From Nanobdellota archaeon (GTDB taxonomy: Archaea > Nanobdellota > Nanobdellia > Woesearchaeales > JAHWHD01): a stretch of 52,754 nt of DNA. Position numbers and translations under genes: made by a program. The notes below the pieces were generated by a model. It had not been told where the DNA came from. It searched no databases and worked only from the letters and a program-made list of their open reading frames with translations. Below, one piece after another: positions 1 through 52,754 of the stretch (position 1 is the stretch's first letter; every line of letters begins with the position of its first letter). The stretch is taken from the NCBI GenBank assembly GCA_034722435.1, contig JAYENX010000003.1, positions 1 to 52,754 of the forward strand. Reading direction: 5' to 3'.

Positions 1-2
1 TT

Positions 3-134
3 GCTATTTGGAAAGATAATGTTTTGACTTTAGTATGGGGAGAAAATCCGATTGCTTTTGTTATTAAGAGTAAGCAGGTAGCTAAAAAGTATAGAGATTA
101 TTTTGAGCATATTTGGAAAGGTGCTAGGAAGTAG
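3..134 (+). CDS. 3' end of a TrmB-family transcriptional regulator (partial, runs off window start)
   Basis: Manual translation AIWKDNVLTLVWGENPIAFVIKSKQVAKKYRDYFEHIWKGARK* resembles the C-terminus of the 885..1607 protein (IYGNKVAIMAFGDNPMGVIIDNKEIAMTQRFVFEAMW). Confidence 0.7.
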   Translation, partial: AIWKDNVLTLVWGENPIAFVIKSKQVAKKYRDYFEHIWKGARK

Positions 135-168
135 TTGAGATTATATGTATTGAAGAAAAGGAAAAAAA

Positions 169-744
169 TTAGAATCTATATCTGACTCCAACTCTTAAAG
201 CTCTTTTTTTGAAATTTTGATCAAGATTTGCTTCAATTCTGAATGATTTGTTTTTGTTCATTTTGAAATCTATACCAGGATTATGAAAACCTTTGCCAGT
301 TTTTGTATTGTATCCACTTAACATATCAACAAATGTATCTTTGTTGTTTATGAATCCATAACCTTCAATAGTGTTAGTTTTCGGAAAGTATCTTACATCC
401 ATTTTTCCAAAACCTTTACCAGGTAATTTACTTTGAATTCTTCCAACTAATCCTAGACTAGTTTCTGAATTTGTTATGTTAGTATCTTTTGCTTGTGAGG
501 CAAGTCCGAAACTGTATTTGCCTGAATTTATTGGTGTCCATTGTAATCTAGTTTTGTAGAAATTCACATTTCCTGTTTTTTGTAGAACTGTGTAATGATC
601 TACATTTTTTGAAAGCTTTGTAAAAGCTTCTACTCTTTGAATTGGAGTTTCGTTGCAAAGGTTTGTAAGTGTAACTGATGGCTTTGCTGCAACATTTGTT
701 GCTAGAGCTGCTCCTAATAATAGTGATTGTAGTAGTTTTGTCAT
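169..744 (-). CDS. Secreted hypothetical protein, beta-strand-rich, ending in a beta-signal-like C-terminus
   Basis: N-terminal signal peptide (MTKLLQSLLLGAALATNVAA), alternating hydrophobic/polar segments, C-terminus LRVGVRYRF. Confidence 0.6.
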   Translation of the reverse strand: MTKLLQSLLLGAALATNVAAKPSVTLTNLCNETPIQRVEAFTKLSKNVDHYTVLQKTGNVNFYKTRLQWTPINSGKYSFGLASQAKDTNITNSETSLGLVGRIQSKLPGKGFGKMDVRYFPKTNTIEGYGFINNKDTFVDMLSGYNTKTGKGFHNPGIDFKMNKNKSFRIEANLDQNFKKRALRVGVRYRF

Positions 745-884
745 TTTTGTGGTCTACCTCTTTTTAAGCCTAGAGGTATTGGCTTTTGTATATTGGTTTA
801 ATAGATTACTATATAAATATTTGTCGTTAAAAAGTTGACAACAATAGTAAATGTTATATACTTGGTTGTGTTTAAGTTATATAG

Positions 885-1607
885 ATGGAAGAAGAATTAC
901 GTGCTTTTGGATTAACTGATAAGGAAATTAAGGTTTATTTGGCTTCCTTGTATTTGGGGTCTGCTTTAGTGCAAGATATTGCTAAAAGAGCTGGTACATA
1001 TAGAACGTATACGTATGAAGTGTTAAAATCTTTGAAAGAGAAAGGTCTAGTCTCTTATGTAATTAAGGGCGGAAAACAATATTTTGAAGTAGCTTCTCCA
1101 GACAAGTTATACGATATATTGAAGGAGAAAGAATCTAAGATTGATAGAATAATGCCGCAATTGAAAGGATTATATTCGGCTACTGCTGTAAAACCAAAGA
1201 TTGAATTGTATGAAGGTAAGGAAGGGTTGAAAACAATTCTTGCTGATACATTGAAAGTTAAAAAAGAACTTTTAGTATATTGTTCTGTTAGAAAGCAGTT
1301 AATGTTGTTTTCGTATTATTTTCCAAATTTTATTAAACAAAGAGCTAAGAAAAAGATTTTTGTTAAAGTATTAGGAGAAAAGTCAAAAGAAGCTAAAGCA
1401 ATTAAAAAACGTGATGCTAAAGAATATAGAGAATTGCGTTATCTACCTAAAGGGATCGAGTTTCCTACCGCGACTTACATTTACGGTAATAAAGTTGCAA
1501 TTATGGCTTTTGGTGATAATCCTATGGGTGTAATTATTGACAATAAAGAAATTGCTATGACACAGAGGTTTGTATTTGAAGCTATGTGGGTTAAGGCTGA
1601 GAAGTAA
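885..1607 (+). CDS. TrmB-family transcriptional regulator (HTH plus PLD-like effector domain)
   Basis: GLTDKEIKVYLASL...IAKRAG..RTYTYEVLKSLKEKGLVS N-terminal wHTH; YEGKEGLK linker. Confidence 0.9.
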   Translation: MEEELRAFGLTDKEIKVYLASLYLGSALVQDIAKRAGTYRTYTYEVLKSLKEKGLVSYVIKGGKQYFEVASPDKLYDILKEKESKIDRIMPQLKGLYSATAVKPKIELYEGKEGLKTILADTLKVKKELLVYCSVRKQLMLFSYYFPNFIKQRAKKKIFVKVLGEKSKEAKAIKKRDAKEYRELRYLPKGIEFPTATYIYGNKVAIMAFGDNPMGVIIDNKEIAMTQRFVFEAMWVKAEK

Positions 1608-1758
1608 TTATTTGTTTTCTAATTTTACTTTTTCTATAATAAAATTACCTGTACGTTCGTCTTCCATTACGATTTTTGTATTTTACAATGTTTGTAGGTC
1701 TAAATTTGTTTCCAGAGTTCATTTATGTTCATAAAAAAAATAGAAATAAAACTGATAT

Positions 1759-4167
1759 TTATTTTTTTCTTTTTTTCTTCTTCTCGGAGTCTAATATTAC
1801 TAATGTTGTTTTTAGTACAGCATCAGGGCTTAGAGATATCGAGTCTATACCGCACTGTACTAAGAACTTAGTGAATTCTGGGAACGTACTTGGGGCGTCG
1901 CCGCAAATGCCTATCTTTTTATGGTTTTTCTTAGCTTTTGCGATTGCCAGAGCTACCATTTTTTTAACAGCGAGATTACGTTCATCATAAACGTGTGCGA
2001 CCAGTTCCGAATCTCTGTCAACTCCTAAAGTCATTTGTGTAAGGTCGTTAGAACCAATACTGAATCCGTCAAAGTGTTCACAGAATTCATCCATTAACAA
2101 GACGTTCGAAGGTATCTCGCACATTACATAAAGTTGTAATTTATTCTTGCCTCTTTTTAAGCCGTGCTTTGCCATCTCTTTCTGGACAAGAATACCTTCT
2201 TCAATAGTTCTGCACATAGGTATCATTAGTTTTATGTTTGTAAGGCCCATATCGTCGCGTACATGTTTAAGTGCTTTACATTCAAGTGCAAATGCTTCTC
2301 TATACTTTTCTGAGTAATAACGTGAAGCGCCTCGCCATCCTAGCATTGGATTATCCTCTTTAGGTTCAAATTCTTTACCGCCGATAAGGTTAGCGTATTC
2401 GTTTGATTTGAAATCTGAAAGACGTACAATAACATCTTTTGGATAGAAAGCTGCTGCGATTGTTGCAACTCCTTCTGAAAGTTTGTCAATGTAGAATTGA
2501 GATTTATCTTTGTAACCGTATGTCATTTCTTCAATTTTTTCTTTTGCTTCTTTATCTTTAAGTTTTTTGAAATGGATTAAAGCTAATGGATGTATTTTTA
2601 TGTACGAGTTTATGATGAATTCTTCTCTTGCTAAACCTATACCATCATTAGGTGTGAATGAGGCAGAGAATGCTTGTTCAGGATTGCCAAGATTCATCAT
2701 AACTTTTGTTTTTGGTCGTTTTAATTTTTTGAGATTAGTTTTTATAACTTCAAATTTTAGTAAACCTTTGTATACAAATCCTTCTTCGCCTTCTGCACAG
2801 CTTGCAGTTATTTTTTGACCTGATTTAAGTTTTTCAGTGGCATCTTCAGTTCCGACAACGCAGGGTATGCCTAGCTCTCTTGAAATGATTGCTGCATGGC
2901 AGGTTCTTCCGCCTCTATTTGTTACAATTGCTGCTGCAATTTTCATGATAGGTTCCCAATCTGGGTCTGTCATTTCTGTAACAAGTACTTGGCCTTTCTT
3001 GAACTTTTCAATATCTGCAACATCTCTTATGACATTGACTTCTCCAGAAGCAATCTTGCTTCCAACTGAGCTACCAACTACGAGGATTTCTCCTTTTTGT
3101 TTTAGTCTGTAATTTTCAAGTACATCAACCTTTTTTTGTGACATTACAGTTTCAGGACGTGCTTGTACAATGAATAGTTCTTTTGTGATGCCGTCCTTTG
3201 CCCATTCCATGTCCATAGGTTTATGGTGCCCTGCTTTTTTTGAATAATGTTCTTCAATAATGACTGCCCATTTAGCAAGTTTAAGAATCTCTTCATCTGA
3301 GCATGCAAACTTTTTTCTGTCTTCTATTGGTACGGGAATATTTTTAGTGGGTTTGTTACCGCCAATGTCGTATACCATTCTTATGGATTTTGAACCTATC
3401 TTTTTGCTAAGGATTGGTTTCTTGTTAAGTTTTAATGTAGGTTTGAATACGTAGTATTCGTCAGGGTTGACAGCGCCTTGGACAACGTTCTCTCCAAGAC
3501 CGTAAGCTGCAGTTATGAAAACAGCATTTTTGAAACCTGATTCTGTGTCAATAGAAAACATAACTCCCGAGGTGGCTTTATCGCTTCTTACCATTTTTTG
3601 AACACCAATTGAGAGTGCTACTTTGAAATGGCTGAATTTTTTATCATGCCTATATGATATAGCTCTATTAGTGAACAATGACGCAAAACATTTTTTACAT
3701 GAATCTATTAATGCGTGTGCGCCTTTAATGTTAAGATATGTTTCTTGTTGTCCTGCGAATGAAGCATCAGGTAAATCTTCGGCTGTTGCTGAACTTCTTA
3801 CAGCTACATCTTTAGTACCTGTTTTTGTAAGTCTTTTGTAAGCGGTAATAATTTCTTTTTTTAGTTCTTCAGGGAATTCTGCAGTTCTGATGATTTCTCT
3901 TATCTTATGACCTCTAGAAGAGAGATTTCTTATGTTATGTGTGTCAAGACCCTTTAGGATTTGTTTTATTTCGTCTTCAATACCTGCTTTTTTGAGAATA
4001 TAACGATATGCGTAAGCGGTTATAGCGAAACCGTTAGGAATGTTTACTTTTTTCTTTGTAAGTTGACGATACATTTCACCAAGTGAAGCGTTTTTGCCGC
4101 CAACTATAGGGACATCTTCAATACCTAACTCATTAAACCATAGAATAAACTTTTGTGATCTTTTCAT
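1759..4167 (-). CDS. ppsA: Phosphoenolpyruvate synthase
   Basis: VGGKNASLGEM, VAVRSSATAEDLPDASFAGQQETYLN, phospho-His motif GGRTCHAAIISRELG, FSIGSNDLTQ. Confidence 0.97.
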   Translation of the reverse strand: MKRSQKFILWFNELGIEDVPIVGGKNASLGEMYRQLTKKKVNIPNGFAITAYAYRYILKKAGIEDEIKQILKGLDTHNIRNLSSRGHKIREIIRTAEFPEELKKEIITAYKRLTKTGTKDVAVRSSATAEDLPDASFAGQQETYLNIKGAHALIDSCKKCFASLFTNRAISYRHDKKFSHFKVALSIGVQKMVRSDKATSGVMFSIDTESGFKNAVFITAAYGLGENVVQGAVNPDEYYVFKPTLKLNKKPILSKKIGSKSIRMVYDIGGNKPTKNIPVPIEDRKKFACSDEEILKLAKWAVIIEEHYSKKAGHHKPMDMEWAKDGITKELFIVQARPETVMSQKKVDVLENYRLKQKGEILVVGSSVGSKIASGEVNVIRDVADIEKFKKGQVLVTEMTDPDWEPIMKIAAAIVTNRGGRTCHAAIISRELGIPCVVGTEDATEKLKSGQKITASCAEGEEGFVYKGLLKFEVIKTNLKKLKRPKTKVMMNLGNPEQAFSASFTPNDGIGLAREEFIINSYIKIHPLALIHFKKLKDKEAKEKIEEMTYGYKDKSQFYIDKLSEGVATIAAAFYPKDVIVRLSDFKSNEYANLIGGKEFEPKEDNPMLGWRGASRYYSEKYREAFALECKALKHVRDDMGLTNIKLMIPMCRTIEEGILVQKEMAKHGLKRGKNKLQLYVMCEIPSNVLLMDEFCEHFDGFSIGSNDLTQMTLGVDRDSELVAHVYDERNLAVKKMVALAIAKAKKNHKKIGICGDAPSTFPEFTKFLVQCGIDSISLSPDAVLKTTLVILDSEKKKKRKK

Positions 4168-4305
4168 AGTATTACCTCTTTTTTAAATTATGTCTGAATT
4201 TATGATATTTCTATATATAAATGTTGTTGTTATTGCTGTGAGGTTTAATATATTTATTTTAATTAGAATGAAATCTTTTTGTTTGTGATATTTGTTTTTT
4301 GTAAT

Positions 4306-5337
4306 TTAATCAATAATCTCAGTGTCTAGTTTTTCTAGTTCGCAAAAGTCGGTTGTGAAATTGTAGGCTCCGGCGTTGATGAAAGTTAAAGTGTTTCCTA
4401 CTTTAGGTTTTTCTAGGTAAACTTTGTATCTGAAAAGGTCCATGGAACATGGTGTTTTTCCTTTCACTTTATACGGTTTACCTTGTCCTATGGGGAGTTC
4501 ATTTTCAATTAAAAGTTTTACAGGGACAATAAGTGCGTCCATATCTGTATTATAGACTGATGCGTTTATGATGATGTTATCTTCGTGTATTGAGATTATT
4601 TGTGTTATTAGTTTTCCGGCTGGAGCTGCAATGAATCTTCCTGGTTCTATCATCATTTTAATATTTAATGAGTTGAACCATTCTTTGAGTTCGGTAATTT
4701 TTTTAAGAACGAGATTTACAACGTCTTTATTCGTGTTAGCGTACATTGATGGAAGGCCTCCACCAATGTTGATAACTTTAATAGATTGTAAAGTTTCTTT
4801 TTCAAGTACTTGTTCAAGTTCAAAGCGTAGGTTCCATTCTGAAAGGTTTTGGGTTTTTCTATGGAAATGGATTCCCAGAGTTTCAATATTTTTGTTATTT
4901 TTTAATTGTTTGATTCTTTTATTAATTACATCTGACATCATTCCAAATACGAAGTGACGTTCGGTTCTAAGACTTCGTTCTTTTAATCTCATTCTTAGTA
5001 GAAGTTTAATGTTAACATTGTTCTTTTCAATGAATTCTAATAGAACGTCTAGGTCAGATTCGTTGTCTATAACAAAAAATGTAATATTTTGTTCTAAAAG
5101 TTCTTTTAGATCTTCTTGGTTCCAGCCTTGAACAAAGAATAAAACTCTAGATTTGTCTTTTATGTTTTTTAGTTCGTTTTTGATGTGTATCGAGAATAAA
5201 CAGTCAGTTTCTTGTTCAAGAAATGGCGTTATTAAAGGGTTTGTTTTTGAGCTGTAGCTAGTAATGTCTGAAACTTCTTGTACTTTTTTGTATTGTGAAA
5301 GTACAATTGATTTTGATAATGTAAATTTAGGTTTCAT
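4306..5337 (-). CDS. PLP-dependent group IV (alanine-racemase fold) decarboxylase, Orn/Lys/DAP/carboxy(nor)spermidine family
   Basis: SYSSKTNP (PLP Lys), GIHFHR, INIGGGLP, IEPGRFI, AGAY; atypical GKTPCSMD specificity motif. Confidence 0.85.
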   Translation of the reverse strand: MKPKFTLSKSIVLSQYKKVQEVSDITSYSSKTNPLITPFLEQETDCLFSIHIKNELKNIKDKSRVLFFVQGWNQEDLKELLEQNITFFVIDNESDLDVLLEFIEKNNVNIKLLLRMRLKERSLRTERHFVFGMMSDVINKRIKQLKNNKNIETLGIHFHRKTQNLSEWNLRFELEQVLEKETLQSIKVINIGGGLPSMYANTNKDVVNLVLKKITELKEWFNSLNIKMMIEPGRFIAAPAGKLITQIISIHEDNIIINASVYNTDMDALIVPVKLLIENELPIGQGKPYKVKGKTPCSMDLFRYKVYLEKPKVGNTLTFINAGAYNFTTDFCELEKLDTEIID

Positions 5338-5777
5338 GCTGCTAATAACATTTCTAGTTCTTCTGTTCCTTCTTCTAATTTTAAAATTCTTCTTTTTTCA
5401 TATTTGCCACCATGATAATCTTCTAGTATTTGATGTATACTTTTTGTTTCTAGTATGCAACCTGACCTTATATCGGGACATTCATCTTTACAATATTTTT
5501 GGCAAATTTCTTCAATTTTTTCTTCGTGTGCGTCAACTCTTTCTCTGAAATGTTCTGCATATCCGTATTCTTTCCAATGATTGGTTATTTTGTTAGGTGA
5601 AAGAATTACATAATCTTCTTTTAATTGTTTTAGATCTTCTGTAGTGTAATGTTTTTTTTTGTTGAATGAGAGGACTATAGGTTTGTAACCTAACCGTTTT
5701 AATTCTTCTGCTAAATAATGTGCATGTTCTATTAGTTCTGATACTTGTAAAGCTAGAAGCGCACCTATTCTAATCAT
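5334..5777 (-). CDS. Hypothetical protein, translationally coupled between DHS and the decarboxylase
   Basis: 147-aa ORF overlapping both neighbours by 4-8 nt. Confidence 0.6.
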   Translation of the reverse strand: MIRIGALLALQVSELIEHAHYLAEELKRLGYKPIVLSFNKKKHYTTEDLKQLKEDYVILSPNKITNHWKEYGYAEHFRERVDAHEEKIEEICQKYCKDECPDIRSGCILETKSIHQILEDYHGGKYEKRRILKLEEGTEELEMLLAA

Positions 5778-6720
5778 TTAATAACCCCTCATCTGCTAAA
5801 GTTTCTAGAGCCATAATCATTGCTAAGGGGAACATTATAGTTACGTCGCCTTTAACAGTGGCTACGTCTGATTCGTCTTTTACTTTACCCCATGACTTTG
5901 CTTCGTTAGTGGTTGCTCCCGAAACTGATCCCGATGTTTTATGTGCTGTTGTCATGTAAACTGCGTAGTTTGCTCCGCCGTTAAGTAAAGTGCATAGGAT
6001 TGCGTGATGTTTTGAAACTGAACCTCCGAGTGCAATTACTCCTTTCTTTTCGTCGTGGTTAGTGGACAGTAAGATGTTTCCAAAATCTTTAACAATATCA
6101 ATTACAAAATCTTTATGTTTTTGTTGGAACAAGAAAAGATGGAATCCTATGCCTCCATCAGTTATCGCAGGGCAGAAAATTGGTACATTATTTTTTGCTG
6201 CTTGGTATAAAAACGAATCTTCATCTTCAAGTATTAATCCTATCTCTCTTAAAAGTTCAGAGACTGTCCAACGTTTTTGTTTTTCGTAAAGTTTTGTTAG
6301 AACGGGGTTAATCCAGTCTTCAAAATTCATATAGCTTTGGTTTTCAATAAGTAGGTTACCTATTCTATTAATTCCTCTTTCGTGCAATTCTACATCGTCA
6401 CTGTCGAATCTGCCTATTTTGAACTTTTCGCCAATGGCTCGCATAATGTCTTCTTCAATACCGCCTGCGGTAGTAATCAGGATATTTGCCATTTTTAGTT
6501 TTACTATTTGGGCAAAGAATCCGCGTAAACCTGATGTTACCATATTAGATGTAAAAGTTAGAAATATTTTTGCAGAATCTTTTTTCATTTTTACAAAGAC
6601 TTCTGCAGCTTTAGCTAGTTCAATTGATTGGTACCCTAATTGTTTAAATTGTGTGATGAGGTCTTTGACGCTCATGTCTTTTTTCCATTTGAGATCGTTA
6701 ACATATGCCATATTGGTCAC
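5770..6720 (-). CDS. dys: Deoxyhypusine synthase (DHS family)
   Basis: FTSNMVTSGLR, TTAGGIEED, PAITDGG, LGGSVSKHH, GSVSGATTNEAKSWGKV with catalytic Lys. Confidence 0.93.
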   Translation of the reverse strand: MTNMAYVNDLKWKKDMSVKDLITQFKQLGYQSIELAKAAEVFVKMKKDSAKIFLTFTSNMVTSGLRGFFAQIVKLKMANILITTAGGIEEDIMRAIGEKFKIGRFDSDDVELHERGINRIGNLLIENQSYMNFEDWINPVLTKLYEKQKRWTVSELLREIGLILEDEDSFLYQAAKNNVPIFCPAITDGGIGFHLFLFQQKHKDFVIDIVKDFGNILLSTNHDEKKGVIALGGSVSKHHAILCTLLNGGANYAVYMTTAHKTSGSVSGATTNEAKSWGKVKDESDVATVKGDVTIMFPLAMIMALETLADEGLLND

Positions 6721-6929
6721 CTTGCAAATTATATTTTGAGTTGTGTATTTTAAGTTTTAATTAAGTAAAAAAATAAAATTGAATTATGACAATTAATGAA
6801 TAAAAAAAGATTGTCAGTCTATAAGGTCTATGATAAATGAGAAATAATTCTAACTGCCTGATTGTCTTATTGAATCAAATGAGTTAGATGGCTTCATATT
6901 ACTTATAAATGGAAGGGAGTATAAAAAGA

Positions 6930-7649
6930 TTACCACTCTGAATATAAATCTGAGAGTTTATTGTGTGTGACTAGTTCAGTTTTAGCTTTTGGATGGTGTG
7001 GTGCTCTATATCCTTTTTCTTTACACATCTCTTCAAGTTCTGTGAGTTCTTTTTCTCTTAAACCTGAAATGCCTGTGACTTCTCCTTCGTCAGTATATTT
7101 TTGAACTAGAACTGTAAGTGCGCCCATGTTATTTCCGAAAACAATATCTGTATAAATTCTGTCGCCAATTACCATGACTTCATCAGACTGAACCCTTATT
7201 TGTTTAAGGGCTGCTTTATAACCCCATGGTTTTTTGAAAAAATGTCTTATAACTCTTATTCCGTTATGTAGTTCGAATGCTTTTGCTTCTTCTTCATAGA
7301 AAAATGTGCCTGCTGAGTTTGATACTACGTAGAAGTTTTGGTTCACGGCTGATTTAAGTTCAACAAGAGCGTATTCTAATTCAGGAATTATTTTTTTTGA
7401 ATATGTTTTAGTCAGAGTATTATCTTTATCAGAAATGATTGCTTTTATTCCTAATTCTTTTACAACTTCAGGATTTATATCGCGGATGTCTCTTATAAAA
7501 AAATGTGGCATAGACCTTATTATTTTTCTTCTTACTTTTTTACCTTTATCTGCGGGTTCGAGATCATGACCTTGAAATTGTAGATGTGCAAAGCTTAAGC
7601 AACCTGGAACGTTAATGAATTGACCGGTTAAGTATTTTTTAAGGCTCAT
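6930..7649 (-). CDS. HAD IIIA phosphatase, YqeG/Gep4-like phosphatidylglycerophosphate phosphatase
   Basis: DKDNTLT, VVSNSAGT, KKPWG, IGDRIYTDIVFGN. Confidence 0.8.
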   Translation of the reverse strand: MSLKKYLTGQFINVPGCLSFAHLQFQGHDLEPADKGKKVRRKIIRSMPHFFIRDIRDINPEVVKELGIKAIISDKDNTLTKTYSKKIIPELEYALVELKSAVNQNFYVVSNSAGTFFYEEEAKAFELHNGIRVIRHFFKKPWGYKAALKQIRVQSDEVMVIGDRIYTDIVFGNNMGALTVLVQKYTDEGEVTGISGLREKELTELEEMCKEKGYRAPHHPKAKTELVTHNKLSDLYSEW

Positions 7650-7703
7650 GATATTTTTGTAGGATAGTTTGTTATAAATATGATTAAAATAAGAAATATA
7701 TGT

Positions 7704-8240
7704 TTAAGGCAATAACACTGCAGCAGATATAACTGTAGTCCATTCACTGCTTTTTTTAACAATGGTTGAGGCAGTTATGCTTGAAGTTTCGACAACTCTT
7801 TTTTTGATTTTCCATTTTTGTTTTGTTTCGTCCCAGTGTTTATTAGGGTCAAGTTTAAATCCCATTTTCATGGCGAGCATTGCAACTGCAAGATCTTCGG
7901 CGTGTTTGCCTGCCTCTTTTTCTCCAAATGCATGATGTTCTGAAAGGTAACCATAAGTTTTTCTGTCTTTTGGGGTTGCGATACCTATAGATGCAGATAT
8001 TAATCTATTTTTTGTATCTGATTGGTTTTTTGACATTACGCAAAAAGTAATTTGACCTGGTTTTAACATTTTTAATCCTTTAGCCTTTGTTATGTGTTTA
8101 GCATTGGGTGGGAATATGGATGAAACTTCAACAATATTGCATGCTTCAATTCCTGCATCTCTTAATGCCATTTCGAAAGATTCAAGTTTTTCTTGGTGTC
8201 TTCCAACACCTTTAGTTAGAAATACTTTTTTAGGTATCAT
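7704..8240 (-). CDS. pdaD: Pyruvoyl-dependent arginine decarboxylase
   Basis: SFEMALRDAGIEACNIVEVSSIFPP (Ser-Ser self-cleavage site), GYLSEHH. Confidence 0.92.
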   Translation of the reverse strand: MIPKKVFLTKGVGRHQEKLESFEMALRDAGIEACNIVEVSSIFPPNAKHITKAKGLKMLKPGQITFCVMSKNQSDTKNRLISASIGIATPKDRKTYGYLSEHHAFGEKEAGKHAEDLAVAMLAMKMGFKLDPNKHWDETKQKWKIKKRVVETSSITASTIVKKSSEWTTVISAAVLLP

Positions 8241-8686
8241 TTTTCCCAGAGTACCTCGTTACCTTTTACTATTTTTTTAATTCTGTGACCTGGTATGAAA
8301 TATTCTCTTTTTTTGAATTTTATGATTATTGCGTCTTTTTCAATATTTTCAATTTCGTGTAGTTTGAATTTTCTTATTTTTTTATGAATTTTATCATGGA
8401 AATGTACAACAAAATCTTTATGACTTTTTTTTGGATGTTTTCTTAGAAGTCCTCTTATGTATTTAGTAGCGACATAGATATTTTCTTTAGCTCCGAATTC
8501 TTCGAATATGACTCCTGAGAAAAGTAATATGAGGATTCCTACAAATAGTGATACAAAGAAATTTTCAAGAATTGGGGTTCCGTCTGCTATACCCCAGAGC
8601 CCGCGCCAGAATAAAATAATTCCGGTACCTATCATTAAAGCTCTTAAAAGTTGTTTATCTCGTGCTGTAATATAAAACTTTTTCAT
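8237..8686 (-). CDS. Two-TM membrane protein with C-terminal DUF504/MJ1316-like domain
   Basis: TM hairpin GIILFWRGLWG...; C-terminal FIPGHRIKKIVKGNEVLWEK matches the IPxHRI...LW pattern. Confidence 0.55.
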   Translation of the reverse strand: MKKFYITARDKQLLRALMIGTGIILFWRGLWGIADGTPILENFFVSLFVGILILLFSGVIFEEFGAKENIYVATKYIRGLLRKHPKKSHKDFVVHFHDKIHKKIRKFKLHEIENIEKDAIIIKFKKREYFIPGHRIKKIVKGNEVLWEK

Positions 8687-8777
8687 GTTTACCTCTTTTT
8701 TCTTTATTTTAGGTTTATTGGTATTTAAACTTTGTTATATATCTATATTATAGATTAATATTATAGATTTTAAGTTT

Positions 8778-9257
8778 TTATTTTTGTCTAATTTTATCTA
8801 AGAATTTATTTAGAGCTGTATATAATTCATGGTATTTTTTTATAATTTTCTTATAATTTGTTTTATCATATTCTTCAATTTTTGCACTTTCTTTAGGAGA
8901 TAATATCTTCCTACATTTTACTTGTAATTCAGTATCTGATTTTCCATCCCATTCATTATATTTTTTAAGTGTTGGATCATTTGAGCAATCTAAATTTATC
9001 CATTTGTTATCTAATTTAATTTCTAAATAAAGATGTACATCTAATTCTTTTGGAGCTTTATCTGATACGTTTTTTGGAATTTTTAGTTCGTCCCATCGAA
9101 ATTCGCAAACTCTATATCTAACCTTATATCCTGCTTTATTTAGTTTATCATAAAGAATTCTGTGTTTTCCCCAGCATCTATGATCTACATCATCTTTTGA
9201 TTCTGGACAATGGTAAGTTAAGTCTCTTACTGAATTAAAAATTGTTATTACCTTCAT
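8778..9257 (-). CDS. Small transglutaminase-like (papain-fold) protein
   Basis: Putative Cys-His-Asp triad: RCWGKH, VHLYLEI, WINLDCS. Confidence 0.6.
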   Translation of the reverse strand: MKVITIFNSVRDLTYHCPESKDDVDHRCWGKHRILYDKLNKAGYKVRYRVCEFRWDELKIPKNVSDKAPKELDVHLYLEIKLDNKWINLDCSNDPTLKKYNEWDGKSDTELQVKCRKILSPKESAKIEEYDKTNYKKIIKKYHELYTALNKFLDKIRQK

Positions 9258-9364
9258 ATTTTAAATAAATATTTATTAATATATAAAAACTTTGTAATTG
9301 GGTTTTTTATTTAATTGCAATATAATAAAAACATTAATAAATAATATTAACTTAAATAATTAAG

Positions 9365-9916
9365 TTGAAACAAAAAAATAAAAAAAAGAGAGATTGGCAT
9401 AAATTAGAAGTTTTTGTAGATAAAGCAATTCCTTATTTGCTTATTTTGTTATTAGTTTTAATAATTTTAGAGATATTTTATCATCATTTGATTGAACATT
9501 ATCTTTTATGGGTTGATATTGCTGACCACGTTATCATAGGTTTTTTTGTTGTGGATTTAGTGTTTAAGTGGAAAAAGTCGAGAAATTTGAAATATTTTCT
9601 GAAAACTTCGTGGTTGGATATACTTGCTGTATTTCCTTTTTATTTAATATTTAGATTGTTTGAAGAGATATTAATATTGGGCAGGTTTGGAGAGACTTTT
9701 GGAACAGGTCAGAAAATACTTCATGAGGGTCTTGAGGTTGAGAAAGAGGTAAGCAAAGTTGCTGCCGAAGTTGAAAAATCGGGAAAAGTATCAAGAACGA
9801 AAATGTTTGTCAGGTTTGTTAAACCTATACAAAGGATACCTAGATTTTTGAAAGCTTTTAGTTTTTTTGAGAAACCGGTTAGAAAGAAATATAAACAAAA
9901 AAGATCTAAACAATGA
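9365..9916 (+). CDS. Stand-alone voltage-sensor-like (Ion_trans S1-S4) membrane protein with no pore domain
   Basis: S2 [10 protein letters not shown]3 [14 protein letters not shown], basic S4-like [14 protein letters not shown]; no TVGYG filter. Confidence 0.65.
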
Positions 9917-10110
9917 ATAACATGGATTGTGTTAATAAGGAAAAAAATTTAGAAAATTGTAATTGTACATATGAACCTTGTTCTAGAAAGGGTAAATGTT
10001 GTGAATGTGTGGCATATCATCGAAGTATGAATGAACTTCCTGCTTGTTTTTTTCCGGATAATGTTGAAAAAACATTTGATAGAAGTATAGAAAGGTTTAA
10101 GTCATTATGA
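9913..10110 (+). CDS. Small Cys-rich protein (DUF6485-like)
   Basis: [29 protein letters not shown]. Confidence 0.75.
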
Positions 10111-10601
10111 AATATAAAAGTCGAATGAAAACTGAAGGGTATCAGGGTGCAACCTTTGGAGTTATGGAAGGGGTTATTATGATGCTTGGAGTTCTTATAG
10201 GTTTGAGTATGACAGGGAATAAGTCCATAGCTATATTGGGTGTTGTTACAGCTGGTGTTGCAGATGCTCTTGCTAATAGTTCTGCTTTTTATGTAAGTGA
10301 GGAAAGCGAAGGAATACATACTAAGAAAGAGGTCTGGAAAAGTACGTGGTGGGCTTTTGCAGGGACAGTTATTGCTGTAGTTTGTGTGTTGATACCTTTA
10401 CTTGTATTTGATCTGCCTAATGCGATATATGCTGCGTTCATCGTTGCTGTAGTACTTTTAATATTCTTAGCAATGTTTGTTGCTAAAAATTTAAAACTTA
10501 ATCTTAAGAAGTTAGTAATTAAATATGTTGTTATGGCTGTTGTTGTTGCAATAGCGACGTTCGTTGTAAGTAATCTTTTGTTACGGGTCCTAGTAATATG
10601 A
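10107..10601 (+). CDS. VIT1/CCC1-family metal transporter
   Basis: [35 protein letters not shown]; multiple TMs. Confidence 0.8.
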
Positions 10602-11191
10602 TAAAAGCTATTGTGTTTGATTTTTCTGGAGTTTTAGCTTTTCCTGGTAATTTTGATAAATTTGCGGAAGATTTTGCAAAGAAGTCAGGAAAAAATGTTA
10701 AAGATGTACATAAAGAGTTTCATATTTTTTGGCAGGATTGGAAAGTTGGTAAAATTAATTTTGATTTTGTAATTGATGGTATTATTAATATTTTTGAACT
10801 AGATAATACCTATAAAGATTGGATTAAAAAATATTTTATATCTTATTATACTTTTAATAAACCTATGATGGAATTTGTTCAAAGTATTAAAGGAAAGTAC
10901 CAATTATATGTATTATCTAATCATACTTCTGAACTTTATTGGAGTTTTTCTAAAAAATTTGAACTTAATACGATTTTTGATGATGAATATATTTCGTGTG
11001 ATATGGGTTTAGCTAAACCTCATAAAGAAATATTTGAAGTTTTTTTGAAAAAAACAAATTTGAAAGCGAATGAGTGTATATTCATAGATAATCAAGATTG
11101 GAATTTAGTAGAACCAAAGAAATTAGGTTTTCATGTTGTTTATTATGAAGTATTTGATAAGTTTGAAAAAGATATGAATAAATTATTGTAG
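10598..11191 (+). CDS. HAD-superfamily phosphatase
   Basis: IVFDFSGVL, VLSNH, KPHKEIF, IFIDNQ. Confidence 0.88.
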   Translation: MIKAIVFDFSGVLAFPGNFDKFAEDFAKKSGKNVKDVHKEFHIFWQDWKVGKINFDFVIDGIINIFELDNTYKDWIKKYFISYYTFNKPMMEFVQSIKGKYQLYVLSNHTSELYWSFSKKFELNTIFDDEYISCDMGLAKPHKEIFEVFLKKTNLKANECIFIDNQDWNLVEPKKLGFHVVYYEVFDKFEKDMNKLL

Positions 11192-11291
11192 TTCTTAGTT
11201 TTTAAATGAAATAGTTATCTTTAAATATAACTGGTTTGTTTTTCATATTTCTTTTAAAATAACATATATGTTGTATATGTTTTAGGGGGTT

Positions 11292-11939
11292 ATGATTATG
11301 AAAACAAATAATATTACTAAAGGAAATAAAGGTAAGGACGAGCGAAGATGGGAAGGTGCAGATAAAATCTTTCTTAGGCTTGAACATTCGCAAGAGTCTA
11401 CTGAGAGAGGATATTCAGATTCTGAGATTTTAGATTTAGGGGTTGAGAGGTTGGCAAAACCTTGGCCGGGTAAAAATGTTAGATCAAAAGATAAAGTTCC
11501 AAGGCATGTTGTGAAACGAGCAGAGACTCTTATTAGTGAAGGGTGTATGACTGAGGAAAATGTTGAGGAATTGTTTTTTGAATACAAACAAAGGCTTAAT
11601 TCATCTCCTGTTTATGATTATGAGTCTGCAAAATCTTTTGCTGATTATCTTGTAGAACGTGCACCAAGCGCAGTTAGTAAATTAAAACATGTTGATCTTA
11701 CATTTATTGGTCGTATATATGTAGAATGGACTGCATTAAATTGTCAGTATGCAGATGCACAAAGAAATTCGTCAGGTGCTGGTGAGAGTTTGAGAATGAA
11801 TTATAGGAATTCAACAAAATCTCTTGAAAACAGTATAAGTGATTTCAAAAAGGTTCATGGACTTGAAGTTAAAGTGTTGAGAACGTTGGAATTTCGATTT
11901 CAGAAATTAAGAAAGGATAAAGGTCCTTACAAAGGTTAA
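11292..11939 (+). CDS. Hypothetical protein
   Basis: 215-aa ORF, no motif recognised. Confidence 0.5.
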   Translation: MIMKTNNITKGNKGKDERRWEGADKIFLRLEHSQESTERGYSDSEILDLGVERLAKPWPGKNVRSKDKVPRHVVKRAETLISEGCMTEENVEELFFEYKQRLNSSPVYDYESAKSFADYLVERAPSAVSKLKHVDLTFIGRIYVEWTALNCQYADAQRNSSGAGESLRMNYRNSTKSLENSISDFKKVHGLEVKVLRTLEFRFQKLRKDKGPYKG

Positions 11940-11954
11940 TTTTTTTATTTAATT

Positions 11955-11984
11955 ATCATCATCATTATTATTATTATTATTATT
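11955..11984. repeat. Trinucleotide microsatellite (ATC)3(ATT)7
   Basis: Read directly; followed by a G6 run about 10 nt before the ATG at 12002. Confidence 0.9.
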
Positions 11985-12001
11985 ACGGGGGGAAAAATAC
12001 G

Positions 12002-12352
12002 ATGTATACGAATATAGAGATAGGAAATTTAGAGACAAAAACAAGGGAATCTGAAGCTTTAATGATGCCGAATGATTTTCATGATGATGTTGTTAATATC
12101 TTATTAGGCCAGTATAATAAATGGGTGGGGATACATGCTCATTATATGATGGCACAGATATCGGATAAGATTACGCCTGAGATTGAAGCGGAGTATGAAG
12201 TTGTAACTCAGAGTCTTGATAGAAATTTGAAATATTATGTTTCTGAACAGTCAAATGTTAGACCTATTGTTAAACATATTAAGAAAAAATTTAATTCTTT
12301 AAGGCTTGATAGAGCAAGTACTTTAACTTTGCTTGTCAGAGAGAAAAAGTAA
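12002..12352 (+). CDS. Hypothetical protein
   Basis: 116-aa ORF with ATG start. Confidence 0.5.
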   Translation: MYTNIEIGNLETKTRESEALMMPNDFHDDVVNILLGQYNKWVGIHAHYMMAQISDKITPEIEAEYEVVTQSLDRNLKYYVSEQSNVRPIVKHIKKKFNSLRLDRASTLTLLVREKK

Positions 12353-13288
12353 ATTATAAATTTCTTTTATTTTTTTAATATCTTTTGCAATCATAAGTTT
12401 TTTTCTTAGATCTTTAGCACCTGGAGCATATTTCATGAACCACATTGCGTGTTGTCTTATTTCTGCAAAACGTTCTCTTGGTACGTATTTGTCGTAATAT
12501 TTCAGGAATTGAATAAACATGTCATGAATATCTTTATTTTCTGTTAAGGAATATTTACCTTTTTTGAAAAAGTCTGTGCATTGTTTGAATATGAACGGGT
12601 TACCGATTGCGCCTCGTCCTATCATGACTGCATCGCATTTTGTTTGTTCAAGCATTGATTTTGCATCTTCAGGTTTAAAGATGTCTCCGTTACCTATGAC
12701 GGGAATGTTAACTTTTTCTTTTACTTGTTTAATGGCTGTCCAGTTAGCTTTTCCTGCGTATACTTGTTGTTTTGTCCTTGCATGGACTGCGATTGCGTTT
12801 ATTCCAAGATTTTCTAATATTTTTGCAACTTTAGTATGGTTCAAAGATTGCGAGTCCCAACCTATTCTGATTTTTGCAGTTACTGGTTTGTTCGTGTTGG
12901 ATATGACTGGTTTTACAACGCGTTCTATTTGTTCGGGATGTTTAATGAAATATGAACCTGCTTTTAGTGCAAGAACGTTTGACATTGGGCAGCCAAAGTT
13001 TATGTCGATTATATCTGCATGTTTTTTTATAATTTCTGTAGCAGTTTTCATTGATTCTGGTTTAGTTCCTACTAATTGGATAGATATTGGTTTTTCTTTT
13101 TCAATAACATCTACATATCTTTCCATGAATGAATCTTTAGCTGCTACTACTCCGTCAGCGTGTAGCATTTGGCTATAGACTAAAGATGCTCCTTGTTCTT
13201 TACAAAGTAGTCTAAACGCTGAACAGTTGATACCGTCTAATGGAGCAAGGATGAACGGATTCTTGAGTTTTATTTTGCCGATTTTCAT
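12323..13288 (-). CDS. dusB: tRNA-dihydrouridine synthase (DusB-like)
   Basis: LAPLDG, IDINFGCP, VTAKIRIGWD, VHART, VIGNGDI, VMIGRGAIGNP. Confidence 0.93.
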   Translation of the reverse strand: MKIGKIKLKNPFILAPLDGINCSAFRLLCKEQGASLVYSQMLHADGVVAAKDSFMERYVDVIEKEKPISIQLVGTKPESMKTATEIIKKHADIIDINFGCPMSNVLALKAGSYFIKHPEQIERVVKPVISNTNKPVTAKIRIGWDSQSLNHTKVAKILENLGINAIAVHARTKQQVYAGKANWTAIKQVKEKVNIPVIGNGDIFKPEDAKSMLEQTKCDAVMIGRGAIGNPFIFKQCTDFFKKGKYSLTENKDIHDMFIQFLKYYDKYVPRERFAEIRQHAMWFMKYAPGAKDLRKKLMIAKDIKKIKEIYNLLFLSDKQS

Positions 13289-13516
13289 TGTTGATGTTTA
13301 TACCTTTGTTTTTATTTAAAGTTTAGTCATATTTTAACTTTATTGTTTATTTTAATTCTCATTAAATTTTGTCATTCATGTAATTTTTATTTTTATATGG
13401 ATAATAAATATTTTTTGTTGTATCATAATTAGTAATTTACTTGTTTGCTTGCTTATTTACTTGCTTTTAGGGGGTTATAATTTAATCATAACATTAATAA
13501 GAGTATTATTATAATT

Positions 13517-13882
13517 ATGAATTTTATGAGATTTAAAAGAGTGTCAGAGTTTGAGAACGAGGTCAAGGATGGTGTGAAGATTTGTAGGAACTGTGATAAA
13601 CCTGTGGCTAAAGGCAGAAGACATTATTGTTCTAAAAAGTGTATGCAAGAATTTAATATATCTCATGACTGGTATTGGATAAGGAAAGCTATTTTGAGAC
13701 GTGATAAGTATAAATGTAGTATTTGTAAACAAAGGATGAGAAAACGTTTTTTAGATGTCGATCATATAATTCCGCTTAGGATGGGTGGGGACCCTTATGA
13801 TAAAGATAATTTAAGATTACTTTGCAAAGAATGTCATAAGGCTAAGACTAAGTTAGATCAGGATGTATTGAATTCAATCTGA
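13517..13882 (+). CDS. HNH endonuclease with N-terminal Zn-binding motif
   Basis: CRNC..CSKKC; RRDKYKCSIC; DVDHIIPLRMGG..DNLRLLCKECH. Confidence 0.9.
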   Translation: MNFMRFKRVSEFENEVKDGVKICRNCDKPVAKGRRHYCSKKCMQEFNISHDWYWIRKAILRRDKYKCSICKQRMRKRFLDVDHIIPLRMGGDPYDKDNLRLLCKECHKAKTKLDQDVLNSI

Positions 13883-14116
13883 TTGTAGAGATTCTGTTTT
13901 TTGTTCTAGTTTGCTGGCGATACGTTCTGCTGTTGTATTAAGTTTTTCAACTTGGCCGGAGATCATTTTAAACAGTTTTGTATATGAATCGTAAATTGGA
14001 CAGACTCCTTCTTGAACATTTGTATTATCGCAAGTTTCTCTGAAATTTTCTTTAAACATAGATGTGTAGTTATTGTCTTGGTAAGCTTCGCACATTTCTT
14101 TTAGTTCGCATGGCAT
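13874..14116 (-). CDS. Small hypothetical protein
   Basis: 80-aa ORF with Cys residues and a coiled-coil-like C-terminus. Confidence 0.5.
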   Translation of the reverse strand: MPCELKEMCEAYQDNNYTSMFKENFRETCDNTNVQEGVCPIYDSYTKLFKMISGQVEKLNTTAERIASKLEQKTESLQSD

Positions 14117-14252
14117 TTTAGGTTTAGAAGGTTTAGATTATATTTAAAGATTTTTAATAGTTGTTTTGTTTTTTGTTTTTTATTTTATACTTTATATTTT
14201 ATATTCTCTATTATCATAATATTTTTAAATATGTTATTTCTTTTTTATAATC

Positions 14253-14561
14253 ATGGCATTACAAAATCTTGACTCATTGAAGGGATCGTATGTTCAGGTT
14301 GTTATGAATTTGGATTCTTTAGAGCAGGATTTAAGAGGTGAATGCGGCAGGTTTACTTATATTGGAAAGTTACAATCTTATGATGTTTCTAGTATGACCT
14401 TAAAGCCATTTGATGTTTTTAGGCCGGATATTCCATGTTTGGCAGAGTTAGGGTATAATCAGGATGCAGTTTTAAGATTGTTGAGAGATCGGGATGAATC
14501 AACTGCGGAAGAGATAAAAGTGGAAAGAGTAAATACTCTTAATATTGAAAAATTAGTTTAA
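14253..14561 (+). CDS. Hypothetical protein
   Basis: 102-aa ORF with ATG start. Confidence 0.5.
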   Translation: MALQNLDSLKGSYVQVVMNLDSLEQDLRGECGRFTYIGKLQSYDVSSMTLKPFDVFRPDIPCLAELGYNQDAVLRLLRDRDESTAEEIKVERVNTLNIEKLV

Positions 14562-14602
14562 TTCTAACAAAATTAATAAACACTAAATAAATTATTCTTA
14601 TT

Positions 14603-15373
14603 ATGACATCAATATTACAAGCAATCATATTAGGTGCTGTTCAGGGCGTAACTGAATGGTTGCCAGTGTCAAGTTCTGGTCATTTAGTTATTTTTCAGCA
14701 GTTTATGGGACTTTCAGTTCCTTTATTGTTTAATATCTTTTTACATTTAGGGACTTTGCTTGTTATAGTTCTAGTCTTCTTTAAAGATATAATAGGAATA
14801 TTGAAAGCGTTGTTTAAGTTAGATTTTAAATCTGAATATGGTAAGTTGTTGTTGTATATTATTATAGGAACAATACCTACTGGATTAATCGGTTATTATT
14901 TTCATGATATGTTTGAAAGCTTTTTTTTGAGTTTAAGAGTTGTTAGTATTGCTTTACTTGTGACAGGAGTTGTACTTTTTATTTCGGAAAGATGGGAGAA
15001 ACGAAAAGCTATGAACTGGTTTGATTCTGTTTTGATAGGTATAGTTCAAGGTTTAGCAATTGTACCTGGAATTTCTAGGAGCGGTTCAACAATCAGTGTT
15101 GGTTTATTGCGAGGTGTTGAGAAGAAAAAGGTTGCAAGGTTTTCGTTCTTGTTATCTATACCTGCTATAATCGGTGCCGCTATACTTGAATTTGATATTA
15201 CTGCTTTAAGTAATGATTTGGTTCCGATAATTGTTGGGACTCTTGTTTCTGTTGTAGTGGGGTACGTATCATTAAAATGGTTATTGAACTTAATAATGCA
15301 GAAGAAGTTTCATTATTTTGCTTATTATTGTTTTGTTGTTGGCGGTTTATTATTAATTTATACTTTTTTTTAG
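14603..15373 (+). CDS. uppP: Undecaprenyl-diphosphate phosphatase (BacA/UppP)
   Basis: GAVQGVTEWLPVSSSGHL, PGISRSGSTI, ARFSFLLSIPAI. Confidence 0.95.
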   Translation: MTSILQAIILGAVQGVTEWLPVSSSGHLVIFQQFMGLSVPLLFNIFLHLGTLLVIVLVFFKDIIGILKALFKLDFKSEYGKLLLYIIIGTIPTGLIGYYFHDMFESFFLSLRVVSIALLVTGVVLFISERWEKRKAMNWFDSVLIGIVQGLAIVPGISRSGSTISVGLLRGVEKKKVARFSFLLSIPAIIGAAILEFDITALSNDLVPIIVGTLVSVVVGYVSLKWLLNLIMQKKFHYFAYYCFVVGGLLLIYTFF

Positions 15374-15406
15374 AATATGGTTTTTGTAATAAAGGAAAGA
15401 AAAAAA

Positions 15407-15763
15407 TTAATTTTTAAGTTTTTGATATGCTATATTACTAATTGCGCGCATAGTAATATCATTTCTTATATCAACCCATTCACTGTCTTGAACAATAATG
15501 TCTAAATTGTCTTCTAATTCCATTTGCATTTCTACAAATTCAAGGGAGTCTAATCCTAGTTCGGCTATTAATCGTGTATCTATGGATTTAGGGTCTGCTT
15601 GTGCATATTTGCCAATAAGTTTGTATACTTCTGACATTGCTCTTTCTCCTGTTTCGGGATTAAAGTCTGAGTATGATCTCCGAAGATAATCCATGCCCTG
15701 TCTAAGTAATTCTTTTTTTTTTGTGCCTAATTTAAAACTATTTTCATTTTCTGTTATGGTCAT
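15407..15763 (-). CDS. Acyl-carrier-protein-like protein with N-terminal extension
   Basis: Phosphopantetheine attachment motif LIAELGLDSLEFVEMQMELED. Confidence 0.75.
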   Translation of the reverse strand: MTITENENSFKLGTKKKELLRQGMDYLRRSYSDFNPETGERAMSEVYKLIGKYAQADPKSIDTRLIAELGLDSLEFVEMQMELEDNLDIIVQDSEWVDIRNDITMRAISNIAYQKLKN

Positions 15764-15814
15764 AATTTCTCACCAGAATTTGTTTATTTATAGAATTTTA
15801 AAAGTATTCGTATA

Positions 15815-16264
15815 CTAGAAAATACTCTTTGCAAATTCTTTTGCTTTGTCGAAGTCTTCTTCATTAGGACGGTCTTTTGCTATTCCGCCTATAAGTTTAA
15901 AAGGGCCCCATTTAGTGAAACCTTTGCAAGTGAACTCTCCAACTAAATTGAAACTTTTATTTGTTAAGATTTTTTTAAATTTAGAATGGTAACTGGTTTT
16001 ACCGCTTGCGCTCGTAGAAATAATGAACACTTTTTTGTCTGATGATTTAAGTTTTGTAACAAATTCTTTTATTGGTTTTTCAAAGTCGAACGCGTTTATG
16101 CCTGATGCAAAACCAATCATGTCTGCATCTATGAAATCTTTATCAGTAGCTTTATTTACCGGGATGAGGTTTACTTCATGTTTTAATTTAAGAACGGATG
16201 TAATTGCTTCTGCTATTTTTAGAGTGTTATTAGTTCTTGTAAAGTAAATTATGTTTATCTTCAT
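15815..16264 (-). CDS. Flavodoxin-like protein
   Basis: IIYFTRTNNTLKIAEAI, GEFTCKG, GRPN-like KDRPNEEDFDKAKEFA. Confidence 0.85.
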   Translation of the reverse strand: MKINIIYFTRTNNTLKIAEAITSVLKLKHEVNLIPVNKATDKDFIDADMIGFASGINAFDFEKPIKEFVTKLKSSDKKVFIISTSASGKTSYHSKFKKILTNKSFNLVGEFTCKGFTKWGPFKLIGGIAKDRPNEEDFDKAKEFAKSIF

Positions 16265-16490
16265 ATCATTGTTTTTTCAAGAATGAATATTTAAATTTAT
16301 TGTTTATTTTGTTTTTGTAGAAAGTTTTTTGTTTATAATATTCTTTGTTTATTACGATCTGATCTCTGTATATTTATTAGGGTTGAGTGCGATAGCTTCA
16401 AGGCATTCTTCAATACTTTCGCCGATTGTTATATGGACAGGAGTGAATTTTTGTGGTTTGTTGTAACCAATAAGCTCTGGATGTAAACAA

Positions 16491-16883
16491 CTAAGGGATA
16501 ATATAAATTGCGAAGGGGGGGGTATCTTTTGTATAAACTTTACCGGAGAGAAGTGTTCTTTCAACTGTTCCAATTATTTCGTGTTCTTTTCTAAATTCGT
16601 ATTTTCTGTGTTTGCCAAGTGTTTTTGAGTTTGTTCTTTGAAACTGTTCATAAAAATGACTTGCTTGTAAAAAGAAGTCTTCAACATTGGTCATGTCTAT
16701 ATTTTCTACTTGGGCAATGATTTCAAGAGATTTATATTCTTGAGGTGTGCTAAATGCCACTGTTTTAACGAGTGGGCAGAATCTGTCTCCAAAATCAGCT
16801 AGAAATATGCCATTTTTTGTTCCTGCGATTTTTTCTTTTTTGTAAAATTTTCTTAGAGTAGAAGTTTTGATGTATTTAGCCAT
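16491..16883 (-). CDS. Hypothetical protein
   Basis: 130-aa ORF with ATG start. Confidence 0.5.
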   Translation of the reverse strand: MAKYIKTSTLRKFYKKEKIAGTKNGIFLADFGDRFCPLVKTVAFSTPQEYKSLEIIAQVENIDMTNVEDFFLQASHFYEQFQRTNSKTLGKHRKYEFRKEHEIIGTVERTLLSGKVYTKDTPPFAIYIIP

Positions 16884-16954
16884 ATTAAGCTTATAATCTA
16901 AAGTATTTAATAAGGATTTTTATACTACAATATATAGGAATTTGTGAGAATTTA

Positions 16955-16970
16955 CGCATAAATTTATAAA
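16955..16970 (+). promoter_or_regulatory. Archaeal BRE/TATA promoter of rpl15e, implying a leader of about 170 nt
   Basis: cgcataaa-tttataaa; GGAGG RBS before ATG 17165. Confidence 0.55.
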
Positions 16971-17027
16971 TGACTTGCTGAATTCACTGTATATTGCAAT
17001 GTGGGCAGTAGCTTGCCTGAAGCAAAA

Positions 17028-17130
17028 GAACCCTTTCGTTTGTTGTTACATTTTTATTAATTTAAATGTAGCATCAAGGATTGTCTGACGAATAGCATTT
17101 TGGCTCACTGGCCAATATTGGCAAGGGTTT
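17028..17130 (+). ncRNA. Structured intergenic element, copy 1 of 3 (unknown family)
   Basis: Closing stem gaaccctt/aagggttt; internal hairpin tgttacattt/aaatgtagca; core aatagcattttggctcactggccaatattggc shared with 44805..44836. Confidence 0.6.
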
Positions 17131-17164
17131 TTTAAATTGAGAAAACAATGGAGGCTAAGTTAAA

Positions 17165-17773
17165 ATGGGATTATATAAACATATTAGAAATTTGTGGAAG
17201 AAACCTTCTGCTAACATGCCAGAGGTAATGCGTTCTAGATTAATTACATGGCGTAAAGAGCCTGTATCGGTAAGAGTTGAAAGACCTACAAGGCTTGATA
17301 AAGCTCGTTCATTAGGGTACAAGGCTAAACCTGGATATATTATAGTGAGACAAAGAGTTCTTAGAGGCGGACATATGAGGCCTAGTGGTAGAGCTGGTAG
17401 ACGTCCTAAAAATAATAGGAGAAAGTTAAGTCTTGATAAAGGTTATAAACAAATTGCAGAGGAAAGAGTTAGTAGAAAATATCCTAACTGTGAAGTTCTT
17501 AACACTTATTTTGTTGTTAAAGATGGTATGTATTATTGGTTTGAGATTATTTTAGTAGATAGAAGTCATCCTGTTATCGTTAAAGATCCAAAGATTAACT
17601 GGATTACAAAGAAGAAGGGTAGAGCTTTCAGAGGTTTAACAGCTGCTGGAAGAAAAAGTAGAGGTCTTCTTCATAAGGGTAAAGGTGCTGAACATCTAAG
17701 ACCTTCGAAAACTGCATATCATAAGCGGAAAACTTCAAAGCAAAGAAAGAGTCAATATTATAAGATTGATTAA
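17165..17773 (+). CDS. rpl15e: 50S ribosomal protein L15e
   Basis: [56 protein letters not shown]. Confidence 0.97.
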
Positions 17774-17950
17774 TTCTTTTATTTTTTATTTTTTCTTTAA
17801 TGTTTTTAAATTTGTTTGATTAGTAAATTAATATTTGTTTTTTTAAATGGAACTTAGTTTCATAAGACTTTAAATGCGTTTAAACACATAGAAAAACTTA
17901 TAAATAAGCAACTTAAATGTAATCGTAAAAGTAAGGGTGGTGTATATAAA

Positions 17951-19231
17951 ATGAATGAAGATAATAATGAAAGACCTGTAGCTTCTGAAAGTGTGGTTTT
18001 TAAGGAAGAACCTAAGTTTGAGTTTTCTAAGAAAGAAGAATCAAAAGAAGCTAAGAATTATAATGAAAAAACAAAGAAAGGTTCTACTAGTCTTTGGGCA
18101 ATAGTGGGAATCTTAGTAATAGCGCTTGCATTATCAATATTTACGTCAGGTTTTAGAGATTGGGGTTTTGGAAGTGATTCTCCAACTTCGGCTGTGGTAG
18201 CTGTTGATGCTATTGAAGCAGGTGATTTAACATTTACGATTCTTAATGATGCTGAGTGTACAGAGTGTGATACTCAGAATGTTAAGCAAGTAACAGAACA
18301 GTTATTCCCTGAAGTTAAAATTATAGAAGTGGAATATGATTCAGATGAAGGACGAGAGATATATGATAAATATCAATTACAATATTTGCCAGCTTATCTT
18401 TTTTCAGCTGATGTAGAGCAACACGCTTCCTATCAACAAGTAGGACCTGCGCTTATCAGTGTAGAAGATAAATTTTTAATCAATCCTCAGTCTAGCGGTT
18501 CAACTTATGATCCTAATGGTGAGAAGTGTGAGAACGGTGTTGATGATAATGATGATGGTTTAGTAGATTGTGATGATCCTGATTGTGAAGGAAAACTTGT
18601 ATGCATGGAAAAGAAAAATGTTCCTGAAGTTGAAGCTTTTGTAATGAGTCATTGTCCGTTTGGTACACAGATTGAGAAAGGTCTTTTACCAGTGGTTGAA
18701 GAACTTGGTTCAGATATAGATTTTAAGTTAAGGTTTGTACATTATGCTATGCATGCTGAAACTGAAGTTTATGAACAACTTAACCAGTACTGTATCCAGA
18801 AGGATCAAGAGAAAAAGCTTATACCTTATTTAGAATGTTTCCTTGAAGAAGGTAAAGGCGAAGATTGTCTTGAAGAAGTTAATATTGATGCAGACTTACT
18901 TGATGAATGTGTAGAAGAAACAGATGAAGAGTTTAGTATCACTGCTAATCTTGAAGACGAAAGTACTTGGCTTGGTCAGTTTCCACCGTTTAATGTTGAC
19001 AAAGATTTGACAGATAAGTATGGTGTACAGGGTAGTCCGACACTTGTAGTGAACGGTATTGTTGTAGAAACTGGAAGAGATGCTGCAAGTTTGATGAATG
19101 CTATTTGTTATGGTTTCAAGGATAAGCCTGAAGCGTGTGATGCTGATATGTCGTCAACTTCGCCTGCGCCAGGTTTTGGATTTGAAGCTGCTTCAACAGG
19201 TGCTGCTGCAAGTGATGCAACATGCGGTTAA
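17951..19231 (+). CDS. Membrane-anchored thioredoxin/DsbA-fold protein
   Basis: Single N-terminal TM; CTEC; FVMSHCPFG; GVQGSPTLVVNG; acidic CENGVDDNDDGLVDCDDPDC insert. Confidence 0.7.
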   Translation: MNEDNNERPVASESVVFKEEPKFEFSKKEESKEAKNYNEKTKKGSTSLWAIVGILVIALALSIFTSGFRDWGFGSDSPTSAVVAVDAIEAGDLTFTILNDAECTECDTQNVKQVTEQLFPEVKIIEVEYDSDEGREIYDKYQLQYLPAYLFSADVEQHASYQQVGPALISVEDKFLINPQSSGSTYDPNGEKCENGVDDNDDGLVDCDDPDCEGKLVCMEKKNVPEVEAFVMSHCPFGTQIEKGLLPVVEELGSDIDFKLRFVHYAMHAETEVYEQLNQYCIQKDQEKKLIPYLECFLEEGKGEDCLEEVNIDADLLDECVEETDEEFSITANLEDESTWLGQFPPFNVDKDLTDKYGVQGSPTLVVNGIVVETGRDAASLMNAICYGFKDKPEACDADMSSTSPAPGFGFEAASTGAAASDATCG

Positions 19232-19266
19232 ATTTTTTATTTTTTTATTAATTTAATTTTCTTAAA

Positions 19267-20529
19267 ATGTTGGTTTTTGATATGAAAAAAATTATAATTT
19301 TTACTCTTGTATTATTGGTTTTACTTAGTTCGGTTTTTGCTTCTGATGTTGACACTTGCGGTCCTGATACAGAATCGGAGATTTGTGAAGTAGATAATTC
19401 TGGTTTTGATATTTATTCTGCATTAACCAGAGGTCTTGAAGCTGAGCTCACGCATGGATATGAAGATTCTTTGTGTGTAATATATTTTTATGGTGATGGG
19501 TGTTCGCAATGTGCGAAAATTAAACCGTTTATTGATAATCTTGAAAATAAGTATGGAGACAAAATACATCTTAACAGGTTTGAACTTTATAATAATTTGA
19601 AAAATTATCAACTTTATACTAATTATTGTAGTATACAAAATATCCCTCTTAAAGATAGAGGTATACCTTTTGTGGCTATAGATGATAAATTTTTTATGGG
19701 TTCAGAACAGATAATTGACAATCTTGAAGATGAGATTGATTCTTTGTTAGAGTCTGGTGTTAAAACTTGTCCATTGCCTGACGCAATGAGTTGTCATCAA
19801 GTTGACGATTATAATAAATCAACAGTAGATACTGCGATTCTGGGTCTTGATAATGATAAGATTACTTTGCCTTTAATTATAGGTGCGGGGCTTATAGATG
19901 GTGTTAACCCTTGTGCATTTGCTGTATTAATATTTTTATTAACATTCTTGATTGAGGTTTCAAGTACAAAGAAAAGAATGGTTAAAGCGGGGATTGCGTA
20001 TGTTGCTGCTGTTTATGTTACATATTTTGTTGCAGGTCTAGGTTTGTTGTCGGTTATTCAGGTTACTGGACTTTCGAGGATAATATTAATAGTTGCTGCC
20101 ATAGTTGCGATAGTTGCAGGTTTGATAAATGTTAAAGATTATTTTTGGTATGGAAAAGGGTTCTCTCTTAAAATTTCTGGAAGCAGGAAAGGTATTATTG
20201 AAAAATGGACTAAACGTGCCAACATTCCTGCAGCTTTGGTTTTAGGATTTCTTGTATCAATGTTTGAACTTCCTTGTACAGGTGGTGTATATTTGGCTAT
20301 ACTCGCGTTACTTGCTAATACCGGTACTAGGATATCAGCAGTTCCGCATCTTTTATTATATAATTTAATGTTTATACTTCCGTTAGTTGTAATCATACTT
20401 GCAGTTACATTTGGTATGAAAGCTGAACATATAGAAAATTGGCGACAGAAAAGGAAAAATGTGATGAAGTTAGTGATGGGTTTGGTTTTACTTGCGTTAG
20501 GGTTTGCGTTATTGTTTGGGTGGTTTTAG
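19267..20529 (+). CDS. Thioredoxin-like domain fused to CcdA/DsbD transmembrane domain
   Basis: YFYGDGCSQC, RGIPFV; DGVNPCAFAV and FELPCTGGVY conserved Cys pair. Confidence 0.88.
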   Translation: MLVFDMKKIIIFTLVLLVLLSSVFASDVDTCGPDTESEICEVDNSGFDIYSALTRGLEAELTHGYEDSLCVIYFYGDGCSQCAKIKPFIDNLENKYGDKIHLNRFELYNNLKNYQLYTNYCSIQNIPLKDRGIPFVAIDDKFFMGSEQIIDNLEDEIDSLLESGVKTCPLPDAMSCHQVDDYNKSTVDTAILGLDNDKITLPLIIGAGLIDGVNPCAFAVLIFLLTFLIEVSSTKKRMVKAGIAYVAAVYVTYFVAGLGLLSVIQVTGLSRIILIVAAIVAIVAGLINVKDYFWYGKGFSLKISGSRKGIIEKWTKRANIPAALVLGFLVSMFELPCTGGVYLAILALLANTGTRISAVPHLLLYNLMFILPLVVIILAVTFGMKAEHIENWRQKRKNVMKLVMGLVLLALGFALLFGWF

Positions 20530-21327
20530 ATAGTTTTTTATCATAACATTAATCCTGTAGCATTTAGTTTGTTTGGTTTAGATGTATATTGGTATGGAAT
20601 AATTTTCGTGTTAAGTTTTGTGATTGCTTATTTCTTTATGAAGTTCTTGGTTAAAGAAAGGGGTATACATTTAACAAATCATGATATTGATGACTTTTTT
20701 CTTTGGCTGATAATTTCTGTATTGTTGGGTGCACGGTTAATATATGCAGTTGTCTATAATTTCTGGTTCTTTGTTGCTGAGCCTTTACATTTATTTTATT
20801 TTTGGGAAGGAGGTTTAAGTTTTCATGGTGGTTTGATAGGTGCTGTTATCATGGGTCTTATTTATTGTAAAGTTAAGAAGTGTAAATTTTATGATATTGC
20901 AGATATATTAGTTATACCTCTTGCTCTTGGTTTGATGCTTGGTAGGATTGGAAATTTTATCAATGGGGAATTGTATGGTCGAGTAACTTCTGTCAGTTGG
21001 GCTTTTAAGTTTGAAGGTGCTGAAGGTTTTAGGCATCCTTCGCAAATTTATGAATGTTTTAAAAATTTTGTTATATTTTCAATCTTGTGGACAGTGCGTA
21101 AGAAGGATTGGCCTCGAGGGTTTTTGTTCTGGATGTTTATTACATTGTACGGAGTTTTTAGGTTTTTGATTGAGTTCGTAAGACAGCCCGATCGACAGAT
21201 AGGCGACTACGGTTTGTTTTTTGGATGGATGAGCATGGGTCAGATATTGTGTAGTGTGATGGTTGTTTTAGGTGTTTATTTCTTGGTTAGGTTATGGAAA
21301 AATGATAAAATTAATAAATACAATTAA
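20530..21327 (+). CDS. lgt: Prolipoprotein diacylglyceryl transferase (ORF track start 20569; conserved frame extends to 20530)
   Basis: YWYG, GARLIY, GGLSFHGG, GRIGNFINGELYGR, HPSQIYE, RFLIEFVRQPD; in-frame HNINPVAF upstream of the TTG. Confidence 0.93.
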   Translation: MVFYHNINPVAFSLFGLDVYWYGIIFVLSFVIAYFFMKFLVKERGIHLTNHDIDDFFLWLIISVLLGARLIYAVVYNFWFFVAEPLHLFYFWEGGLSFHGGLIGAVIMGLIYCKVKKCKFYDIADILVIPLALGLMLGRIGNFINGELYGRVTSVSWAFKFEGAEGFRHPSQIYECFKNFVIFSILWTVRKKDWPRGFLFWMFITLYGVFRFLIEFVRQPDRQIGDYGLFFGWMSMGQILCSVMVVLGVYFLVRLWKNDKINKYN

Positions 21328-21341
21328 TATTAATCCATGTT

Positions 21342-22037
21342 ATGAAAGTAGCTGTTGTTTCTAGGGATGAAGATTTGATAAGTCGGTATTTTAAGATATT
21401 TGATTTTAAAAAAGTGTCCCGAGATCCTGACATGGTTATTGCCCTTGGTGGCGATGGTACTTTTCTTTATGCTGAGCAGAAGTATCCAGGAGTTCCTAAA
21501 GTGTTCATATATCATGGTAGTCTTTGCGAGGATTGTAGAGAGCATGACTTTTCTAAGATATTAAGTAAAATTCGTAGGAAAGATTATGCTGTGCATAAGT
21601 TCATGAAACTTTCTGTAAGTGTAAAAGGAGAAAAGTTTTTGGCAATGAATGATGTAAATATTCATTATGTTCCTCCAACAGCTTTAAGATACGAAGTTGC
21701 TGTGGGTGGTGCTTATGATTCTTATATTGGAGATGGGGTTGTGATTGCGACCCCGTATGGTTCGAGTGCTTATTTTTCTTCAATATCTAATAAGAAGTTT
21801 AAAACTGGGATTGGTGTGGCTATTAATAATTCGACTAAAGGAAAAAGAAGTTTTGTTGTAAAAGAAGGAAATCAGTTAAAAATTAAAATTATGAGAGGGC
21901 CTGGTGTTTTGGCAGTGGATTGTAATAAGAAGATTGTTCATCTTAAGGCCGGGGATAAGGTTGTTGTAAAGAAAGCAAGATCTTTTGCAAAAGTGTTGAA
22001 ATTTAGAGGGTATAATCTTAAAATTAAGAAAATTTAA
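21342..22037 (+). CDS. ppnK: NAD kinase
   Basis: ALGGDGTFL, AMNDV, GDGVVIATPYGSSAY. Confidence 0.9.
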   Translation: MKVAVVSRDEDLISRYFKIFDFKKVSRDPDMVIALGGDGTFLYAEQKYPGVPKVFIYHGSLCEDCREHDFSKILSKIRRKDYAVHKFMKLSVSVKGEKFLAMNDVNIHYVPPTALRYEVAVGGAYDSYIGDGVVIATPYGSSAYFSSISNKKFKTGIGVAINNSTKGKRSFVVKEGNQLKIKIMRGPGVLAVDCNKKIVHLKAGDKVVVKKARSFAKVLKFRGYNLKIKKI

Positions 22038-22093
22038 CGAAGTTCTTATAAAACATAAACTATATAAATAATGGATTAAGGTTCTTCTATAAA

Positions 22094-22207
22094 ATGGTAT
22101 ATGTCTGTAAAAATTGTGGAAGAACTTCTGATGTATCTGATAGATGTTGTGATGAAGAAATGTTCATGGATGAATTTGTATTAGATATAGAAGACGATGA
22201 TGTTTAG
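22094..22207 (+). CDS. 37-aa Cys-rich micro-protein (not in ORF track)
   Basis: Manual translation MVYVCKNCGRTSDVSDRCCDEEMFMDEFVLDIEDDDV*; TATA-like upstream, abuts glutaredoxin RBS. Confidence 0.55.
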   Translation: MVYVCKNCGRTSDVSDRCCDEEMFMDEFVLDIEDDDV

Positions 22208-22209
22208 AG

Positions 22210-22461
22210 GTGATTGAAAAAATGGTAAAAGTAATAGTTTATACGACACCAACGTGTCCGTTTTGTACTTCTGTTAAGGAATTTCTTACAGAAAATAAGA
22301 TTGAGTTCGAGAGTATAGATGTTTCAGTTGACCAGGAGAAAGCTAAAGAGATGATTGAGAAGAGTGGTCAGCAAGGAGTTCCTGTGGTTGATATTGATGG
22401 ACAGATTGTAGTTGGATTTAATGAAGAAAAGTTGAAAGAGCTTTTAAAAATAGAGGGATAA
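22210..22461 (+). CDS. Glutaredoxin (NrdH/YruB-like)
   Basis: YTTPTCPFC, GQQGVPVVDIDGQIVVGFN. Confidence 0.92.
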   Translation: MIEKMVKVIVYTTPTCPFCTSVKEFLTENKIEFESIDVSVDQEKAKEMIEKSGQQGVPVVDIDGQIVVGFNEEKLKELLKIEG

Positions 22462-22464
22462 AAA

Positions 22465-22659
22465 ATGGCAAAATATGAAGTAACACAAGAACATGATAAA
22501 TGTATTAGTTGCGGTGCATGTGTAGCTATTTGCGCTGATAATTGGGAAATGGCTGATGATGGTAAAGCAAAGTTTAAAGCAGCTGAGAGTGATGCTGACT
22601 GTAACAAGGATGCTGAAACTGGTTGTCCAGTAAAGTGTATTAAGGTCAAAGAATTATAA
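22465..22659 (+). CDS. Single-cluster ferredoxin
   Basis: CISCGACVAIC ... GCPVKCI. Confidence 0.9.
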   Translation: MAKYEVTQEHDKCISCGACVAICADNWEMADDGKAKFKAAESDADCNKDAETGCPVKCIKVKEL

Positions 22660-22692
22660 TTTTTTCTTTAATTTTTATTACACTAAATAACT

Positions 22693-22826
22693 AGAAAGCC
22701 TCTTTTTTTAAGGTGAGGATGAATGGCTTTCTGGTTCTTTGTGTCTCAAAAATCCGTTTGTCAAAGAGAATGATTGTCAAGCCCATTCAAGGTTGGGTAG
22801 GTCGCTTTCGGCGGATTTTAGTGACA
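22693..22826 (+). mobile_element. ORF-less IS200/IS605-end-like element, copy A
   Basis: agaaagcc..gaggatgaat..ggctttct, then aaaatccg..caagccc-hairpin-gggtag..cggatttt; homologous to 28428..28560 and 48523..48659. Confidence 0.5.
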
Positions 22827-22856
22827 TTTTTATTAAATATAGCGAGGTGTTGATAT

Positions 22857-23093
22857 ATGGCAGGATTTGATCCAAATTTAGATAAAACTCTTTTTGAAGA
22901 GAAAGCAGAGTTTGAAAGAAGTAATGTGGTAGTAGGCGTTAAAGCTTATAATGAAGGAGTTGCAAAGTTGCAGCTTACAAGAGAAAATAAAAAAGCAGAC
23001 GGTTCTACAAGTTTTGCAAAGTTAGGAAGACTTACAAAGGAAGAAGTTGTGGCAATGTTACCTTTGATTGATAAAGCTATGAGTTTTCTTTAA
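22857..23093 (+). CDS. Small conserved protein, probable PC4/whirly-like ssDNA-binding fold
   Basis: VGVKAYNEGVAKLQLTRE...FAKLGRLTKEE; RBS gaggtg. Confidence 0.5.
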   Translation: MAGFDPNLDKTLFEEKAEFERSNVVVGVKAYNEGVAKLQLTRENKKADGSTSFAKLGRLTKEEVVAMLPLIDKAMSFL

Positions 23094-23201
23094 TTTTTTA
23101 ATTTTTTCTTTTTAATTTTGTTTAATTTGATTTTGTTTAATATGAACCTTTTTTGTTTATGTTTCTATAACTTTAAATATTAACCTCTTTTTCTATATTA
23201 T

Positions 23202-23993
23202 ATGAAGGCTTATATTAAGAAACTTTGTAGACGGATTGAAGGTGAGAAGAATATTAAGATACTTTTTGCTGTTGAGAACGGTAGTAGAGCTTGGAGAATG
23301 GAGAGTCAAGATAGTGATTTTGATGTTAGGTTTGTTTTTGTGAGGCCTATAGAGGAGTATGTACAGATAAATAAACCTGGTGAGGTTATTAATGTTGCTT
23401 TTGATGATGAGGGAATTAAAGTTCCTGTGCAAGGTTCTCTTATTGATTTTGCAGGGTTTGATATATTTAAGTTTGTTAAAATGCTTTCTTCGTCTAATCC
23501 TACTTGTATTGAATGGTTAGTTTCTGATATTGTGTATCACGGAACACAGAATAAAGTGTTCAAGGATTTTGCAATTAATAATTTTAATAGAATAAGTCTT
23601 TATCATCATTATAAGTCAATGTGTAGAAATAATTATCTTAAATATTTAAATTCTGATGATTTTGTGACATATAAAAGATATCTTTATGCTCTTAGAGGGC
23701 TCGTGAATGCGAAATGGATTGTGCATAAAAGAACTGTTCCGCCTATTATTTTTACTGATGCTTTGAAAGAGATGGTGGGTATTATTCCTAATCATATTCT
23801 TGAGAAATTAAATGAGATTATTATGTTGAAAGCTAAAGGTAAAGAAAAACAAGTTGTACAAAATATTGTTAAGATGGATACTTATATTGAAGAGTTTTTG
23901 AAAGATGATAGTGAAGCACCTAAAGAGAAGAATCATGGGACATTGAATGATTTGAATGCTGAGTTAAGAAAGATAGTTTTAAAACAGAAATAG
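23202..23993 (+). CDS. Pol-beta-type nucleotidyltransferase (YcgL/RlaP-like)
   Basis: AVENGSRAW..SQDSDFDVRFVF; KRYLYALRGL. Confidence 0.85.
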   Translation: MKAYIKKLCRRIEGEKNIKILFAVENGSRAWRMESQDSDFDVRFVFVRPIEEYVQINKPGEVINVAFDDEGIKVPVQGSLIDFAGFDIFKFVKMLSSSNPTCIEWLVSDIVYHGTQNKVFKDFAINNFNRISLYHHYKSMCRNNYLKYLNSDDFVTYKRYLYALRGLVNAKWIVHKRTVPPIIFTDALKEMVGIIPNHILEKLNEIIMLKAKGKEKQVVQNIVKMDTYIEEFLKDDSEAPKEKNHGTLNDLNAELRKIVLKQK

Positions 23994-24136
23994 TAGATTT
24001 TTGAACATTTAGTTACCATTTCTGAATATATCAACTTATATTAACTGTGGAGATTTATTTTATTATTTAGCACATTTGCTATAAAACAATAAAATATATA
24101 AACTAAATTCTGATTATTTCTTATATTGTTATTTAA

Positions 24137-26002
24137 ATGTTTAAAAGGGGTGTTTTCATGAAAAAAGTATTGACAATGTGTCCATATTGCGGTGTAGGTT
24201 GTTCTTTTTATCTTAATGTTGAAGAAGGTAAGGTTATTGGTGTGACGCCTTGGAAAAAAGATCCTGTTTCCGAGGGTAAGCCTTGTATCAAGGGCCAGTT
24301 TAGTTTTCAAACAATATATGCCAAGGATCGAGTTTTGGACCCTATGATAAGAAAGAATGGTAAACTTGTTCCTGTTACATATGATGAAGCTTACAAACAT
24401 ATCTATAAAAATCTTAAAAAGTTAAAGCCTGAAGAGATTGCTTTCTATGGAAGTTCGCCTTGTACTAATGAAGATAATTATCTTCTACAGAAATTTGCTG
24501 GTGATGTTTTCAAGACTAAAAATTTAGATAGTTGTGCAAGACTTTGTCATGCTACAACATGTTATGCTTTTTTTGAAGCTTTTGGGATAACTGCGATGCC
24601 TGCAAAGATTGATGATTTTAAGAAATCTGATTGTATTTTAATAATGGGTTCTGATCCTGTTGCTTCATATCCTGTAGCCTTTCAAGAAAAAATTTTGGTT
24701 GCGAAGAAGAATGGTGCCAAATTAATCTGTGTCAAGGATTGGAAAGATGAAACTGCTCAGTATGCTGATCTTTATGTTGAGGTTAAGGTAGGCACAGAAA
24801 TGGCTTTTCTTAATGCTGTTATGAATGAGTTACAGCAAATGGGTGCGATTAAGCTACCTGTTGCAATGGTTAAGAATGTTGAGAAGTATACTGCTGATTA
24901 TGTTAAGACGGTTTGTATGCAAACTTCTTTTGATATTAAAAATGTTAAGAAAGTCGCAAAATTGATTGCGAAGAGTAAAAAGTTTTCTTTAGGTTTTGGG
25001 ATGACTCTTACACAGCATACTTATGGTGTTGAAAATGTGTTGGCTGCAATTAATCTTGTGCTTGCTAAGAAAGGTAAGATTATTTCCATGAGAGGGAAAG
25101 CTAATATTCAAGGTGTAGGCGATATGGGTATGTTGCCTAAACAAGGTGGAGATACAATATCGGGTTCAATATTTTTGAATAAGGTGAAAGCTTATTGGAT
25201 TATGGAATCTAATCCTGCACAAAGTATGCCTGATTTGAATGCGTGTCATAAAGTGCTTAAAGATATGTTTTTAGTTTTACATACAACTTATCCTAATGAA
25301 ACAATGAAGTTTGCTGATGTAGTTCTTCCTTCTTGTGCATGGGCTGAGAGGGATGGTAGTTTTACAAATGCTGAGTCTCGAGTGCGTTATGTTGAGAAAG
25401 CTGTTGATTGTATGGGAGAGAGTAAGCCTAACTGGGTTATGATTAAAGAGGTTGCTAAGTATTTTGGTAAGAAGTATAATTATAAAACTTCTGTTGATAT
25501 CTTTAAAGAGATTAAAAAGAAAATAAAAGGGTATGAAGCTATAGATGTTGATAAGTTATTGAAGCATAAATCGCAATGGGTGTATAGACCGATACAGTAT
25601 AAGCATTATCATCCTGTTGAGTTTGAGTGTGTTGAAGAAAATACTTCTAAAGAGTATCCGTTTATTCTTTCGACTAAACGTTGGAAGTTTCATTTTTGTA
25701 CAGGAGAAATGAGTATGCGACAGGAAGTTCTTAGAAAGTTGTCACCTGAAGCTTTATGTCTTGTGAGTAAAGAAGATGGTGCAAAGCTTAAACTTAAAGA
25801 TCATGATAAGGTTGAGATTAGGTCAAGAGTGGGTAAAATCCGGGTTAAGTGTAAGATTACTGATGATGTGCCTCAAGGTCTTGTACTAGTACCTTTTCAT
25901 TTTGAGAAAGTTTTGGTTAACAAGCTTATACCTTTAGAGTTTGGACCTGTTGTTGAGGAGCCTAACCTGAAAAGAATTGCTGTAGCGATTAAAAAGGTGT
26001 AA
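24137..26002 (+). CDS. Molybdopterin oxidoreductase, formate dehydrogenase alpha-like (probable start 24158)
   Basis: CPYCGVGC 4Fe-4S motif, DSCARLCHA, MRGKANIQGVGDMG, ADVVLPSCAWAERDGSFTN, C-terminal molybdopterin-binding domain. Confidence 0.88.
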   Translation: MFKRGVFMKKVLTMCPYCGVGCSFYLNVEEGKVIGVTPWKKDPVSEGKPCIKGQFSFQTIYAKDRVLDPMIRKNGKLVPVTYDEAYKHIYKNLKKLKPEEIAFYGSSPCTNEDNYLLQKFAGDVFKTKNLDSCARLCHATTCYAFFEAFGITAMPAKIDDFKKSDCILIMGSDPVASYPVAFQEKILVAKKNGAKLICVKDWKDETAQYADLYVEVKVGTEMAFLNAVMNELQQMGAIKLPVAMVKNVEKYTADYVKTVCMQTSFDIKNVKKVAKLIAKSKKFSLGFGMTLTQHTYGVENVLAAINLVLAKKGKIISMRGKANIQGVGDMGMLPKQGGDTISGSIFLNKVKAYWIMESNPAQSMPDLNACHKVLKDMFLVLHTTYPNETMKFADVVLPSCAWAERDGSFTNAESRVRYVEKAVDCMGESKPNWVMIKEVAKYFGKKYNYKTSVDIFKEIKKKIKGYEAIDVDKLLKHKSQWVYRPIQYKHYHPVEFECVEENTSKEYPFILSTKRWKFHFCTGEMSMRQEVLRKLSPEALCLVSKEDGAKLKLKDHDKVEIRSRVGKIRVKCKITDDVPQGLVLVPFHFEKVLVNKLIPLEFGPVVEEPNLKRIAVAIKKV

Positions 26003-26004
26003 AT

Positions 26005-26163
26005 ATGGGTTTTGGTGGTTTGCTCAAGGATTTTTTGATTTTTCTTTTATTTATTTTAGTTATTAAGTCTTGGATATTTGGTCAGGGTATAACTCTTAAG
26101 ATTGGTGTGTTGTCGATAATGTTGTTTGTCGTCGCTGCATCTTTTAGGTTTAAGAGTATATAA
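26005..26163 (+). CDS. 52-aa two-TM membrane protein (not in ORF track)
   Basis: Manual translation MGFGGLLKDFLIFLLFILVIKSWIFGQGITLKIGVLSIMLFVVAASFRFKSI*; starts 2 nt after the oxidoreductase stop. Confidence 0.5.
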   Translation: MGFGGLLKDFLIFLLFILVIKSWIFGQGITLKIGVLSIMLFVVAASFRFKSI

Positions 26164-26243
26164 CTTCAATTCGTTTCAAACTTATCGACAGGTATTTATA
26201 AACATAATACAAACATAATAATATATTACTAAATGTAATTATC

Positions 26244-28361
26244 ATGGAGGATGGTAAAATGAAATTAGAAAATGTATTAGCGTTCATATTTGCTTTAATT
26301 TTAGTTGGAGGGGTTTTAGCCGGTTGTCAAAGTGTTGTAGTGCCTAATGATCCAATTGTTGTTGATGGTGTAGGCGCTTATGGTGATTTAGAGTTTGATC
26401 TTGGCAAGGATATTACTACAAAGACTTTTAGTTCTGATGATGAACTTTTGAATTTTATCAAAGACCATGAAAGTGATAATTATTATGGATATGATAATAT
26501 GTTGAAAGGTGGTATGGTTTTAGAAAGCGCTGAAATGGCTGTTGAATCAGTTGCGATGGCAGTTCCAACATCAGTTAATGTCGAAAGAGATTTTTCAGAA
26601 ACTAATGTTCAAGTAACGGGTGTGGATGAAGCTGATATTATCAAGACTGATGGTGACCATATCTATACAGTCTCTGGTAATGTGCTTTTTATTATTAAGG
26701 CTTATCCCGGAGAGGATGCTGAGATTGTTTCTACAATTAAGTTCGAGAACAGGCCTGAGTCTTTATTCATTGATGGAGATACTTTAGCTGTCTTTGGTAA
26801 TTTTAGAGATAATGATTATTTCAAAAAAGTTAATTTCCAGCCTAGGTCTGGTATGACTTATTTGAATGTGTATGATGTTTCTGATAGGGTGGAGCCTGAA
26901 CTTGTTAAAGAGTATAAGTTTGAGGGTGGATATTTTAGAGGACGTATGGTTGATGGATATATGTATATACTTACATCTACAACTCCTTATGCCAGACCTG
27001 TTCCTATGCCTGTAATTTTTGAAGATGGTGTGAAGAGTGAAATGGTTGTGGGAGATATACATTATTTTGATATTAATTATAGAAATCCTGTGTTTGTAAA
27101 TATACATGCGATTAATATGGACGATTCTGATGAGTTAAGTTCAAAAACTGTTGTAGTTGAATATTCGCAGAATCTTTACATGTCAGAGAATAATATCTAC
27201 ATAACGTATACTGAGAGTATAAGTGAATGGGAACTTCAAAAAGTGATTGTGATGGAACTTCTTGAACCATTCCTTAGTGATTCTGATAAATTTTTGATAG
27301 AGAAGATTAAAAAGGTTGATAATGATATTCTTTCCAGAGCTGAGAAGGATGCCAAGATTTTTGCAGTTTATGAAACTTATATGTCTGGTTTGACAAGGGA
27401 AGAACAAGATGATCTTGAAGACGATGCTGAAAAATTGTTGAAGGAGAAGCTCGAAGAGTACAAATATTTCGAGTTTACAGTGATCAATAAAATATCTGTT
27501 GATAAGTCCGAGATTAAAGTAGTGGTTAATGGTAAAGTTCCTGGGCACGTGATTAATCAATTTTCAATGGATGAATTTGATGATATATTTAGAATTGCAA
27601 CTACAGTTAATTCTAGATGGTCAAGATTTGATAGTGGTAGGAGTGAATCTGTAAATAATATTTACACTTTGAATTCGGATCTTGAGATACTTGACGAGCT
27701 TGAAGATCTTGCAGAAGGTGAAAGGATATTTTCAACAAGGTTTATGGGTGATAAACTTTACATGGTAACCTTCAAACAGGTTGATCCATTTTTTGTGATT
27801 GATTTGAGTAATCCTAATGAGATAAAGGCACTCGGAGAATTGAAAATCCCTGGTTTTTCAAGATATCTTCATCCGTATGATGAGAATACTATTATAGGGA
27901 TTGGAAAGGATGCGAGTGAAAGCGGCAGAACTAGAGGTTTAAAGATTTCTTTGTTTGATGTTTCAGATGTTTCTGATCCTAAAGAGGTTGCGCAGTATGT
28001 TGCTGAGTCAAGATATTCTGGAACATCTGCTGAGTATGAGCATAAAGCGTTTCTCTTTTCAAAGGAGAAAAATCTGTTAGTTATTCCTGTGTATAGTTAT
28101 GATTATGATGATACAACACAGGATTATAACGGAGCTTTTGTGTTTGATATTAGCAAGGATGAGATTGAACTTCGTGGGTTGATTGATCATTCACAAGGTA
28201 AGCAAAGGTATTATCAGCCGGCTGTGGAGAGAAGTTTGTATATTGAGGAACTTCTTTATACAAAGTCGAAGGATTTGCTTAGGATTAATCAGATAGAAGA
28301 TCTTGAGAAAGTAAAGAATGTAGAGCTGAAGTATTCAGATCCTGGAATACCTGTTTATTAA
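26244..28361 (+). CDS. Secreted beta-propeller-domain lipoprotein
   Basis: Lipobox VLAGC; FSETNVQVTGVDEADIIKTDG; INQFSMDE; RFMGDKLYMVTFKQVDPFFVIDLS; LKIPGFSRYLHP. Confidence 0.85.
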   Translation: MEDGKMKLENVLAFIFALILVGGVLAGCQSVVVPNDPIVVDGVGAYGDLEFDLGKDITTKTFSSDDELLNFIKDHESDNYYGYDNMLKGGMVLESAEMAVESVAMAVPTSVNVERDFSETNVQVTGVDEADIIKTDGDHIYTVSGNVLFIIKAYPGEDAEIVSTIKFENRPESLFIDGDTLAVFGNFRDNDYFKKVNFQPRSGMTYLNVYDVSDRVEPELVKEYKFEGGYFRGRMVDGYMYILTSTTPYARPVPMPVIFEDGVKSEMVVGDIHYFDINYRNPVFVNIHAINMDDSDELSSKTVVVEYSQNLYMSENNIYITYTESISEWELQKVIVMELLEPFLSDSDKFLIEKIKKVDNDILSRAEKDAKIFAVYETYMSGLTREEQDDLEDDAEKLLKEKLEEYKYFEFTVINKISVDKSEIKVVVNGKVPGHVINQFSMDEFDDIFRIATTVNSRWSRFDSGRSESVNNIYTLNSDLEILDELEDLAEGERIFSTRFMGDKLYMVTFKQVDPFFVIDLSNPNEIKALGELKIPGFSRYLHPYDENTIIGIGKDASESGRTRGLKISLFDVSDVSDPKEVAQYVAESRYSGTSAEYEHKAFLFSKEKNLLVIPVYSYDYDDTTQDYNGAFVFDISKDEIELRGLIDHSQGKQRYYQPAVERSLYIEELLYTKSKDLLRINQIEDLEKVKNVELKYSDPGIPVY

Positions 28362-28427
28362 TTTTTTAATTGTTTTTTCTTTTTTTAAATTTTTTATATA
28401 TTTTTATTTTCTTTTACACGAAAAAAA

Positions 28428-28560
28428 GCAGAAAGCCTTGCCCTTGAGGGAGAGGATGAATGCTATTTATGTTTTGTGCTTTTTTTGTGTCCTAGAAATC
28501 CGTCTCGAAAATCTTGCGCAAGCCCGGTCCTTTAGGGCTGGGTAAGTAGGATTTTAGGAT
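28428..28560 (+). mobile_element. ORF-less IS200/IS605-end-like element, copy B
   Basis: gaaagccttgcccttgagggagaggatgaat and caagcccggtcc-ttta-gggctgggtaag; enclosing stem tcctagaaatcc/ggattttagga. Confidence 0.55.
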
Positions 28561-28561
28561 T

Positions 28562-28804
28562 TCAATGACTTCTATAATAGATATAATATCCTAGAAGGCC
28601 GAATAGTCCGAAAATGAATCCAAGTACGTAAGCTAAACCTGGACTGGATTTAATTCTTACAGCCCATTTATAACATAGACTTGCACAGCCCATACCTATG
28701 AGTCCACTTAGGATAACTCGTGGTGATTTGGTAAGAATTAGGCTTACAATTATAATCACTACAACAATTCCGTTGTACTGCATAGGTGTGTTTTCACTTG
28801 TCAT
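28562..28804 (-). CDS. Small membrane protein
   Basis: 80 aa, three hydrophobic segments. Confidence 0.55.
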   Translation of the reverse strand: MTSENTPMQYNGIVVVIIIVSLILTKSPRVILSGLIGMGCASLCYKWAVRIKSSPGLAYVLGFIFGLFGLLGYYIYYRSH

Positions 28805-28861
28805 GATTGTGTTAAGTGTTTCTTTTTTTATAAAGGTTATTGATACGTAATCGAATAATAA

Positions 28862-29002
28862 TTATATCTCTTCAAGAATGTGTTTTTTTAATACCATTGT
28901 TCCTTTTCTGCCGCAGTAAGGGCATTGGTTAAAGGGTACTTTTTTTGTTCTATCTTTTGGTTCTACAATAAAATTGCATTTAGTACATCTGAATTTGACC
29001 AT
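28862..29002 (-). CDS. 46-aa Zn-ribbon protein (not in ORF track)
   Basis: Manual translation MVKFRCTKCNFIVEPKDRTKKVPFNQCPYCGRKGTMVLKKHILEEI*. Confidence 0.7.
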   Translation of the reverse strand: MVKFRCTKCNFIVEPKDRTKKVPFNQCPYCGRKGTMVLKKHILEEI

Positions 29003-29052
29003 GGAGAAGTTTAATGAATACAGATATTTAAATCTTGTGAAAAATATGTTTA

Positions 29053-29910
29053 TTATCCCTGTTTTCTTTCTAAAGCGAGTGTAGCTTTTAGAGCTGTGAT
29101 TGCTACTTCCATTTGGGCTTTATCAGGCTCTTTAGTGGTTATTTTTTGTATGCTTAAACCTGGTGCACTAAGAATTTTGATAAACCAATTATGTCTGTAT
29201 GTGCCTGCGAATTTTAGGAACTCGAATGAGATTCCTGCTACTACAGGGATTAGTATTATTCTTGCAACGAATCTAGTTAATAAACTGTCAGTAATAATTA
29301 TTGAAAAAAGGATGATGCTTATGATTAAAACTATTACTAAAAAAGCTGTTCCGCATCTTGGATGAAGTGTAGAATATTTTTTTACGTTTTTTACTTTTAA
29401 TGTTTCATTATTCTCGTAACAGTTTACAGCTTTATGTTCTGCACCGTGGTATTGGAATATTCTTCTTACATCTTTCATGAGTGAGATTGCTAGAATATAT
29501 GCTACAAATATTCCAATTCGTATAACTCCATCAATTATGTTAAAAATAACTCCTTTATCAACTGTGATTAGTTTTGTGAGGTATAGCGGGAGAGCAATGA
29601 AAAATAAAATTCCAAATAAAAAAGATACTCCAATTACGAAAGCGATGTCTTTTCCTTTGATTTCTTCATCGATGCCTGTTGCTTGGTTAGCTGACCAGGT
29701 GAGTGCTTTTATTCCCATGACAAGTGCATCAACTAGACTTATTATACCCCTTATGAAAGGTAATCTAAATGGTTTTTTCATGCGTCTAATACGTTCTTTT
29801 TTAGTTACAATTTTCCCGTCTTCGTTTCGCACGCTAATGACTAGATGGTTTGGTGAGCGCATCATAACTCCTTCAATTACGGCTTGTCCTCCAACTTCGC
29901 AATGACTCAT
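29053..29910 (-). CDS. DUF1385 (YqhQ-like) membrane protein
   Basis: GGQAVIEGVMMR, FQYHGAEHK, HPRCGTAF, ITTKEP. Confidence 0.9.
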   Translation of the reverse strand: MSHCEVGGQAVIEGVMMRSPNHLVISVRNEDGKIVTKKERIRRMKKPFRLPFIRGIISLVDALVMGIKALTWSANQATGIDEEIKGKDIAFVIGVSFLFGILFFIALPLYLTKLITVDKGVIFNIIDGVIRIGIFVAYILAISLMKDVRRIFQYHGAEHKAVNCYENNETLKVKNVKKYSTLHPRCGTAFLVIVLIISIILFSIIITDSLLTRFVARIILIPVVAGISFEFLKFAGTYRHNWFIKILSAPGLSIQKITTKEPDKAQMEVAITALKATLALERKQG

Positions 29911-29968
29911 GAAGTTCTAGTTTTACCCTGGATTATAAAAATCTTTTCATCACTATCTAAAAGGTGCA

Positions 29969-30041
29969 TTTTCTCGTCGAGGCCCCGACGGTAAAAAAAC
30001 GAAACATTTAAATACTAAATGCGCTATTATTGACGATAAAC
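29969..30041. promoter_or_regulatory. TCGTCG-palindrome sites around the BRE/TATA of the Lys-rich gene
   Basis: ttttctcgtcgagg, ccgacggtaaaa, then cgaaacatttaaata, then ttattgacgataaa. Confidence 0.45.
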
Positions 30042-30090
30042 AGATAATTCTGTTGAAAATAAATAAAAAAATTCGAGAGGGTGAATAACT

Positions 30091-30288
30091 ATGGCACAAA
30101 AAGTAGCAAAAGTTGGAATTAAAAAAGAATCTGGATATCTATATTTTGTAGATAAGCAAGGAGATATCTCTAGAGCTAAAATGGCAAGAGGCGGCAAGAA
30201 GAAGAAAGCAGCAAAGAAAAAGAAAGTTGCTAAGAAGAAAAAAGTCGTTAAAAAGAAAAAAGTTGCTAAAAAGAAAAAGAGAAGGTAA
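30091..30288 (+). CDS. Small basic protein with Lys-rich tail, possible chromatin protein
   Basis: KVGIKKESGYLYFVDKQGDISRAKMARGG plus KKKKVAKKKK repeats; strong RBS. Confidence 0.65.
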   Translation: MAQKVAKVGIKKESGYLYFVDKQGDISRAKMARGGKKKKAAKKKKVAKKKKVVKKKKVAKKKKRR

Positions 30289-30339
30289 TTTTTAGTTCTT
30301 TGATTTTTTTTATTTTTTTATTTTATTAAAATAGATAAA

Positions 30340-31269
30340 TTATGTTAATATTTCAATTCTGTTGTTTTTACTGATTTTAAACATTTCAGAACCAACACCT
30401 TTACCTACAAAGAAAGATTGTTTTGACATTATTGACGAGAATACATCCAGGATAGATGTTCTTCTTTTATATTCTATAAAATTTATTTTTGTGGTGTTAA
30501 GTTCTTGTTCAAGAATTGTTTTTGCAGTATCTTTGTCCCCTAATATGTCTACTAGGCCTAGTTCTAGAGCGTCGAATCCAATAAAGAATTCGCCTGTAGC
30601 AAGTTCGGCTGCTTTAGTTTTGTCTATACCTCGGTTTTTTGCAACTTCTGATACAAAATAGTTATGTATTGAATCTAGTTGTCCTTGGAGTTTTTGTTCT
30701 TCATCGTTTGTAAGTTGTTTAAATGGGGATCCTATGTCTTTGTATTTGCCTGATATCATTCTTTGATATGTTATGTTATATTTGTCAAATAGGCCTGAGA
30801 ATTCTAGGTATGAACTTATAACTCCTATTGAGCCTACTATGCTTAAGTCGTTGGCTACGATTTTATCGCAAGCACTTGCGACCCAATATGCTCCAGAAAC
30901 TCCTGCCTCTCTTATCACTGCGATTTTTAATTTTTTAACTTTTTTAATCCTGTCAGCAATTTCTTTTGAAGCAACAGCTGTCCCGCCTGGTGAGTTTATT
31001 TCAAATATTATGGCTTTAATATTTTGATCCTTATCTGCTTCGTCAATAAACCTTATTATTTCGGTTGATGATGTACCTTCGCTTGAGAGAATGCCTTCGC
31101 TAGCACCTACAGATATTGGTCCTGTTATGTAAATGGTGGCTACATCGCTTCCAAGAAAAGATTTATGGTTGTTTGATAATGCGGCAAGGATTATGATTGT
31201 TCCAATTATCGCTAGAACCAGAATTCCTATGATAAGTTTGCCAGATATTGTTTTTTTCTTTTTTGGCAT
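30340..31269 (-). CDS. sppA: Signal peptide peptidase SppA (S49)
   Basis: INSPGGTAVASKEI, SGAYWVASA, GSIGVI, GKYKDIGSP. Confidence 0.92.
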   Translation of the reverse strand: MPKKKKTISGKLIIGILVLAIIGTIIILAALSNNHKSFLGSDVATIYITGPISVGASEGILSSEGTSSTEIIRFIDEADKDQNIKAIIFEINSPGGTAVASKEIADRIKKVKKLKIAVIREAGVSGAYWVASACDKIVANDLSIVGSIGVISSYLEFSGLFDKYNITYQRMISGKYKDIGSPFKQLTNDEEQKLQGQLDSIHNYFVSEVAKNRGIDKTKAAELATGEFFIGFDALELGLVDILGDKDTAKTILEQELNTTKINFIEYKRRTSILDVFSSIMSKQSFFVGKGVGSEMFKISKNNRIEILT

Positions 31270-31354
31270 ATTTAATTTCTTAACCTCTTTTTGTATAATT
31301 ATTATTTTAATACTATATAAAGATAGTGTTGGATAATGCTTTGTAGAAAGTATT

Positions 31355-32029
31355 TTATTTAGAATAGAATCCTGTGATGCATCCGGAAGCTTCCCAAAGA
31401 TTGGTTACAATAAAATCTGCAGATTTCTCTGCGCCCGCATGGTTCTTATGTTGTATGAATTTAATATTTACTTTGAGAATTTGTGAAAGATAATTTCTTA
31501 GTTTAACATCTATAGCATTATCCCCTAGCATCCAGATATCTCCTCCTTTGTAGCCAAGTTCTTGGAGTAATTTTAATGCGAGGATAGGTCCGGGTTTAAC
31601 CAAGCCAGGACTCATGGATTCTTTCCAATATTGGTATGCGTCAAATTTATCTTCTAGTCCTAGAGAGATAAGCTCGTACATAGCGTGTGGATTATCGCTT
31701 AATATTCCTGTTTTGAATCCTAAACGTTTCGTAGTTTCAATAAAATGGTCTGTTCCTGGATATTTTTTAATTTTTTTTTGTTTTGCGAGTTCAATAGTTC
31801 CTTCTAAGGTTTCTCGGGGATCGAATTCTCTGAATGTTTCCCAGAATGTATTAAAACTAACACCTAACCTTGAGATAAAGGGGTGGTAATCAAAAGTGGT
31901 ATCTTTGATAGTTATATATTTGTGACCTAATGCATGTGCTGTCTTGACTGTAGCTTCGAGATAAAAATCTTCTATAGAGATTAATGATTGATCAAGATCG
32001 CAAATTAAACACCCTTTAGTTTGTTTCAT
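31355..32029 (-). CDS. HAD-superfamily hydrolase
   Basis: ICDLDQSL, ILSDN, KPGP, MLGDNAID. Confidence 0.78.
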   Translation of the reverse strand: MKQTKGCLICDLDQSLISIEDFYLEATVKTAHALGHKYITIKDTTFDYHPFISRLGVSFNTFWETFREFDPRETLEGTIELAKQKKIKKYPGTDHFIETTKRLGFKTGILSDNPHAMYELISLGLEDKFDAYQYWKESMSPGLVKPGPILALKLLQELGYKGGDIWMLGDNAIDVKLRNYLSQILKVNIKFIQHKNHAGAEKSADFIVTNLWEASGCITGFYSK

Positions 32030-32101
32030 TTTTTTGTTGATGTTTTGGTTGTAATAAAAACCTTATGCAAACCTTTATAAATATTCATAGAGTTTTATAC
32101 T

Positions 32102-32449
32102 TTGATGAGTAAGAAAAAAGACGAATTAGCAAAACAGGAAAAACTTGCACAAGAGATTAAAAGAATCAGAATGCCAAAGGGTACAGAAGTTCTTGGAATT
32201 GTTGAGAAACGATTAGGCGGTTCAAGGATGTATGTTAGATGTCTTGATGGTAAAGTTAGGATTTGCAGAATTCCTGGAAGGTTACAAAGAAGGCTTTGGG
32301 TAAGAGAGGGTAACATTGTTATTGCTGAGCCTTGGGAACTTGGCGGAGAAACTAAAGGTGATATTGTTTATAAATATAGACCGTCGCAAGTAGATTTTCT
32401 GAAGAAGCGTGGTATGCTTAAATTGTTAGATGATTTTGAAGAATTTTAA
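32102..32449 (+). CDS. eif1a: Translation initiation factor aIF-1A
   Basis: EKRLGGSRMYVRCLDGKVRICRIPGRL..RLWVREG, KGDIVYKY. Confidence 0.96.
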   Translation: MMSKKKDELAKQEKLAQEIKRIRMPKGTEVLGIVEKRLGGSRMYVRCLDGKVRICRIPGRLQRRLWVREGNIVIAEPWELGGETKGDIVYKYRPSQVDFLKKRGMLKLLDDFEEF

Positions 32450-32552
32450 GTAATCTTTTCAATATATATTTTCTATTAATTACTACTTTATAATAGAAAT
32501 TCTTATAAACTCTTACTATTCTGAGTTTACTATTAAATTAGAGGGTGGTTAT

Positions 32553-33155
32553 ATGGGAAGAGATGGATTTTTTACTGTTTTTATGGATGTTCTTTTGATA
32601 ATCTTATTTTTAGCACTTGGTAGAATGATATTTAATCTGACAGGTGTTGATGAAGTAAGACATCTGGCAATAATGTTTGTTCTGATGCTGTTCGCTGCTT
32701 TTTCGTTAATTGGCGCGTACAGAGAAAGTAGAACTTCGTGGGGAGTTTTAATGTTTATAGTGATACTTGCATTTATTCAAATATTTTGGGTTTATTTCAT
32801 GGCAAAAATTCACTTTGTACTTTTTGTGCTGTTAATATTGTTTACATTGGTTACTTTTGGTGTGACTGTAATCAAGGTTGTTGCAGGCAAGGATGAAGAT
32901 GAAGATTTTGATATACCTGATTTTCCAGAAAATACTGAGGATACAGGAGCTACTGTAGAAGAAATATTACCTGAACATTCAGTAGTTCTAAAAACTACAG
33001 AACCTGGTAAATATTTGGCAAGTAAGACTGGAACAACGTATCATGCGCCTAAATGTGAGTGGGCAAAACGTATCAAAAAAGCGAACAGAGTTTGGCTTGA
33101 TTCTGATAAAGAGGCTAAGAAGAAAGGTTATAAGAAGCATGATTGTTTGAAGTAA
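32553..33155 (+). CDS. Four-TM protein with C-terminal Ada metal-binding-like domain
   Basis: YLASKTGTTYHAPKCEWAKRIK..EAKKKGYKKHDC. Confidence 0.65.
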   Translation: MGRDGFFTVFMDVLLIILFLALGRMIFNLTGVDEVRHLAIMFVLMLFAAFSLIGAYRESRTSWGVLMFIVILAFIQIFWVYFMAKIHFVLFVLLILFTLVTFGVTVIKVVAGKDEDEDFDIPDFPENTEDTGATVEEILPEHSVVLKTTEPGKYLASKTGTTYHAPKCEWAKRIKKANRVWLDSDKEAKKKGYKKHDCLK

Positions 33156-33251
33156 ATCTTATTTTTATTTTATTTTTTTAATATTTATCTTGTTTTAAAA
33201 TTCTAAGTTGTTTGAATTTATATTTTAGTTTATTTATTTTTAATTTATTTA

Positions 33252-33662
33252 TTATTTTTCTCGTATTATCCAGATGATTAATCCTATAATACCTATACTT
33301 AAAGCGGAATCCGCTATATTGAAAGAGGGCCAGAATCCAATACTGATAAAGTCAATTACGTATCCGAAGAATAGTCTATCAACAAGGTTTCCTAGAAGGC
33401 CTCCAAGTACGAGTCCGGTGAAAGTTTGGTAAGAAGTTGTTTTTGGGATCTTCTTATAATAATATATAATACCTGCAAGTATTGCAAATGAGACAATAAT
33501 AAGGAATATTGTTTGGTTTTGGAGTATGCCGAAGCCTGCTCCATAATTTTTGATAAAATTGGTGCTAGAAGTTCTTATCCAATATTTTGAAATTTGGTCC
33601 GTGATAAATATTGTTACTGCGCTTAAAATAAATGCTTTAGAAATATTTTTCATGTTTTTCAC
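33252..33662 (-). CDS. lspA: Lipoprotein signal peptidase II
   Basis: [25 protein letters not shown] and FNIADS (both catalytic Asp). Confidence 0.93.
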
Positions 33663-33966
33663 CAGATGCGATTCTTTCTATGTTTGTTAAGCGTTGGTTA
33701 ATAGCATCTAGAGTTGCTCTTAGTCCATCAAGTTTAGCAGATATTAATTCAAGATCTTTGTTAATTATTTGAGGTTCTCGTTGATGGGGGTTTTGTTGCG
33801 GGGGTCTGTTGAAGTCCATAGCGGGCATTTGCATAGGATTTTCAGATTCAAACCTTTGTGGAGGACTTTCAATGCTTGGTTCGTGTATATTTTCTCCTGG
33901 AATTCGTGGTTCATTGAATGGGAATTCGGGTTCTTTATGTTTTTTTAGAAAATCAAAAAATGCCAT
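33637..33966 (-). CDS. Hypothetical protein (Pro/Gln-rich, C-terminal coiled coil)
   Basis: [31 protein letters not shown]; overlaps the lspA start. Confidence 0.65.
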
Positions 33967-33970
33967 GTGT

Positions 33971-34723
33971 CTATCCTCCGTTTAATTTTCCCATGGCACT
34001 TTCTAAAATGCCAATAGGTAAATACTTTGCAACTTTGAAAATTATAGTTTCAGGGTATGCTTTTATGTTTCTTTCTCTTACTTGTTTAGCAAGTAAAAGA
34101 GTTCCTTCTTCTTTTATTTTTTCGTTAACCATCATAGTGAAAAGTATGCCTTTCATTTCATAATCTTTTTTAATTTGTGTGATTAGATTTGCAAAAACTG
34201 TATCTTGATAAGTGCCTGTTTTTTCTGCAAGTGAACCCGAGAAATCTATTAAAGTTTTTTTGGATTTTATAATTTCAATAATTTCTTCAGTTGTAAAGTT
34301 TGCAATATAAGTGCCAAGGTCAACTTCAAGATGTTCAAAATCAAACATTTCTTCTTTTACAAAGAATATTTTGTAATCTTTTCCCAGGATTGATTGAAGA
34401 TCTTGATCTTTATAATAATCGTTAAAGGAATCAATTTCTGTTTTATTAAGTATGTATGGAGCTTCGCCTTTAGGGTTAGCAAATTTTGCTTTGAAGCCTG
34501 TTTCTATTTTTAAATCTTGAAGAAGGAATATGCTGTCTGATGTTATAATGTTGGCTTGAAGGTGTACACTATCTGAATAAAGATAGAGGCCAAAGCCTAC
34601 AACAACAATAATTATAATTACGCTAGTGATAAGTAATGCTTTTACGAATTTTCTTAGCATCCAGAGACCTAGGCCAATTATTGCGATTACAATAATAACT
34701 CCTACTATCCAATTTAAAACCAT
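33971..34723 (-). CDS. Hypothetical membrane-anchored protein
   Basis: Two N-terminal TMs, 250 aa. Confidence 0.6.
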   Translation of the reverse strand: MVLNWIVGVIIVIAIIGLGLWMLRKFVKALLITSVIIIIVVVGFGLYLYSDSVHLQANIITSDSIFLLQDLKIETGFKAKFANPKGEAPYILNKTEIDSFNDYYKDQDLQSILGKDYKIFFVKEEMFDFEHLEVDLGTYIANFTTEEIIEIIKSKKTLIDFSGSLAEKTGTYQDTVFANLITQIKKDYEMKGILFTMMVNEKIKEEGTLLLAKQVRERNIKAYPETIIFKVAKYLPIGILESAMGKLNGG

Positions 34724-34758
34724 GGTGTAATTTATGGGTTTAAGGTATTTAAAGGTTT

Positions 34759-34917
34759 AGTTTTTATAGTGTTAATATGAAACCCTCTCGCTCACAGCAT
34801 TCGTTTTATTCATTTAATTAATTACGAATGCGTCTTTCTGTCTTACGAATAAATAACGTGTTCGCTGGCCGAGTTAGGCAAGGGTTTCATATTAGCAGTT
34901 TTTATAGTGTTAATATG
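34759..34917. repeat. Exact 21-bp direct repeat (34759..34779 and 34897..34917) bracketing structured element copy 3
   Basis: agtttttatagtgttaatatg read twice. Confidence 0.9.
34771..34896 (+). ncRNA. Structured intergenic element, copy 3 of 3 (diverged)
   Basis: 16-bp closing stem gttaatatgaaaccct/agggtttcatattagc; hairpin gcattcgt/acgaatgc; 3' core aataac..tcgctggccga.gttaggcaagggttt. Confidence 0.5.
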
Positions 34918-34973
34918 TGTATTATTTTTGATTTGCATTACTTTTATATACTTATTTTTCTTTATTTCATTTT

Positions 34974-36968
34974 ATGAATCTAAAAATCCTTCCTTTGATT
35001 GTATTTACTTTATTCTTAGCTTCTTTAGTTGCAGCCCAAGGTACGTGGTATTATGATGCTAAAGAATTAATTATTAGTACAGGAATACAATCAAGTTTGA
35101 CTATTGATAGAGAATCTGGAGCAAATGTTGATTATATTCTGGCAAATGTAACTTTTGTGCCTAAAGATAGGATGGACCAAGATGTTTTAAGTAGAGATTT
35201 AAATCCTGAGGCTTATGAAGAGGGAGGGAGCTATGTTTTTAGATGGGACGATCCTTCAGAAAATGAACTATATTTTAGTGTGGCGACTAAAATACGTATA
35301 AAAAATAGTATTAAAAAAGTTTCAGATAAAGTTATTTTCCCTGTAAATCATGTTCCTGATGACATTAAACAATTTCTTGAAGCAACTGATAATATTGATA
35401 TTACTCCTGAAATAATTCAGCAATCTTCTTCGCTCGCAGCTGGTAAAGATGATCTTTATGATGTTGTGTTTGAATTAGCTAAATGGACTAAACAAAATAT
35501 TGAATATGATCTGAGTACGATTACTGCAGATGTAAGTCAACCATCAAGTTGGGTTTTTAGAACTAGAATCGGTGTTTGTGATGAATTAACAAATTTGTTT
35601 ATTTCTATGTGTAGATCTTTAGGTATTCCTGCAAGGTTTATATCAGGGATTGCATATACTGAATCTCCAGAGTTTCCTCAAAATTGGGGTGCGCATGGAT
35701 GGGCTGAGGTTTATTTCCCTAATTTTGGTTGGATTCCTTTTGATCCTACATATGGTGAGTTTGGGTATGTAGACCCTACGCATCTTGTTTTACAAGAGTC
35801 TGTAGATAGTCAGAAGGCTGCCACTTATTATGAATGGCGAGGTAATGATTTTGAAATTAAAACTAAACAGCTTAAGATTGAGACAGAACTTGAATCTAGT
35901 TCAGGGATAGTGCCTGCGTTTATTTCACTGACTGCGAAATCTTTGTATGATGAAGTAGGTTTTGGGTCGTACAATTTAATAGAAGCAACTGTCAATAATC
36001 CTAATGAATTTTATATTGCAACAGAGTTAGGTATAAGTAAGTCGTCTGACCTTGAGATTGTTGGAGATGTTTATCAACAAATATTGTTGAAACCTTTTGA
36101 ATCGAAAGCTGTGATTTGGATTGTTAGGTTAAACGATGATTTTGATGAAGGATATATTTATACATTTCCTTTTGAAGTCTATTCTACAAGAAATTCAACA
36201 GCGTTGACAAGTTTTACTTCAACAGAACGAGATAAAGTTTATGGTTATAGTGATGTATTGACTTATTCTGAACAAAAGTTGCAAGAAGGTGAAAAATCTT
36301 ATTCTGCTTCGGTTGATTTATCTTGCGCTTTTGAAAAAAGTAATTATTTTTTAAATGAAAAAGCAAGAGTGGAGTGTGCGGTTCTTAATACAGGTAATAT
36401 TTTACTTTCAGATCTTGAAGTTTGTATAGAAAATAAATGCGAAATTGTTGAGTTAGGTATAACTCAGTCTAAAACAATTTTGAGTAATGTTGTGTTGAAA
36501 GAAGTAGGGAAACAGAGTTTTACAGCTACGCTTGAAAGTGATGAGGTTTCGAAGGTTTCGAATTTTGAAACTGTTGTTTTTGATGAACCTTCAATAAGAA
36601 TAATTGAGCTTAGTTTTCCTGAAAAAGTGAATTATGATGCTGAATTTATTGTGAGTTTCAAGCTTAAGAAGGATTCTTTATCTGTTCCTAAAACTATAGG
36701 TGTGATTTTAGAGAAGAATGGTCAGGAAAATTTGTGGGCATTTGATAGTCTAGAAAATGATAAGAGGTTTGAAATATCTTTTTTAGGTAAAGATCTTGTT
36801 GAGAATGATAATTCTTTTGATTTATCGATTGCTTATGAGGATGATTTTGGGAGGCGTTTTATTGATGATGTTTCTTTTGTAGTGGTCTTAGAAGATTTAA
36901 CAACTGTTCAGAAATTTAAGGCGTTTTTTAATAAAATTAGAATGTGGGTTGCAAAAATTTTTAATTAA
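34974..36968 (+). CDS. Secreted transglutaminase-domain protein
   Basis: Signal peptide; GVCDELTNLFISMCRSLGIPARF, HGWAEVY, WIPFDPT. Confidence 0.88.
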   Translation: MNLKILPLIVFTLFLASLVAAQGTWYYDAKELIISTGIQSSLTIDRESGANVDYILANVTFVPKDRMDQDVLSRDLNPEAYEEGGSYVFRWDDPSENELYFSVATKIRIKNSIKKVSDKVIFPVNHVPDDIKQFLEATDNIDITPEIIQQSSSLAAGKDDLYDVVFELAKWTKQNIEYDLSTITADVSQPSSWVFRTRIGVCDELTNLFISMCRSLGIPARFISGIAYTESPEFPQNWGAHGWAEVYFPNFGWIPFDPTYGEFGYVDPTHLVLQESVDSQKAATYYEWRGNDFEIKTKQLKIETELESSSGIVPAFISLTAKSLYDEVGFGSYNLIEATVNNPNEFYIATELGISKSSDLEIVGDVYQQILLKPFESKAVIWIVRLNDDFDEGYIYTFPFEVYSTRNSTALTSFTSTERDKVYGYSDVLTYSEQKLQEGEKSYSASVDLSCAFEKSNYFLNEKARVECAVLNTGNILLSDLEVCIENKCEIVELGITQSKTILSNVVLKEVGKQSFTATLESDEVSKVSNFETVVFDEPSIRIIELSFPEKVNYDAEFIVSFKLKKDSLSVPKTIGVILEKNGQENLWAFDSLENDKRFEISFLGKDLVENDNSFDLSIAYEDDFGRRFIDDVSFVVVLEDLTTVQKFKAFFNKIRMWVAKIFN

Positions 36969-36987
36969 AAAAAAATAAAAAAATAAC

Positions 36988-37344
36988 TTATCTTCTTCTT
37001 TTAGCTTTTTTCTTTTTAACAACTTTTTTCTTTGCAGTTTTTCTTTTAGTTGTTTTTTTCTTTTTAGCAACTTTTTTCTTTACTGTTCTCTTTTTAGTTG
37101 CTTTTTTCTTTTTAGCGACTTTTTTCTTTGTAGTTCTCTTCTTAGTTGCTTTTTTCTTTACTGCTTTCTTTTTAGTTGCTTTTTTCTTTTTAACAACTTT
37201 TTTCTTTGCAGTTTTTTTCTTAGTTGCTTTTTTCTTTACTGCTTTCTTTTTAACCGCTTTCTTCTTTACTGCTCTTTTTTTAACTGCTTTTTTCTTTACT
37301 ACTTTTTTTTTAGTGACTCTTTTCTTTTTAACTGCCATTAACAC
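36988..37344 (-). CDS. Histone-H1-like Lys/Ala/Val/Thr-rich protein (probable ATG 37338)
   Basis: Repeats of KKKAVKK/KKATKK; RBS gaggtga before the ATG. Confidence 0.75.
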   Translation of the reverse strand: MLMAVKKKRVTKKKVVKKKAVKKRAVKKKAVKKKAVKKKATKKKTAKKKVVKKKKATKKKAVKKKATKKRTTKKKVAKKKKATKKRTVKKKVAKKKKTTKRKTAKKKVVKKKKAKRRR

Positions 37345-37434
37345 TTCACCTCAGTTTTTTGTGTGTAAACACAAGTTAAGTTTATTTTGGTAGTTTTTAT
37401 TTAAAAAGGTTTCTATTTTTTTTGTTCATATTTG

Positions 37435-37546
37435 TTTCTCGTCGAGAAAAAAACCTGTTTTCTTTTTAAGTGAAATTTTCCTTTTTTTCATTTTTTTCAG
37501 ATATAAAATTTAATTGTTGGATTATTTCTTTTTTATCGTCGGTATA
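37435..37546. promoter_or_regulatory. Two TCGTCG-palindrome sites between divergent genes
   Basis: tttctcg-t-cgagaaa (37435..37449, perfect) and ttttatcgtcggtata (37531..37546). Confidence 0.45.
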
Positions 37547-37662
37547 ATGTTTGATTGTTTGTTTTTAATAGTTTTTTAGGTTTTAGTTATTTTCAAATAT
37601 TTTTTGTTTTAATCATACAAAAAAACAAAATTTATAAACCTTGATTAACTATTTGAAAACTT

Positions 37663-39486
37663 ATGGTAAAAACTATTGAAAGACTTATTCCTGATACTTC
37701 AGTTATTGTTGAAGCTCTTGTTTCAAAAAAGATTGAAAGTAAGGAAATTAAAATAAAGAATATTCTTATACATGAAGCTGTTTTATCTGAACTTGAAAAT
37801 CAAGCAAATAAAAATAGAGAGACCGGGTATATAGGTTTAGCGGAGATTAAGAGGCTGAGAGAACTTTCTAAAAAGTTGAAATTCTCAATAAGTTATGTTG
37901 GGAGAAGGCCGCAAGAGTTTGAAATTTCGTATGCAAAAGCGGGGGCAATTGATGCGATGATCAGGGGTCTTGCGTTTTCTGAAAAAGGTACTTTGCTTAC
38001 TGCTGATAAAGTTCAGGCACTTGTTGCAGAGTCAAAAGGGATTGATGTTATTCTTATTAAGTTTGAACCTAAAGAAGAAAGAAAGATTAGGTTGGAAGAA
38101 TTTTTTGATAAAAATACTATGAGCGTTCATATTAAAGAAAAAATGGAAATAGTGGCTAAAAAAGGAAAACCTGGCGAGTGGGAGTTTTTGAAAATAGGAG
38201 ATGCTCTTTCACAGGACGAAATTAAAGCAATGGCTAATGAGATTGTCGAGGAAGCAAATTTAAATCCTGCGGGTTTTGTAGAAATTGAAAGAAAGGGTTC
38301 AACAATTGTTCAGTTAGATAAATTTAGAATTGTGATTGCGAAACCGCCACTTGCTGATGTTTGGGAGATTACTGCTGTACGTCCTGTTAAATCTTTAGAA
38401 TTAAAAGATTATGAATTATCTGAGAAACTTTTGCAAAGAATCGAGGGTCAAGCTGAAGGTATATTGATTGCTGGTTCACCAGGAATGGGGAAAAGTACTT
38501 TTGCATCTGCGCTTGCAGAGTTTTATGTTTCTCTTAATAATATTGTTAAAACTGTTGAGGCCCCTAGAGATCTTCAAGTTTCAGATAAGATAACTCAATA
38601 TGCAATTGCAAGAGGGTCTGCAGCAGAAATACATGATATACTTCTTTTATCTAGACCTGATTACACTTTTTATGATGAAATGAGGAATACTTCTGATTTT
38701 GCGTTGTTTGCGGATTTAAGATTGGCCGGTGTTGGTATGATTGGTGTTGTACATGGAACTAACCCTGTTGATTCTATTCAAAGATTTTTAGGACGGATTG
38801 AGATGGGCGTAATTCCTCAAGTAATTGATACTGTTATTTTTATTAAAGATGGAACTGTAAATAAAGTTCTTAGTTTGAAAATGACTGTGAAGGTACCGAG
38901 TGGAATGACTGAAGCAGATCTTGCAAGGCCTGTTGTTGTTATTACTGATTTCGAGACTAATAAATCTGTTTATGAAATTTATACTTATGGAGAACAGACT
39001 GTTGTTATCCCTGTGGTTGAAACTGAGAAAAAAGGTGCTCTTAAACTTGCGGAGGGAGGCATTAAGAAAGCGTTTGTTAAGTATACTAATTTTATTGATG
39101 TTGAGGTTCTTTCAAATAATGCGTGTAGAGTTTATATTCCTGATGGAGATATTGCTGCAGTGATAGGAAAGCAAGGTAAAAATATTGAGAAAATTGAGAA
39201 ACAGCTTGGTATGCGTGTTGATGTTCAACCGATGCAAAAAGTTCCTAAAGCTAAGAAAGCTCAGTCTCTTGCTTTTGATTTTGGATTCGCAGGTAAATCT
39301 GTAAATATTTATCTGGATCAGCGTAATAGTAATTTGGATATTGATATTTATATTGACGGTGAATTCCTTATGACAGCCAAATCAAGCAAGAAAGCTGTTA
39401 TCAAGGTTAAGAAAAGTAAAATTAGTAAAGTTTTGTTCAATGCATTAAAATCAGGTGAACAGGTTGAGTTGTTCAAATGTTTATAA
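37663..39486 (+). CDS. PINc/VapC-domain ATPase with KH domain (PINA/MJ1533 family)
   Basis: LIPDTSVIV PIN domain; GSPGMGKST; VKTVEAPRDLQ; RPDYTFYDEMR; AAVIGKQGKNI KH loop. Confidence 0.92.
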   Translation: MVKTIERLIPDTSVIVEALVSKKIESKEIKIKNILIHEAVLSELENQANKNRETGYIGLAEIKRLRELSKKLKFSISYVGRRPQEFEISYAKAGAIDAMIRGLAFSEKGTLLTADKVQALVAESKGIDVILIKFEPKEERKIRLEEFFDKNTMSVHIKEKMEIVAKKGKPGEWEFLKIGDALSQDEIKAMANEIVEEANLNPAGFVEIERKGSTIVQLDKFRIVIAKPPLADVWEITAVRPVKSLELKDYELSEKLLQRIEGQAEGILIAGSPGMGKSTFASALAEFYVSLNNIVKTVEAPRDLQVSDKITQYAIARGSAAEIHDILLLSRPDYTFYDEMRNTSDFALFADLRLAGVGMIGVVHGTNPVDSIQRFLGRIEMGVIPQVIDTVIFIKDGTVNKVLSLKMTVKVPSGMTEADLARPVVVITDFETNKSVYEIYTYGEQTVVIPVVETEKKGALKLAEGGIKKAFVKYTNFIDVEVLSNNACRVYIPDGDIAAVIGKQGKNIEKIEKQLGMRVDVQPMQKVPKAKKAQSLAFDFGFAGKSVNIYLDQRNSNLDIDIYIDGEFLMTAKSSKKAVIKVKKSKISKVLFNALKSGEQVELFKCL

Positions 39487-39504
39487 CAGGAAGGAGGTGA
39501 TTTA

Positions 39505-39906
39505 ATGATGGTGAGAGGAATCCCAACAATAGTTAAAGTTTTTTCTGTACTTTTCTATATTGAGGCAGTTCTATCTTTTCTTTTAGCGATTGCTGCATTT
39601 ATTGGTGGAAGTTTACTGAATGCGCTAGGTCAATCTTTTCTTAGTATGTTTAGCGGAATTGCGGTCGGTCTAGGAGTAGGTTTACTAATCTGGGCAGTGC
39701 TTAGTTTCTTTATTGGAAGAGGTCTTTGGAAAGGGCAAAATTGGGCGAGAATACTTGCAAGTATTTTTGCTATATTGGGTTTTTTAATGTCTATACTTTC
39801 TTTAATGGGAGGAGCAATAGTATCAGGAATACTTAGTCTTTTGATAACAGGACTAATAGCGTATTACTTATTGTTCAATAAAGATGTTAAGAGAGCTTTT
39901 AGTTAA
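39505..39906 (+). CDS. Four-TM membrane protein
   Basis: GLWKGQNWARI motif, hydrophobic helices. Confidence 0.7.
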   Translation: MMVRGIPTIVKVFSVLFYIEAVLSFLLAIAAFIGGSLLNALGQSFLSMFSGIAVGLGVGLLIWAVLSFFIGRGLWKGQNWARILASIFAILGFLMSILSLMGGAIVSGILSLLITGLIAYYLLFNKDVKRAFS

Positions 39907-40045
39907 AGTATTTTTTTTATTTTTTATTTTCTTTTTATTTCTGTTTTAAAAATTTGAATTAATTTTTTTAAAAATTTTTATTTTATTTTTATTTTTTTAA
40001 TTTTATCTTGACTTTTTATAATTATGTTATAATTATGTTACTCTT

Positions 40046-41725
40046 TTGTCTTTTATTCGTGACTATAAAACTTTTTATATGCTGTGTGTTAAATTATTCG
40101 AAAAAGAGGTTGAAGATATGTCACTTGAAGAGAATATAGAAACTATACGTCCTGTTTTGCGAACTAAATTTAATGATTTTGTTAGAGTTCGTGAAAATCT
40201 TAAAGTTTTGTTGGTTGATGATCAAATTAATATTTTAAGGACCTCTAAAGAAATTCTTGAAGATTTTGGTTGCGAGGTTAGTGTTGCTGCAACAGGTTCA
40301 GATTTGGTGAATTTTGTTTTAAATCAAGATTATGATGTTGCTTTAATAGACCAGAAATTGGGTGATAAGGATCTCTCCTATTTTTTGGAAAAGCTTGATG
40401 GTTTTGGTTTTGATATGTCTAAAAAACCTTGGTCTTTAGTTTCCGCTTATGAACCTGAAGTTGATTATACAAAGTGGGGTGTACAGCATATTTTTCAGAA
40501 ACCATTTGGTGTTTCTGATCTTTTACATTTTGTTATGAAATCTATCAATCCTGTTAAATGTGAGTTTGATAAAGGTTGGTTTGAGACTGAATTAAAAAGA
40601 TTGGGTGTTTATGATTCTGGTATTTCGGTTTTGTTTGTTGATGATGATCCATCTGTTAGGCGTGTAGTTAATGGTCAATTAAATGTTATATTTCAAGGTT
40701 TGAATGTTTCTGAATCTATGTGTCAGGTTGTTGGTTCGGGTGAAGAAGCTGTTGACTTGTTGTGTTCTTCTTCGTTCAATCTTGTGTTTTGGGATTTTAT
40801 GTTGAATGGGGGTGTTGCTTCTGATTATCTTGAAAAAATCAGGGGGCTTGAAAGGGAGGGTTTTCTTTCTGAAAGTTCGGCAGTGCATGTTTATGTAACT
40901 GATAAAAAAGTTAATGAACCTGAACTGGTCTATGCTCGAACTAAACTTGGAGTTCAGGATAAACTTACAAAGCCTTTTTCTACAAAAGATCTTGCGGCAG
41001 TTATTATTAAAGAGCTCGATATACGTCAGAAACAAGATTATAAAAAACAAATTGTGCAAAGTAAGGAAGAGTTTATAGGGATACTTGCAAGAACTAAGTT
41101 ACATTCAGTTAATAATAAATTGACTAGTCTTGTGGGTTATTTTACTTTGCTAAATAATTTTTTTAATCGTTTAGATTTAACTTCTTCTGAAAGAGATCGT
41201 TATAATCATTTTTATTCTAAAATTTCTCAAGCTGCTGTTGCTTCGGTTGATTATGTGCGTCAAACTCAATTGCTTTATCATGCAGGTATAGAAAGTAGGA
41301 CTTTTAGGATGAAACCTTTAGCTGAATTTGCTGCAGATGCTTTAATAAGTCAGGGGATGCAAGTTTCAACAGATTTTACTGAAGCTGATCCTCGAGTGTA
41401 CGGTTATGAAGATGGTTTTCTTGAAGCGTTTTTGGATTTAGGACAAAATGCACTTCAGGCGGGGGCAAGTAGTCTTACAATAGGTTTGCATGACGGGGAG
41501 GATAAAAATGGTTATTTTGTGCATGCTTATGTGGAAGATGATGGTTCGGGGATTGATTCTCAAAATGTTGAACGTATTTTTGAACATGGCTTTAGTACGA
41601 AAGGAGAGGGTAGAGGTAAAGGTTTGGCACTTGTCAAAAAAACTATGGATGTGCATAATGCTCAGTTATGGTGTGATAGCGAGCCCGGGTCAGGGGCTAC
41701 TTTTCATTTTAAGTTGTATCAGTAA
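40046..41725 (+). CDS. Soluble hybrid histidine kinase: two receiver domains plus HisKA/HATPase
   Basis: LLVDD..VALIDQ..FQKPF; LFVDDD..VFWDF..LTKPF; LHSVNNKLT; QNALQA, EDDGSGI, FEHGFSTK, GRGKGL. Confidence 0.85.
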   Translation: MSFIRDYKTFYMLCVKLFEKEVEDMSLEENIETIRPVLRTKFNDFVRVRENLKVLLVDDQINILRTSKEILEDFGCEVSVAATGSDLVNFVLNQDYDVALIDQKLGDKDLSYFLEKLDGFGFDMSKKPWSLVSAYEPEVDYTKWGVQHIFQKPFGVSDLLHFVMKSINPVKCEFDKGWFETELKRLGVYDSGISVLFVDDDPSVRRVVNGQLNVIFQGLNVSESMCQVVGSGEEAVDLLCSSSFNLVFWDFMLNGGVASDYLEKIRGLEREGFLSESSAVHVYVTDKKVNEPELVYARTKLGVQDKLTKPFSTKDLAAVIIKELDIRQKQDYKKQIVQSKEEFIGILARTKLHSVNNKLTSLVGYFTLLNNFFNRLDLTSSERDRYNHFYSKISQAAVASVDYVRQTQLLYHAGIESRTFRMKPLAEFAADALISQGMQVSTDFTEADPRVYGYEDGFLEAFLDLGQNALQAGASSLTIGLHDGEDKNGYFVHAYVEDDGSGIDSQNVERIFEHGFSTKGEGRGKGLALVKKTMDVHNAQLWCDSEPGSGATFHFKLYQ

Positions 41726-41780
41726 ATAGAACGTTAGTTAGTTTGATAGATTTTATTTATAGGTTTGATTTTTTATTAAG

Positions 41781-43118
41781 TTGGATATGTCGAAAAGTTT
41801 ATATATACTTTCTGAGTTAATTTCTTTTATGTTAGATTTAAAATTTATTAGGGAAAATTCTGATAAAGTTAAAGAAAATATTAAGAAAAAGTTTCAAGAT
41901 TCTAAATTGAAAAAGGTTGATGAACTTTTAAAATACGATGAAGAGAATCGGAAACTTATGCAGGAATCTCAAAAACTTCGACAGAAACGAAATTTAGTGA
42001 ATCAAGAGATTAATAAGTTGAAGAAGTCTGGGAAAGATATTAAAAAAAAGTTAGCTGAAGCAAAAAAGATTCCTGAAAAACTTAAACAGATTGAATCTAA
42101 GCAGGAAGAGGTTGGTAATAAAATTTGTGAAATCCTTAAAATTATTCCTCAAATTATTCATGATTCTGTGCCTATAGGTAAAAATGATGGTGAAAATGTT
42201 GAGAGGGAGATAATTGGAAAAATAAAAAAGTTTAGTTTTCCTGTGAAAAGTCATGTTGAGATTGCGGAAAATTTGAACATGGCGGACTTTGATATTTCAG
42301 CTTGTACTTCTGGAAATGGTTTTTATTTTTTGAAAGGTGATCTTGCATTATTGCAGATGGCTGTAATTAATTTTGCTAGAGATTTTATGGTTAAGAAAGG
42401 TTATCTTTATGTCGAGCCTCCTCTTATGATACGTAAGAAAGTTGTTGATGGTGTGATGTCTTTCGATGAGATGGATAACATGATGTACAAAATTGAAGGA
42501 GAGGACCTTTACATGATTGGAACTTCTGAACATCCTTTAATAGGTGCATTTATTGATAAGGTGCTTGATGAGAAGGATCTTCCTATAAAGATTACTGGGT
42601 ATAGTATGTGTTTTAGAAAAGAGATAGGTAGTCACGGGATTGATGAGAAAGGTTTTTACAGAACTCATCAATTTAATAAACAAGAAATGGTTGTGTTGTG
42701 TAAGCCGGAAGATTCTTATAAATATTATAATGAGATGCTTGATATTACAAAGGCTATTTTTAAGAAACTCGTTTTACCTACAAGAGTTTTAGAATGTTGT
42801 TCTGGAGATTTGGCAGATCTTAAGTCAAAGTCTTGTGATTTGGAGGCGTGGTCTCCAAGAAAAGAAGAATATTTTGAAGTGGCTTCATTGACTAATATGG
42901 AAGATGCACAGGCAAGAAGATTAAATATTAAAGCTACAACTGGTAAAGATAAATATCTTGTACATACATTAAATAATACTGTTGTTGCAACATCAAGAGT
43001 GTTAGTGGCGATACTTGAGAATTTTCAAAATAAGGATGGGTCTGTAACTGTTCCTAAAGTTTTACATCCTTATATGATGGGGAAGACTATTTTAAAATCT
43101 AAAAAAAAGGAGTGGTGA
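41781..43118 (+). CDS. serS: Serine--tRNA ligase (probable ATG 41829)
   Basis: MLDLKFIREN, IGTSEHP, GFYRTHQFNKQE, HTLNNT..ATSRVLVAILEN. Confidence 0.96.
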   Translation: MDMSKSLYILSELISFMLDLKFIRENSDKVKENIKKKFQDSKLKKVDELLKYDEENRKLMQESQKLRQKRNLVNQEINKLKKSGKDIKKKLAEAKKIPEKLKQIESKQEEVGNKICEILKIIPQIIHDSVPIGKNDGENVEREIIGKIKKFSFPVKSHVEIAENLNMADFDISACTSGNGFYFLKGDLALLQMAVINFARDFMVKKGYLYVEPPLMIRKKVVDGVMSFDEMDNMMYKIEGEDLYMIGTSEHPLIGAFIDKVLDEKDLPIKITGYSMCFRKEIGSHGIDEKGFYRTHQFNKQEMVVLCKPEDSYKYYNEMLDITKAIFKKLVLPTRVLECCSGDLADLKSKSCDLEAWSPRKEEYFEVASLTNMEDAQARRLNIKATTGKDKYLVHTLNNTVVATSRVLVAILENFQNKDGSVTVPKVLHPYMMGKTILKSKKKEW

Positions 43119-43121
43119 AAT

Positions 43122-43436
43122 ATGGCTGAAATACCTTCATTGTTATTGATAATAATTGGTATCCTAGTTGCAGGAGTTTCTTATTATGTAGGAGATAATT
43201 TTAAACTTTTTTTTTACATTGGTATTATATTTTTTGTATATGGTCTTGTGAAATGGTTGATTGTTCGTGGAAGGCAAAGACCTGAAAAAGTAGAGGTTAA
43301 GAAACGTTATTATCAGAATCCTCAAAAATATGCTCAACAGCCTCAGACTAAAAAGTATGATTATTGTAAATCTTGTGGTTGTGTTGTACATTCTGGAGAT
43401 AATTTTTGTTACAAATGCGGGGGTAAGTTGAGGTAA
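43122..43436 (+). CDS. Two-TM protein with C-terminal Zn ribbon
   Basis: YCKSCG..NFCYKCGGKL. Confidence 0.7.
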   Translation: MAEIPSLLLIIIGILVAGVSYYVGDNFKLFFYIGIIFFVYGLVKWLIVRGRQRPEKVEVKKRYYQNPQKYAQQPQTKKYDYCKSCGCVVHSGDNFCYKCGGKLR

Positions 43437-43438
43437 GT

Positions 43439-44665
43439 ATGAGTCTTGTAACTAGTCTTTTCATTGTTGGTTTTATAATTATTGTGGGATTGATTTCTCA
43501 ATACATATTTAAGAAATTTAAGATTCCTGATGTTTTAATTTTGATGGTGTTCGGTGCTTTACTTTCTTATTTTAATCTTGCTAATACTATAAAACAAGGG
43601 AGTACTGAGTTAACTTTTTTAATTACTTTTAGTTTGATATATGTTGTATTTTATGGTGCACTTCCAATTAAATTGAAAGCGATTTTTTCAACAATGAAGT
43701 ATGCTTTACTTTCATCTTTACTTAATTTTATAGTTATTACTGCTTTGCTTGGGTCAATATCTTATTTATTTGGTTTTGGTTGGCTTCTTGGGTTATCGCT
43801 TGGTGCACTTTTTTGTGTGCTCGATGGGTCTATAATTAATAGTTTACTTGGTATTCTAAAGATAAGTCCTAAAGCTGAAGCGCAGATACAGACTGAGAGT
43901 GCAATAATTGATGTTCTTGTAATTGTTGGAGTTTTATCTTTTATTAATTTTGCAAGGATAGGTCTTAATCAGGTTTTACAAAATCTTACGAGTTATCTTT
44001 TCTTAAGCTTTGCAATTGGGTTAGTGGTTGCCTTTGTATGGTCTTTTACATTGAAGCATGTTGGGAATTATAGTAGTGCGCCTGTAGCGACAATGGCAGT
44101 GCTTGTTATGCTTTATGCTTTTGGTGAATATGTGGGTGCTAATGGAGTTATTACTGTCTTTTGTTTTTCTATTATACTCGGTAATGTTGCTTTGTTAAGT
44201 AAATTATTCTATAAACGTCAAAAAGAAAGTTTGAGTGTAATGGATATGGCAACTAAAAGTTTTTTTAAAGAGATAAGTTTTTTGATAAGAACGTTTTTGT
44301 TTGTTTATCTGGGTCTTTTGGTTGATTTTACTATGTGGCCTTATCTTTTACTTGGTTTGATGTTTTTTGTGATAGCTTATTTATTAAGATCTTTTATTAG
44401 TAAGCATGTATACAATGAATCTTTGACTCATAGGGAACTTTATTTTATAGATGCTATGTGTGCAAAAGGTTTAACACCAACTGTAATGTTGGCAGTAATA
44501 GGTGGGACTGCTGCGTTTACTAATACTGTTGTGGGTGGTATATTTTCAAGTGTATTGATAACGTCTATTTTGATATTTTTGGTTGAAAGGGGTAAGTTTA
44601 CTACAGTTAGTAATATGATTGTTGAGAGAATTAAACATTCCAGGCATAAGAGAAGGTATGGTTAA
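43439..44665 (+). CDS. Cation:proton antiporter (NhaP/CPA1-like)
   Basis: KIPDVLILM, TESAIIDV, FFKEISFLIRTFLFVYLG, AKGLTPTV; about 12 TMs. Confidence 0.82.
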   Translation: MSLVTSLFIVGFIIIVGLISQYIFKKFKIPDVLILMVFGALLSYFNLANTIKQGSTELTFLITFSLIYVVFYGALPIKLKAIFSTMKYALLSSLLNFIVITALLGSISYLFGFGWLLGLSLGALFCVLDGSIINSLLGILKISPKAEAQIQTESAIIDVLVIVGVLSFINFARIGLNQVLQNLTSYLFLSFAIGLVVAFVWSFTLKHVGNYSSAPVATMAVLVMLYAFGEYVGANGVITVFCFSIILGNVALLSKLFYKRQKESLSVMDMATKSFFKEISFLIRTFLFVYLGLLVDFTMWPYLLLGLMFFVIAYLLRSFISKHVYNESLTHRELYFIDAMCAKGLTPTVMLAVIGGTAAFTNTVVGGIFSSVLITSILIFLVERGKFTTVSNMIVERIKHSRHKRRYG

Positions 44666-44675
44666 ACTTATTTTT

Positions 44676-44848
44676 ATAGAAAGTATCTCGTTCGCCTGCT
44701 CGAATTGTAAGTGATTTGATAACAGATAATCTCACATCAATACTATTTTACTCGAACTGTGTTCGAGCAATGCTCAGTAATGAATTATGTTTCCGACCAT
44801 TACAAATAGCATCTTGGCTCACTGGCTAATGCTGGCGATACTTTCTAT
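44676..44848 (+). ncRNA. Structured intergenic element, copy 2 of 3
   Basis: Perfect 12-bp closing stem atagaaagtatc/gatactttctat; hairpin ctcgaac/gttcgag; core 28/32 identical to copy 1. Confidence 0.6.
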
Positions 44849-44909
44849 TAAGCTTCTAAAACCATAAACCTTATAAAATTCAATTTTTATTCTTCATCCA
44901 GGTGGTTAA

Positions 44910-45983
44910 ATGTCGTTATTCAAAGATATTCTTTCAAGCAATGAATCTCTTTTCATTAATCCTGTAGCTCTTGATTATGATTACCAGCCAAAACTTGTAC
45001 CGTATAGAGAGAGTCATCAAAAAAGGATGGTTGTATGTATTAAACCTTTATTTAGTAAAACTAATGGTAGAAATCTTTTAATATTTGGTCCTCCTGGCGT
45101 GGGTAAGACGGTAGCGTGTAAGCATGTGATTCAGGAACTTGAAGAGGAGACTGATGATATTATTCAGTTTTATATTAATTGTTGGCAGATTAATTCGACC
45201 TATAAAATTTATGTATATCTTTGTGAGCAGTTAGGGCATAAATTTATACAGAATAAAAAGACTGATGAACTTTTTAGAATTTTGAAACATGATTTGAATA
45301 AAAAATCTGTTGTGTTTGTTTTTGATGAAGCTGATAAGCTTGAAGATTTAGATTTTCTTTATACTATACTTGAAGAAATATATAGGAAAAGTGTTTTTTT
45401 GATTACAAATTATAAAGGGTGGGTTGATAGGATTGATGAACGTGTTAAGTCTCGTCTGGTGCCTGAGATGTTGGAATTTGCTCCTTATACAGGTGTAGAG
45501 ACTAGTGGTATATTGAAAGAAAGGATTAAGTATGCTTTTGTTCCCGACATTTGGAATGATGATGCGTTTTCTTTAGTGGCTGAGAAGACATTACGGATGA
45601 AAGATATAAGGAGTGGTATGTATCTTCTTAAAGAATCTGGTCTGGCTGCAGAGGATGAAAGTTCGCGGAGTATCTGTATAAATCATGTGAAAAATGCTGT
45701 ATCTAAGCTTGATGAGTTTACTATCAAGAATTCTGAAGACTTAGAGGACGAAACTCATTTTATTCTTGATATAGTGAAACAAAACTCTGGTAATAAGATT
45801 GGGGATTTGTTTAAGATTTATAATAAGGCTGGTGGTGGTCGAGGTTATAAATATTTTCAACGTCGTATAGCTAAGCTTGAAGGGAGTAAGTTTGTTTCTT
45901 TGAAAAGGGTTCAAGGAAAAGATGGAAATACAACTTTAATTACTTATATTGGTGACAAAGTTAAAAGGTTAAGTGATTTTTAG
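44910..45983 (+). CDS. cdc6: Cdc6/Orc1 replication initiation protein
   Basis: YQPKLVPYRE, GPPGVGKT, YINCW, VFDEADKL, RVKSRL, FAPYT, C-terminal winged helix. Confidence 0.9.
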   Translation: MSLFKDILSSNESLFINPVALDYDYQPKLVPYRESHQKRMVVCIKPLFSKTNGRNLLIFGPPGVGKTVACKHVIQELEEETDDIIQFYINCWQINSTYKIYVYLCEQLGHKFIQNKKTDELFRILKHDLNKKSVVFVFDEADKLEDLDFLYTILEEIYRKSVFLITNYKGWVDRIDERVKSRLVPEMLEFAPYTGVETSGILKERIKYAFVPDIWNDDAFSLVAEKTLRMKDIRSGMYLLKESGLAAEDESSRSICINHVKNAVSKLDEFTIKNSEDLEDETHFILDIVKQNSGNKIGDLFKIYNKAGGGRGYKYFQRRIAKLEGSKFVSLKRVQGKDGNTTLITYIGDKVKRLSDF

Positions 45984-46659
45984 CATTTTTACAATTTTCT
46001 TTTAAGATGCAGATGTTACATAAAGGTTTCTTTTTGCAATATCTTTTTGCGTGTTCAACAATTAGCGCGTGATATTCCTGGAATTGTTTTAAATCTTCTT
46101 TTAGGTTTTTGTGAAATAGTTTTTGCCATTCTTCATAAGTTGATTTCTCCTCTAAAAAACCTATTCTTGAGAAGATTCTTTTTGTATATGTGTCTATAAC
46201 GAAAACTGGTTTGTTTAGAGCGTAAAGTAATATGGAGTCTGCTGTTTCTGGACCAATTCCTTTTTGTTTTAAGAGAAGAGGTCTTAATTTTTTTATGTTT
46301 AATTTTTCTAATTTTGTTATTGGATTATTGTTTAGAAATTTAGCGATTAGTTTTAATCTTTCAGATTTTTGGTTATAATATCCTGCTGGTTTGATAAGTA
46401 ATTTTAGTTTTTTAATATTTATTGAGTTTAATGAGTTTATGTTTAGAATGTTATGTTTGTTTAGATTAATAATTGCTTTTTCTACATTTACCCATGAAGT
46501 GTTTTGTGTTAAGATTGCGCCTAGGATTATTTCAAATTTTTCTTTTTCATTAGAAGGTCCGCCTAAATATTCTGGTTTTAGTTTGTTTTTGGGAGTAGTT
46601 GGCCACCATAGTTGCGGTTTGTATTCTTTTAGAAATTTTTGATATATTTTATTAAGCAT
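45961..46659 (-). CDS. Endonuclease III-like HhH-GPD glycosylase with 4Fe-4S motif
   Basis: GAILTQNTSWVNVEKA, KGIGPETADSILLY, VIDTYTKR, CKKKPLCNIC..C. Confidence 0.9.
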   Translation of the reverse strand: MLNKIYQKFLKEYKPQLWWPTTPKNKLKPEYLGGPSNEKEKFEIILGAILTQNTSWVNVEKAIINLNKHNILNINSLNSINIKKLKLLIKPAGYYNQKSERLKLIAKFLNNNPITKLEKLNIKKLRPLLLKQKGIGPETADSILLYALNKPVFVIDTYTKRIFSRIGFLEEKSTYEEWQKLFHKNLKEDLKQFQEYHALIVEHAKRYCKKKPLCNICILKENCKNAKNHLTF

Positions 46660-47014
46660 TTCTAACAGCTTTTCTTATTATGAAATAAATTTTGGAACCT
46701 TGTTCACGTTGAACAAATGTATTTCTGTTTTGAATTAATTCTTTGCCAATGTATCTTGCGTTACTATCTACAACATCGTTTATATTATCTGAATCATTAT
46801 CTGGTAATCTGCATATTTCTTTGAAATTGTTTTCATCTCTCCATTTGTTTCCTTTCCGAACCCATGATGTGTATGAAATTTCAAAATGATCTTCAGAGTC
46901 GATATAATCTCTTTCTGAGAATTTGTATGATATTTCTAATTTGGCGTGTCTTTTGCAAGCTTTTGCCCTTAAATCATGAAGAAATTCGTTTATACTAGGA
47001 TATGGGTTGTTCAT
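46652..47014 (-). CDS. Hypothetical protein
   Basis: 120-aa ORF overlapping both neighbours. Confidence 0.5.
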   Translation of the reverse strand: MNNPYPSINEFLHDLRAKACKRHAKLEISYKFSERDYIDSEDHFEISYTSWVRKGNKWRDENNFKEICRLPDNDSDNINDVVDSNARYIGKELIQNRNTFVQREQGSKIYFIIRKAVRNA

Positions 47015-47391
47015 TTTACTAAAACTGCATTAACTATGCCGTCTTGACCTGGTCTAGAAGTAACTTTTGCTTTACCTTTTTCTGTCTCAACAATGCATCC
47101 TTTGGTAACAATGTTCCTTCTTACATAATGACGATTTGCACTGTTTTCAATAACTTTTGTAATCTTTACTTTTTCAAACTTTTTAGTTTTTGAATCAACT
47201 AGATTTGCAAATTCAGCTACTAATAGGTTTTGTTTTAGGTTGCCGCCTTTAGTTTTTACATTTTTAGAAGAATGTGTTCCAACTTTCGTGTTTGTAGGTC
47301 TACCTGCAAGTTCAAAGCTACGTTTTTTTCTAGCTTTTTGGTACTTTGTACCTGATTGTTTTCTGTTGGATTTTTGTTGTGCTTTAACCAT
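47011..47391 (-). CDS. rps8e: 30S ribosomal protein S8e (start corrected to ATG 47391)
   Basis: RKQSG..ARKKRSFELAGRP; ANRHYVRRNIVTKG; VTSRPGQDGIVNAVL. Confidence 0.95.
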   Translation of the reverse strand: MVKAQQKSNRKQSGTKYQKARKKRSFELAGRPTNTKVGTHSSKNVKTKGGNLKQNLLVAEFANLVDSKTKKFEKVKITKVIENSANRHYVRRNIVTKGCIVETEKGKAKVTSRPGQDGIVNAVLVK

Positions 47392-47519
47392 GTTGCATGA
47401 AATCTGGGGGTTATTTATAAAATCTTCGGTTTGACGAAGATTGATGAAAATTGTTTTTTGCGTAACATTTAAATATAGGCTGCTTTTCTTTTTCATAAAT
47501 CAAGTGGGGTGTATTATTA

Positions 47520-47747
47520 ATGACTGAAACTATGAGACCTTTGGATGCGTTGAACAGATCAAGGGATAAAAGAGTTATTGTTGAATTAAAAAATCAAAAA
47601 CAATTTGTTGGTAATTTGAAAGCGTTTGATATTCATATTAATGTAGTACTTGAAGAAGCCGAAGAAATGGTTAATGGAGAGGTTAAAAGAAAGCTTGGTA
47701 TTGTTTTTATCAGAGGAGATACTATCACAATAATATCGCCTGCATAA
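47520..47747 (+). CDS. Sm-like (LSm) RNA-binding protein
   Basis: RPLDALN..VIVELKN..GNLKAFDIHINVVL..FIRGDTI. Confidence 0.95.
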   Translation: MTETMRPLDALNRSRDKRVIVELKNQKQFVGNLKAFDIHINVVLEEAEEMVNGEVKRKLGIVFIRGDTITIISPA

Positions 47748-47768
47748 AACTAGCTTAAACAGAAGAAA

Positions 47769-48074
47769 ATGAGTAAAGGAACACCATCACAAGGAAAACA
47801 CAACAAACGAGTAACGCATGTAAGGTGCAGACGTTGTGGGAAAAGAACGTATCATTCTTGTAAAAGAGTTTGTTCTAGTTGTGGCTATGGTAAATCTTCT
47901 AAACTTAGATCTTATACTTGGAATAAGAAAAGGAAGAGTAAAGCTGTTAAGAACACTACTATTACTTCTAATAAAGGTAAAGCAAAAAAGAAAGTTGTGA
48001 AGAAAGCAGTGACTAAGAAAGCTCCTGCAAAGAAACCTGCTAAACCTGTAAAGAAGACTGTTTCTAAGAAATAA
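47769..48074 (+). CDS. rpl37e: 50S ribosomal protein L37e with Lys/Ala/Pro-rich C-terminal extension
   Basis: [25 protein letters not shown]. Confidence 0.95.
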
Positions 48075-48164
48075 TTTTTATTTATTCTTTTAATATTTTG
48101 AAAGTGGATAAATTAAAACAGATAATTTTTTAAATGAGTTATTTTTCTGAGTATTAATCTCTTT

Positions 48165-48287
48165 GCGGAGGTGCCGGAGCGGTCAAATGAAAATCTCTGG
48201 TTTTTAATTGGAGATTTCAGATCAAACGGGACAGGCTTAGGACCTGTTGGCTTAGTGCCTACTGGGGTTCAAATCCTCACCTCCGCA
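48165..48287 (+). tRNA. tRNA-Leu(UAG) with a 39-nt D-loop intron (48187..48225)
   Basis: Acceptor GCGGAGG/CCUCCGC+A; anticodon arm ACAGG-CUUAGGA-CCUGU; long variable arm; TTCAAAT T-loop; insert bounded by GGUC-AAA / GAUC-AAA. Confidence 0.9.
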
Positions 48288-48336
48288 TTTTCTTTTAATT
48301 TAATCTTGTTGTGAGTAAAATGAGTATTTCGGAGGT

Positions 48337-48357
48337 CTCGGAACCGAAGGTTCTGAG
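48337..48357. other. GC-rich 9-bp hairpin with a GAA triloop downstream of the tRNA
   Basis: ctcggaacc-gaa-ggttctgag. Confidence 0.6.
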
Positions 48358-48522
48358 GTGCTTATTTTTATCTTTGATTTCTTTTACGTGTTAATAGAAT
48401 GGATTAAGATGGTGTACAGGCAATAAATATTATAATTTATGGGTGAAGATTTAGATGTGCTGTGGTGTGTAGTTTCGTAGTAATTATCTCTATCTTCATA
48501 TTTTTTCTGATACTTAAAAAGT

Positions 48523-48659
48523 GAAATACCCTAACCTTAAGGTTAGGGATGTAGCGCTTTTTGGTATTCTAAAAATCGGTTTGTTGAAGCAAGTGTTCAG
48601 TCATACCCTTCTTTTAGGCCGGGGTTGAACACTTACAACCTATTTTTATGATTTTTAGA
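48523..48659 (+). mobile_element. ORF-less IS200/IS605-end-like element, copy C
   Basis: gaaatac-cctaaccttaaggttagg-gatgtagcg; perfect tctaaaaatc/gatttttaga and aagtgttca/tgaacactt stems around ataccc..ttta..gggg. Confidence 0.45.
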
Positions 48660-48678
48660 GAATTGTTTTTTGTTTTAG

Positions 48679-48765
48679 TTTTGTCGTCGATGAATCTTAA
48701 TTTTATGTTTTTTATTCTGTCGCTGAGATTCTTATTTTTAGGTTTTTCTTTTTATCGTCGATAAA
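48679..48765. promoter_or_regulatory. TCGTCG-palindrome sites upstream of the S-layer gene
   Basis: ttttgtcgtcgatgaa and perfect tttatcg-t-cgataaa (48751..48765). Confidence 0.45.
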
Positions 48766-48987
48766 TTTGTAGTTTGATGTTTTCTTTTTTTTTAAATTTC
48801 TTTGTAAACAATTGTATATTTTTTATTTATTTTCATATTTGGCGGATTTAGTCCTTTTATAAATGAACTCTGTTTTTTAGGTTATTTTCGTTTTATTTAT
48901 CTATTAGTGATGAATGACTTTATTTGCAGAATTCTGCAGTCTCAGGCGTTGAGGCTTGTGATGGTCGGTGGTGTGGTCAGGTTTTTT

Positions 48988-49148
48988 CGCAAAGCTTATA
49001 AACGCTCTGAGAGTTTATAGGCAGTAATGGCAATAGAAGTACTAGTAGTTATCGTCATAACTGCTTAGGTATTGTCGTGATTTAAGATTGTTGTATGACA
49101 ACAATTATGATAGCCCAAAAAAAACACAAACACGGAGGTGTTTAGATA
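48988..49148 (+). promoter_or_regulatory. BRE/TATA and long structured 5' leader of the S-layer gene
   Basis: cgcaaag-cttataaa; hairpins agtagttat/ataactgct, attgttgt/acaacaat, aaacac-ggag-gtgttt containing the RBS. Confidence 0.55.
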
Positions 49149-51545
49149 ATGGAAGTTAAAAAAGCAATTAAGAAAATAGTTGCATTAGGCGTTGGAGCAA
49201 CAATGCTAGGAGCAACAGTTCTAGGTGCAATGGCTGCATGCGATCTAAGTATGTATCCAGAACCATTCGTAGTGGATGGAGAATTTGATGGACTTTTAGT
49301 AGTTGGTGACACATCAACAGCAGCTGATACATTAGGAGTAGCAGATGTATTTGGAAGTCTACAGTTCGCTAATAAAGTTGGCGTAGGTGTTGGTGCTGCA
49401 GCAGTAGCAATCAGCGAAGGATATCAAGTAGAAAGAGCTGGAGATGATTTCAATCTAGGAGAAGAGATTGCAGATATTAAAGATACTGCAGTTGGAGAGT
49501 CAGATGTTCCGTCACTTTTAATGGATGGAACCTACGATGATAATGAAGGAGAGACTGACAACGAAGTAACTTATACGCAAGAGGTTACTTTTGAAACAGA
49601 TACTTCAAAATATTTGTTTGACAAGGATGATACTGATGATAAAGTAGCTGATTCGTATCTTAGATTGGATCGGAAAGAGGATGTTTATACTTTTGAATTA
49701 GACTTTGATGATGCAGTTGATTTTGTTGATGCGGATGATCTCAAGTCTACAAAGATTGAAATCTTAAATCAACTTTATACTATAACAAAAGTGGGTATAA
49801 GTTCAAATTTAGTTGATTCTTTAACCTTGCTAGCTGGAGACACTGTTATCTGGTTAACTGAAGGAGATAAAATCACAAAGCTACTTGATGGTGTTGAGCA
49901 CGAGATTTTCGTTGTAGACGTTTCAGAAAATGAAGATTCATGTGGTGTTAGTGTAGATGGTCAAGTTGTTTGGATAGATAATGGTAGAACTGAGACTATT
50001 AATGGAATTGAAGTTGGTGTAACTGACGCAATTTCAGTACATACTGCAACACAAGATACTGACGTATGTGAGCTAAACATTGGAGCTACAGAACTTGTAC
50101 TTGAAGATGGTAATGAGGTAAAAGTTGGTGGAGTTGAAGTAGATGGTTCAGAAGTAACTATGACTGGTACAACAGCTAATGAATGGGAAGGGTTCACAAT
50201 AACCTATGCACCACAAGAGCAAGTTGACCTTAAAGCTGGTGATGTGTGGCAAGACCCTGTTTTTAATAGTTGGAAACTAGAATTTGCAAACGAAGTTGCT
50301 GAATACGAAAATCCTTCATTGACTGCATCAGGAGACAATGCTTATTTTACTTTCAATAATCCAGATGGTGAAGAAGTTGAGATTGGTTGGTACTATGACG
50401 ACACAGACGCAGATGGAGATGGTATTAATGAGACTCTTGGATGGGATGTAGATGAGCCTTTATTTACAGATGCTGAATTTGGTAATGGTGCATCTTTGAA
50501 TTGTACTGACTATACAGGTACTGGTTCAGGTACTGCAGAAGACTGTGAAGGTGTATTTTTCTTACTAGTTGATAAAGGTGAAGTTGCACACATCATGGAG
50601 CTTGATAGCGTTGATGTTGATGATGAAGAAGCAGACTTTTATGATGTAACATATGGTAAGTCTTATGACAACATTAAGTACAACGATTCTGGTGTAGAGG
50701 AAGTTTCTATAGGTTCAATTGGAACTTTTGGAATTGATTTAGTAACTACTGCTGGAGATATTACTTTTGCAACGTCTTCTGCAGCTACATCTAACGGTGA
50801 TGCGTTGCAGCTTGATGAGTTGCAAAGGACGAATAATGGTGCTGCATTAGAGTTCGGTAATACTGGATTTACTCTTGAAGAAGAGGAAGAAGGTGGAAAC
50901 TATGATACCTGGCAATTTGACCTTGCATGGGTAGCAGGAGATGAGGAAATTGAATTTGATGCTCCATATCTATCTGTAGGAACTTTGCATGCTGATGGTA
51001 TCTCTGAAAGTGATGACAATAAAGACGATAAGTGGTATGTAACTGAGTGGGGAACAAAAGTTAAGTATGATTCTGATGGTGATCAGTCAATTGAGATTTG
51101 GTATCCTGAAGAGCAGGCGTATGCTAATGTGTTTATAGCTCCAGTTTCGGCTTCAATTACAGTTGGCGCAGCAGGCGAAACAGCATCCCCTGTAAGAATT
51201 GATACAGGCGCAGTTATCTTCGCTAAGGAAGTTCCAAGTGGAAACCAGAACATGATCTTAGTTGGTGGACCTTGTGTTAACAACAAAGCAGCCGAAGTAA
51301 TGGGTAATCCTGCAGATTGTACTGAAGGATTCGAAGAAGGTAAAGCTATGATTAAGTGTTTCGATCAAGGCGACAAAGTTGCATTGGTTGTAGCAGGTTA
51401 TAGTGGAACTGACACAAGAGCTGCTGCAAGGTATCTAGCAGACTATGCTGAGAACCAAGACAAGTTCCTTAAGGCTACAAATGAAATTAGCTTAAGCGTA
51501 ACAAGCCTAGACTCAGTAACAGCAACAATACCAACTGCAGAATAA
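49149..51545 (+). CDS. S-layer protein (Methanococcus-type N/C-terminal domains)
   Basis: KKIVALGVGATMLGAT signal; YPEPFV..LVVGD; C-terminal NMILVGGPCVN, ALVVAGYSGTDTRAAA; very acidic. Confidence 0.88.
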   Translation: MEVKKAIKKIVALGVGATMLGATVLGAMAACDLSMYPEPFVVDGEFDGLLVVGDTSTAADTLGVADVFGSLQFANKVGVGVGAAAVAISEGYQVERAGDDFNLGEEIADIKDTAVGESDVPSLLMDGTYDDNEGETDNEVTYTQEVTFETDTSKYLFDKDDTDDKVADSYLRLDRKEDVYTFELDFDDAVDFVDADDLKSTKIEILNQLYTITKVGISSNLVDSLTLLAGDTVIWLTEGDKITKLLDGVEHEIFVVDVSENEDSCGVSVDGQVVWIDNGRTETINGIEVGVTDAISVHTATQDTDVCELNIGATELVLEDGNEVKVGGVEVDGSEVTMTGTTANEWEGFTITYAPQEQVDLKAGDVWQDPVFNSWKLEFANEVAEYENPSLTASGDNAYFTFNNPDGEEVEIGWYYDDTDADGDGINETLGWDVDEPLFTDAEFGNGASLNCTDYTGTGSGTAEDCEGVFFLLVDKGEVAHIMELDSVDVDDEEADFYDVTYGKSYDNIKYNDSGVEEVSIGSIGTFGIDLVTTAGDITFATSSAATSNGDALQLDELQRTNNGAALEFGNTGFTLEEEEEGGNYDTWQFDLAWVAGDEEIEFDAPYLSVGTLHADGISESDDNKDDKWYVTEWGTKVKYDSDGDQSIEIWYPEEQAYANVFIAPVSASITVGAAGETASPVRIDTGAVIFAKEVPSGNQNMILVGGPCVNNKAAEVMGNPADCTEGFEEGKAMIKCFDQGDKVALVVAGYSGTDTRAAARYLADYAENQDKFLKATNEISLSVTSLDSVTATIPTAE

Positions 51546-51665
51546 GGTTTTAAAACCTTTTTTTCTTTCTTTTTTTATTTTTTTAATAAACTTTTTCTGA
51601 AATAATTTTGATATTGTTCTTATCTGTGTTTTCTTTAATATCTATGACTTTCAAAATCTTTTTAA

Positions 51666-52670
51666 ATGAAGTTTAGATTATCTATATTTATGAAGTTGAT
51701 TAAGATAGATAAGGACTCTGGAATACCTTTAATGGGTGCTATAGCGTTTGGTATTATTGATAGGGGTACTAATTTGATACAAATTAGGTCGACTTCTGTA
51801 TGTAATCTTAACTGTCCATTTTGTTCAGTTGATTCTGGGAGTTGTAGTAGATTGCACGGTGTTAATTATGAAGTTGACTGTGGTTATTTGCTTAATTGGA
51901 TTAAAGAAGTGTGTGAGTTTAAAGGTGATGGAGTTGAAGCTAATATTGATTCTGTTGGTGAAGTTGGAACTTATAAAGATTTATTGAAACTTGTTAAAGG
52001 TCTTAAGCAAATCAAACAGATTAAGTTTATTTCTATGCAGACTAATGGTTGTTTTTTGACTGAGAAAGTTGTTGATGATTTAATTGAAGCTGGTCTTGAT
52101 AGGATAAATTTCTCTGTGCATTCTTTGGATGAAGAAAGAGCAAAAATGTTGGCAGGTGTTGATACTTTCGATATATCTAAAATTAAAACTGTTATAGAAT
52201 ATATTTCTACGCAAGATATTGAATTGTTTTTAACGCCTGTATGGATGCCTAAAGTTAATGATGATGATATAGTTGAAATAATTAAGTTTGGAATAAGTCT
52301 TGGTGCGAGATTAGGGATACAAAAGTATGAAGAGTATAAGTATAGTCGTAAGATGAAAAAGGCAAAGCAGATGACTTATTTTAAGTTTTATAGGCAGTTA
52401 AAACTTTGGGAAAAGGAGTTTGATGTTGAACTAGTTTTAAGTCGACAAAAAATGAATATTGTGAAAATGGAAAGAGTGCCTTCTGTTTTTGAAAAAGGTG
52501 ATAAAGTCAATGTTTTGATTAAATGTCGTGGTTGGATTAATGGGCAGATGATTGGTGTTGCTTCTGATAGATGTATCACTGTGAATAAATGTCTTGTTAA
52601 AGTTGGTGACATGGTTCGGGTTAAGATTGTTGAGAATAAAAATAATATTTATCTCGCTGATGTTTTGTGA
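51666..52670 (+). CDS. Radical SAM protein with C-terminal TRAM-like domain
   Basis: CNLNCPFCSVD CxxxCxxC; MQTNG; C-terminal VKVGDMVRVKIV. Confidence 0.88.
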   Translation: MKFRLSIFMKLIKIDKDSGIPLMGAIAFGIIDRGTNLIQIRSTSVCNLNCPFCSVDSGSCSRLHGVNYEVDCGYLLNWIKEVCEFKGDGVEANIDSVGEVGTYKDLLKLVKGLKQIKQIKFISMQTNGCFLTEKVVDDLIEAGLDRINFSVHSLDEERAKMLAGVDTFDISKIKTVIEYISTQDIELFLTPVWMPKVNDDDIVEIIKFGISLGARLGIQKYEEYKYSRKMKKAKQMTYFKFYRQLKLWEKEFDVELVLSRQKMNIVKMERVPSVFEKGDKVNVLIKCRGWINGQMIGVASDRCITVNKCLVKVGDMVRVKIVENKNNIYLADVL

Positions 52671-52754
52671 AGCAAAAGTTTATATATTTTATAATTAAGA
52701 TTTCTTGTATGACTTGGGATGATATTTTTAAGGATGAAAATTGGGGTGTTTTAG

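What the first reader, a model, noticed from the sequence alone, without database searches (positions are those of the whole stretch)
17028..17130. Unknown structured element family, copy 1, in the rpl15e leader
Seen: three intergenic loci (17028..17130, 34771..34896, 44676..44848) share one architecture: closing stem, then TCGY, a variable hairpin-rich interior, AATARC, a hairpin containing TCRCTGGCYRA, then GC(A/G) and the closing stem. Copies 1 and 2 are 28/32 identical in the core (hand count), while their closing stems differ in sequence (gaaccctt/aagggttt versus atagaaagtatc/gatactttctat). Kept pairing with changed sequence is what a structured RNA would show. G-U wobbles mostly favour the + strand. 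I could not match it to any riboswitch or ribozyme I know. This copy lies between a BRE/TATA and the rpl15e RBS, so it is probably transcribed.
Basis: partly seen in the sequence, partly recalled or inferred. Interest (0 to 1): 0.8.

Follow-up and report, generated by a model that had tools for sequence, protein, structure and literature searches.

The report
Strand-polar folded mobile DNA element
The three look-alike stretches are copies of a small mobile DNA element of tiny Woesearchaeota-type archaea; it keeps a four-helix fold by strict Watson-Crick pairing and almost always sits on the same replication strand, so it behaves like selfish hairpin DNA and not like a regulatory RNA of the ribosomal protein gene.

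Summary
The three loci belong to a family with 14-15 copies in this 1.3-Mb genome and 43, 26, 10, 3, 2 and 1 copies in six other genomes of the same order; 144 further genomes gave no match. On 79 distinct copies a 26-pair fold (P1 closing stem, P2, P3, P4 around an invariant junction) is 94% paired and 24 pairs covary.

The RNA reading is not supported.
- No Rfam family matches.
- G-T pairs are rare (22 of 1899 cells, against 43 A-C).
- Copies lie sense or antisense to neighbouring genes, which have unrelated functions.
- Some copies carry 9-bp flanking direct repeats.
- Sister genomes show empty sites.
- In three genomes 66 of 70 copies lie on the G-rich replication strand, whatever the local gene direction.

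I read it as a non-autonomous mobile element recognised as folded single-stranded DNA, like REPINs or IS200/IS605 ends. It differs in leaving duplications, and the richest, complete genome has no Y1, TnpB, DDE, rve or RT gene.

Copy 1 is an insertion into a conserved rpl15e leader. The scan noted similar strand-polar hairpin repeats in other DPANN genomes. Claims on G001 and G002 rest on unpublished genomes.

The parts
17025..17133 (+). Copy 1, whole element, inserted in the rpl15e 5' leader
   Evidence: Covariance model R1, 83 bits, E 1e-12; coordinates
17025..17035 (+). Copy 1, P1 5' arm (pairs with 17123-17133)
   Evidence: all 10 P1 pairs covary across 79 copies
17036..17044 (+). Copy 1, junction TCGT plus the 5' strand of P3
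   Evidence: Invariant T11 C12 G13 Y14 T15 C16. Y14 covaries with R84 (T-A 59, C-G 12). Positions 17-19 pair with 79-81
17045..17072 (+). Copy 1, P2 hairpin (GTTACATTT / AAATGTAGC)
   Evidence: P2 is 92% paired and 6 of its 7 pairs covary across the family
17083..17096 (+). Copy 1, conserved interior motif GTCTGACGAATAGC (family consensus GTCTTACGA)
17105..17110 (+). Copy 1, TCACTG: 3' strand of P3 and the junction
17111..17122 (+). Copy 1, P4 hairpin GCCA..TGGC, stacked directly on P1
   Evidence: Covariation GCC/GGC to GCT/AGC and an A-T/T-A flip at the fourth pair
17123..17133 (+). Copy 1, P1 3' arm
34769..34897 (+). Copy 2, whole element with extended terminal inverted repeat; near-identical to copies on contigs C15 and C39
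34760..34779 (+). Copy 2, left flanking direct repeat: 9-bp GTTTTTATA plus 11 bases that equal the element's 5' end
   Evidence: empty site in G001
34898..34917 (+). Copy 2, right flanking direct repeat, identical 20-mer
44673..44851 (+). Copy 3, long variant with an extra module of about 60 nt, between a 408-aa ORF and an Orc1/Cdc6 gene
   Evidence: the same long variant sits on contig C18

Best explanation
The family is a non-autonomous mobile DNA element of 105-170 bp. Its functional form is a folded single strand of DNA. P1, P3 and P4 meet at a junction that holds nearly all the invariant bases: TC-GY-TC on the 5' side and TC-RC-TG-GCC..GGC on the 3' side, including a fixed T-C/C-T mismatch pair. 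Stem sequences are free to vary as long as they pair. An unidentified enzyme probably recognises this shape, as integron integrases recognise attC and Y1 transposases recognise IS200/IS605 and REP hairpins. Insertion is coupled to replication, so the TCGT..TCACTGGCC strand ends up on the G-rich strand, which is the template of the lagging strand. Fresh insertions are flanked by short direct repeats, usually 9 bp. Shown here: the fold and its covariation, Watson-Crick-only pairing, the strand polarity, the flanking repeats, the empty sites and the patchy multi-copy distribution. Inferred: the single-stranded intermediate, the coupling to the fork and the existence of a dedicated enzyme. Copy 1 is one such insertion, landed in the transcribed rpl15e leader. 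Any effect there on the mRNA would be a by-product.
For: Fold: 26 pairs, 94.4% paired, 24 covary, slid controls about 40% paired. P2 and P3 were found by a pair scan independent of the model. Pairing chemistry: 1768 Watson-Crick, 22 G-T, 43 A-C and 66 other cells, i.e. no wobble tolerance on the + strand. Strand polarity: orientation matches the sign of the replication component of GC skew in 38 of 39 copies in G074, 13 of 13 in this genome and 15 of 18 in G004. This includes contigs where most genes run the other way (G074 C2, C13, C20). Not tied to transcription: divergent context 15, antisense-tandem 14, sense-tandem 5, convergent 3; neighbours are unrelated genes. Mobility: three near-identical copies with 9-bp flanking repeats in this genome. 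Seven of 40 G074 copies have end-adjacent repeats of 9-19 nt, against 3.5% of mismatched control pairs reaching 9 nt anywhere. Empty sites: copy 2 in G001 and copy 1 in about 27 same-order genomes. Distribution: 7 of 151 genomes, 1-43 copies each. The invariant core with variable ends is the reverse of a transposase-bound terminal repeat. Both strands fold well as DNA, z -1.7 to -3.9. Precedent for strand-polar single-strand transposition: PMC5027513, PMC6006769.
Against: No mobilising enzyme was found. G074, which is 100% complete and has 43 copies, has no match to DDE_Tnp_1, Y1_Tnp, the TnpB zinc ribbon, rve, Transposase_mut or RVT_1, and no repeated ORFs in the roughly 700 kb read. Known single-strand transposons (IS200/IS605, REPINs) make no target duplication, yet duplications are seen here and their length is not constant (9, 12, 16, 19, 20). 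Most copies show no clear duplication. The excess of A-C over G-T hints, weakly, that the complementary strand may be the one that folds. Orthologous copies in two species keep the fold through many compensatory changes. A purely selfish element does not explain that, which points to a benefit to the host or to gene conversion.
Confidence: 0.55

Rival explanations
1. It is an ordinary cut-and-paste MITE moved as double-stranded DNA by a DDE transposase that makes a 9-bp staggered cut. The strand bias would come from targeting of replication forks (as in Tn7 with TnsE) or from later selection.
For: Terminal inverted repeats plus 9-bp direct repeats in six or seven copies. This genome has DDE_Tnp_1 and rve ORFs on small contigs. 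A census reports a Woesearchaeal genome among the archaeal genomes densest in MITEs (PMC11602168).
Against: The terminal repeats differ completely between copies in one genome while the interior junction is invariant. Internal helices P2, P3 and P4 covary, which a double-strand mechanism does not require. No element with the same ends and an ORF, and no orphan half-sites, were found in this genome. G074 lacks the transposase families tested. Repeat length is variable.
Confidence: 0.2
2. It is a structured RNA (a small RNA gene or a cis-acting leader or UTR element). Its genes would be co-oriented with replication like rRNA and tRNA genes, and it would spread by some mobile route.
For: Strong covariation in four helices. 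The + strand is co-directional with replication. Copy 1 and several others lie in transcribed leaders a few tens of nt before an RBS. Orthologous copies keep the fold.
Against: G-U makes up 1.2% of cells, is rarer than A-C and is far rarer than other mismatches. In the same locus the true rpl15e leader hairpin does show U-G variants. Fourteen of 37 G074 copies are antisense to both neighbours, some filling the whole spacer (13 and 7 nt) and leaving no room for a promoter. No common regulon. No Rfam match. No reverse transcriptase in carrier genomes.
Confidence: 0.1
3. It is a host-serving single-stranded DNA site, for example a docking or priming site on the lagging-strand template or another replication or segregation signal. 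It would have been spread by transposition and then kept by selection.
For: Near-absolute strand polarity in three genomes. The fold is maintained in orthologous copies across species with many compensatory changes. Stems are better kept (93% Watson-Crick) than the decay of flanking repeats would suggest. No transposase is in sight in G074.
Against: Only 7 of 151 same-order genomes carry it, so it cannot be essential. Copy number varies from 1 to 43. Spacing is irregular and clustered. No partner protein has been identified.
Confidence: 0.15

Closest known systems
REPINs / REP-BIME elements with RAYT (TnpA-REP) Y1 transposases of bacteria (PMC3116915, PMC3333891, PMC6006769)
   Same: Short non-coding intergenic hairpin DNA in tens of copies. 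The fold is kept by compensatory changes. The element is inherited vertically for a long time. It is thought to act as folded single-stranded DNA.
   Different: REPINs are simple doublets of a 20-40 nt palindrome with a conserved 5' tetranucleotide, and they make no target duplication. They come with a single-copy Y1 gene. Here the fold is a four-helix junction, duplications occur, and no Y1 gene was found in G074. RAYT subclasses were not seen in archaea in the 2018 survey (PMC6006769).
IS200/IS605 insertion sequences and their ORF-less derivatives (PATEs of Haloquadratum, PMC3119063)
   Same: Ends are recognised as DNA secondary structure, insertion goes into the lagging-strand template, and orientation is strongly polarised relative to replication (PMC5027513).
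   Different: Those elements have separate subterminal hairpins, no terminal inverted repeat closing the whole element, no target duplication and a specific 4-5 nt target. They need TnpA-Y1, which is absent from G074.
Integron attC sites
   Same: Structure is conserved while sequence varies. Unpaired or mismatched bases are fixed. The site is recombined as a folded single strand and is sensitive to the replication strand (PMC5371416).
   Different: attC sites have conserved R''/R' boxes (GTTRRRY) at the paired ends, lie in arrays next to an integrase and carry cassettes. Here the ends vary, copies are dispersed singly, and flanking repeats differ from site to site.
Classical prokaryotic MITEs (Correia/CREE, ERIC, RUP; census in PMC11602168)
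   Same: Size, intergenic location, terminal inverted repeats, target duplication, insertion into leaders and gene ends, and co-transcription with neighbours.
   Different: Classical MITEs keep the terminal repeats of a parent IS and let the interior drift. This family does the opposite, and in addition it is strand-polar.

Membership tests
Any Rfam 15 RNA family | Score at or above the family's gathering threshold | tested here: not met
   0 matches in the whole window. With permissive filters the only hits are chance-level (mir-7360, 26 bits against a threshold of 47) for copy 1, and there are none for a G004 copy.
Structured regulatory RNA (riboswitch, ribozyme or leader) | G-U pairs tolerated in helices on the transcribed strand | tested here: not met
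   22 G-T against 43 A-C and 66 other mismatches among 1899 cells.
Structured regulatory RNA (riboswitch, ribozyme or leader) | Constant sense orientation and position relative to a related set of genes | tested here: not met
   Antisense-tandem 14, sense-tandem 5, convergent 3. Neighbours include rpl15e, transglutaminase, Orc1, DNA ligase, aminotransferase, eIF6 and MazE.
Classical MITE | Small, non-coding, with terminal inverted repeats | tested here: met
   105-170 bp, with P1 of 10-19 bp closing every copy.
Classical MITE | Target-site duplication of fixed length | tested here: inconclusive
   9 bp in 2-3 copies of this genome and 4 copies of G074. Repeats of 12, 16, 19 and 20 nt occur in four others, and none is detectable in most copies.
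Classical MITE | Terminal repeats shared with an autonomous IS in the same or a related genome | tested here: not met
   No ORF-bearing element and no orphan half-site with these ends in this genome. Terminal repeats differ among copies.
IS200/IS605-derived element (PATE) or REPIN | Y1 HUH transposase (Pfam Y1_Tnp) in the genome | tested here: not met
   None in G074, G004, G001 or G041. This genome has only a 78-aa fragment on C24. A TnpB zinc ribbon occurs only in G001.
IS200/IS605-derived element (PATE) or REPIN | Insertion without target duplication | tested here: not met
   Flanking direct repeats are present.
IS200/IS605-derived element (PATE) or REPIN | Orientation polarised with respect to replication | tested here: met
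   66 of 70 copies lie on the G-rich strand in three genomes.
Integron attC | Conserved R''/R' boxes, arrays of cassettes beside an integrase | tested here: not met
   GTTAGGC occurs only in the copy-2 subfamily. Ends are variable and copies are dispersed singly over at least 12 contigs.
Retroelement-derived (SINE-like) | Reverse transcriptase available in carrier genomes | tested here: not met
   No RVT_1 match above threshold in five carriers. The one weak hit is a Trm5 methyltransferase.

The most novel reading that the evidence does not exclude
DPANN archaea may harbour an undescribed class of mobile DNA. The elements would be recognised purely as a folded single-stranded junction and inserted strand-specifically at the replication fork by an enzyme unrelated to Y1/HUH, DDE or tyrosine transposases (or by a host replication or repair enzyme). 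They would leave about 9-bp duplications and be kept by their hosts over long periods. That would be an archaeal counterpart of the REPIN-RAYT partnership, built from different parts.
Probability: 0.3. Interest if true: 0.8.

Novelty: new variant of a known kind. Interest (0 to 1): 0.6.

Why it matters
Small hairpin repeats are well studied in bacteria but hardly at all in archaea, and RAYT-type enzymes were not found in archaea in a dedicated survey. This family gives unusually clean computational evidence for three things: a shape-defined element (four covarying helices around an invariant junction), pairing rules typical of DNA and not RNA, and near-absolute replication-strand polarity in three genomes from different families. 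It also comes from a complete genome without any recognisable transposase. That makes the question of which enzyme moves such elements in DPANN archaea directly testable by phyletic profiling and by binding assays with the folded junction. It also warns against annotating such repeats as riboswitches or small RNAs on covariation alone. In practice, the element's orientation can serve as a marker of replication direction in fragmented DPANN assemblies.

Tried and rejected
- tRNA or permuted tRNA: ARAGORN finds none, and there is no T-loop.
- Known ribozymes and riboswitches: no Rfam match. A hammerhead-like CUGACGA in copy 1 is not conserved.
- H/ACA or C/D sRNA: no ACA or box motifs after the stem (reading).
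- Autonomous partner: a search for the terminal repeat and for half-elements in this genome found nothing.
- Enzyme among neighbours: clustering ORFs within 2.5 kb of 79 copies gives only housekeeping genes. A small paralogue family near some copies turned out to be Lrp/AsnC regulators and pilins.
- First wide pattern scans: too loose, giving almost only chance hits in GC-rich bacteria and viral contigs. Only one Woesearchaeota MAG contig was real.
- Tighter pattern: 7 true metagenome contigs and no viral contig.
- Which strand folds: DNA folding energies do not tell.

Full report
**What is there**

A longer pattern found two more copies in the same genome, and looser searches brought the number to 14-15. 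In the window the copies lie at 17025-17133, 34769-34897 and 44673-44851, all on the + strand. Rfam 15 has no match at gathering thresholds in the whole window. With permissive filters on copy 1 and on a copy from another genome there were only chance-level hits. No tRNA was found.

**Distribution**

A covariance model (R1) was built from 22 copies, with only P1 and P4 given as structure.
- It finds the element in 7 of 151 genomes of the same order: this genome (14 copies), G001 (10), G002 (2), G004 (26), G013 (1), G041 (3) and G074 (43).
- It also hits one public Woesearchaeota MAG contig and seven metagenome contigs.
- None of the viral contigs screened was a true hit.
- The spread is patchy, multi-copy and specific to a lineage.

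G001 and G002 are unpublished genomes. Their copy numbers, the empty sites in G001, the possible relic in G002 and the orthologous-copy comparison below rest on them.

**The fold**

I realigned 79 distinct copies to the model and scanned all column pairs. This recovered P1 and P4 and revealed two helices that were not in the model.
- P2 is a hairpin right after the 5' junction.
- P3 is a long-range helix. It pairs the bases after TCGYTC with the bases before TCRCTG.
- P3 contains a fixed 2x2 pyrimidine mismatch (T-C and C-T).

For the full 26-pair structure:
- 94.4% of cells pair, against about 40% when the 3' partners are slid.
- 24 pairs change on both sides.
- 581 cells carry double changes, against 175 in shuffles (0 of 500 shuffles reach the observed value).

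Nearly all invariant bases sit at the junction of P1, P3 and P4. Stem sequences vary freely, and one genome holds at least six unrelated P1 sequences.

**DNA, not RNA**

- Pair chemistry: 1768 Watson-Crick, 22 G-T, 43 A-C and 66 other cells. A neutral mix of transitions and transversions would give this spectrum with no tolerance for wobble pairs. The + strand has fewer wobbles than its complement.
- Gene neighbours are functionally unrelated: rpl15e, a transglutaminase-like protein, Orc1/Cdc6, CYTH, DNA ligase, aminotransferase, EamA, eIF6, MazE and others.
- In G074, 15 copies lie between divergent genes, 14 are antisense between tandem genes, 5 are sense and 3 lie between convergent genes. 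Some fill the whole spacer, leaving 13 and 7 nt. In this genome the tandem contexts split 4 sense to 2 antisense.
- No reverse transcriptase is present in five carrier genomes.

**Mobility**

- Copy 2 and the copies on contigs C15 and C39 are near-identical. They have an extended terminal inverted repeat and are flanked by direct repeats: GAATAAGTA, GGAATAATT and, for copy 2, GTTTTTATA within an identical 20-mer at 34760-34779 and 34898-34917.
- In G074, 7 of 40 copies have end-adjacent direct repeats: 9 nt in four copies, and 12, 16 and 19 nt in three. Only 3.5% of mismatched flank pairs share 9 nt anywhere.
- The site of copy 2 is empty in G001.

**Copy 1 and the rpl15e leader**

In about 27 of 30 same-order genomes rpl15e is preceded by the following, in order:
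- a TATA box (TTTATAAAT-like);
- a conserved hairpin motif, ATGTGGGYAGTNGCTTRCCTGAA (window 16999-17022);
- 15-40 nt further on, the RBS AATGGAGGCT.

The element sits between that hairpin and the RBS only in this genome and in G074, and the two copies have different P1 and P2 sequences. G001, of the same genus, has no element there. It is, however, an insertion into a pre-existing leader and not the leader's own structure.

**Strand polarity**

In G074 all copies on a contig point the same way. For 20-kb blocks I separated the coding and the replication components of GC skew: I averaged the skew of + strand genes and - strand genes, both measured on the + strand.
- The sign of this replication component predicts the orientation of 38 of 39 copies in G074. 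This includes contigs whose genes mostly run the other way.
- It predicts 13 of 13 copies in this genome and 15 of 18 in the fragmented G004.
- The strand written TCGT..TCACTGGCC is the G-rich strand. By the usual reading, that strand is the template of the lagging strand.
- One G074 contig block with near-zero skew holds copies in the order -, +, +, as expected at an origin. I did not confirm an origin there.

**Persistence**

Two copies of this genome have orthologues at the same gene junctions in G001. Between orthologues P2 is wholly replaced, and P1, P4 and the Y14-R84 pair carry double compensatory changes. Both versions still fold completely. Either the fold is under selection in place, or copies are overwritten by gene conversion.

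**The enzyme is missing**

- G074 is 100% complete and has 43 copies. It has no match to DDE_Tnp_1, Y1_Tnp, the TnpB zinc ribbon, rve, Transposase_mut or RVT_1.
- The roughly 700 kb of G074 that I read holds no repeated ORFs.
- Genes next to or between copies are housekeeping genes.
- This genome has a few DDE and rve ORFs on small contigs and a Y1 fragment, but nothing with the element's ends.

**Interpretation**

The best reading is a non-autonomous mobile element recognised as a folded single strand and inserted in a replication-strand-specific way. The closest known systems are REPINs with RAYT, IS200/IS605 ends, and attC sites (PMC3116915, PMC5027513, PMC6006769, PMC5371416). It is not a member of any of these:
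- it makes target duplications;
- its carriers lack Y1 genes;
- its ends are variable;
- it is dispersed and not arrayed.

It also inverts the classical MITE pattern of conserved ends and a free interior. I found no description of it in the literature I could search. A MITE census only notes that a Woesearchaeal genome is among the archaeal genomes densest in MITEs.

After I had reached the strand-polarity result, I found that earlier notes of this scan report similar strand-polar hairpin repeats in other DPANN genomes. They agree with this report but are not independent evidence.

Noticed in passing
window 16963-17022 (TATA 16963-16971; hairpin motif 16999-17022): A conserved rpl15e leader. 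A TATA box and the hairpin motif ATGTGGGYAGTNGCTTRCCTGAA precede the RBS in about 27 of 30 same-order genomes. The stem covaries (GGC/GCC, GGT/ACC, GGGGA/TCCC) and shows U-G variants. It is a candidate ribosomal-protein autoregulatory leader and is not in Rfam.
   Followed up: partly
G074 loci L106:749-910, L088:16791-16955, L083:142-304, L116:6373-6535, L114:7354-7507: A second, smaller hairpin element (TCAGAAAT..ATTTCTGA, CATGATCA, TAAAT..ATTTATGAC) is nested inside copies of this family, in the P4 or P2 loop.
   Followed up: no
window 44745-44799; contig C18 copy (L044:1537-1705): Copy 3 and one other copy share an extra internal module of about 60 nt with its own hairpin (CTCGAAC/GTTCGAG), so the family is modular.
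   Followed up: no
G000 contig C9:15268-15375 (L045:1501-1608): This copy sits exactly between two convergent genes. The TGA at each end of P1 (TGAAAC..GTTTCA) serves as the stop codon of both genes. The same arrangement is kept in G001.
   Followed up: partly
G000 contigs, whole genome: Thirteen of 14 copies lie on contigs whose + strand is the G-rich strand, and only one lies on the roughly 440 kb of negative-skew contigs. With arbitrary contig orientation, about 39% would be expected there. Unexplained.
   Followed up: no
G002 locus L504, about 50 nt upstream of rpl15e: At the place where copy 1 sits in this genome, G002 has GAACCTTTT, then 14 nt, then AAAAGG. This resembles a bare P1 stem and may be a deletion relic of the element (unpublished genome).
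   Followed up: no
G000 contigs C19, C43, C49, C53 and C24:36091-36219: DDE_Tnp_1 and rve transposase ORFs lie on very short contigs, and there is a 78-aa fragment of a Y1 transposase. None shares ends with the element.
   Followed up: partly
window 44910-45983: An Orc1/Cdc6-type AAA+ gene lies directly downstream of copy 3. I did not examine whether an origin lies nearby.
   Followed up: no

Follow-up and report, generated by a model that had tools for sequence, protein, structure and literature searches.

The genome of a DPANN-like archaeon encodes, as judged from sequence, true members of the bacterial lipoprotein enzyme families Lgt and LspA, together with a homologue of Lit, and the same enzymes recur across a large archaeal lineage. 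This is new relative to two recent papers, in which no archaeal homologues of the bacterial lipoprotein enzymes were reported and archaea were said to use AliA/AliB (PMC12462473, 2025; PMC13631571, 2026). Since Lgt and LspA are each encoded in about 88% of 301 genomes, and Lit in about 76% of 151, the statement that archaea have no Lgt/LspA homologues fails for this lineage. The reading that we hold, with moderate confidence, is that Woesearchaeota-type DPANN may possess a native bacterial, Firmicute-style lipoprotein maturation pathway, in which the lipid donor would most likely be ester diacyl-phosphatidylglycerol (diacyl-PG) derived from outside the cell.

lgt and lspA in their genomic context

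We analyzed a 52.7-kb contig (52,754 nucleotides, hereafter the window) that encodes L15e, S8e, L37e, eIF-1A, Cdc6 and deoxyhypusine synthase. Close homologues of its proteins bear the name "Candidatus Woesearchaeota," and an earlier note on this DNA, which had placed it in a DPANN-like archaeon, is borne out by these matches and markers. The genome is a metagenome-assembled genome (MAG) of 60 contigs with 2% estimated contamination, so we considered whether bacterial contamination of the bin or a chimeric contig could account for the two genes. This is extremely improbable. Archaeal ribosomal and translation genes lie on either side of lgt and lspA, with 2.8 kb from L15e to lgt and 0.8 kb from eIF-1A to lspA on the single contig; composition is uniform along the contig, and the GC content of lgt and lspA (0.326) matches that of the genome (0.33). 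The artefact is refuted by the distribution of both genes across the phylum, several single-contig genomes included, and by the clade that archaeal Lgt sequences form on their own. Thus, lgt and lspA are native to the archaeon. As the earlier note had suspected, automatic NCBI naming already covers such archaeal genes.

The lgt gene (prolipoprotein diacylglyceryl transferase; 20530..21327, forward strand) is present in one copy. Its product matches PF01790 with an E value of 4.9e-70 (236 bits, cut-off 24.9), covering positions 7-239 of the 240-position profile, and the equivalog TIGR00544 with 209.1 bits (cut-off 118.9). It carries HGG and GRIGNFINGELYGR; the HGG and RxGNFxNxExxGR motifs first read from the letters are therefore confirmed, with both family cut-offs passed and all catalytic residues kept. 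It aligns from end to end with E. coli Lgt (5AZB/5AZC), and the two are 36% identical (phmmer E 1e-44). In alignments with 5AZB and K-12 Lgt, nine key residues (Y26, H103, R143, N146, E151, G154, Y235, R239 and E243) are identical, and these positions are invariant across eight archaeal homologues. The known lipid and head-group contact residues of the E. coli enzyme are likewise all unchanged. The archaeal protein differs in its host, in belonging to a separate archaeal clade, in a periplasmic head domain that is shorter by about 22 residues and in having a conserved N-terminus without a canonical start codon. The protein would be predicted to transfer diacylglyceryl from phosphatidylglycerol to the lipobox cysteine, an activity to which the lipobox enrichment described below lends indirect support.

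The start of lgt is unusual. Comparison with homologues places the true homologous N-terminus at 20530, where the gene had first been drawn, yet the codon there is ATA, and the first canonical start codon is a TTG at 20569. Read from 20554, Lgt covers PF01790 profile positions 1-239. The frame at 20530 begins immediately past the TAG that ends the preceding gene, which encodes a thioredoxin and DsbD-like membrane protein (19267..20529, forward strand; weak Pfam and NCBIfam matches) in the same frame as lgt. This adjacency is seldom kept, occurring in only 1 of 30 relatives.

The single lspA gene (33252..33662, reverse strand) encodes a lipoprotein signal peptidase II of 136 amino acids that matches PF01252 (E 3.2e-28; 99.1 bits, cut-off 25) and passes the TIGR00077 cut-off marginally (76.6 versus 73.95 bits). 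Alignment with 6RYO, 5DIR and 9EMZ, together with the curated cut-offs, upheld the claim that both catalytic Asp motifs are present: the equivalents of D124 and D143 (P. aeruginosa numbering) lie in VIDFI and FNIADS. Also shared with the S. aureus (6RYO) and P. aeruginosa (5DIR) enzymes are N112, R116, D23, K27, N54 and G56, carried by GNLVDR, DQISKY and KNYGAG. In contrast to these bacterial enzymes, the archaeal protein is very compact, its extracytoplasmic loops are shorter, and its equivalog score lies just above the cut-off. As a signal peptidase II, it would be expected to cleave prolipoproteins only once they are lipidated, and to be inhibited by globomycin.

Distribution and ancestry of the enzymes

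Across the phylum, Lgt was found in 265 of 301 genomes and LspA in 266 of 301 (about 88% each), closed single-contig genomes included. Lit was detected in 115 of 151 genomes (about 76%), about a quarter being without it. The same eight genomes, all of other families, lack both Lgt and LspA, and none of the eight is among the Lit-positive genomes. In five relatives, lgt and lit are separated by 0.1-3 kb.

A phylogeny of Lgt, one of the checks that the earlier note had proposed, placed 34 of 34 archaeal sequences in one clade (SH-aLRT 99), apart from 78 bacterial sequences that were picked by motif patterns and are therefore a biased sample, with Bacillota and CPR missing. The Lgt described here shares 50-75% sequence identity with its archaeal homologues and 33-46% with those from bacteria. 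The Lgt of one MAG labelled Methanosarcinales nests within the DPANN clade. As the stem of the archaeal clade is long (0.37), a changed lipid specificity is conceivable. Under the pathway that we favor, an ancestor of Woesearchaeales/Pacearchaeales-type lineages would have acquired the genes from bacteria once, with vertical inheritance since.

Lipobox proteins and a Lit homologue

The secreted beta-propeller protein that had been singled out for its LAGC lipobox (26244..28361, forward strand; PF09826, E 1e-146) indeed has the N-terminal sequence MEDGKMKLENVLAFIFALILVGGVLAGC and is a predicted lipoprotein with the lipobox at Cys28. A second predicted lipoprotein in the window is S-layer-like (49149..51545, forward strand; PF05124 S_layer_C; TIGR01564 S-layer protein, 35 bits, cut-off 25) and has the lipobox AMAAC at Cys31. 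Using signal peptides ending in [LVI][ASTVI][GAS]C as the criterion, we counted 29 matches in the source genome (G000) in a strict set of ORFs of at least 100 amino acids, and about 40 convincing ones in a looser set; this census also recovered the beta-propeller. A genome with few lipobox proteins would have spoken against the pathway; this is not the case here, and cysteine is enriched over chance. In four genomes in total, the enrichment tracks the enzymes. Values for Cys at position +1 against the median of other residues were 21.2 versus 2.5 in G000 and 10.9 versus 1.3 in G112, both Lgt-positive (about 8-fold), but 1.0 versus 1.0 in G059 and 2.7 versus 1.7 in G031, two Lgt-negative relatives that show no enrichment. 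These two also lack LspA and Lit, and one of them is a closed genome. Together, the intact native enzymes and this covariation support the idea, already put forward from the window, that the archaeon would lipidate surface proteins the bacterial way.

Outside the window, the source genome encodes a Lit homologue (contig C26:10144-10803) that matches PF07314 with 61.4 bits (cut-off 24) and PDB 7B0O with an E value of 1e-4. Lit moves an sn-2 ester acyl chain onto the cysteine amine, using a His85/His153 dyad and an aromatic pocket of F149, F157 and W162 (PMC8275575). Compared with Lit of Bacillus cereus and Enterococcus (7B0O, PF07314), the archaeal protein keeps both histidines, V89, F149 and F157 and has Y in place of W162. 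This pattern, both histidines included, recurs in three archaeal relatives, in which the W162 position is Y or W. Since it scores 28 bits against the NCBIfam Lit equivalog NF051877, for which the cut-off is 400, we describe it as a member of the family rather than calling it an equivalog. Its distance from the characterized enzyme means that it could have another role.

In the pathway that we propose, the substrates would be some 30-40 Sec-exported lipobox proteins of this genome, including the beta-propeller and S-layer-like proteins. Lgt would attach lipid to the lipobox cysteine, LspA would then remove the signal peptide, and the Lit homologue would probably make the lyso form. Freed signal peptides would probably be cleared by an SppA-type S49 peptidase (30340..31269, reverse strand; PF01343, 137 bits; TIGR00706, 181.8 bits against 155), for which this place in the pathway is plausible. 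That the enzymes are active, that they act in this order and, above all, that the lipid is an ester and comes from outside are what we infer from these genes.

The lipid donor and competing readings

The earlier note had left two donors open, scavenged ester lipids or archaeol-PG. Our data lean to the ester lipids and make archaeol-PG less favored, on the basis of the conserved Lit, the missing archaeol route and the bacterial-type glycerol-3-phosphate and acyltransferase genes. Searches of this genome did not find GGGPS, CarS, UbiA, CDP-alcohol transferase, CdsA or PlsY, and by gene inventory archaeal lipid synthesis, CDP-DAG synthesis, PG synthesis and a full FAS are absent. In the phylum sample, GGGPS gave one marginal match among 151 genomes. 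Genes of ester type are present, namely GpsA-like, PlsB-like, PlsC-like, FabF-like and ACP-like, and in one relative (G058) a PlsC-like gene adjoins lspA. Because FabA/Z and FabD were not found in this genome, acyl chains must have an outside source. A hint that bacterial-type ester lipids may serve as anchors comes from Lit, the third enzyme: its chemistry requires an ester, as an ether-linked chain offers no carbonyl for attack, and since it moves an ester-linked acyl chain, scavenged ester-type PG appears preferable to archaeol-PG. The donor would thus most likely be ester-linked diacyl-PG, not made de novo, with a bacterial partner or the community as its source, and the PlsB/PlsC-like enzymes of the archaeon itself could re-acylate the acquired PG.

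An unlikely alternative is a working pathway in which Lgt would have been retuned, its donor now being archaetidylglycerol (archaeol-PG) that the cell scavenges from a host archaeon; the anchor would be a thioether-linked diether like that of haloarchaeal lipoproteins, with the Lit homologue otherwise employed. DPANN with known hosts acquire archaeal lipids, and an archaeon without its own lipid synthesis might do the same. This reading would also fit the long stem that sets archaeal Lgt well apart from bacterial Lgt, and the nesting of the Methanosarcinales-labelled Lgt among DPANN sequences. Moreover, GpsA is strong in only about 31 of 151 genomes and PlsC-type genes occur in 45 of 151, so that, with Lit missing in about a quarter, ester-lipid genes are not lineage-wide. 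However, the unchanged lipid and head-group contacts of Lgt argue against retuning, as do the GpsA-like and PlsB/PlsC-like genes of this genome and the prevalence of Lit with an intact dyad, sometimes beside lgt, for which an ester is needed. Furthermore, lipobox cysteines are not enriched in the two relatives examined that are devoid of Lgt, LspA and Lit.

More improbable still is that the enzymes have been repurposed for other lipid acceptors or signal peptides, and that the lipobox proteins are lipidated by an AliA-type system or are unlipidated. One study reports that AliA occurs among DPANN "with some gaps" (PMC12462473), and the LspA score barely clears the TIGR00077 cut-off. Nevertheless, all catalytic residues are kept, Lgt, LspA and Lit co-occur and are jointly absent, and lipobox cysteines are enriched in the two Lgt/LspA-positive genomes but not in the two negative ones. 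AliA and AliB of Haloferax volcanii act on the same kind of substrate, archaeal lipobox proteins, with the same outcome, a lipidated lipobox cysteine (PMC12462473, PMC13631571). They differ in attaching archaeol and in showing no homology to Lgt detectable by standard searches, whereas the archaeon described here has members of the Lgt, LspA and Lit families. Membership of AliA/AliB would mean a homologue of arCOG02177 or arCOG02178; a guess that Pfam DUF373 represents the AliA family was discarded, as DUF373 also matches Sulfolobus.

The pathway that we favor would fill a gap flagged by the AliA/AliB authors, namely archaea rich in predicted lipoproteins yet without AliA/AliB (PMC12462473; PMC13631571). 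More tentatively, and with rather less confidence than in the pathway itself, we suggest that the Lgt-LspA-Lit trio may mark Woesearchaeales/Pacearchaeales-type DPANN whose membranes hold bacterial-type ester phospholipids from bacterial partners. If so, a whole lineage would live across the "lipid divide," and presence or absence of the trio, as a genomic marker of host type, could predict whether an uncultured DPANN archaeon has a bacterial or an archaeal host. The trio also provides three cloneable enzymes with which to approach the long-standing question of the composition and origin of DPANN membrane lipids.

Other genes in the window fared variously. UppP, SppA and ACP, all named in the earlier note, are real. 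UppP scores 217.8 bits against the TIGR00753 cut-off of 217.5, and the ACP-like carrier protein (15407..15763, reverse strand) has a GLDSL phosphopantetheine site and 25.6 bits to PF00550 (cut-off 20.8), while scoring under the NCBIfam ACP cut-offs; it could be part of the incomplete set of ester-lipid genes rather than of the lipoprotein pathway proper. The hints of lipid synthesis within the window do not hold as originally stated: the product of 6930-7649, called a PGP phosphatase, is better described as a YqeG-family HAD phosphatase (TIGR01668), for which a role in PG synthesis would be conjectural. Finally, a glutaredoxin gene (22210..22461, forward strand; PF00462, 74 bits) lies downstream of lgt; in 10 of 30 relatives, a homologue is found no more than 1.5 kb from lgt, so that glutaredoxin is a recurrent neighbor whose functional link is putative at most.

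Lgt, LspA, and a Lit homologue

The earlier note had read a bacterial-type lipoprotein pathway from the sequence, comprising Lgt with intact motifs, LspA with both catalytic aspartates, and a lipobox substrate. Both enzymes, each encoded once in the genome, were borne out by family searches and structure-guided alignment. The lgt ORF (20569-21327, + strand) exceeded the cut-offs of Pfam LGT (E 4.9e-70) and of the NCBIfam lgt equivalog (209 bits; cut-off 118.9) and matched E. coli Lgt (PDB 5AZB) with E 1e-44. The archaeal protein keeps Y26, the H103GG motif, R143, N146, E151, G154, Y235, R239, and E243 of the E. coli enzyme, differing from it in the absence of about 22 head-domain residues. The lspA ORF (33252-33662, - strand) passed the family cut-offs, matching Peptidase_A8 with E 3.2e-28 and the NCBIfam lspA equivalog narrowly (76.6 bits; cut-off 73.95). 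Structural alignment with S. aureus and P. aeruginosa LspA revealed that the catalytic pair (D124 in VIDFI, D143 in FNIADS) is kept and that N112, R116, D23, K27, N54, and G56 are also conserved.

At the start of lgt, 13 N-terminal codons conserved among homologues (IVFYHNINPVAFS; window 20527-20571) abut, in the same frame, the TAG that terminates the preceding gene. The conserved N-terminus opens with ATA here versus ATG in relatives, and TTG at 20569 is the earliest canonical start. For an identical Lgt sequence, the public gene call (protein record P0004, 239 aa) begins later still, losing the equivalent of the essential Tyr26. The ATA could be a base error, or translation could start at a non-canonical codon or by termination-reinitiation. 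In some relatives, the genome holds several matches to the Lgt family (six in G197, four in G027, three in G058), which suggests paralogue expansion of the family in parts of the lineage.

Lgt, LspA, and Lit together make up the Firmicute route to lyso-form lipoproteins. A Lit homologue is encoded on another contig of the same genome (C26:10144-10803; PF07314, 61 bits, cut-off 24). It is distant from characterised Lit, reaching 28 bits against an NCBIfam Lit equivalog cut-off of 400. In alignment with B. cereus Lit (7B0O), both catalytic histidines (His85, His153) are retained, as are V89, F149, and F157, and W162 is replaced by Y (residue roles as in PMC8275575); three archaeal relatives share this pattern. 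Of 151 phylum genomes, 115 have a Lit match above cut-off, and Lactococcus was the only match among 14 control organisms. The distance between lit and lgt is 0.1-3 kb in genomes G102, G101, G088, G108, and G063.

Archaeal provenance and distribution

By gene content, the 52.7-kb window, contig C3 of the genome, is archaeal DNA: it encodes L15e, S8e, L37e, eIF-1A, a Cdc6/Orc1 ATPase, deoxyhypusine synthase, pyruvoyl arginine decarboxylase, and a TrmB regulator. The gene for L15e is 2.8 kb from lgt, that for eIF-1A 0.8 kb from lspA. GC content is uniform across the window (0.27-0.37 in 2-kb steps), and that of lgt and lspA is 0.326 versus 0.33 for the whole genome, which comprises 1.30 Mb in 60 contigs with an estimated completeness of 94.5% and contamination of 2%. 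The nearest public Lgt homologues are labelled "Candidatus Woesearchaeota archaeon" or "Nanoarchaeota archaeon". The nearby L15e and eIF-1A genes, the even GC, and the presence of both enzymes across the phylum speak against the chimeric contig that the earlier note had raised as a concern; lgt and lspA are neither an artefact nor recently imported.

Among 301 evenly drawn genomes of the phylum, each at least 90% complete, Lgt exceeded the Pfam cut-off in 265, as did LspA (266 at E ≤0.001), and several of the positive genomes are single contigs. The sample and the Lgt tree include two unpublished genomes, G243 and G244 (the Lgt tally excluding both is 263/299), and G301 was included in small searches of relatives; no claim hinges on any of them. 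Within the window's own order, absences of Lgt are few, as are those of LspA, and they seldom fall in the same genome, as expected from gaps in metagenome-assembled genomes. Both enzymes are missing from the same eight genomes of other families of the class (G018, G031, G059, G085, G089, G092, G106, and G142), none of which is among the 115 Lit-positive of the 151 phylum genomes searched for Lit.

In a maximum-likelihood tree, all 34 archaeal Lgts formed a single clade (SH-aLRT 99) relative to 78 bacterial sequences, the outcome expected of a DPANN lineage of the enzyme as opposed to recent transfer or contamination. The bacterial sequences were named loci among the matches listed plus E. coli and are biased, being mostly from Pseudomonadota, Thermodesulfobacteriota, and Nitrospirota, with Bacillota and CPR absent. 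Archaeal homologues are 50-75% identical to the window's Lgt and bacterial homologues among the matches listed 33-46%. A Desulfurellaceae sequence was placed as sister with a support of 92 that carries no star, a placement not to be trusted. One Lgt nested in the DPANN clade comes from a metagenome-assembled genome labelled "uncultured Methanosarcinales archaeon" (L036:2953-3780; 45.5% GC), with aIF5A and an M50 protease adjoining, and it represents either a mis-binned contig or transfer between DPANN and another archaeon.

Published specialist work describes Lgt and Lsp homologues as not identified or reported from archaea, and also notes archaea rich in lipoproteins yet devoid of AliA/AliB, the lipidation system of Haloferax volcanii (PMC12462473, PMC13631571). 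Our searches found no earlier open-access paper describing Lgt or LspA from Woesearchaeota or other DPANN; the NCBI pipeline already names the archaeal genes, as the earlier note had anticipated. The archaeal Lgt and LspA thus contradict what is presently a textbook-level statement. As Lgt, LspA, and Lit here are members of known bacterial families, the finding extends them to a new host domain and is not a system of a new kind. A guess that AliA corresponds to Pfam DUF373 was dropped, as DUF373 matches all four archaeal controls, including Sulfolobus.

Lipobox substrates and the donor lipid

The beta-propeller proposed as a substrate (26244-28361; PF09826, E 1e-146) has a textbook N-terminal signal peptide that closes with LAGC. 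The window encodes a further predicted substrate, an S-layer-like protein (49149-51545; PF05124, TIGR01564) with the N-terminal lipobox AMAAC; therefore, the surface layer itself may be lipid-anchored through Lgt. Lipobox proteins are not scarce in the genome: a loose PROSITE-like pattern matched 63 ORFs, about 40 of them textbook cases, and a stricter pattern matched 29 ORFs of at least 100 aa. With the strict pattern and scores normalised to amino-acid composition, Cys at +1 scored 21.2 versus a median of 2.5 and a maximum of 5.4 for the other 19 residues. The Lgt- and LspA-positive G112, a closed genome of another order (737 kb, 700 kb examined), gave 12 strict matches (10.9 versus a median of 1.3). 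Of two genomes without either enzyme, the closed G059 (490,885 bp) gave 1 (1.0 versus 1.0) and G031 (503 kb examined) gave 3 (2.7 versus a median of 1.7 and a maximum of 3.6). Over these few (four) genomes, lipobox enrichment tracks Lgt and LspA in the direction that a working pathway predicts. The earlier note's observation is confirmed, and its interpretation, in which enzyme activity is a prediction, is supported.

An inventory of lipid genes bears on what Lgt might transfer. The genome lacks both the archaeal lipid route and the phosphatidylglycerol route: searches of it did not find GGGP synthase, CDP-archaeol synthase, or a UbiA-type DGGGP synthase, nor any CDP-alcohol phosphatidyltransferase, CdsA, or PlsY. 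Across the phylum, GGGP synthase gave one marginal match in 151 genomes. Searches of the genome did not find FabA/Z, FabD, or an acyl-activating AMP-binding enzyme either, and therefore neither fatty acids nor phosphatidylglycerol can be made de novo; we rejected ester-lipid synthesis by the cell itself for this genome. What is present is a partial bacterial-type set: an ACP-like protein carrying a GLDSL motif, encoded in the window, a PlsC-like acyltransferase on contig C28, and a five-protein cluster on contig C46 (18110-23376; L119:6111-11377). The cluster encodes a PlsB-like acyltransferase, a GpsA-like glycerol-3-phosphate dehydrogenase, a FabF-like ketoacyl synthase with an N-terminal extension of 150 aa, a PLD-superfamily protein with two PLDc_2 domains, and a 172-aa protein without a match in family searches. 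Its flanks are archaeal (Cdc48, diphthamide synthase, Sua5, NMD3). The PLD-type protein was discarded as a cardiolipin/PG-type synthase, its nearest NCBIfam models being Nuc-type nucleases, all far below cut-off. Such genes are patchy across the lineage (strong GpsA in about 31/151 genomes, PlsC-type in 45/151) and at times linked to the pathway, as in G058, where PlsC adjoins lspA. GpsA in Woesearchaeota (PMC6431249) and PlsC in DPANN (PMC8204110) were described previously. Of the side genes listed in the earlier note, UppP, SppA, and the ACP-like protein are real; the "PGP phosphatase" (6930-7649) proved in NCBIfam searches to be a YqeG-family HAD protein and is not counted toward phosphatidylglycerol synthesis.

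The donor could be an ester lipid taken up from elsewhere, or Lgt could have been retuned to archaetidylglycerol, which is a live rival. An ether-linked isoprenoid chain offers no carbonyl for a Lit-type attack. In the Lit mechanism, the Cys amine attacks the sn-2 ester carbonyl (PMC8275575). Because the conserved Lit with its intact dyad would need this carbonyl, chemistry and gene content together argue that Lgt adds ester-linked diacylglyceryl from scavenged bacterial-type phosphatidylglycerol. The pathway offers a direct experimental handle on the membrane lipids and host type of DPANN.

Gene neighbourhoods of lgt and lspA

The sole recurrent neighbour of lgt is a glutaredoxin gene (window 22210-22461): of 30 relatives, 10 also have one no farther than 1.5 kb from lgt (loci L006, L008, L011, L012, L019-L021, L023, L024, and L032). 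A shared operon of lgt and the thioredoxin/DsbD-like genes that precede it was rejected, since their adjacency recurs in just 1-2 of 30 relatives. These genes, directly upstream of lgt (17951-20529), encode a pair of large membrane or secreted proteins with thioredoxin folds. One has an acidic double-disulfide repeat, its partner a DsbD/SfLAP-like membrane domain, and the two may form an extracytoplasmic thiol-redox module.

Immediately upstream of lspA on the - strand (33637-34723) are ORFs of 109 aa and 250 aa, neither of which matched a family in our searches. Because the 109-aa ORF overlaps lspA by 26 bases, the three may form one operon.

Follow-up and report, generated by a model that had tools for sequence, protein, structure and literature searches.

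The stretch of DNA analysed here (52,754 nucleotides, hereafter the window) is contig C3 of a Woesearchaeota archaeon genome (G000; 1.3 Mb in 60 contigs). Between the leftward gene 33971–34723 and the rightward gene 34974–36968 it holds a short structured element bracketed by an exact direct repeat, with the promoters of both genes recognizable in the same intergenic region: a TATA box (TTTAAATA, 34746–34753, minus strand) whose start lies 30 nt from the ATG of the leftward gene, and a second (TTTATATA, 34943–34950, plus strand) 31 nt before the ATG of the rightward one. The repeat is the 21-mer AGTTTTTATAGTGTTAATATG, which occurs at 34759–34779 and 34897–34917 and at no other place in the window, where ~0.01 matches would be expected by chance (with up to three mismatches allowed); it is absent from the rest of the 1.3-Mb genome, in which the next best match (18/21) is at chance level. 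To this extent the first-pass annotation of the locus, which had reported the exact repeat at both positions, its absence around two further copies in the window (correct on inspection of their flanks) and a 9-nt pairing between the two sides, was accurate. The pairing joins catattagc (34888–34896) to gttaatatg (34771–34779) with one G–T pair (G–U as RNA), and the fold that includes this arm reaches −41.5 kcal/mol (z −6.3), as against −26.1 kcal/mol (z −2.5) for the fold without it. The motif GTTAATATG has only 33 occurrences in 2.6 Mb of strand sequence, so that a second GTTAATATG beside the element is not a matter of chance.

The composition of the repeat is best understood by comparison with sister copies. 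Three copies in G000 (the window copy, G000:C39:9745–9870 and G000:C15:1515–1640) are 97–98% identical and lie at unrelated sites. The outer arms of the C39 and C15 copies read gGCTAATATG / gGCCAATATA ... CATATTAGC, and because they share this arm in unrelated flanks, the gttaatatg within the left 21-mer is the element's own left tip; treating it as target DNA, as had been done at first, parses the junction wrongly. An exact 9-bp direct repeat brackets each sister (GGAATAATT for C39, GAATAAGTA for C15). The resemblance of GGAATAATT to GAATAAGTA hints at a sequence preference within the duplicated 9 bp.

Only one parse of the window copy provides an abutting exact 9-bp duplication, namely GTTTTTATA at 34760–34768 (native DNA, as judged from the empty site in a related genome and the 9-bp rule of the family, both described below) and again at 34898–34906 (assigned from the sequence repeat and the same rule). 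These bracket a MITE copy of 129 nt (34769–34897, plus strand), which scores 117 bits with the covariance model R1, built from ten element copies after a motif search, and comprises inverted-repeat arms and the conserved core, made up of TCGYTCRC, a hairpin that varies, GTCTTACGA and a second hairpin, TCRCTGGCC..GGC; it contains no transposase gene, being overlapped only by chance ORFs of ≤49 aa. Outside the right duplication the opening 11 nt of the element occur once more (GTGTTAATATG, 34907–34917, plus strand). The 21 bp are made up of the 9-bp duplication, one base to its left (A, 34759/34897) and 11 bases to its right. The tips of the window copy are themselves aberrant, reading GTGTTAATATG... 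/ ...CATATTAGCA where the family has GGCTAATATG... / ...CATATTAGCC, that is, GTGT.. / ..GCA in place of GGC.. / ..GCC (in comparison with 40 elements from other genomes), and the extra identical bases of the repeat coincide with these deviant tip bases. Because the extra bases fall where the tips differ from the near-invariant GGC/GCC, we infer that remodelling of the junctions took place, either at the time of insertion or later. By hand count, the termini of the three sister copies are ~10 times more variable than their interiors.

The arms reveal the identity of the element. All three copies share a terminal inverted repeat of 16–18 nt (GGCTAATATGAAACCCTC) with an IS5-family insertion sequence (IS), and the window element is therefore a MITE. 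Within G000, positions 1–365 of contig C33 carry the same arm (345–365) and, inward of it, the opening 80 aa of a transposase cut short by the contig end; this N-terminal fragment is all of the transposase gene that the assembly contains. The full IS is found in genome G015, where it is 1018 bp long, ends in a perfect inverted repeat of 20 bp (GGCTAATATGAAACCCTCAT), contains an ORF of 305 aa and is flanked by a 9-bp duplication (AAATAGAAG); its transposase is 83% identical to the C33 fragment over those 80 aa, and the ORF matches Pfam DDE_Tnp_1 (PF01609, 9e-14), DUF772 (PF05598) and the IS5-family model NF033579 of NCBIfam (145 bits, cut-off 140). Arm identity to the G015 IS and to the C33 repeat extends over 16–18 nt, with the window copy deviating in the last 1–3 nt of each tip. 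It follows that the end which the first-pass annotation saw as pairing with its target pairs instead with the element's other end: the paired 9 nt belong to the terminal inverted repeat of the C39 and C15 copies and of the autonomous IS.

A scan with the 17-nt arm, using one genome per species, returned more than 118 places, mainly in MAGs of Woesearchaeota and Nanoarchaeota, many of them where a contig ends. Forty elements from other genomes possess both arms, 36 of them MITEs (122–298 bp) and four IS (1018–1022 bp), and all but a few have GGC...GCC tips. The duplication could be tested in 39: it is an exact, abutting 9-bp repeat in 27, most of the others agree at 7–8 of 9 positions, and none is longer. 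The same conserved core as in the window copy is present in 15 of the 36 MITEs. Duplication length thus agrees with that of the parent IS (9 bp in the IS itself, C39, C15, the 27/39 and the GTTTTTATA inside the 21-mer), leaving the notion of an unusually long target duplication unsupported; the 16 family copies of G000 and the empty sites in a related genome add the copy number and insertion polymorphism of a MITE. In length (1018–1022 bp), GGC...GCC tips and 9-bp duplications the IS resembles the IS903 group, whose members according to ISfinder measure ~950–1150 bp, have GGC tips and duplicate 9 bp of target; the assignment is made at family level only.

The arm of 17 nt is found, too, in MAGs bearing the labels Methylotenera, Poribacteria, Verrucomicrobiae, Pirellulales and Methanosarcinales (L149, L155, L176, L206 and L210, besides the Methanosarcinales loci); such matches could be due to chance, to mis-binned DPANN contigs or to horizontal transfer. 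The mobile-element load of G000 is under-assembled, with several other transposase genes on short contigs or at contig ends (contigs C32, C54, C19, C43, C49 and C33 carry DUF772 / DDE_Tnp_1 transposases, with open frames of up to 541–570 aa).

The shared ends point to an IS5-family DDE transposase as the mobilising enzyme, and the RNA-guided or retro-type mobility that had been proposed in preference to a DDE transposon finds no support. A search of the kind suggested in the first-pass annotation, for reverse transcriptase, IS110-like or HUH enzymes, gave no reverse transcriptase (PF00078) match in G000, G001, G004 or G041, an IS110-type (PF01548) score below cut-off, and a single Y1/HUH (PF01797) match in a 78-aa fragment; the further suggestion, to score duplication length and end-to-target pairing over all copies, yields 9-bp duplications in the subfamily with this exact repeat and a pairing internal to the element. 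An IS200/IS605 (HUH) or IS110 element was rejected for want of an intact cognate enzyme and because inverted repeats and 9-bp duplications, both foreign to such elements, are present; a retro-type element (SINE-like, retron or group II intron) for want of PF00078 and on account of full-length copies with both arms, where 3'-anchored copies of varying 5' truncation would be expected; and an attC- or dif-like site on account of scattered copies with unrelated 9-bp duplications. With the queries used, searches of G001, G004, G041 and G074 for a PF01609 transposase came back empty, although these genomes hold from 3 to 22 or more family copies; this counts against mobilisation by such an enzyme, as does the fragmentary gene in G000, yet the IS is often unassembled, so that its apparent lack of an IS4/IS5-type transposase gene there does not demonstrate absence.

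That the window copy is a recent insertion is apparent from orthologous sites. Polarity is provided by two unpublished genomes, G001 (same genus) and G002, on both of which the empty-site evidence rests. In the orthologous intergenic region of G001 there is no element and one copy of ...atttaaaagtttagtttttaca..., the single agtttttaca following a conserved atttaaaRgttt, and the C39 site is likewise empty in that genome. Empty orthologous sites, of the general kind that the first-pass annotation had recommended looking for, therefore exist at two positions and, together with the 97–98% identity of copies at unrelated positions, substantiate its claim of recent insertion by a mobile family; nor is the window copy isolated in having flanking repeats, a situation that would have told against mobility, given that many copies have them. 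The G000 intergenic region has 30 extra bases relative to G001, with the G002 ortholog too diverged to polarise the difference. No relative closer than G001 emerged for a neighbouring 250-aa gene: an exact-protein look-up had none on record, and a metagenome scan with the protein for a close empty allele returned only relatives at 24–42% identity.

The wider family, as delineated by R1, is present in 5/151 genomes of the order (16 hits in G000, 11 in G001, 22 in G004, at least 22 in G074 and 3 in G041). Within the window it includes two further copies on the plus strand: one in the rpl15e leader (17019–17139, R1 100 bits) and one of a long subfamily upstream of cdc6 (44671–44853, R1 106 bits), the latter with a TATA-like motif at the family spacing on its right side. 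The rpl15e leaders of G001, G002, G003 and G041 have the same conserved box and ribosome-binding site with no element, so the rpl15e-leader copy is an insertion and not an ancestral RNA; the G074 leader contains a different family member at the same place. The leader itself (window 16990–17165; L096, L111–L115) carries a box conserved across the order, ATGTGGGYAGTAGCTTRCCTGAA, ~35 nt after the TATA box and before the ribosome-binding site AATGGAGGCT, for which a short upstream ORF and a site of protein binding are both candidates. Family elements have inserted just past ATGTGGGYAGTAGCTTRCCTGAA independently in two lineages.

Between subfamilies the arms differ yet stay complementary, and an inner helix (GYucRC / GYucRC) and a small hairpin covary. 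Stem pairs show no strand asymmetry (23 G–U vs 19 A–C), and the lack of a G–U excess over A–C argues for symmetry at the level of DNA and not for a one-strand RNA. The IS shares the outer 17–18 nt only, with the MITE core absent from it; since the shared part is confined to the outer arm, the core is not a remnant of the IS. Binding by the transposase leaves the conserved core and the covarying inner helix unexplained. Some members in G074 have longer flanking repeats of 12, 16 and 26–28 bp. At one such locus (L139, G074:C1:44550–44730), a 28-bp direct repeat (26/28 identical) surrounds a family member, and its left repeat codes for the end of the upstream membrane-protein gene (eight codons and the stop). 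The strict 9-bp rule is shown for the exact-repeat subfamily only, the long repeats and missing transposase of G074 limiting its generalization.

The family inserts six bases upstream of promoters. Among the 78 flanks of the 40 two-arm elements, 20 have a TATA-like TTTA[AT]A[AT] whose start is exactly 15 nt away from the element end (background 0.13% per position; p ~4e-40 for position 15), a distance equal to the 9-bp duplication plus a 6-nt, A-rich, BRE-like spacer. An outward ORF follows 20/25 TATA-type flanks vs 17/50 other flanks, starting 29–121 nt past the TATA start and mostly at 29–38 nt. Either element end may face the promoter (hand count), and we see no orientation bias with respect to neighbouring genes or promoters. 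The C39 and C15 copies obey the same 15-nt rule, and the wider R1 family peaks at the same position. In the window, the spacer taaacc (34754–34759) separates the TTTAAATA box from the duplication, giving the 9 + 6 nt spacing in a block conserved in G001, and the 30 nt between the start of this box and the ATG of gene 33971–34723 is the modal distance in the survey. On the other side, the tttatatact of the rightward promoter is conserved in G001, its box untouched by the insertion; from the TATA spacing rule it follows that the insertion spares both divergent promoters.

How the promoter would be recognized can be stated only tentatively. One reading, possible if rather doubtful in our estimation, is that the IS5-family transposon and its MITEs target BRE–TATA sequences through DNA bent by TBP/TFB, or that the TATA box is mistaken for the transposon's own repeat (the element's own arm holds a TATA-like TTTCATATTA). 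Insertion would then occur at the upstream edge of the BRE as a Ty3-like ‘safe-haven’ strategy, a proposal we likewise put forward with more reserve than confidence, and the core may serve in addition as, for example, an RNA or a protein-binding site. By analogy, we hypothesize that the transposon may be tethered to TBP/TFB. A separate case is L157:5031–6399, in which two different MITEs with the same arm lie 1.2 kb apart, each after the same 15–17 nt (ATATCTTCACCGGCACG) and with identical or nearly identical duplications; the pair may have arisen by local segmental duplication or by a repeated hit on one target.

Taken together, the locus is probably explained by a MITE moved in trans with a 9-bp stagger, placed with respect to a promoter and remodelled at its junctions. 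The transposase of the IS5-family IS, which has IS903-group features, would bind the shared terminal inverted repeats of 16–18 nt and cut the target with a 9-bp stagger, leaving a 9-bp duplication that on the promoter side ends 6 bp upstream of the TATA box, such that the promoter would stay intact. The closing stem would be the two inverted repeats paired with one another, and remodelling of the junctions during or after insertion would have extended the 9-bp duplication to the 21-bp repeat.

Several origins can be envisaged for the extra 12 bases. They may derive from a truncated second copy in tandem, arising either from repeated insertion at this hot spot or from slippage between the duplications; position-exact targeting makes this attractive, in that either event would put a tip right after the duplication, as is seen, and we regard it as quite possible if short of probable. 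No relic beyond 11 nt to the right of the window copy is detectable by alignment, and a second example of such an extra tip is lacking (no other junction of right tip, about 9 bp and left tip exists among 80 loci or in G000). The right flank (34918–34973) was also considered as a decayed second element and rejected, 1372/2000 shuffles aligning as well or better, as was a relic of ‘right tip + duplication’ (alignment p = 0.6). Short-patch gene conversion or template switching between the junctions, across the hairpin, is a somewhat unlikely alternative for which a second locus provides a precedent. In the G002 outgroup this locus is empty, with two convergent genes overlapping by 24 nt in single-copy sequence. 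The copy in G000 (C9) keeps the ancestral bases on its right and shares ~12 bp between its two sides, whereas in the orthologous G001 copy (C53b) both sides are identical over an exact 21-bp repeat with the same derived bases, the change being synonymous for the downstream gene. Comparison of C9 and C53b therefore reveals that flanking repeats in this genus can lengthen after insertion. At this locus (L016:1480–1640, equivalent to G000:C9:15240–15400; also L042, L129), the element sits in the gene overlap, which is now duplicated, and TGA/TCA bases of its arm serve as the stop codons of both convergent genes in G000 and G001. The range of repeat lengths in the family (9, 10, 12, 16, 21 and 28) led us to reject a mechanism that measures off a constant 21 nt.

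The remaining explanations dispense with remodelling or with transposition by this route. The 21 bp could be a genuine duplication of native DNA, in which the tip-like GTGTTAATATG pre-existed at the target and an element lacking its left tip was joined either through microhomology or through its right end pairing with the target, a DNA version of what the first-pass annotation had proposed. Native replacement would predict that both tips be non-canonical precisely inside the repeat, as they are; duplicated last codons of 26–28 bp exist in the wider family (G074), and the high variability of the sister termini is in keeping with it. We nonetheless consider it improbable, in that it needs an 11-mer matching the tip at ~8/10 positions beside the 9-bp site (~1e-5 per position by chance), the testable elements have an exact 9 bp in 27/39 cases and nothing longer, and the G001 empty site has no such motif, although that site is too diverged to decide; the possibility that the family generally favours targets with tip-like sequence on their far side was rejected, no consensus being present in 22 reconstructed sites. 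That the element is instead a functional structured RNA gene or leader, with the repeat incidental, might be argued from the core and three helices that covary across five genomes, from the frequent location of copies in leaders or just past genes and from the retention of the core in MITEs of many genomes. This reading is very improbable when set against the absence of a G–U excess, the patchy distribution (5/151 genomes), the lack of the rpl15e-leader copy in the same-genus genome and the duplications and empty sites that mark insertion; Rfam 15 gave nothing at gathering score for the window and 15 other copies (best E 0.3–6, to unrelated miRNA models), and any RNA role of the core would be secondary. 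A disguised tRNA, H/ACA or C/D RNA, hammerhead, SRP-Alu or 5S RNA was discarded by eye, the defining motifs being absent. An assembly artefact, that is, a graph loop traversed once, has in its favour that 21 is the smallest MEGAHIT/SPAdes k-mer, that the repeat is exactly 21 bp, that a second exact 21-bp case occurs in G001 and that contig names of the k141 type (typical of MEGAHIT) are present in many related MAGs. The nature of de Bruijn graphs speaks against this, in that the path needs reads for every 22-mer across three junctions (flank–tip–core, right tip–duplication–tip and tip–right flank); moreover, the G001 repeat falls within the conserved ends of two coding sequences, with a diverged counterpart in G000, and the other repeats of the family measure 9, 10, 12, 16 and 28 bp, making an artefact highly improbable. 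Integration of a minicircle by a tyrosine recombinase of Xer or integron type at a shared 21-bp core would account for a repeat that overlaps the element end in the manner of attL/attR cores, yet the sister flanks are unrelated 9-mers, the copies are scattered instead of arrayed and the same ends are found on a cognate DDE transposon; we assign this a negligible probability and return to the trans-mobilised MITE as our preferred reading.

MITEAba12 is reportedly short, ORF-less and intergenic, sharing its repeats with ISAba12, by which it is said to be moved in trans with 9-bp duplications. IS5-family MITEs of this sort (for example MITEAba12, with its parent ISAba12, in Acinetobacter) are the closest analogue described (PMC6382973). 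The window family is like MITEAba12 in its lack of ORFs, IS5-type repeats, movement in trans, 9-bp duplications and intergenic location, but differs in its archaeal host (Woesearchaeota), its fixed distance to a TATA box and an interior that did not arise from the IS by deletion but is a covarying core kept across arm subfamilies. We regard it as a new archaeal member of the IS5-family MITE kind, in which promoter targeting and the structured core are unusual. IS903 has GGC tips and a length of ~1 kb in ISfinder. This element (IS5 family, IS903 group; 9-bp duplication, PMC2577343 Table 1) is the closest model for the enzyme, both systems making duplications of 9 bp, and the A-rich bases beside the window-family duplication resemble its TRAAW flank (PMC2577343). 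The target of IS903 is, however, a symmetric motif, whereas that of the window family is a one-sided BRE/TATA signal at a fixed 6-bp spacing, and the two transposases are only distantly related, limiting the assignment to family level.

Other small repeats invite comparison. Correia/NEMIS, RUP and ERIC elements are intergenic sequences of 100–180 nt whose inverted repeats form long stems and which are often co-transcribed with their neighbours. The window family is similar in its small intergenic size and in inverted repeats that fold to a long stem, but its transposase family and duplications are different (Correia elements duplicate TA), and to our knowledge none of these lies at a set distance from a promoter element. 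Among the promoter-targeted integrating elements of eukaryotes, Ty3, which is an LTR retrotransposon and is tethered by TFIIIB, inserts just upstream of transcription initiation complexes; the two share a fixed position upstream of the initiation site that spares genes in compact genomes, with the difference that the window family is a DDE DNA transposon. In the literature searched we encountered no account of promoter-spaced insertion or of a conserved MITE core.

The covarying interior, kept across arm subfamilies, is not predicted by models in which MITEs are deletion derivatives of an IS. If true, the ‘safe-haven’ insertion suggested here is so far undescribed for an archaeal DNA transposon. 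The single-base precision of the promoter spacing makes it possible to test whether the archaeal transcription machinery selects the target or is itself mimicked. In uncultured archaea the family's insertions mark, at no cost, where real promoters lie, and promoter-spaced insertion accounts for the survival of mobile DNA in streamlined DPANN genomes that have little spare sequence.
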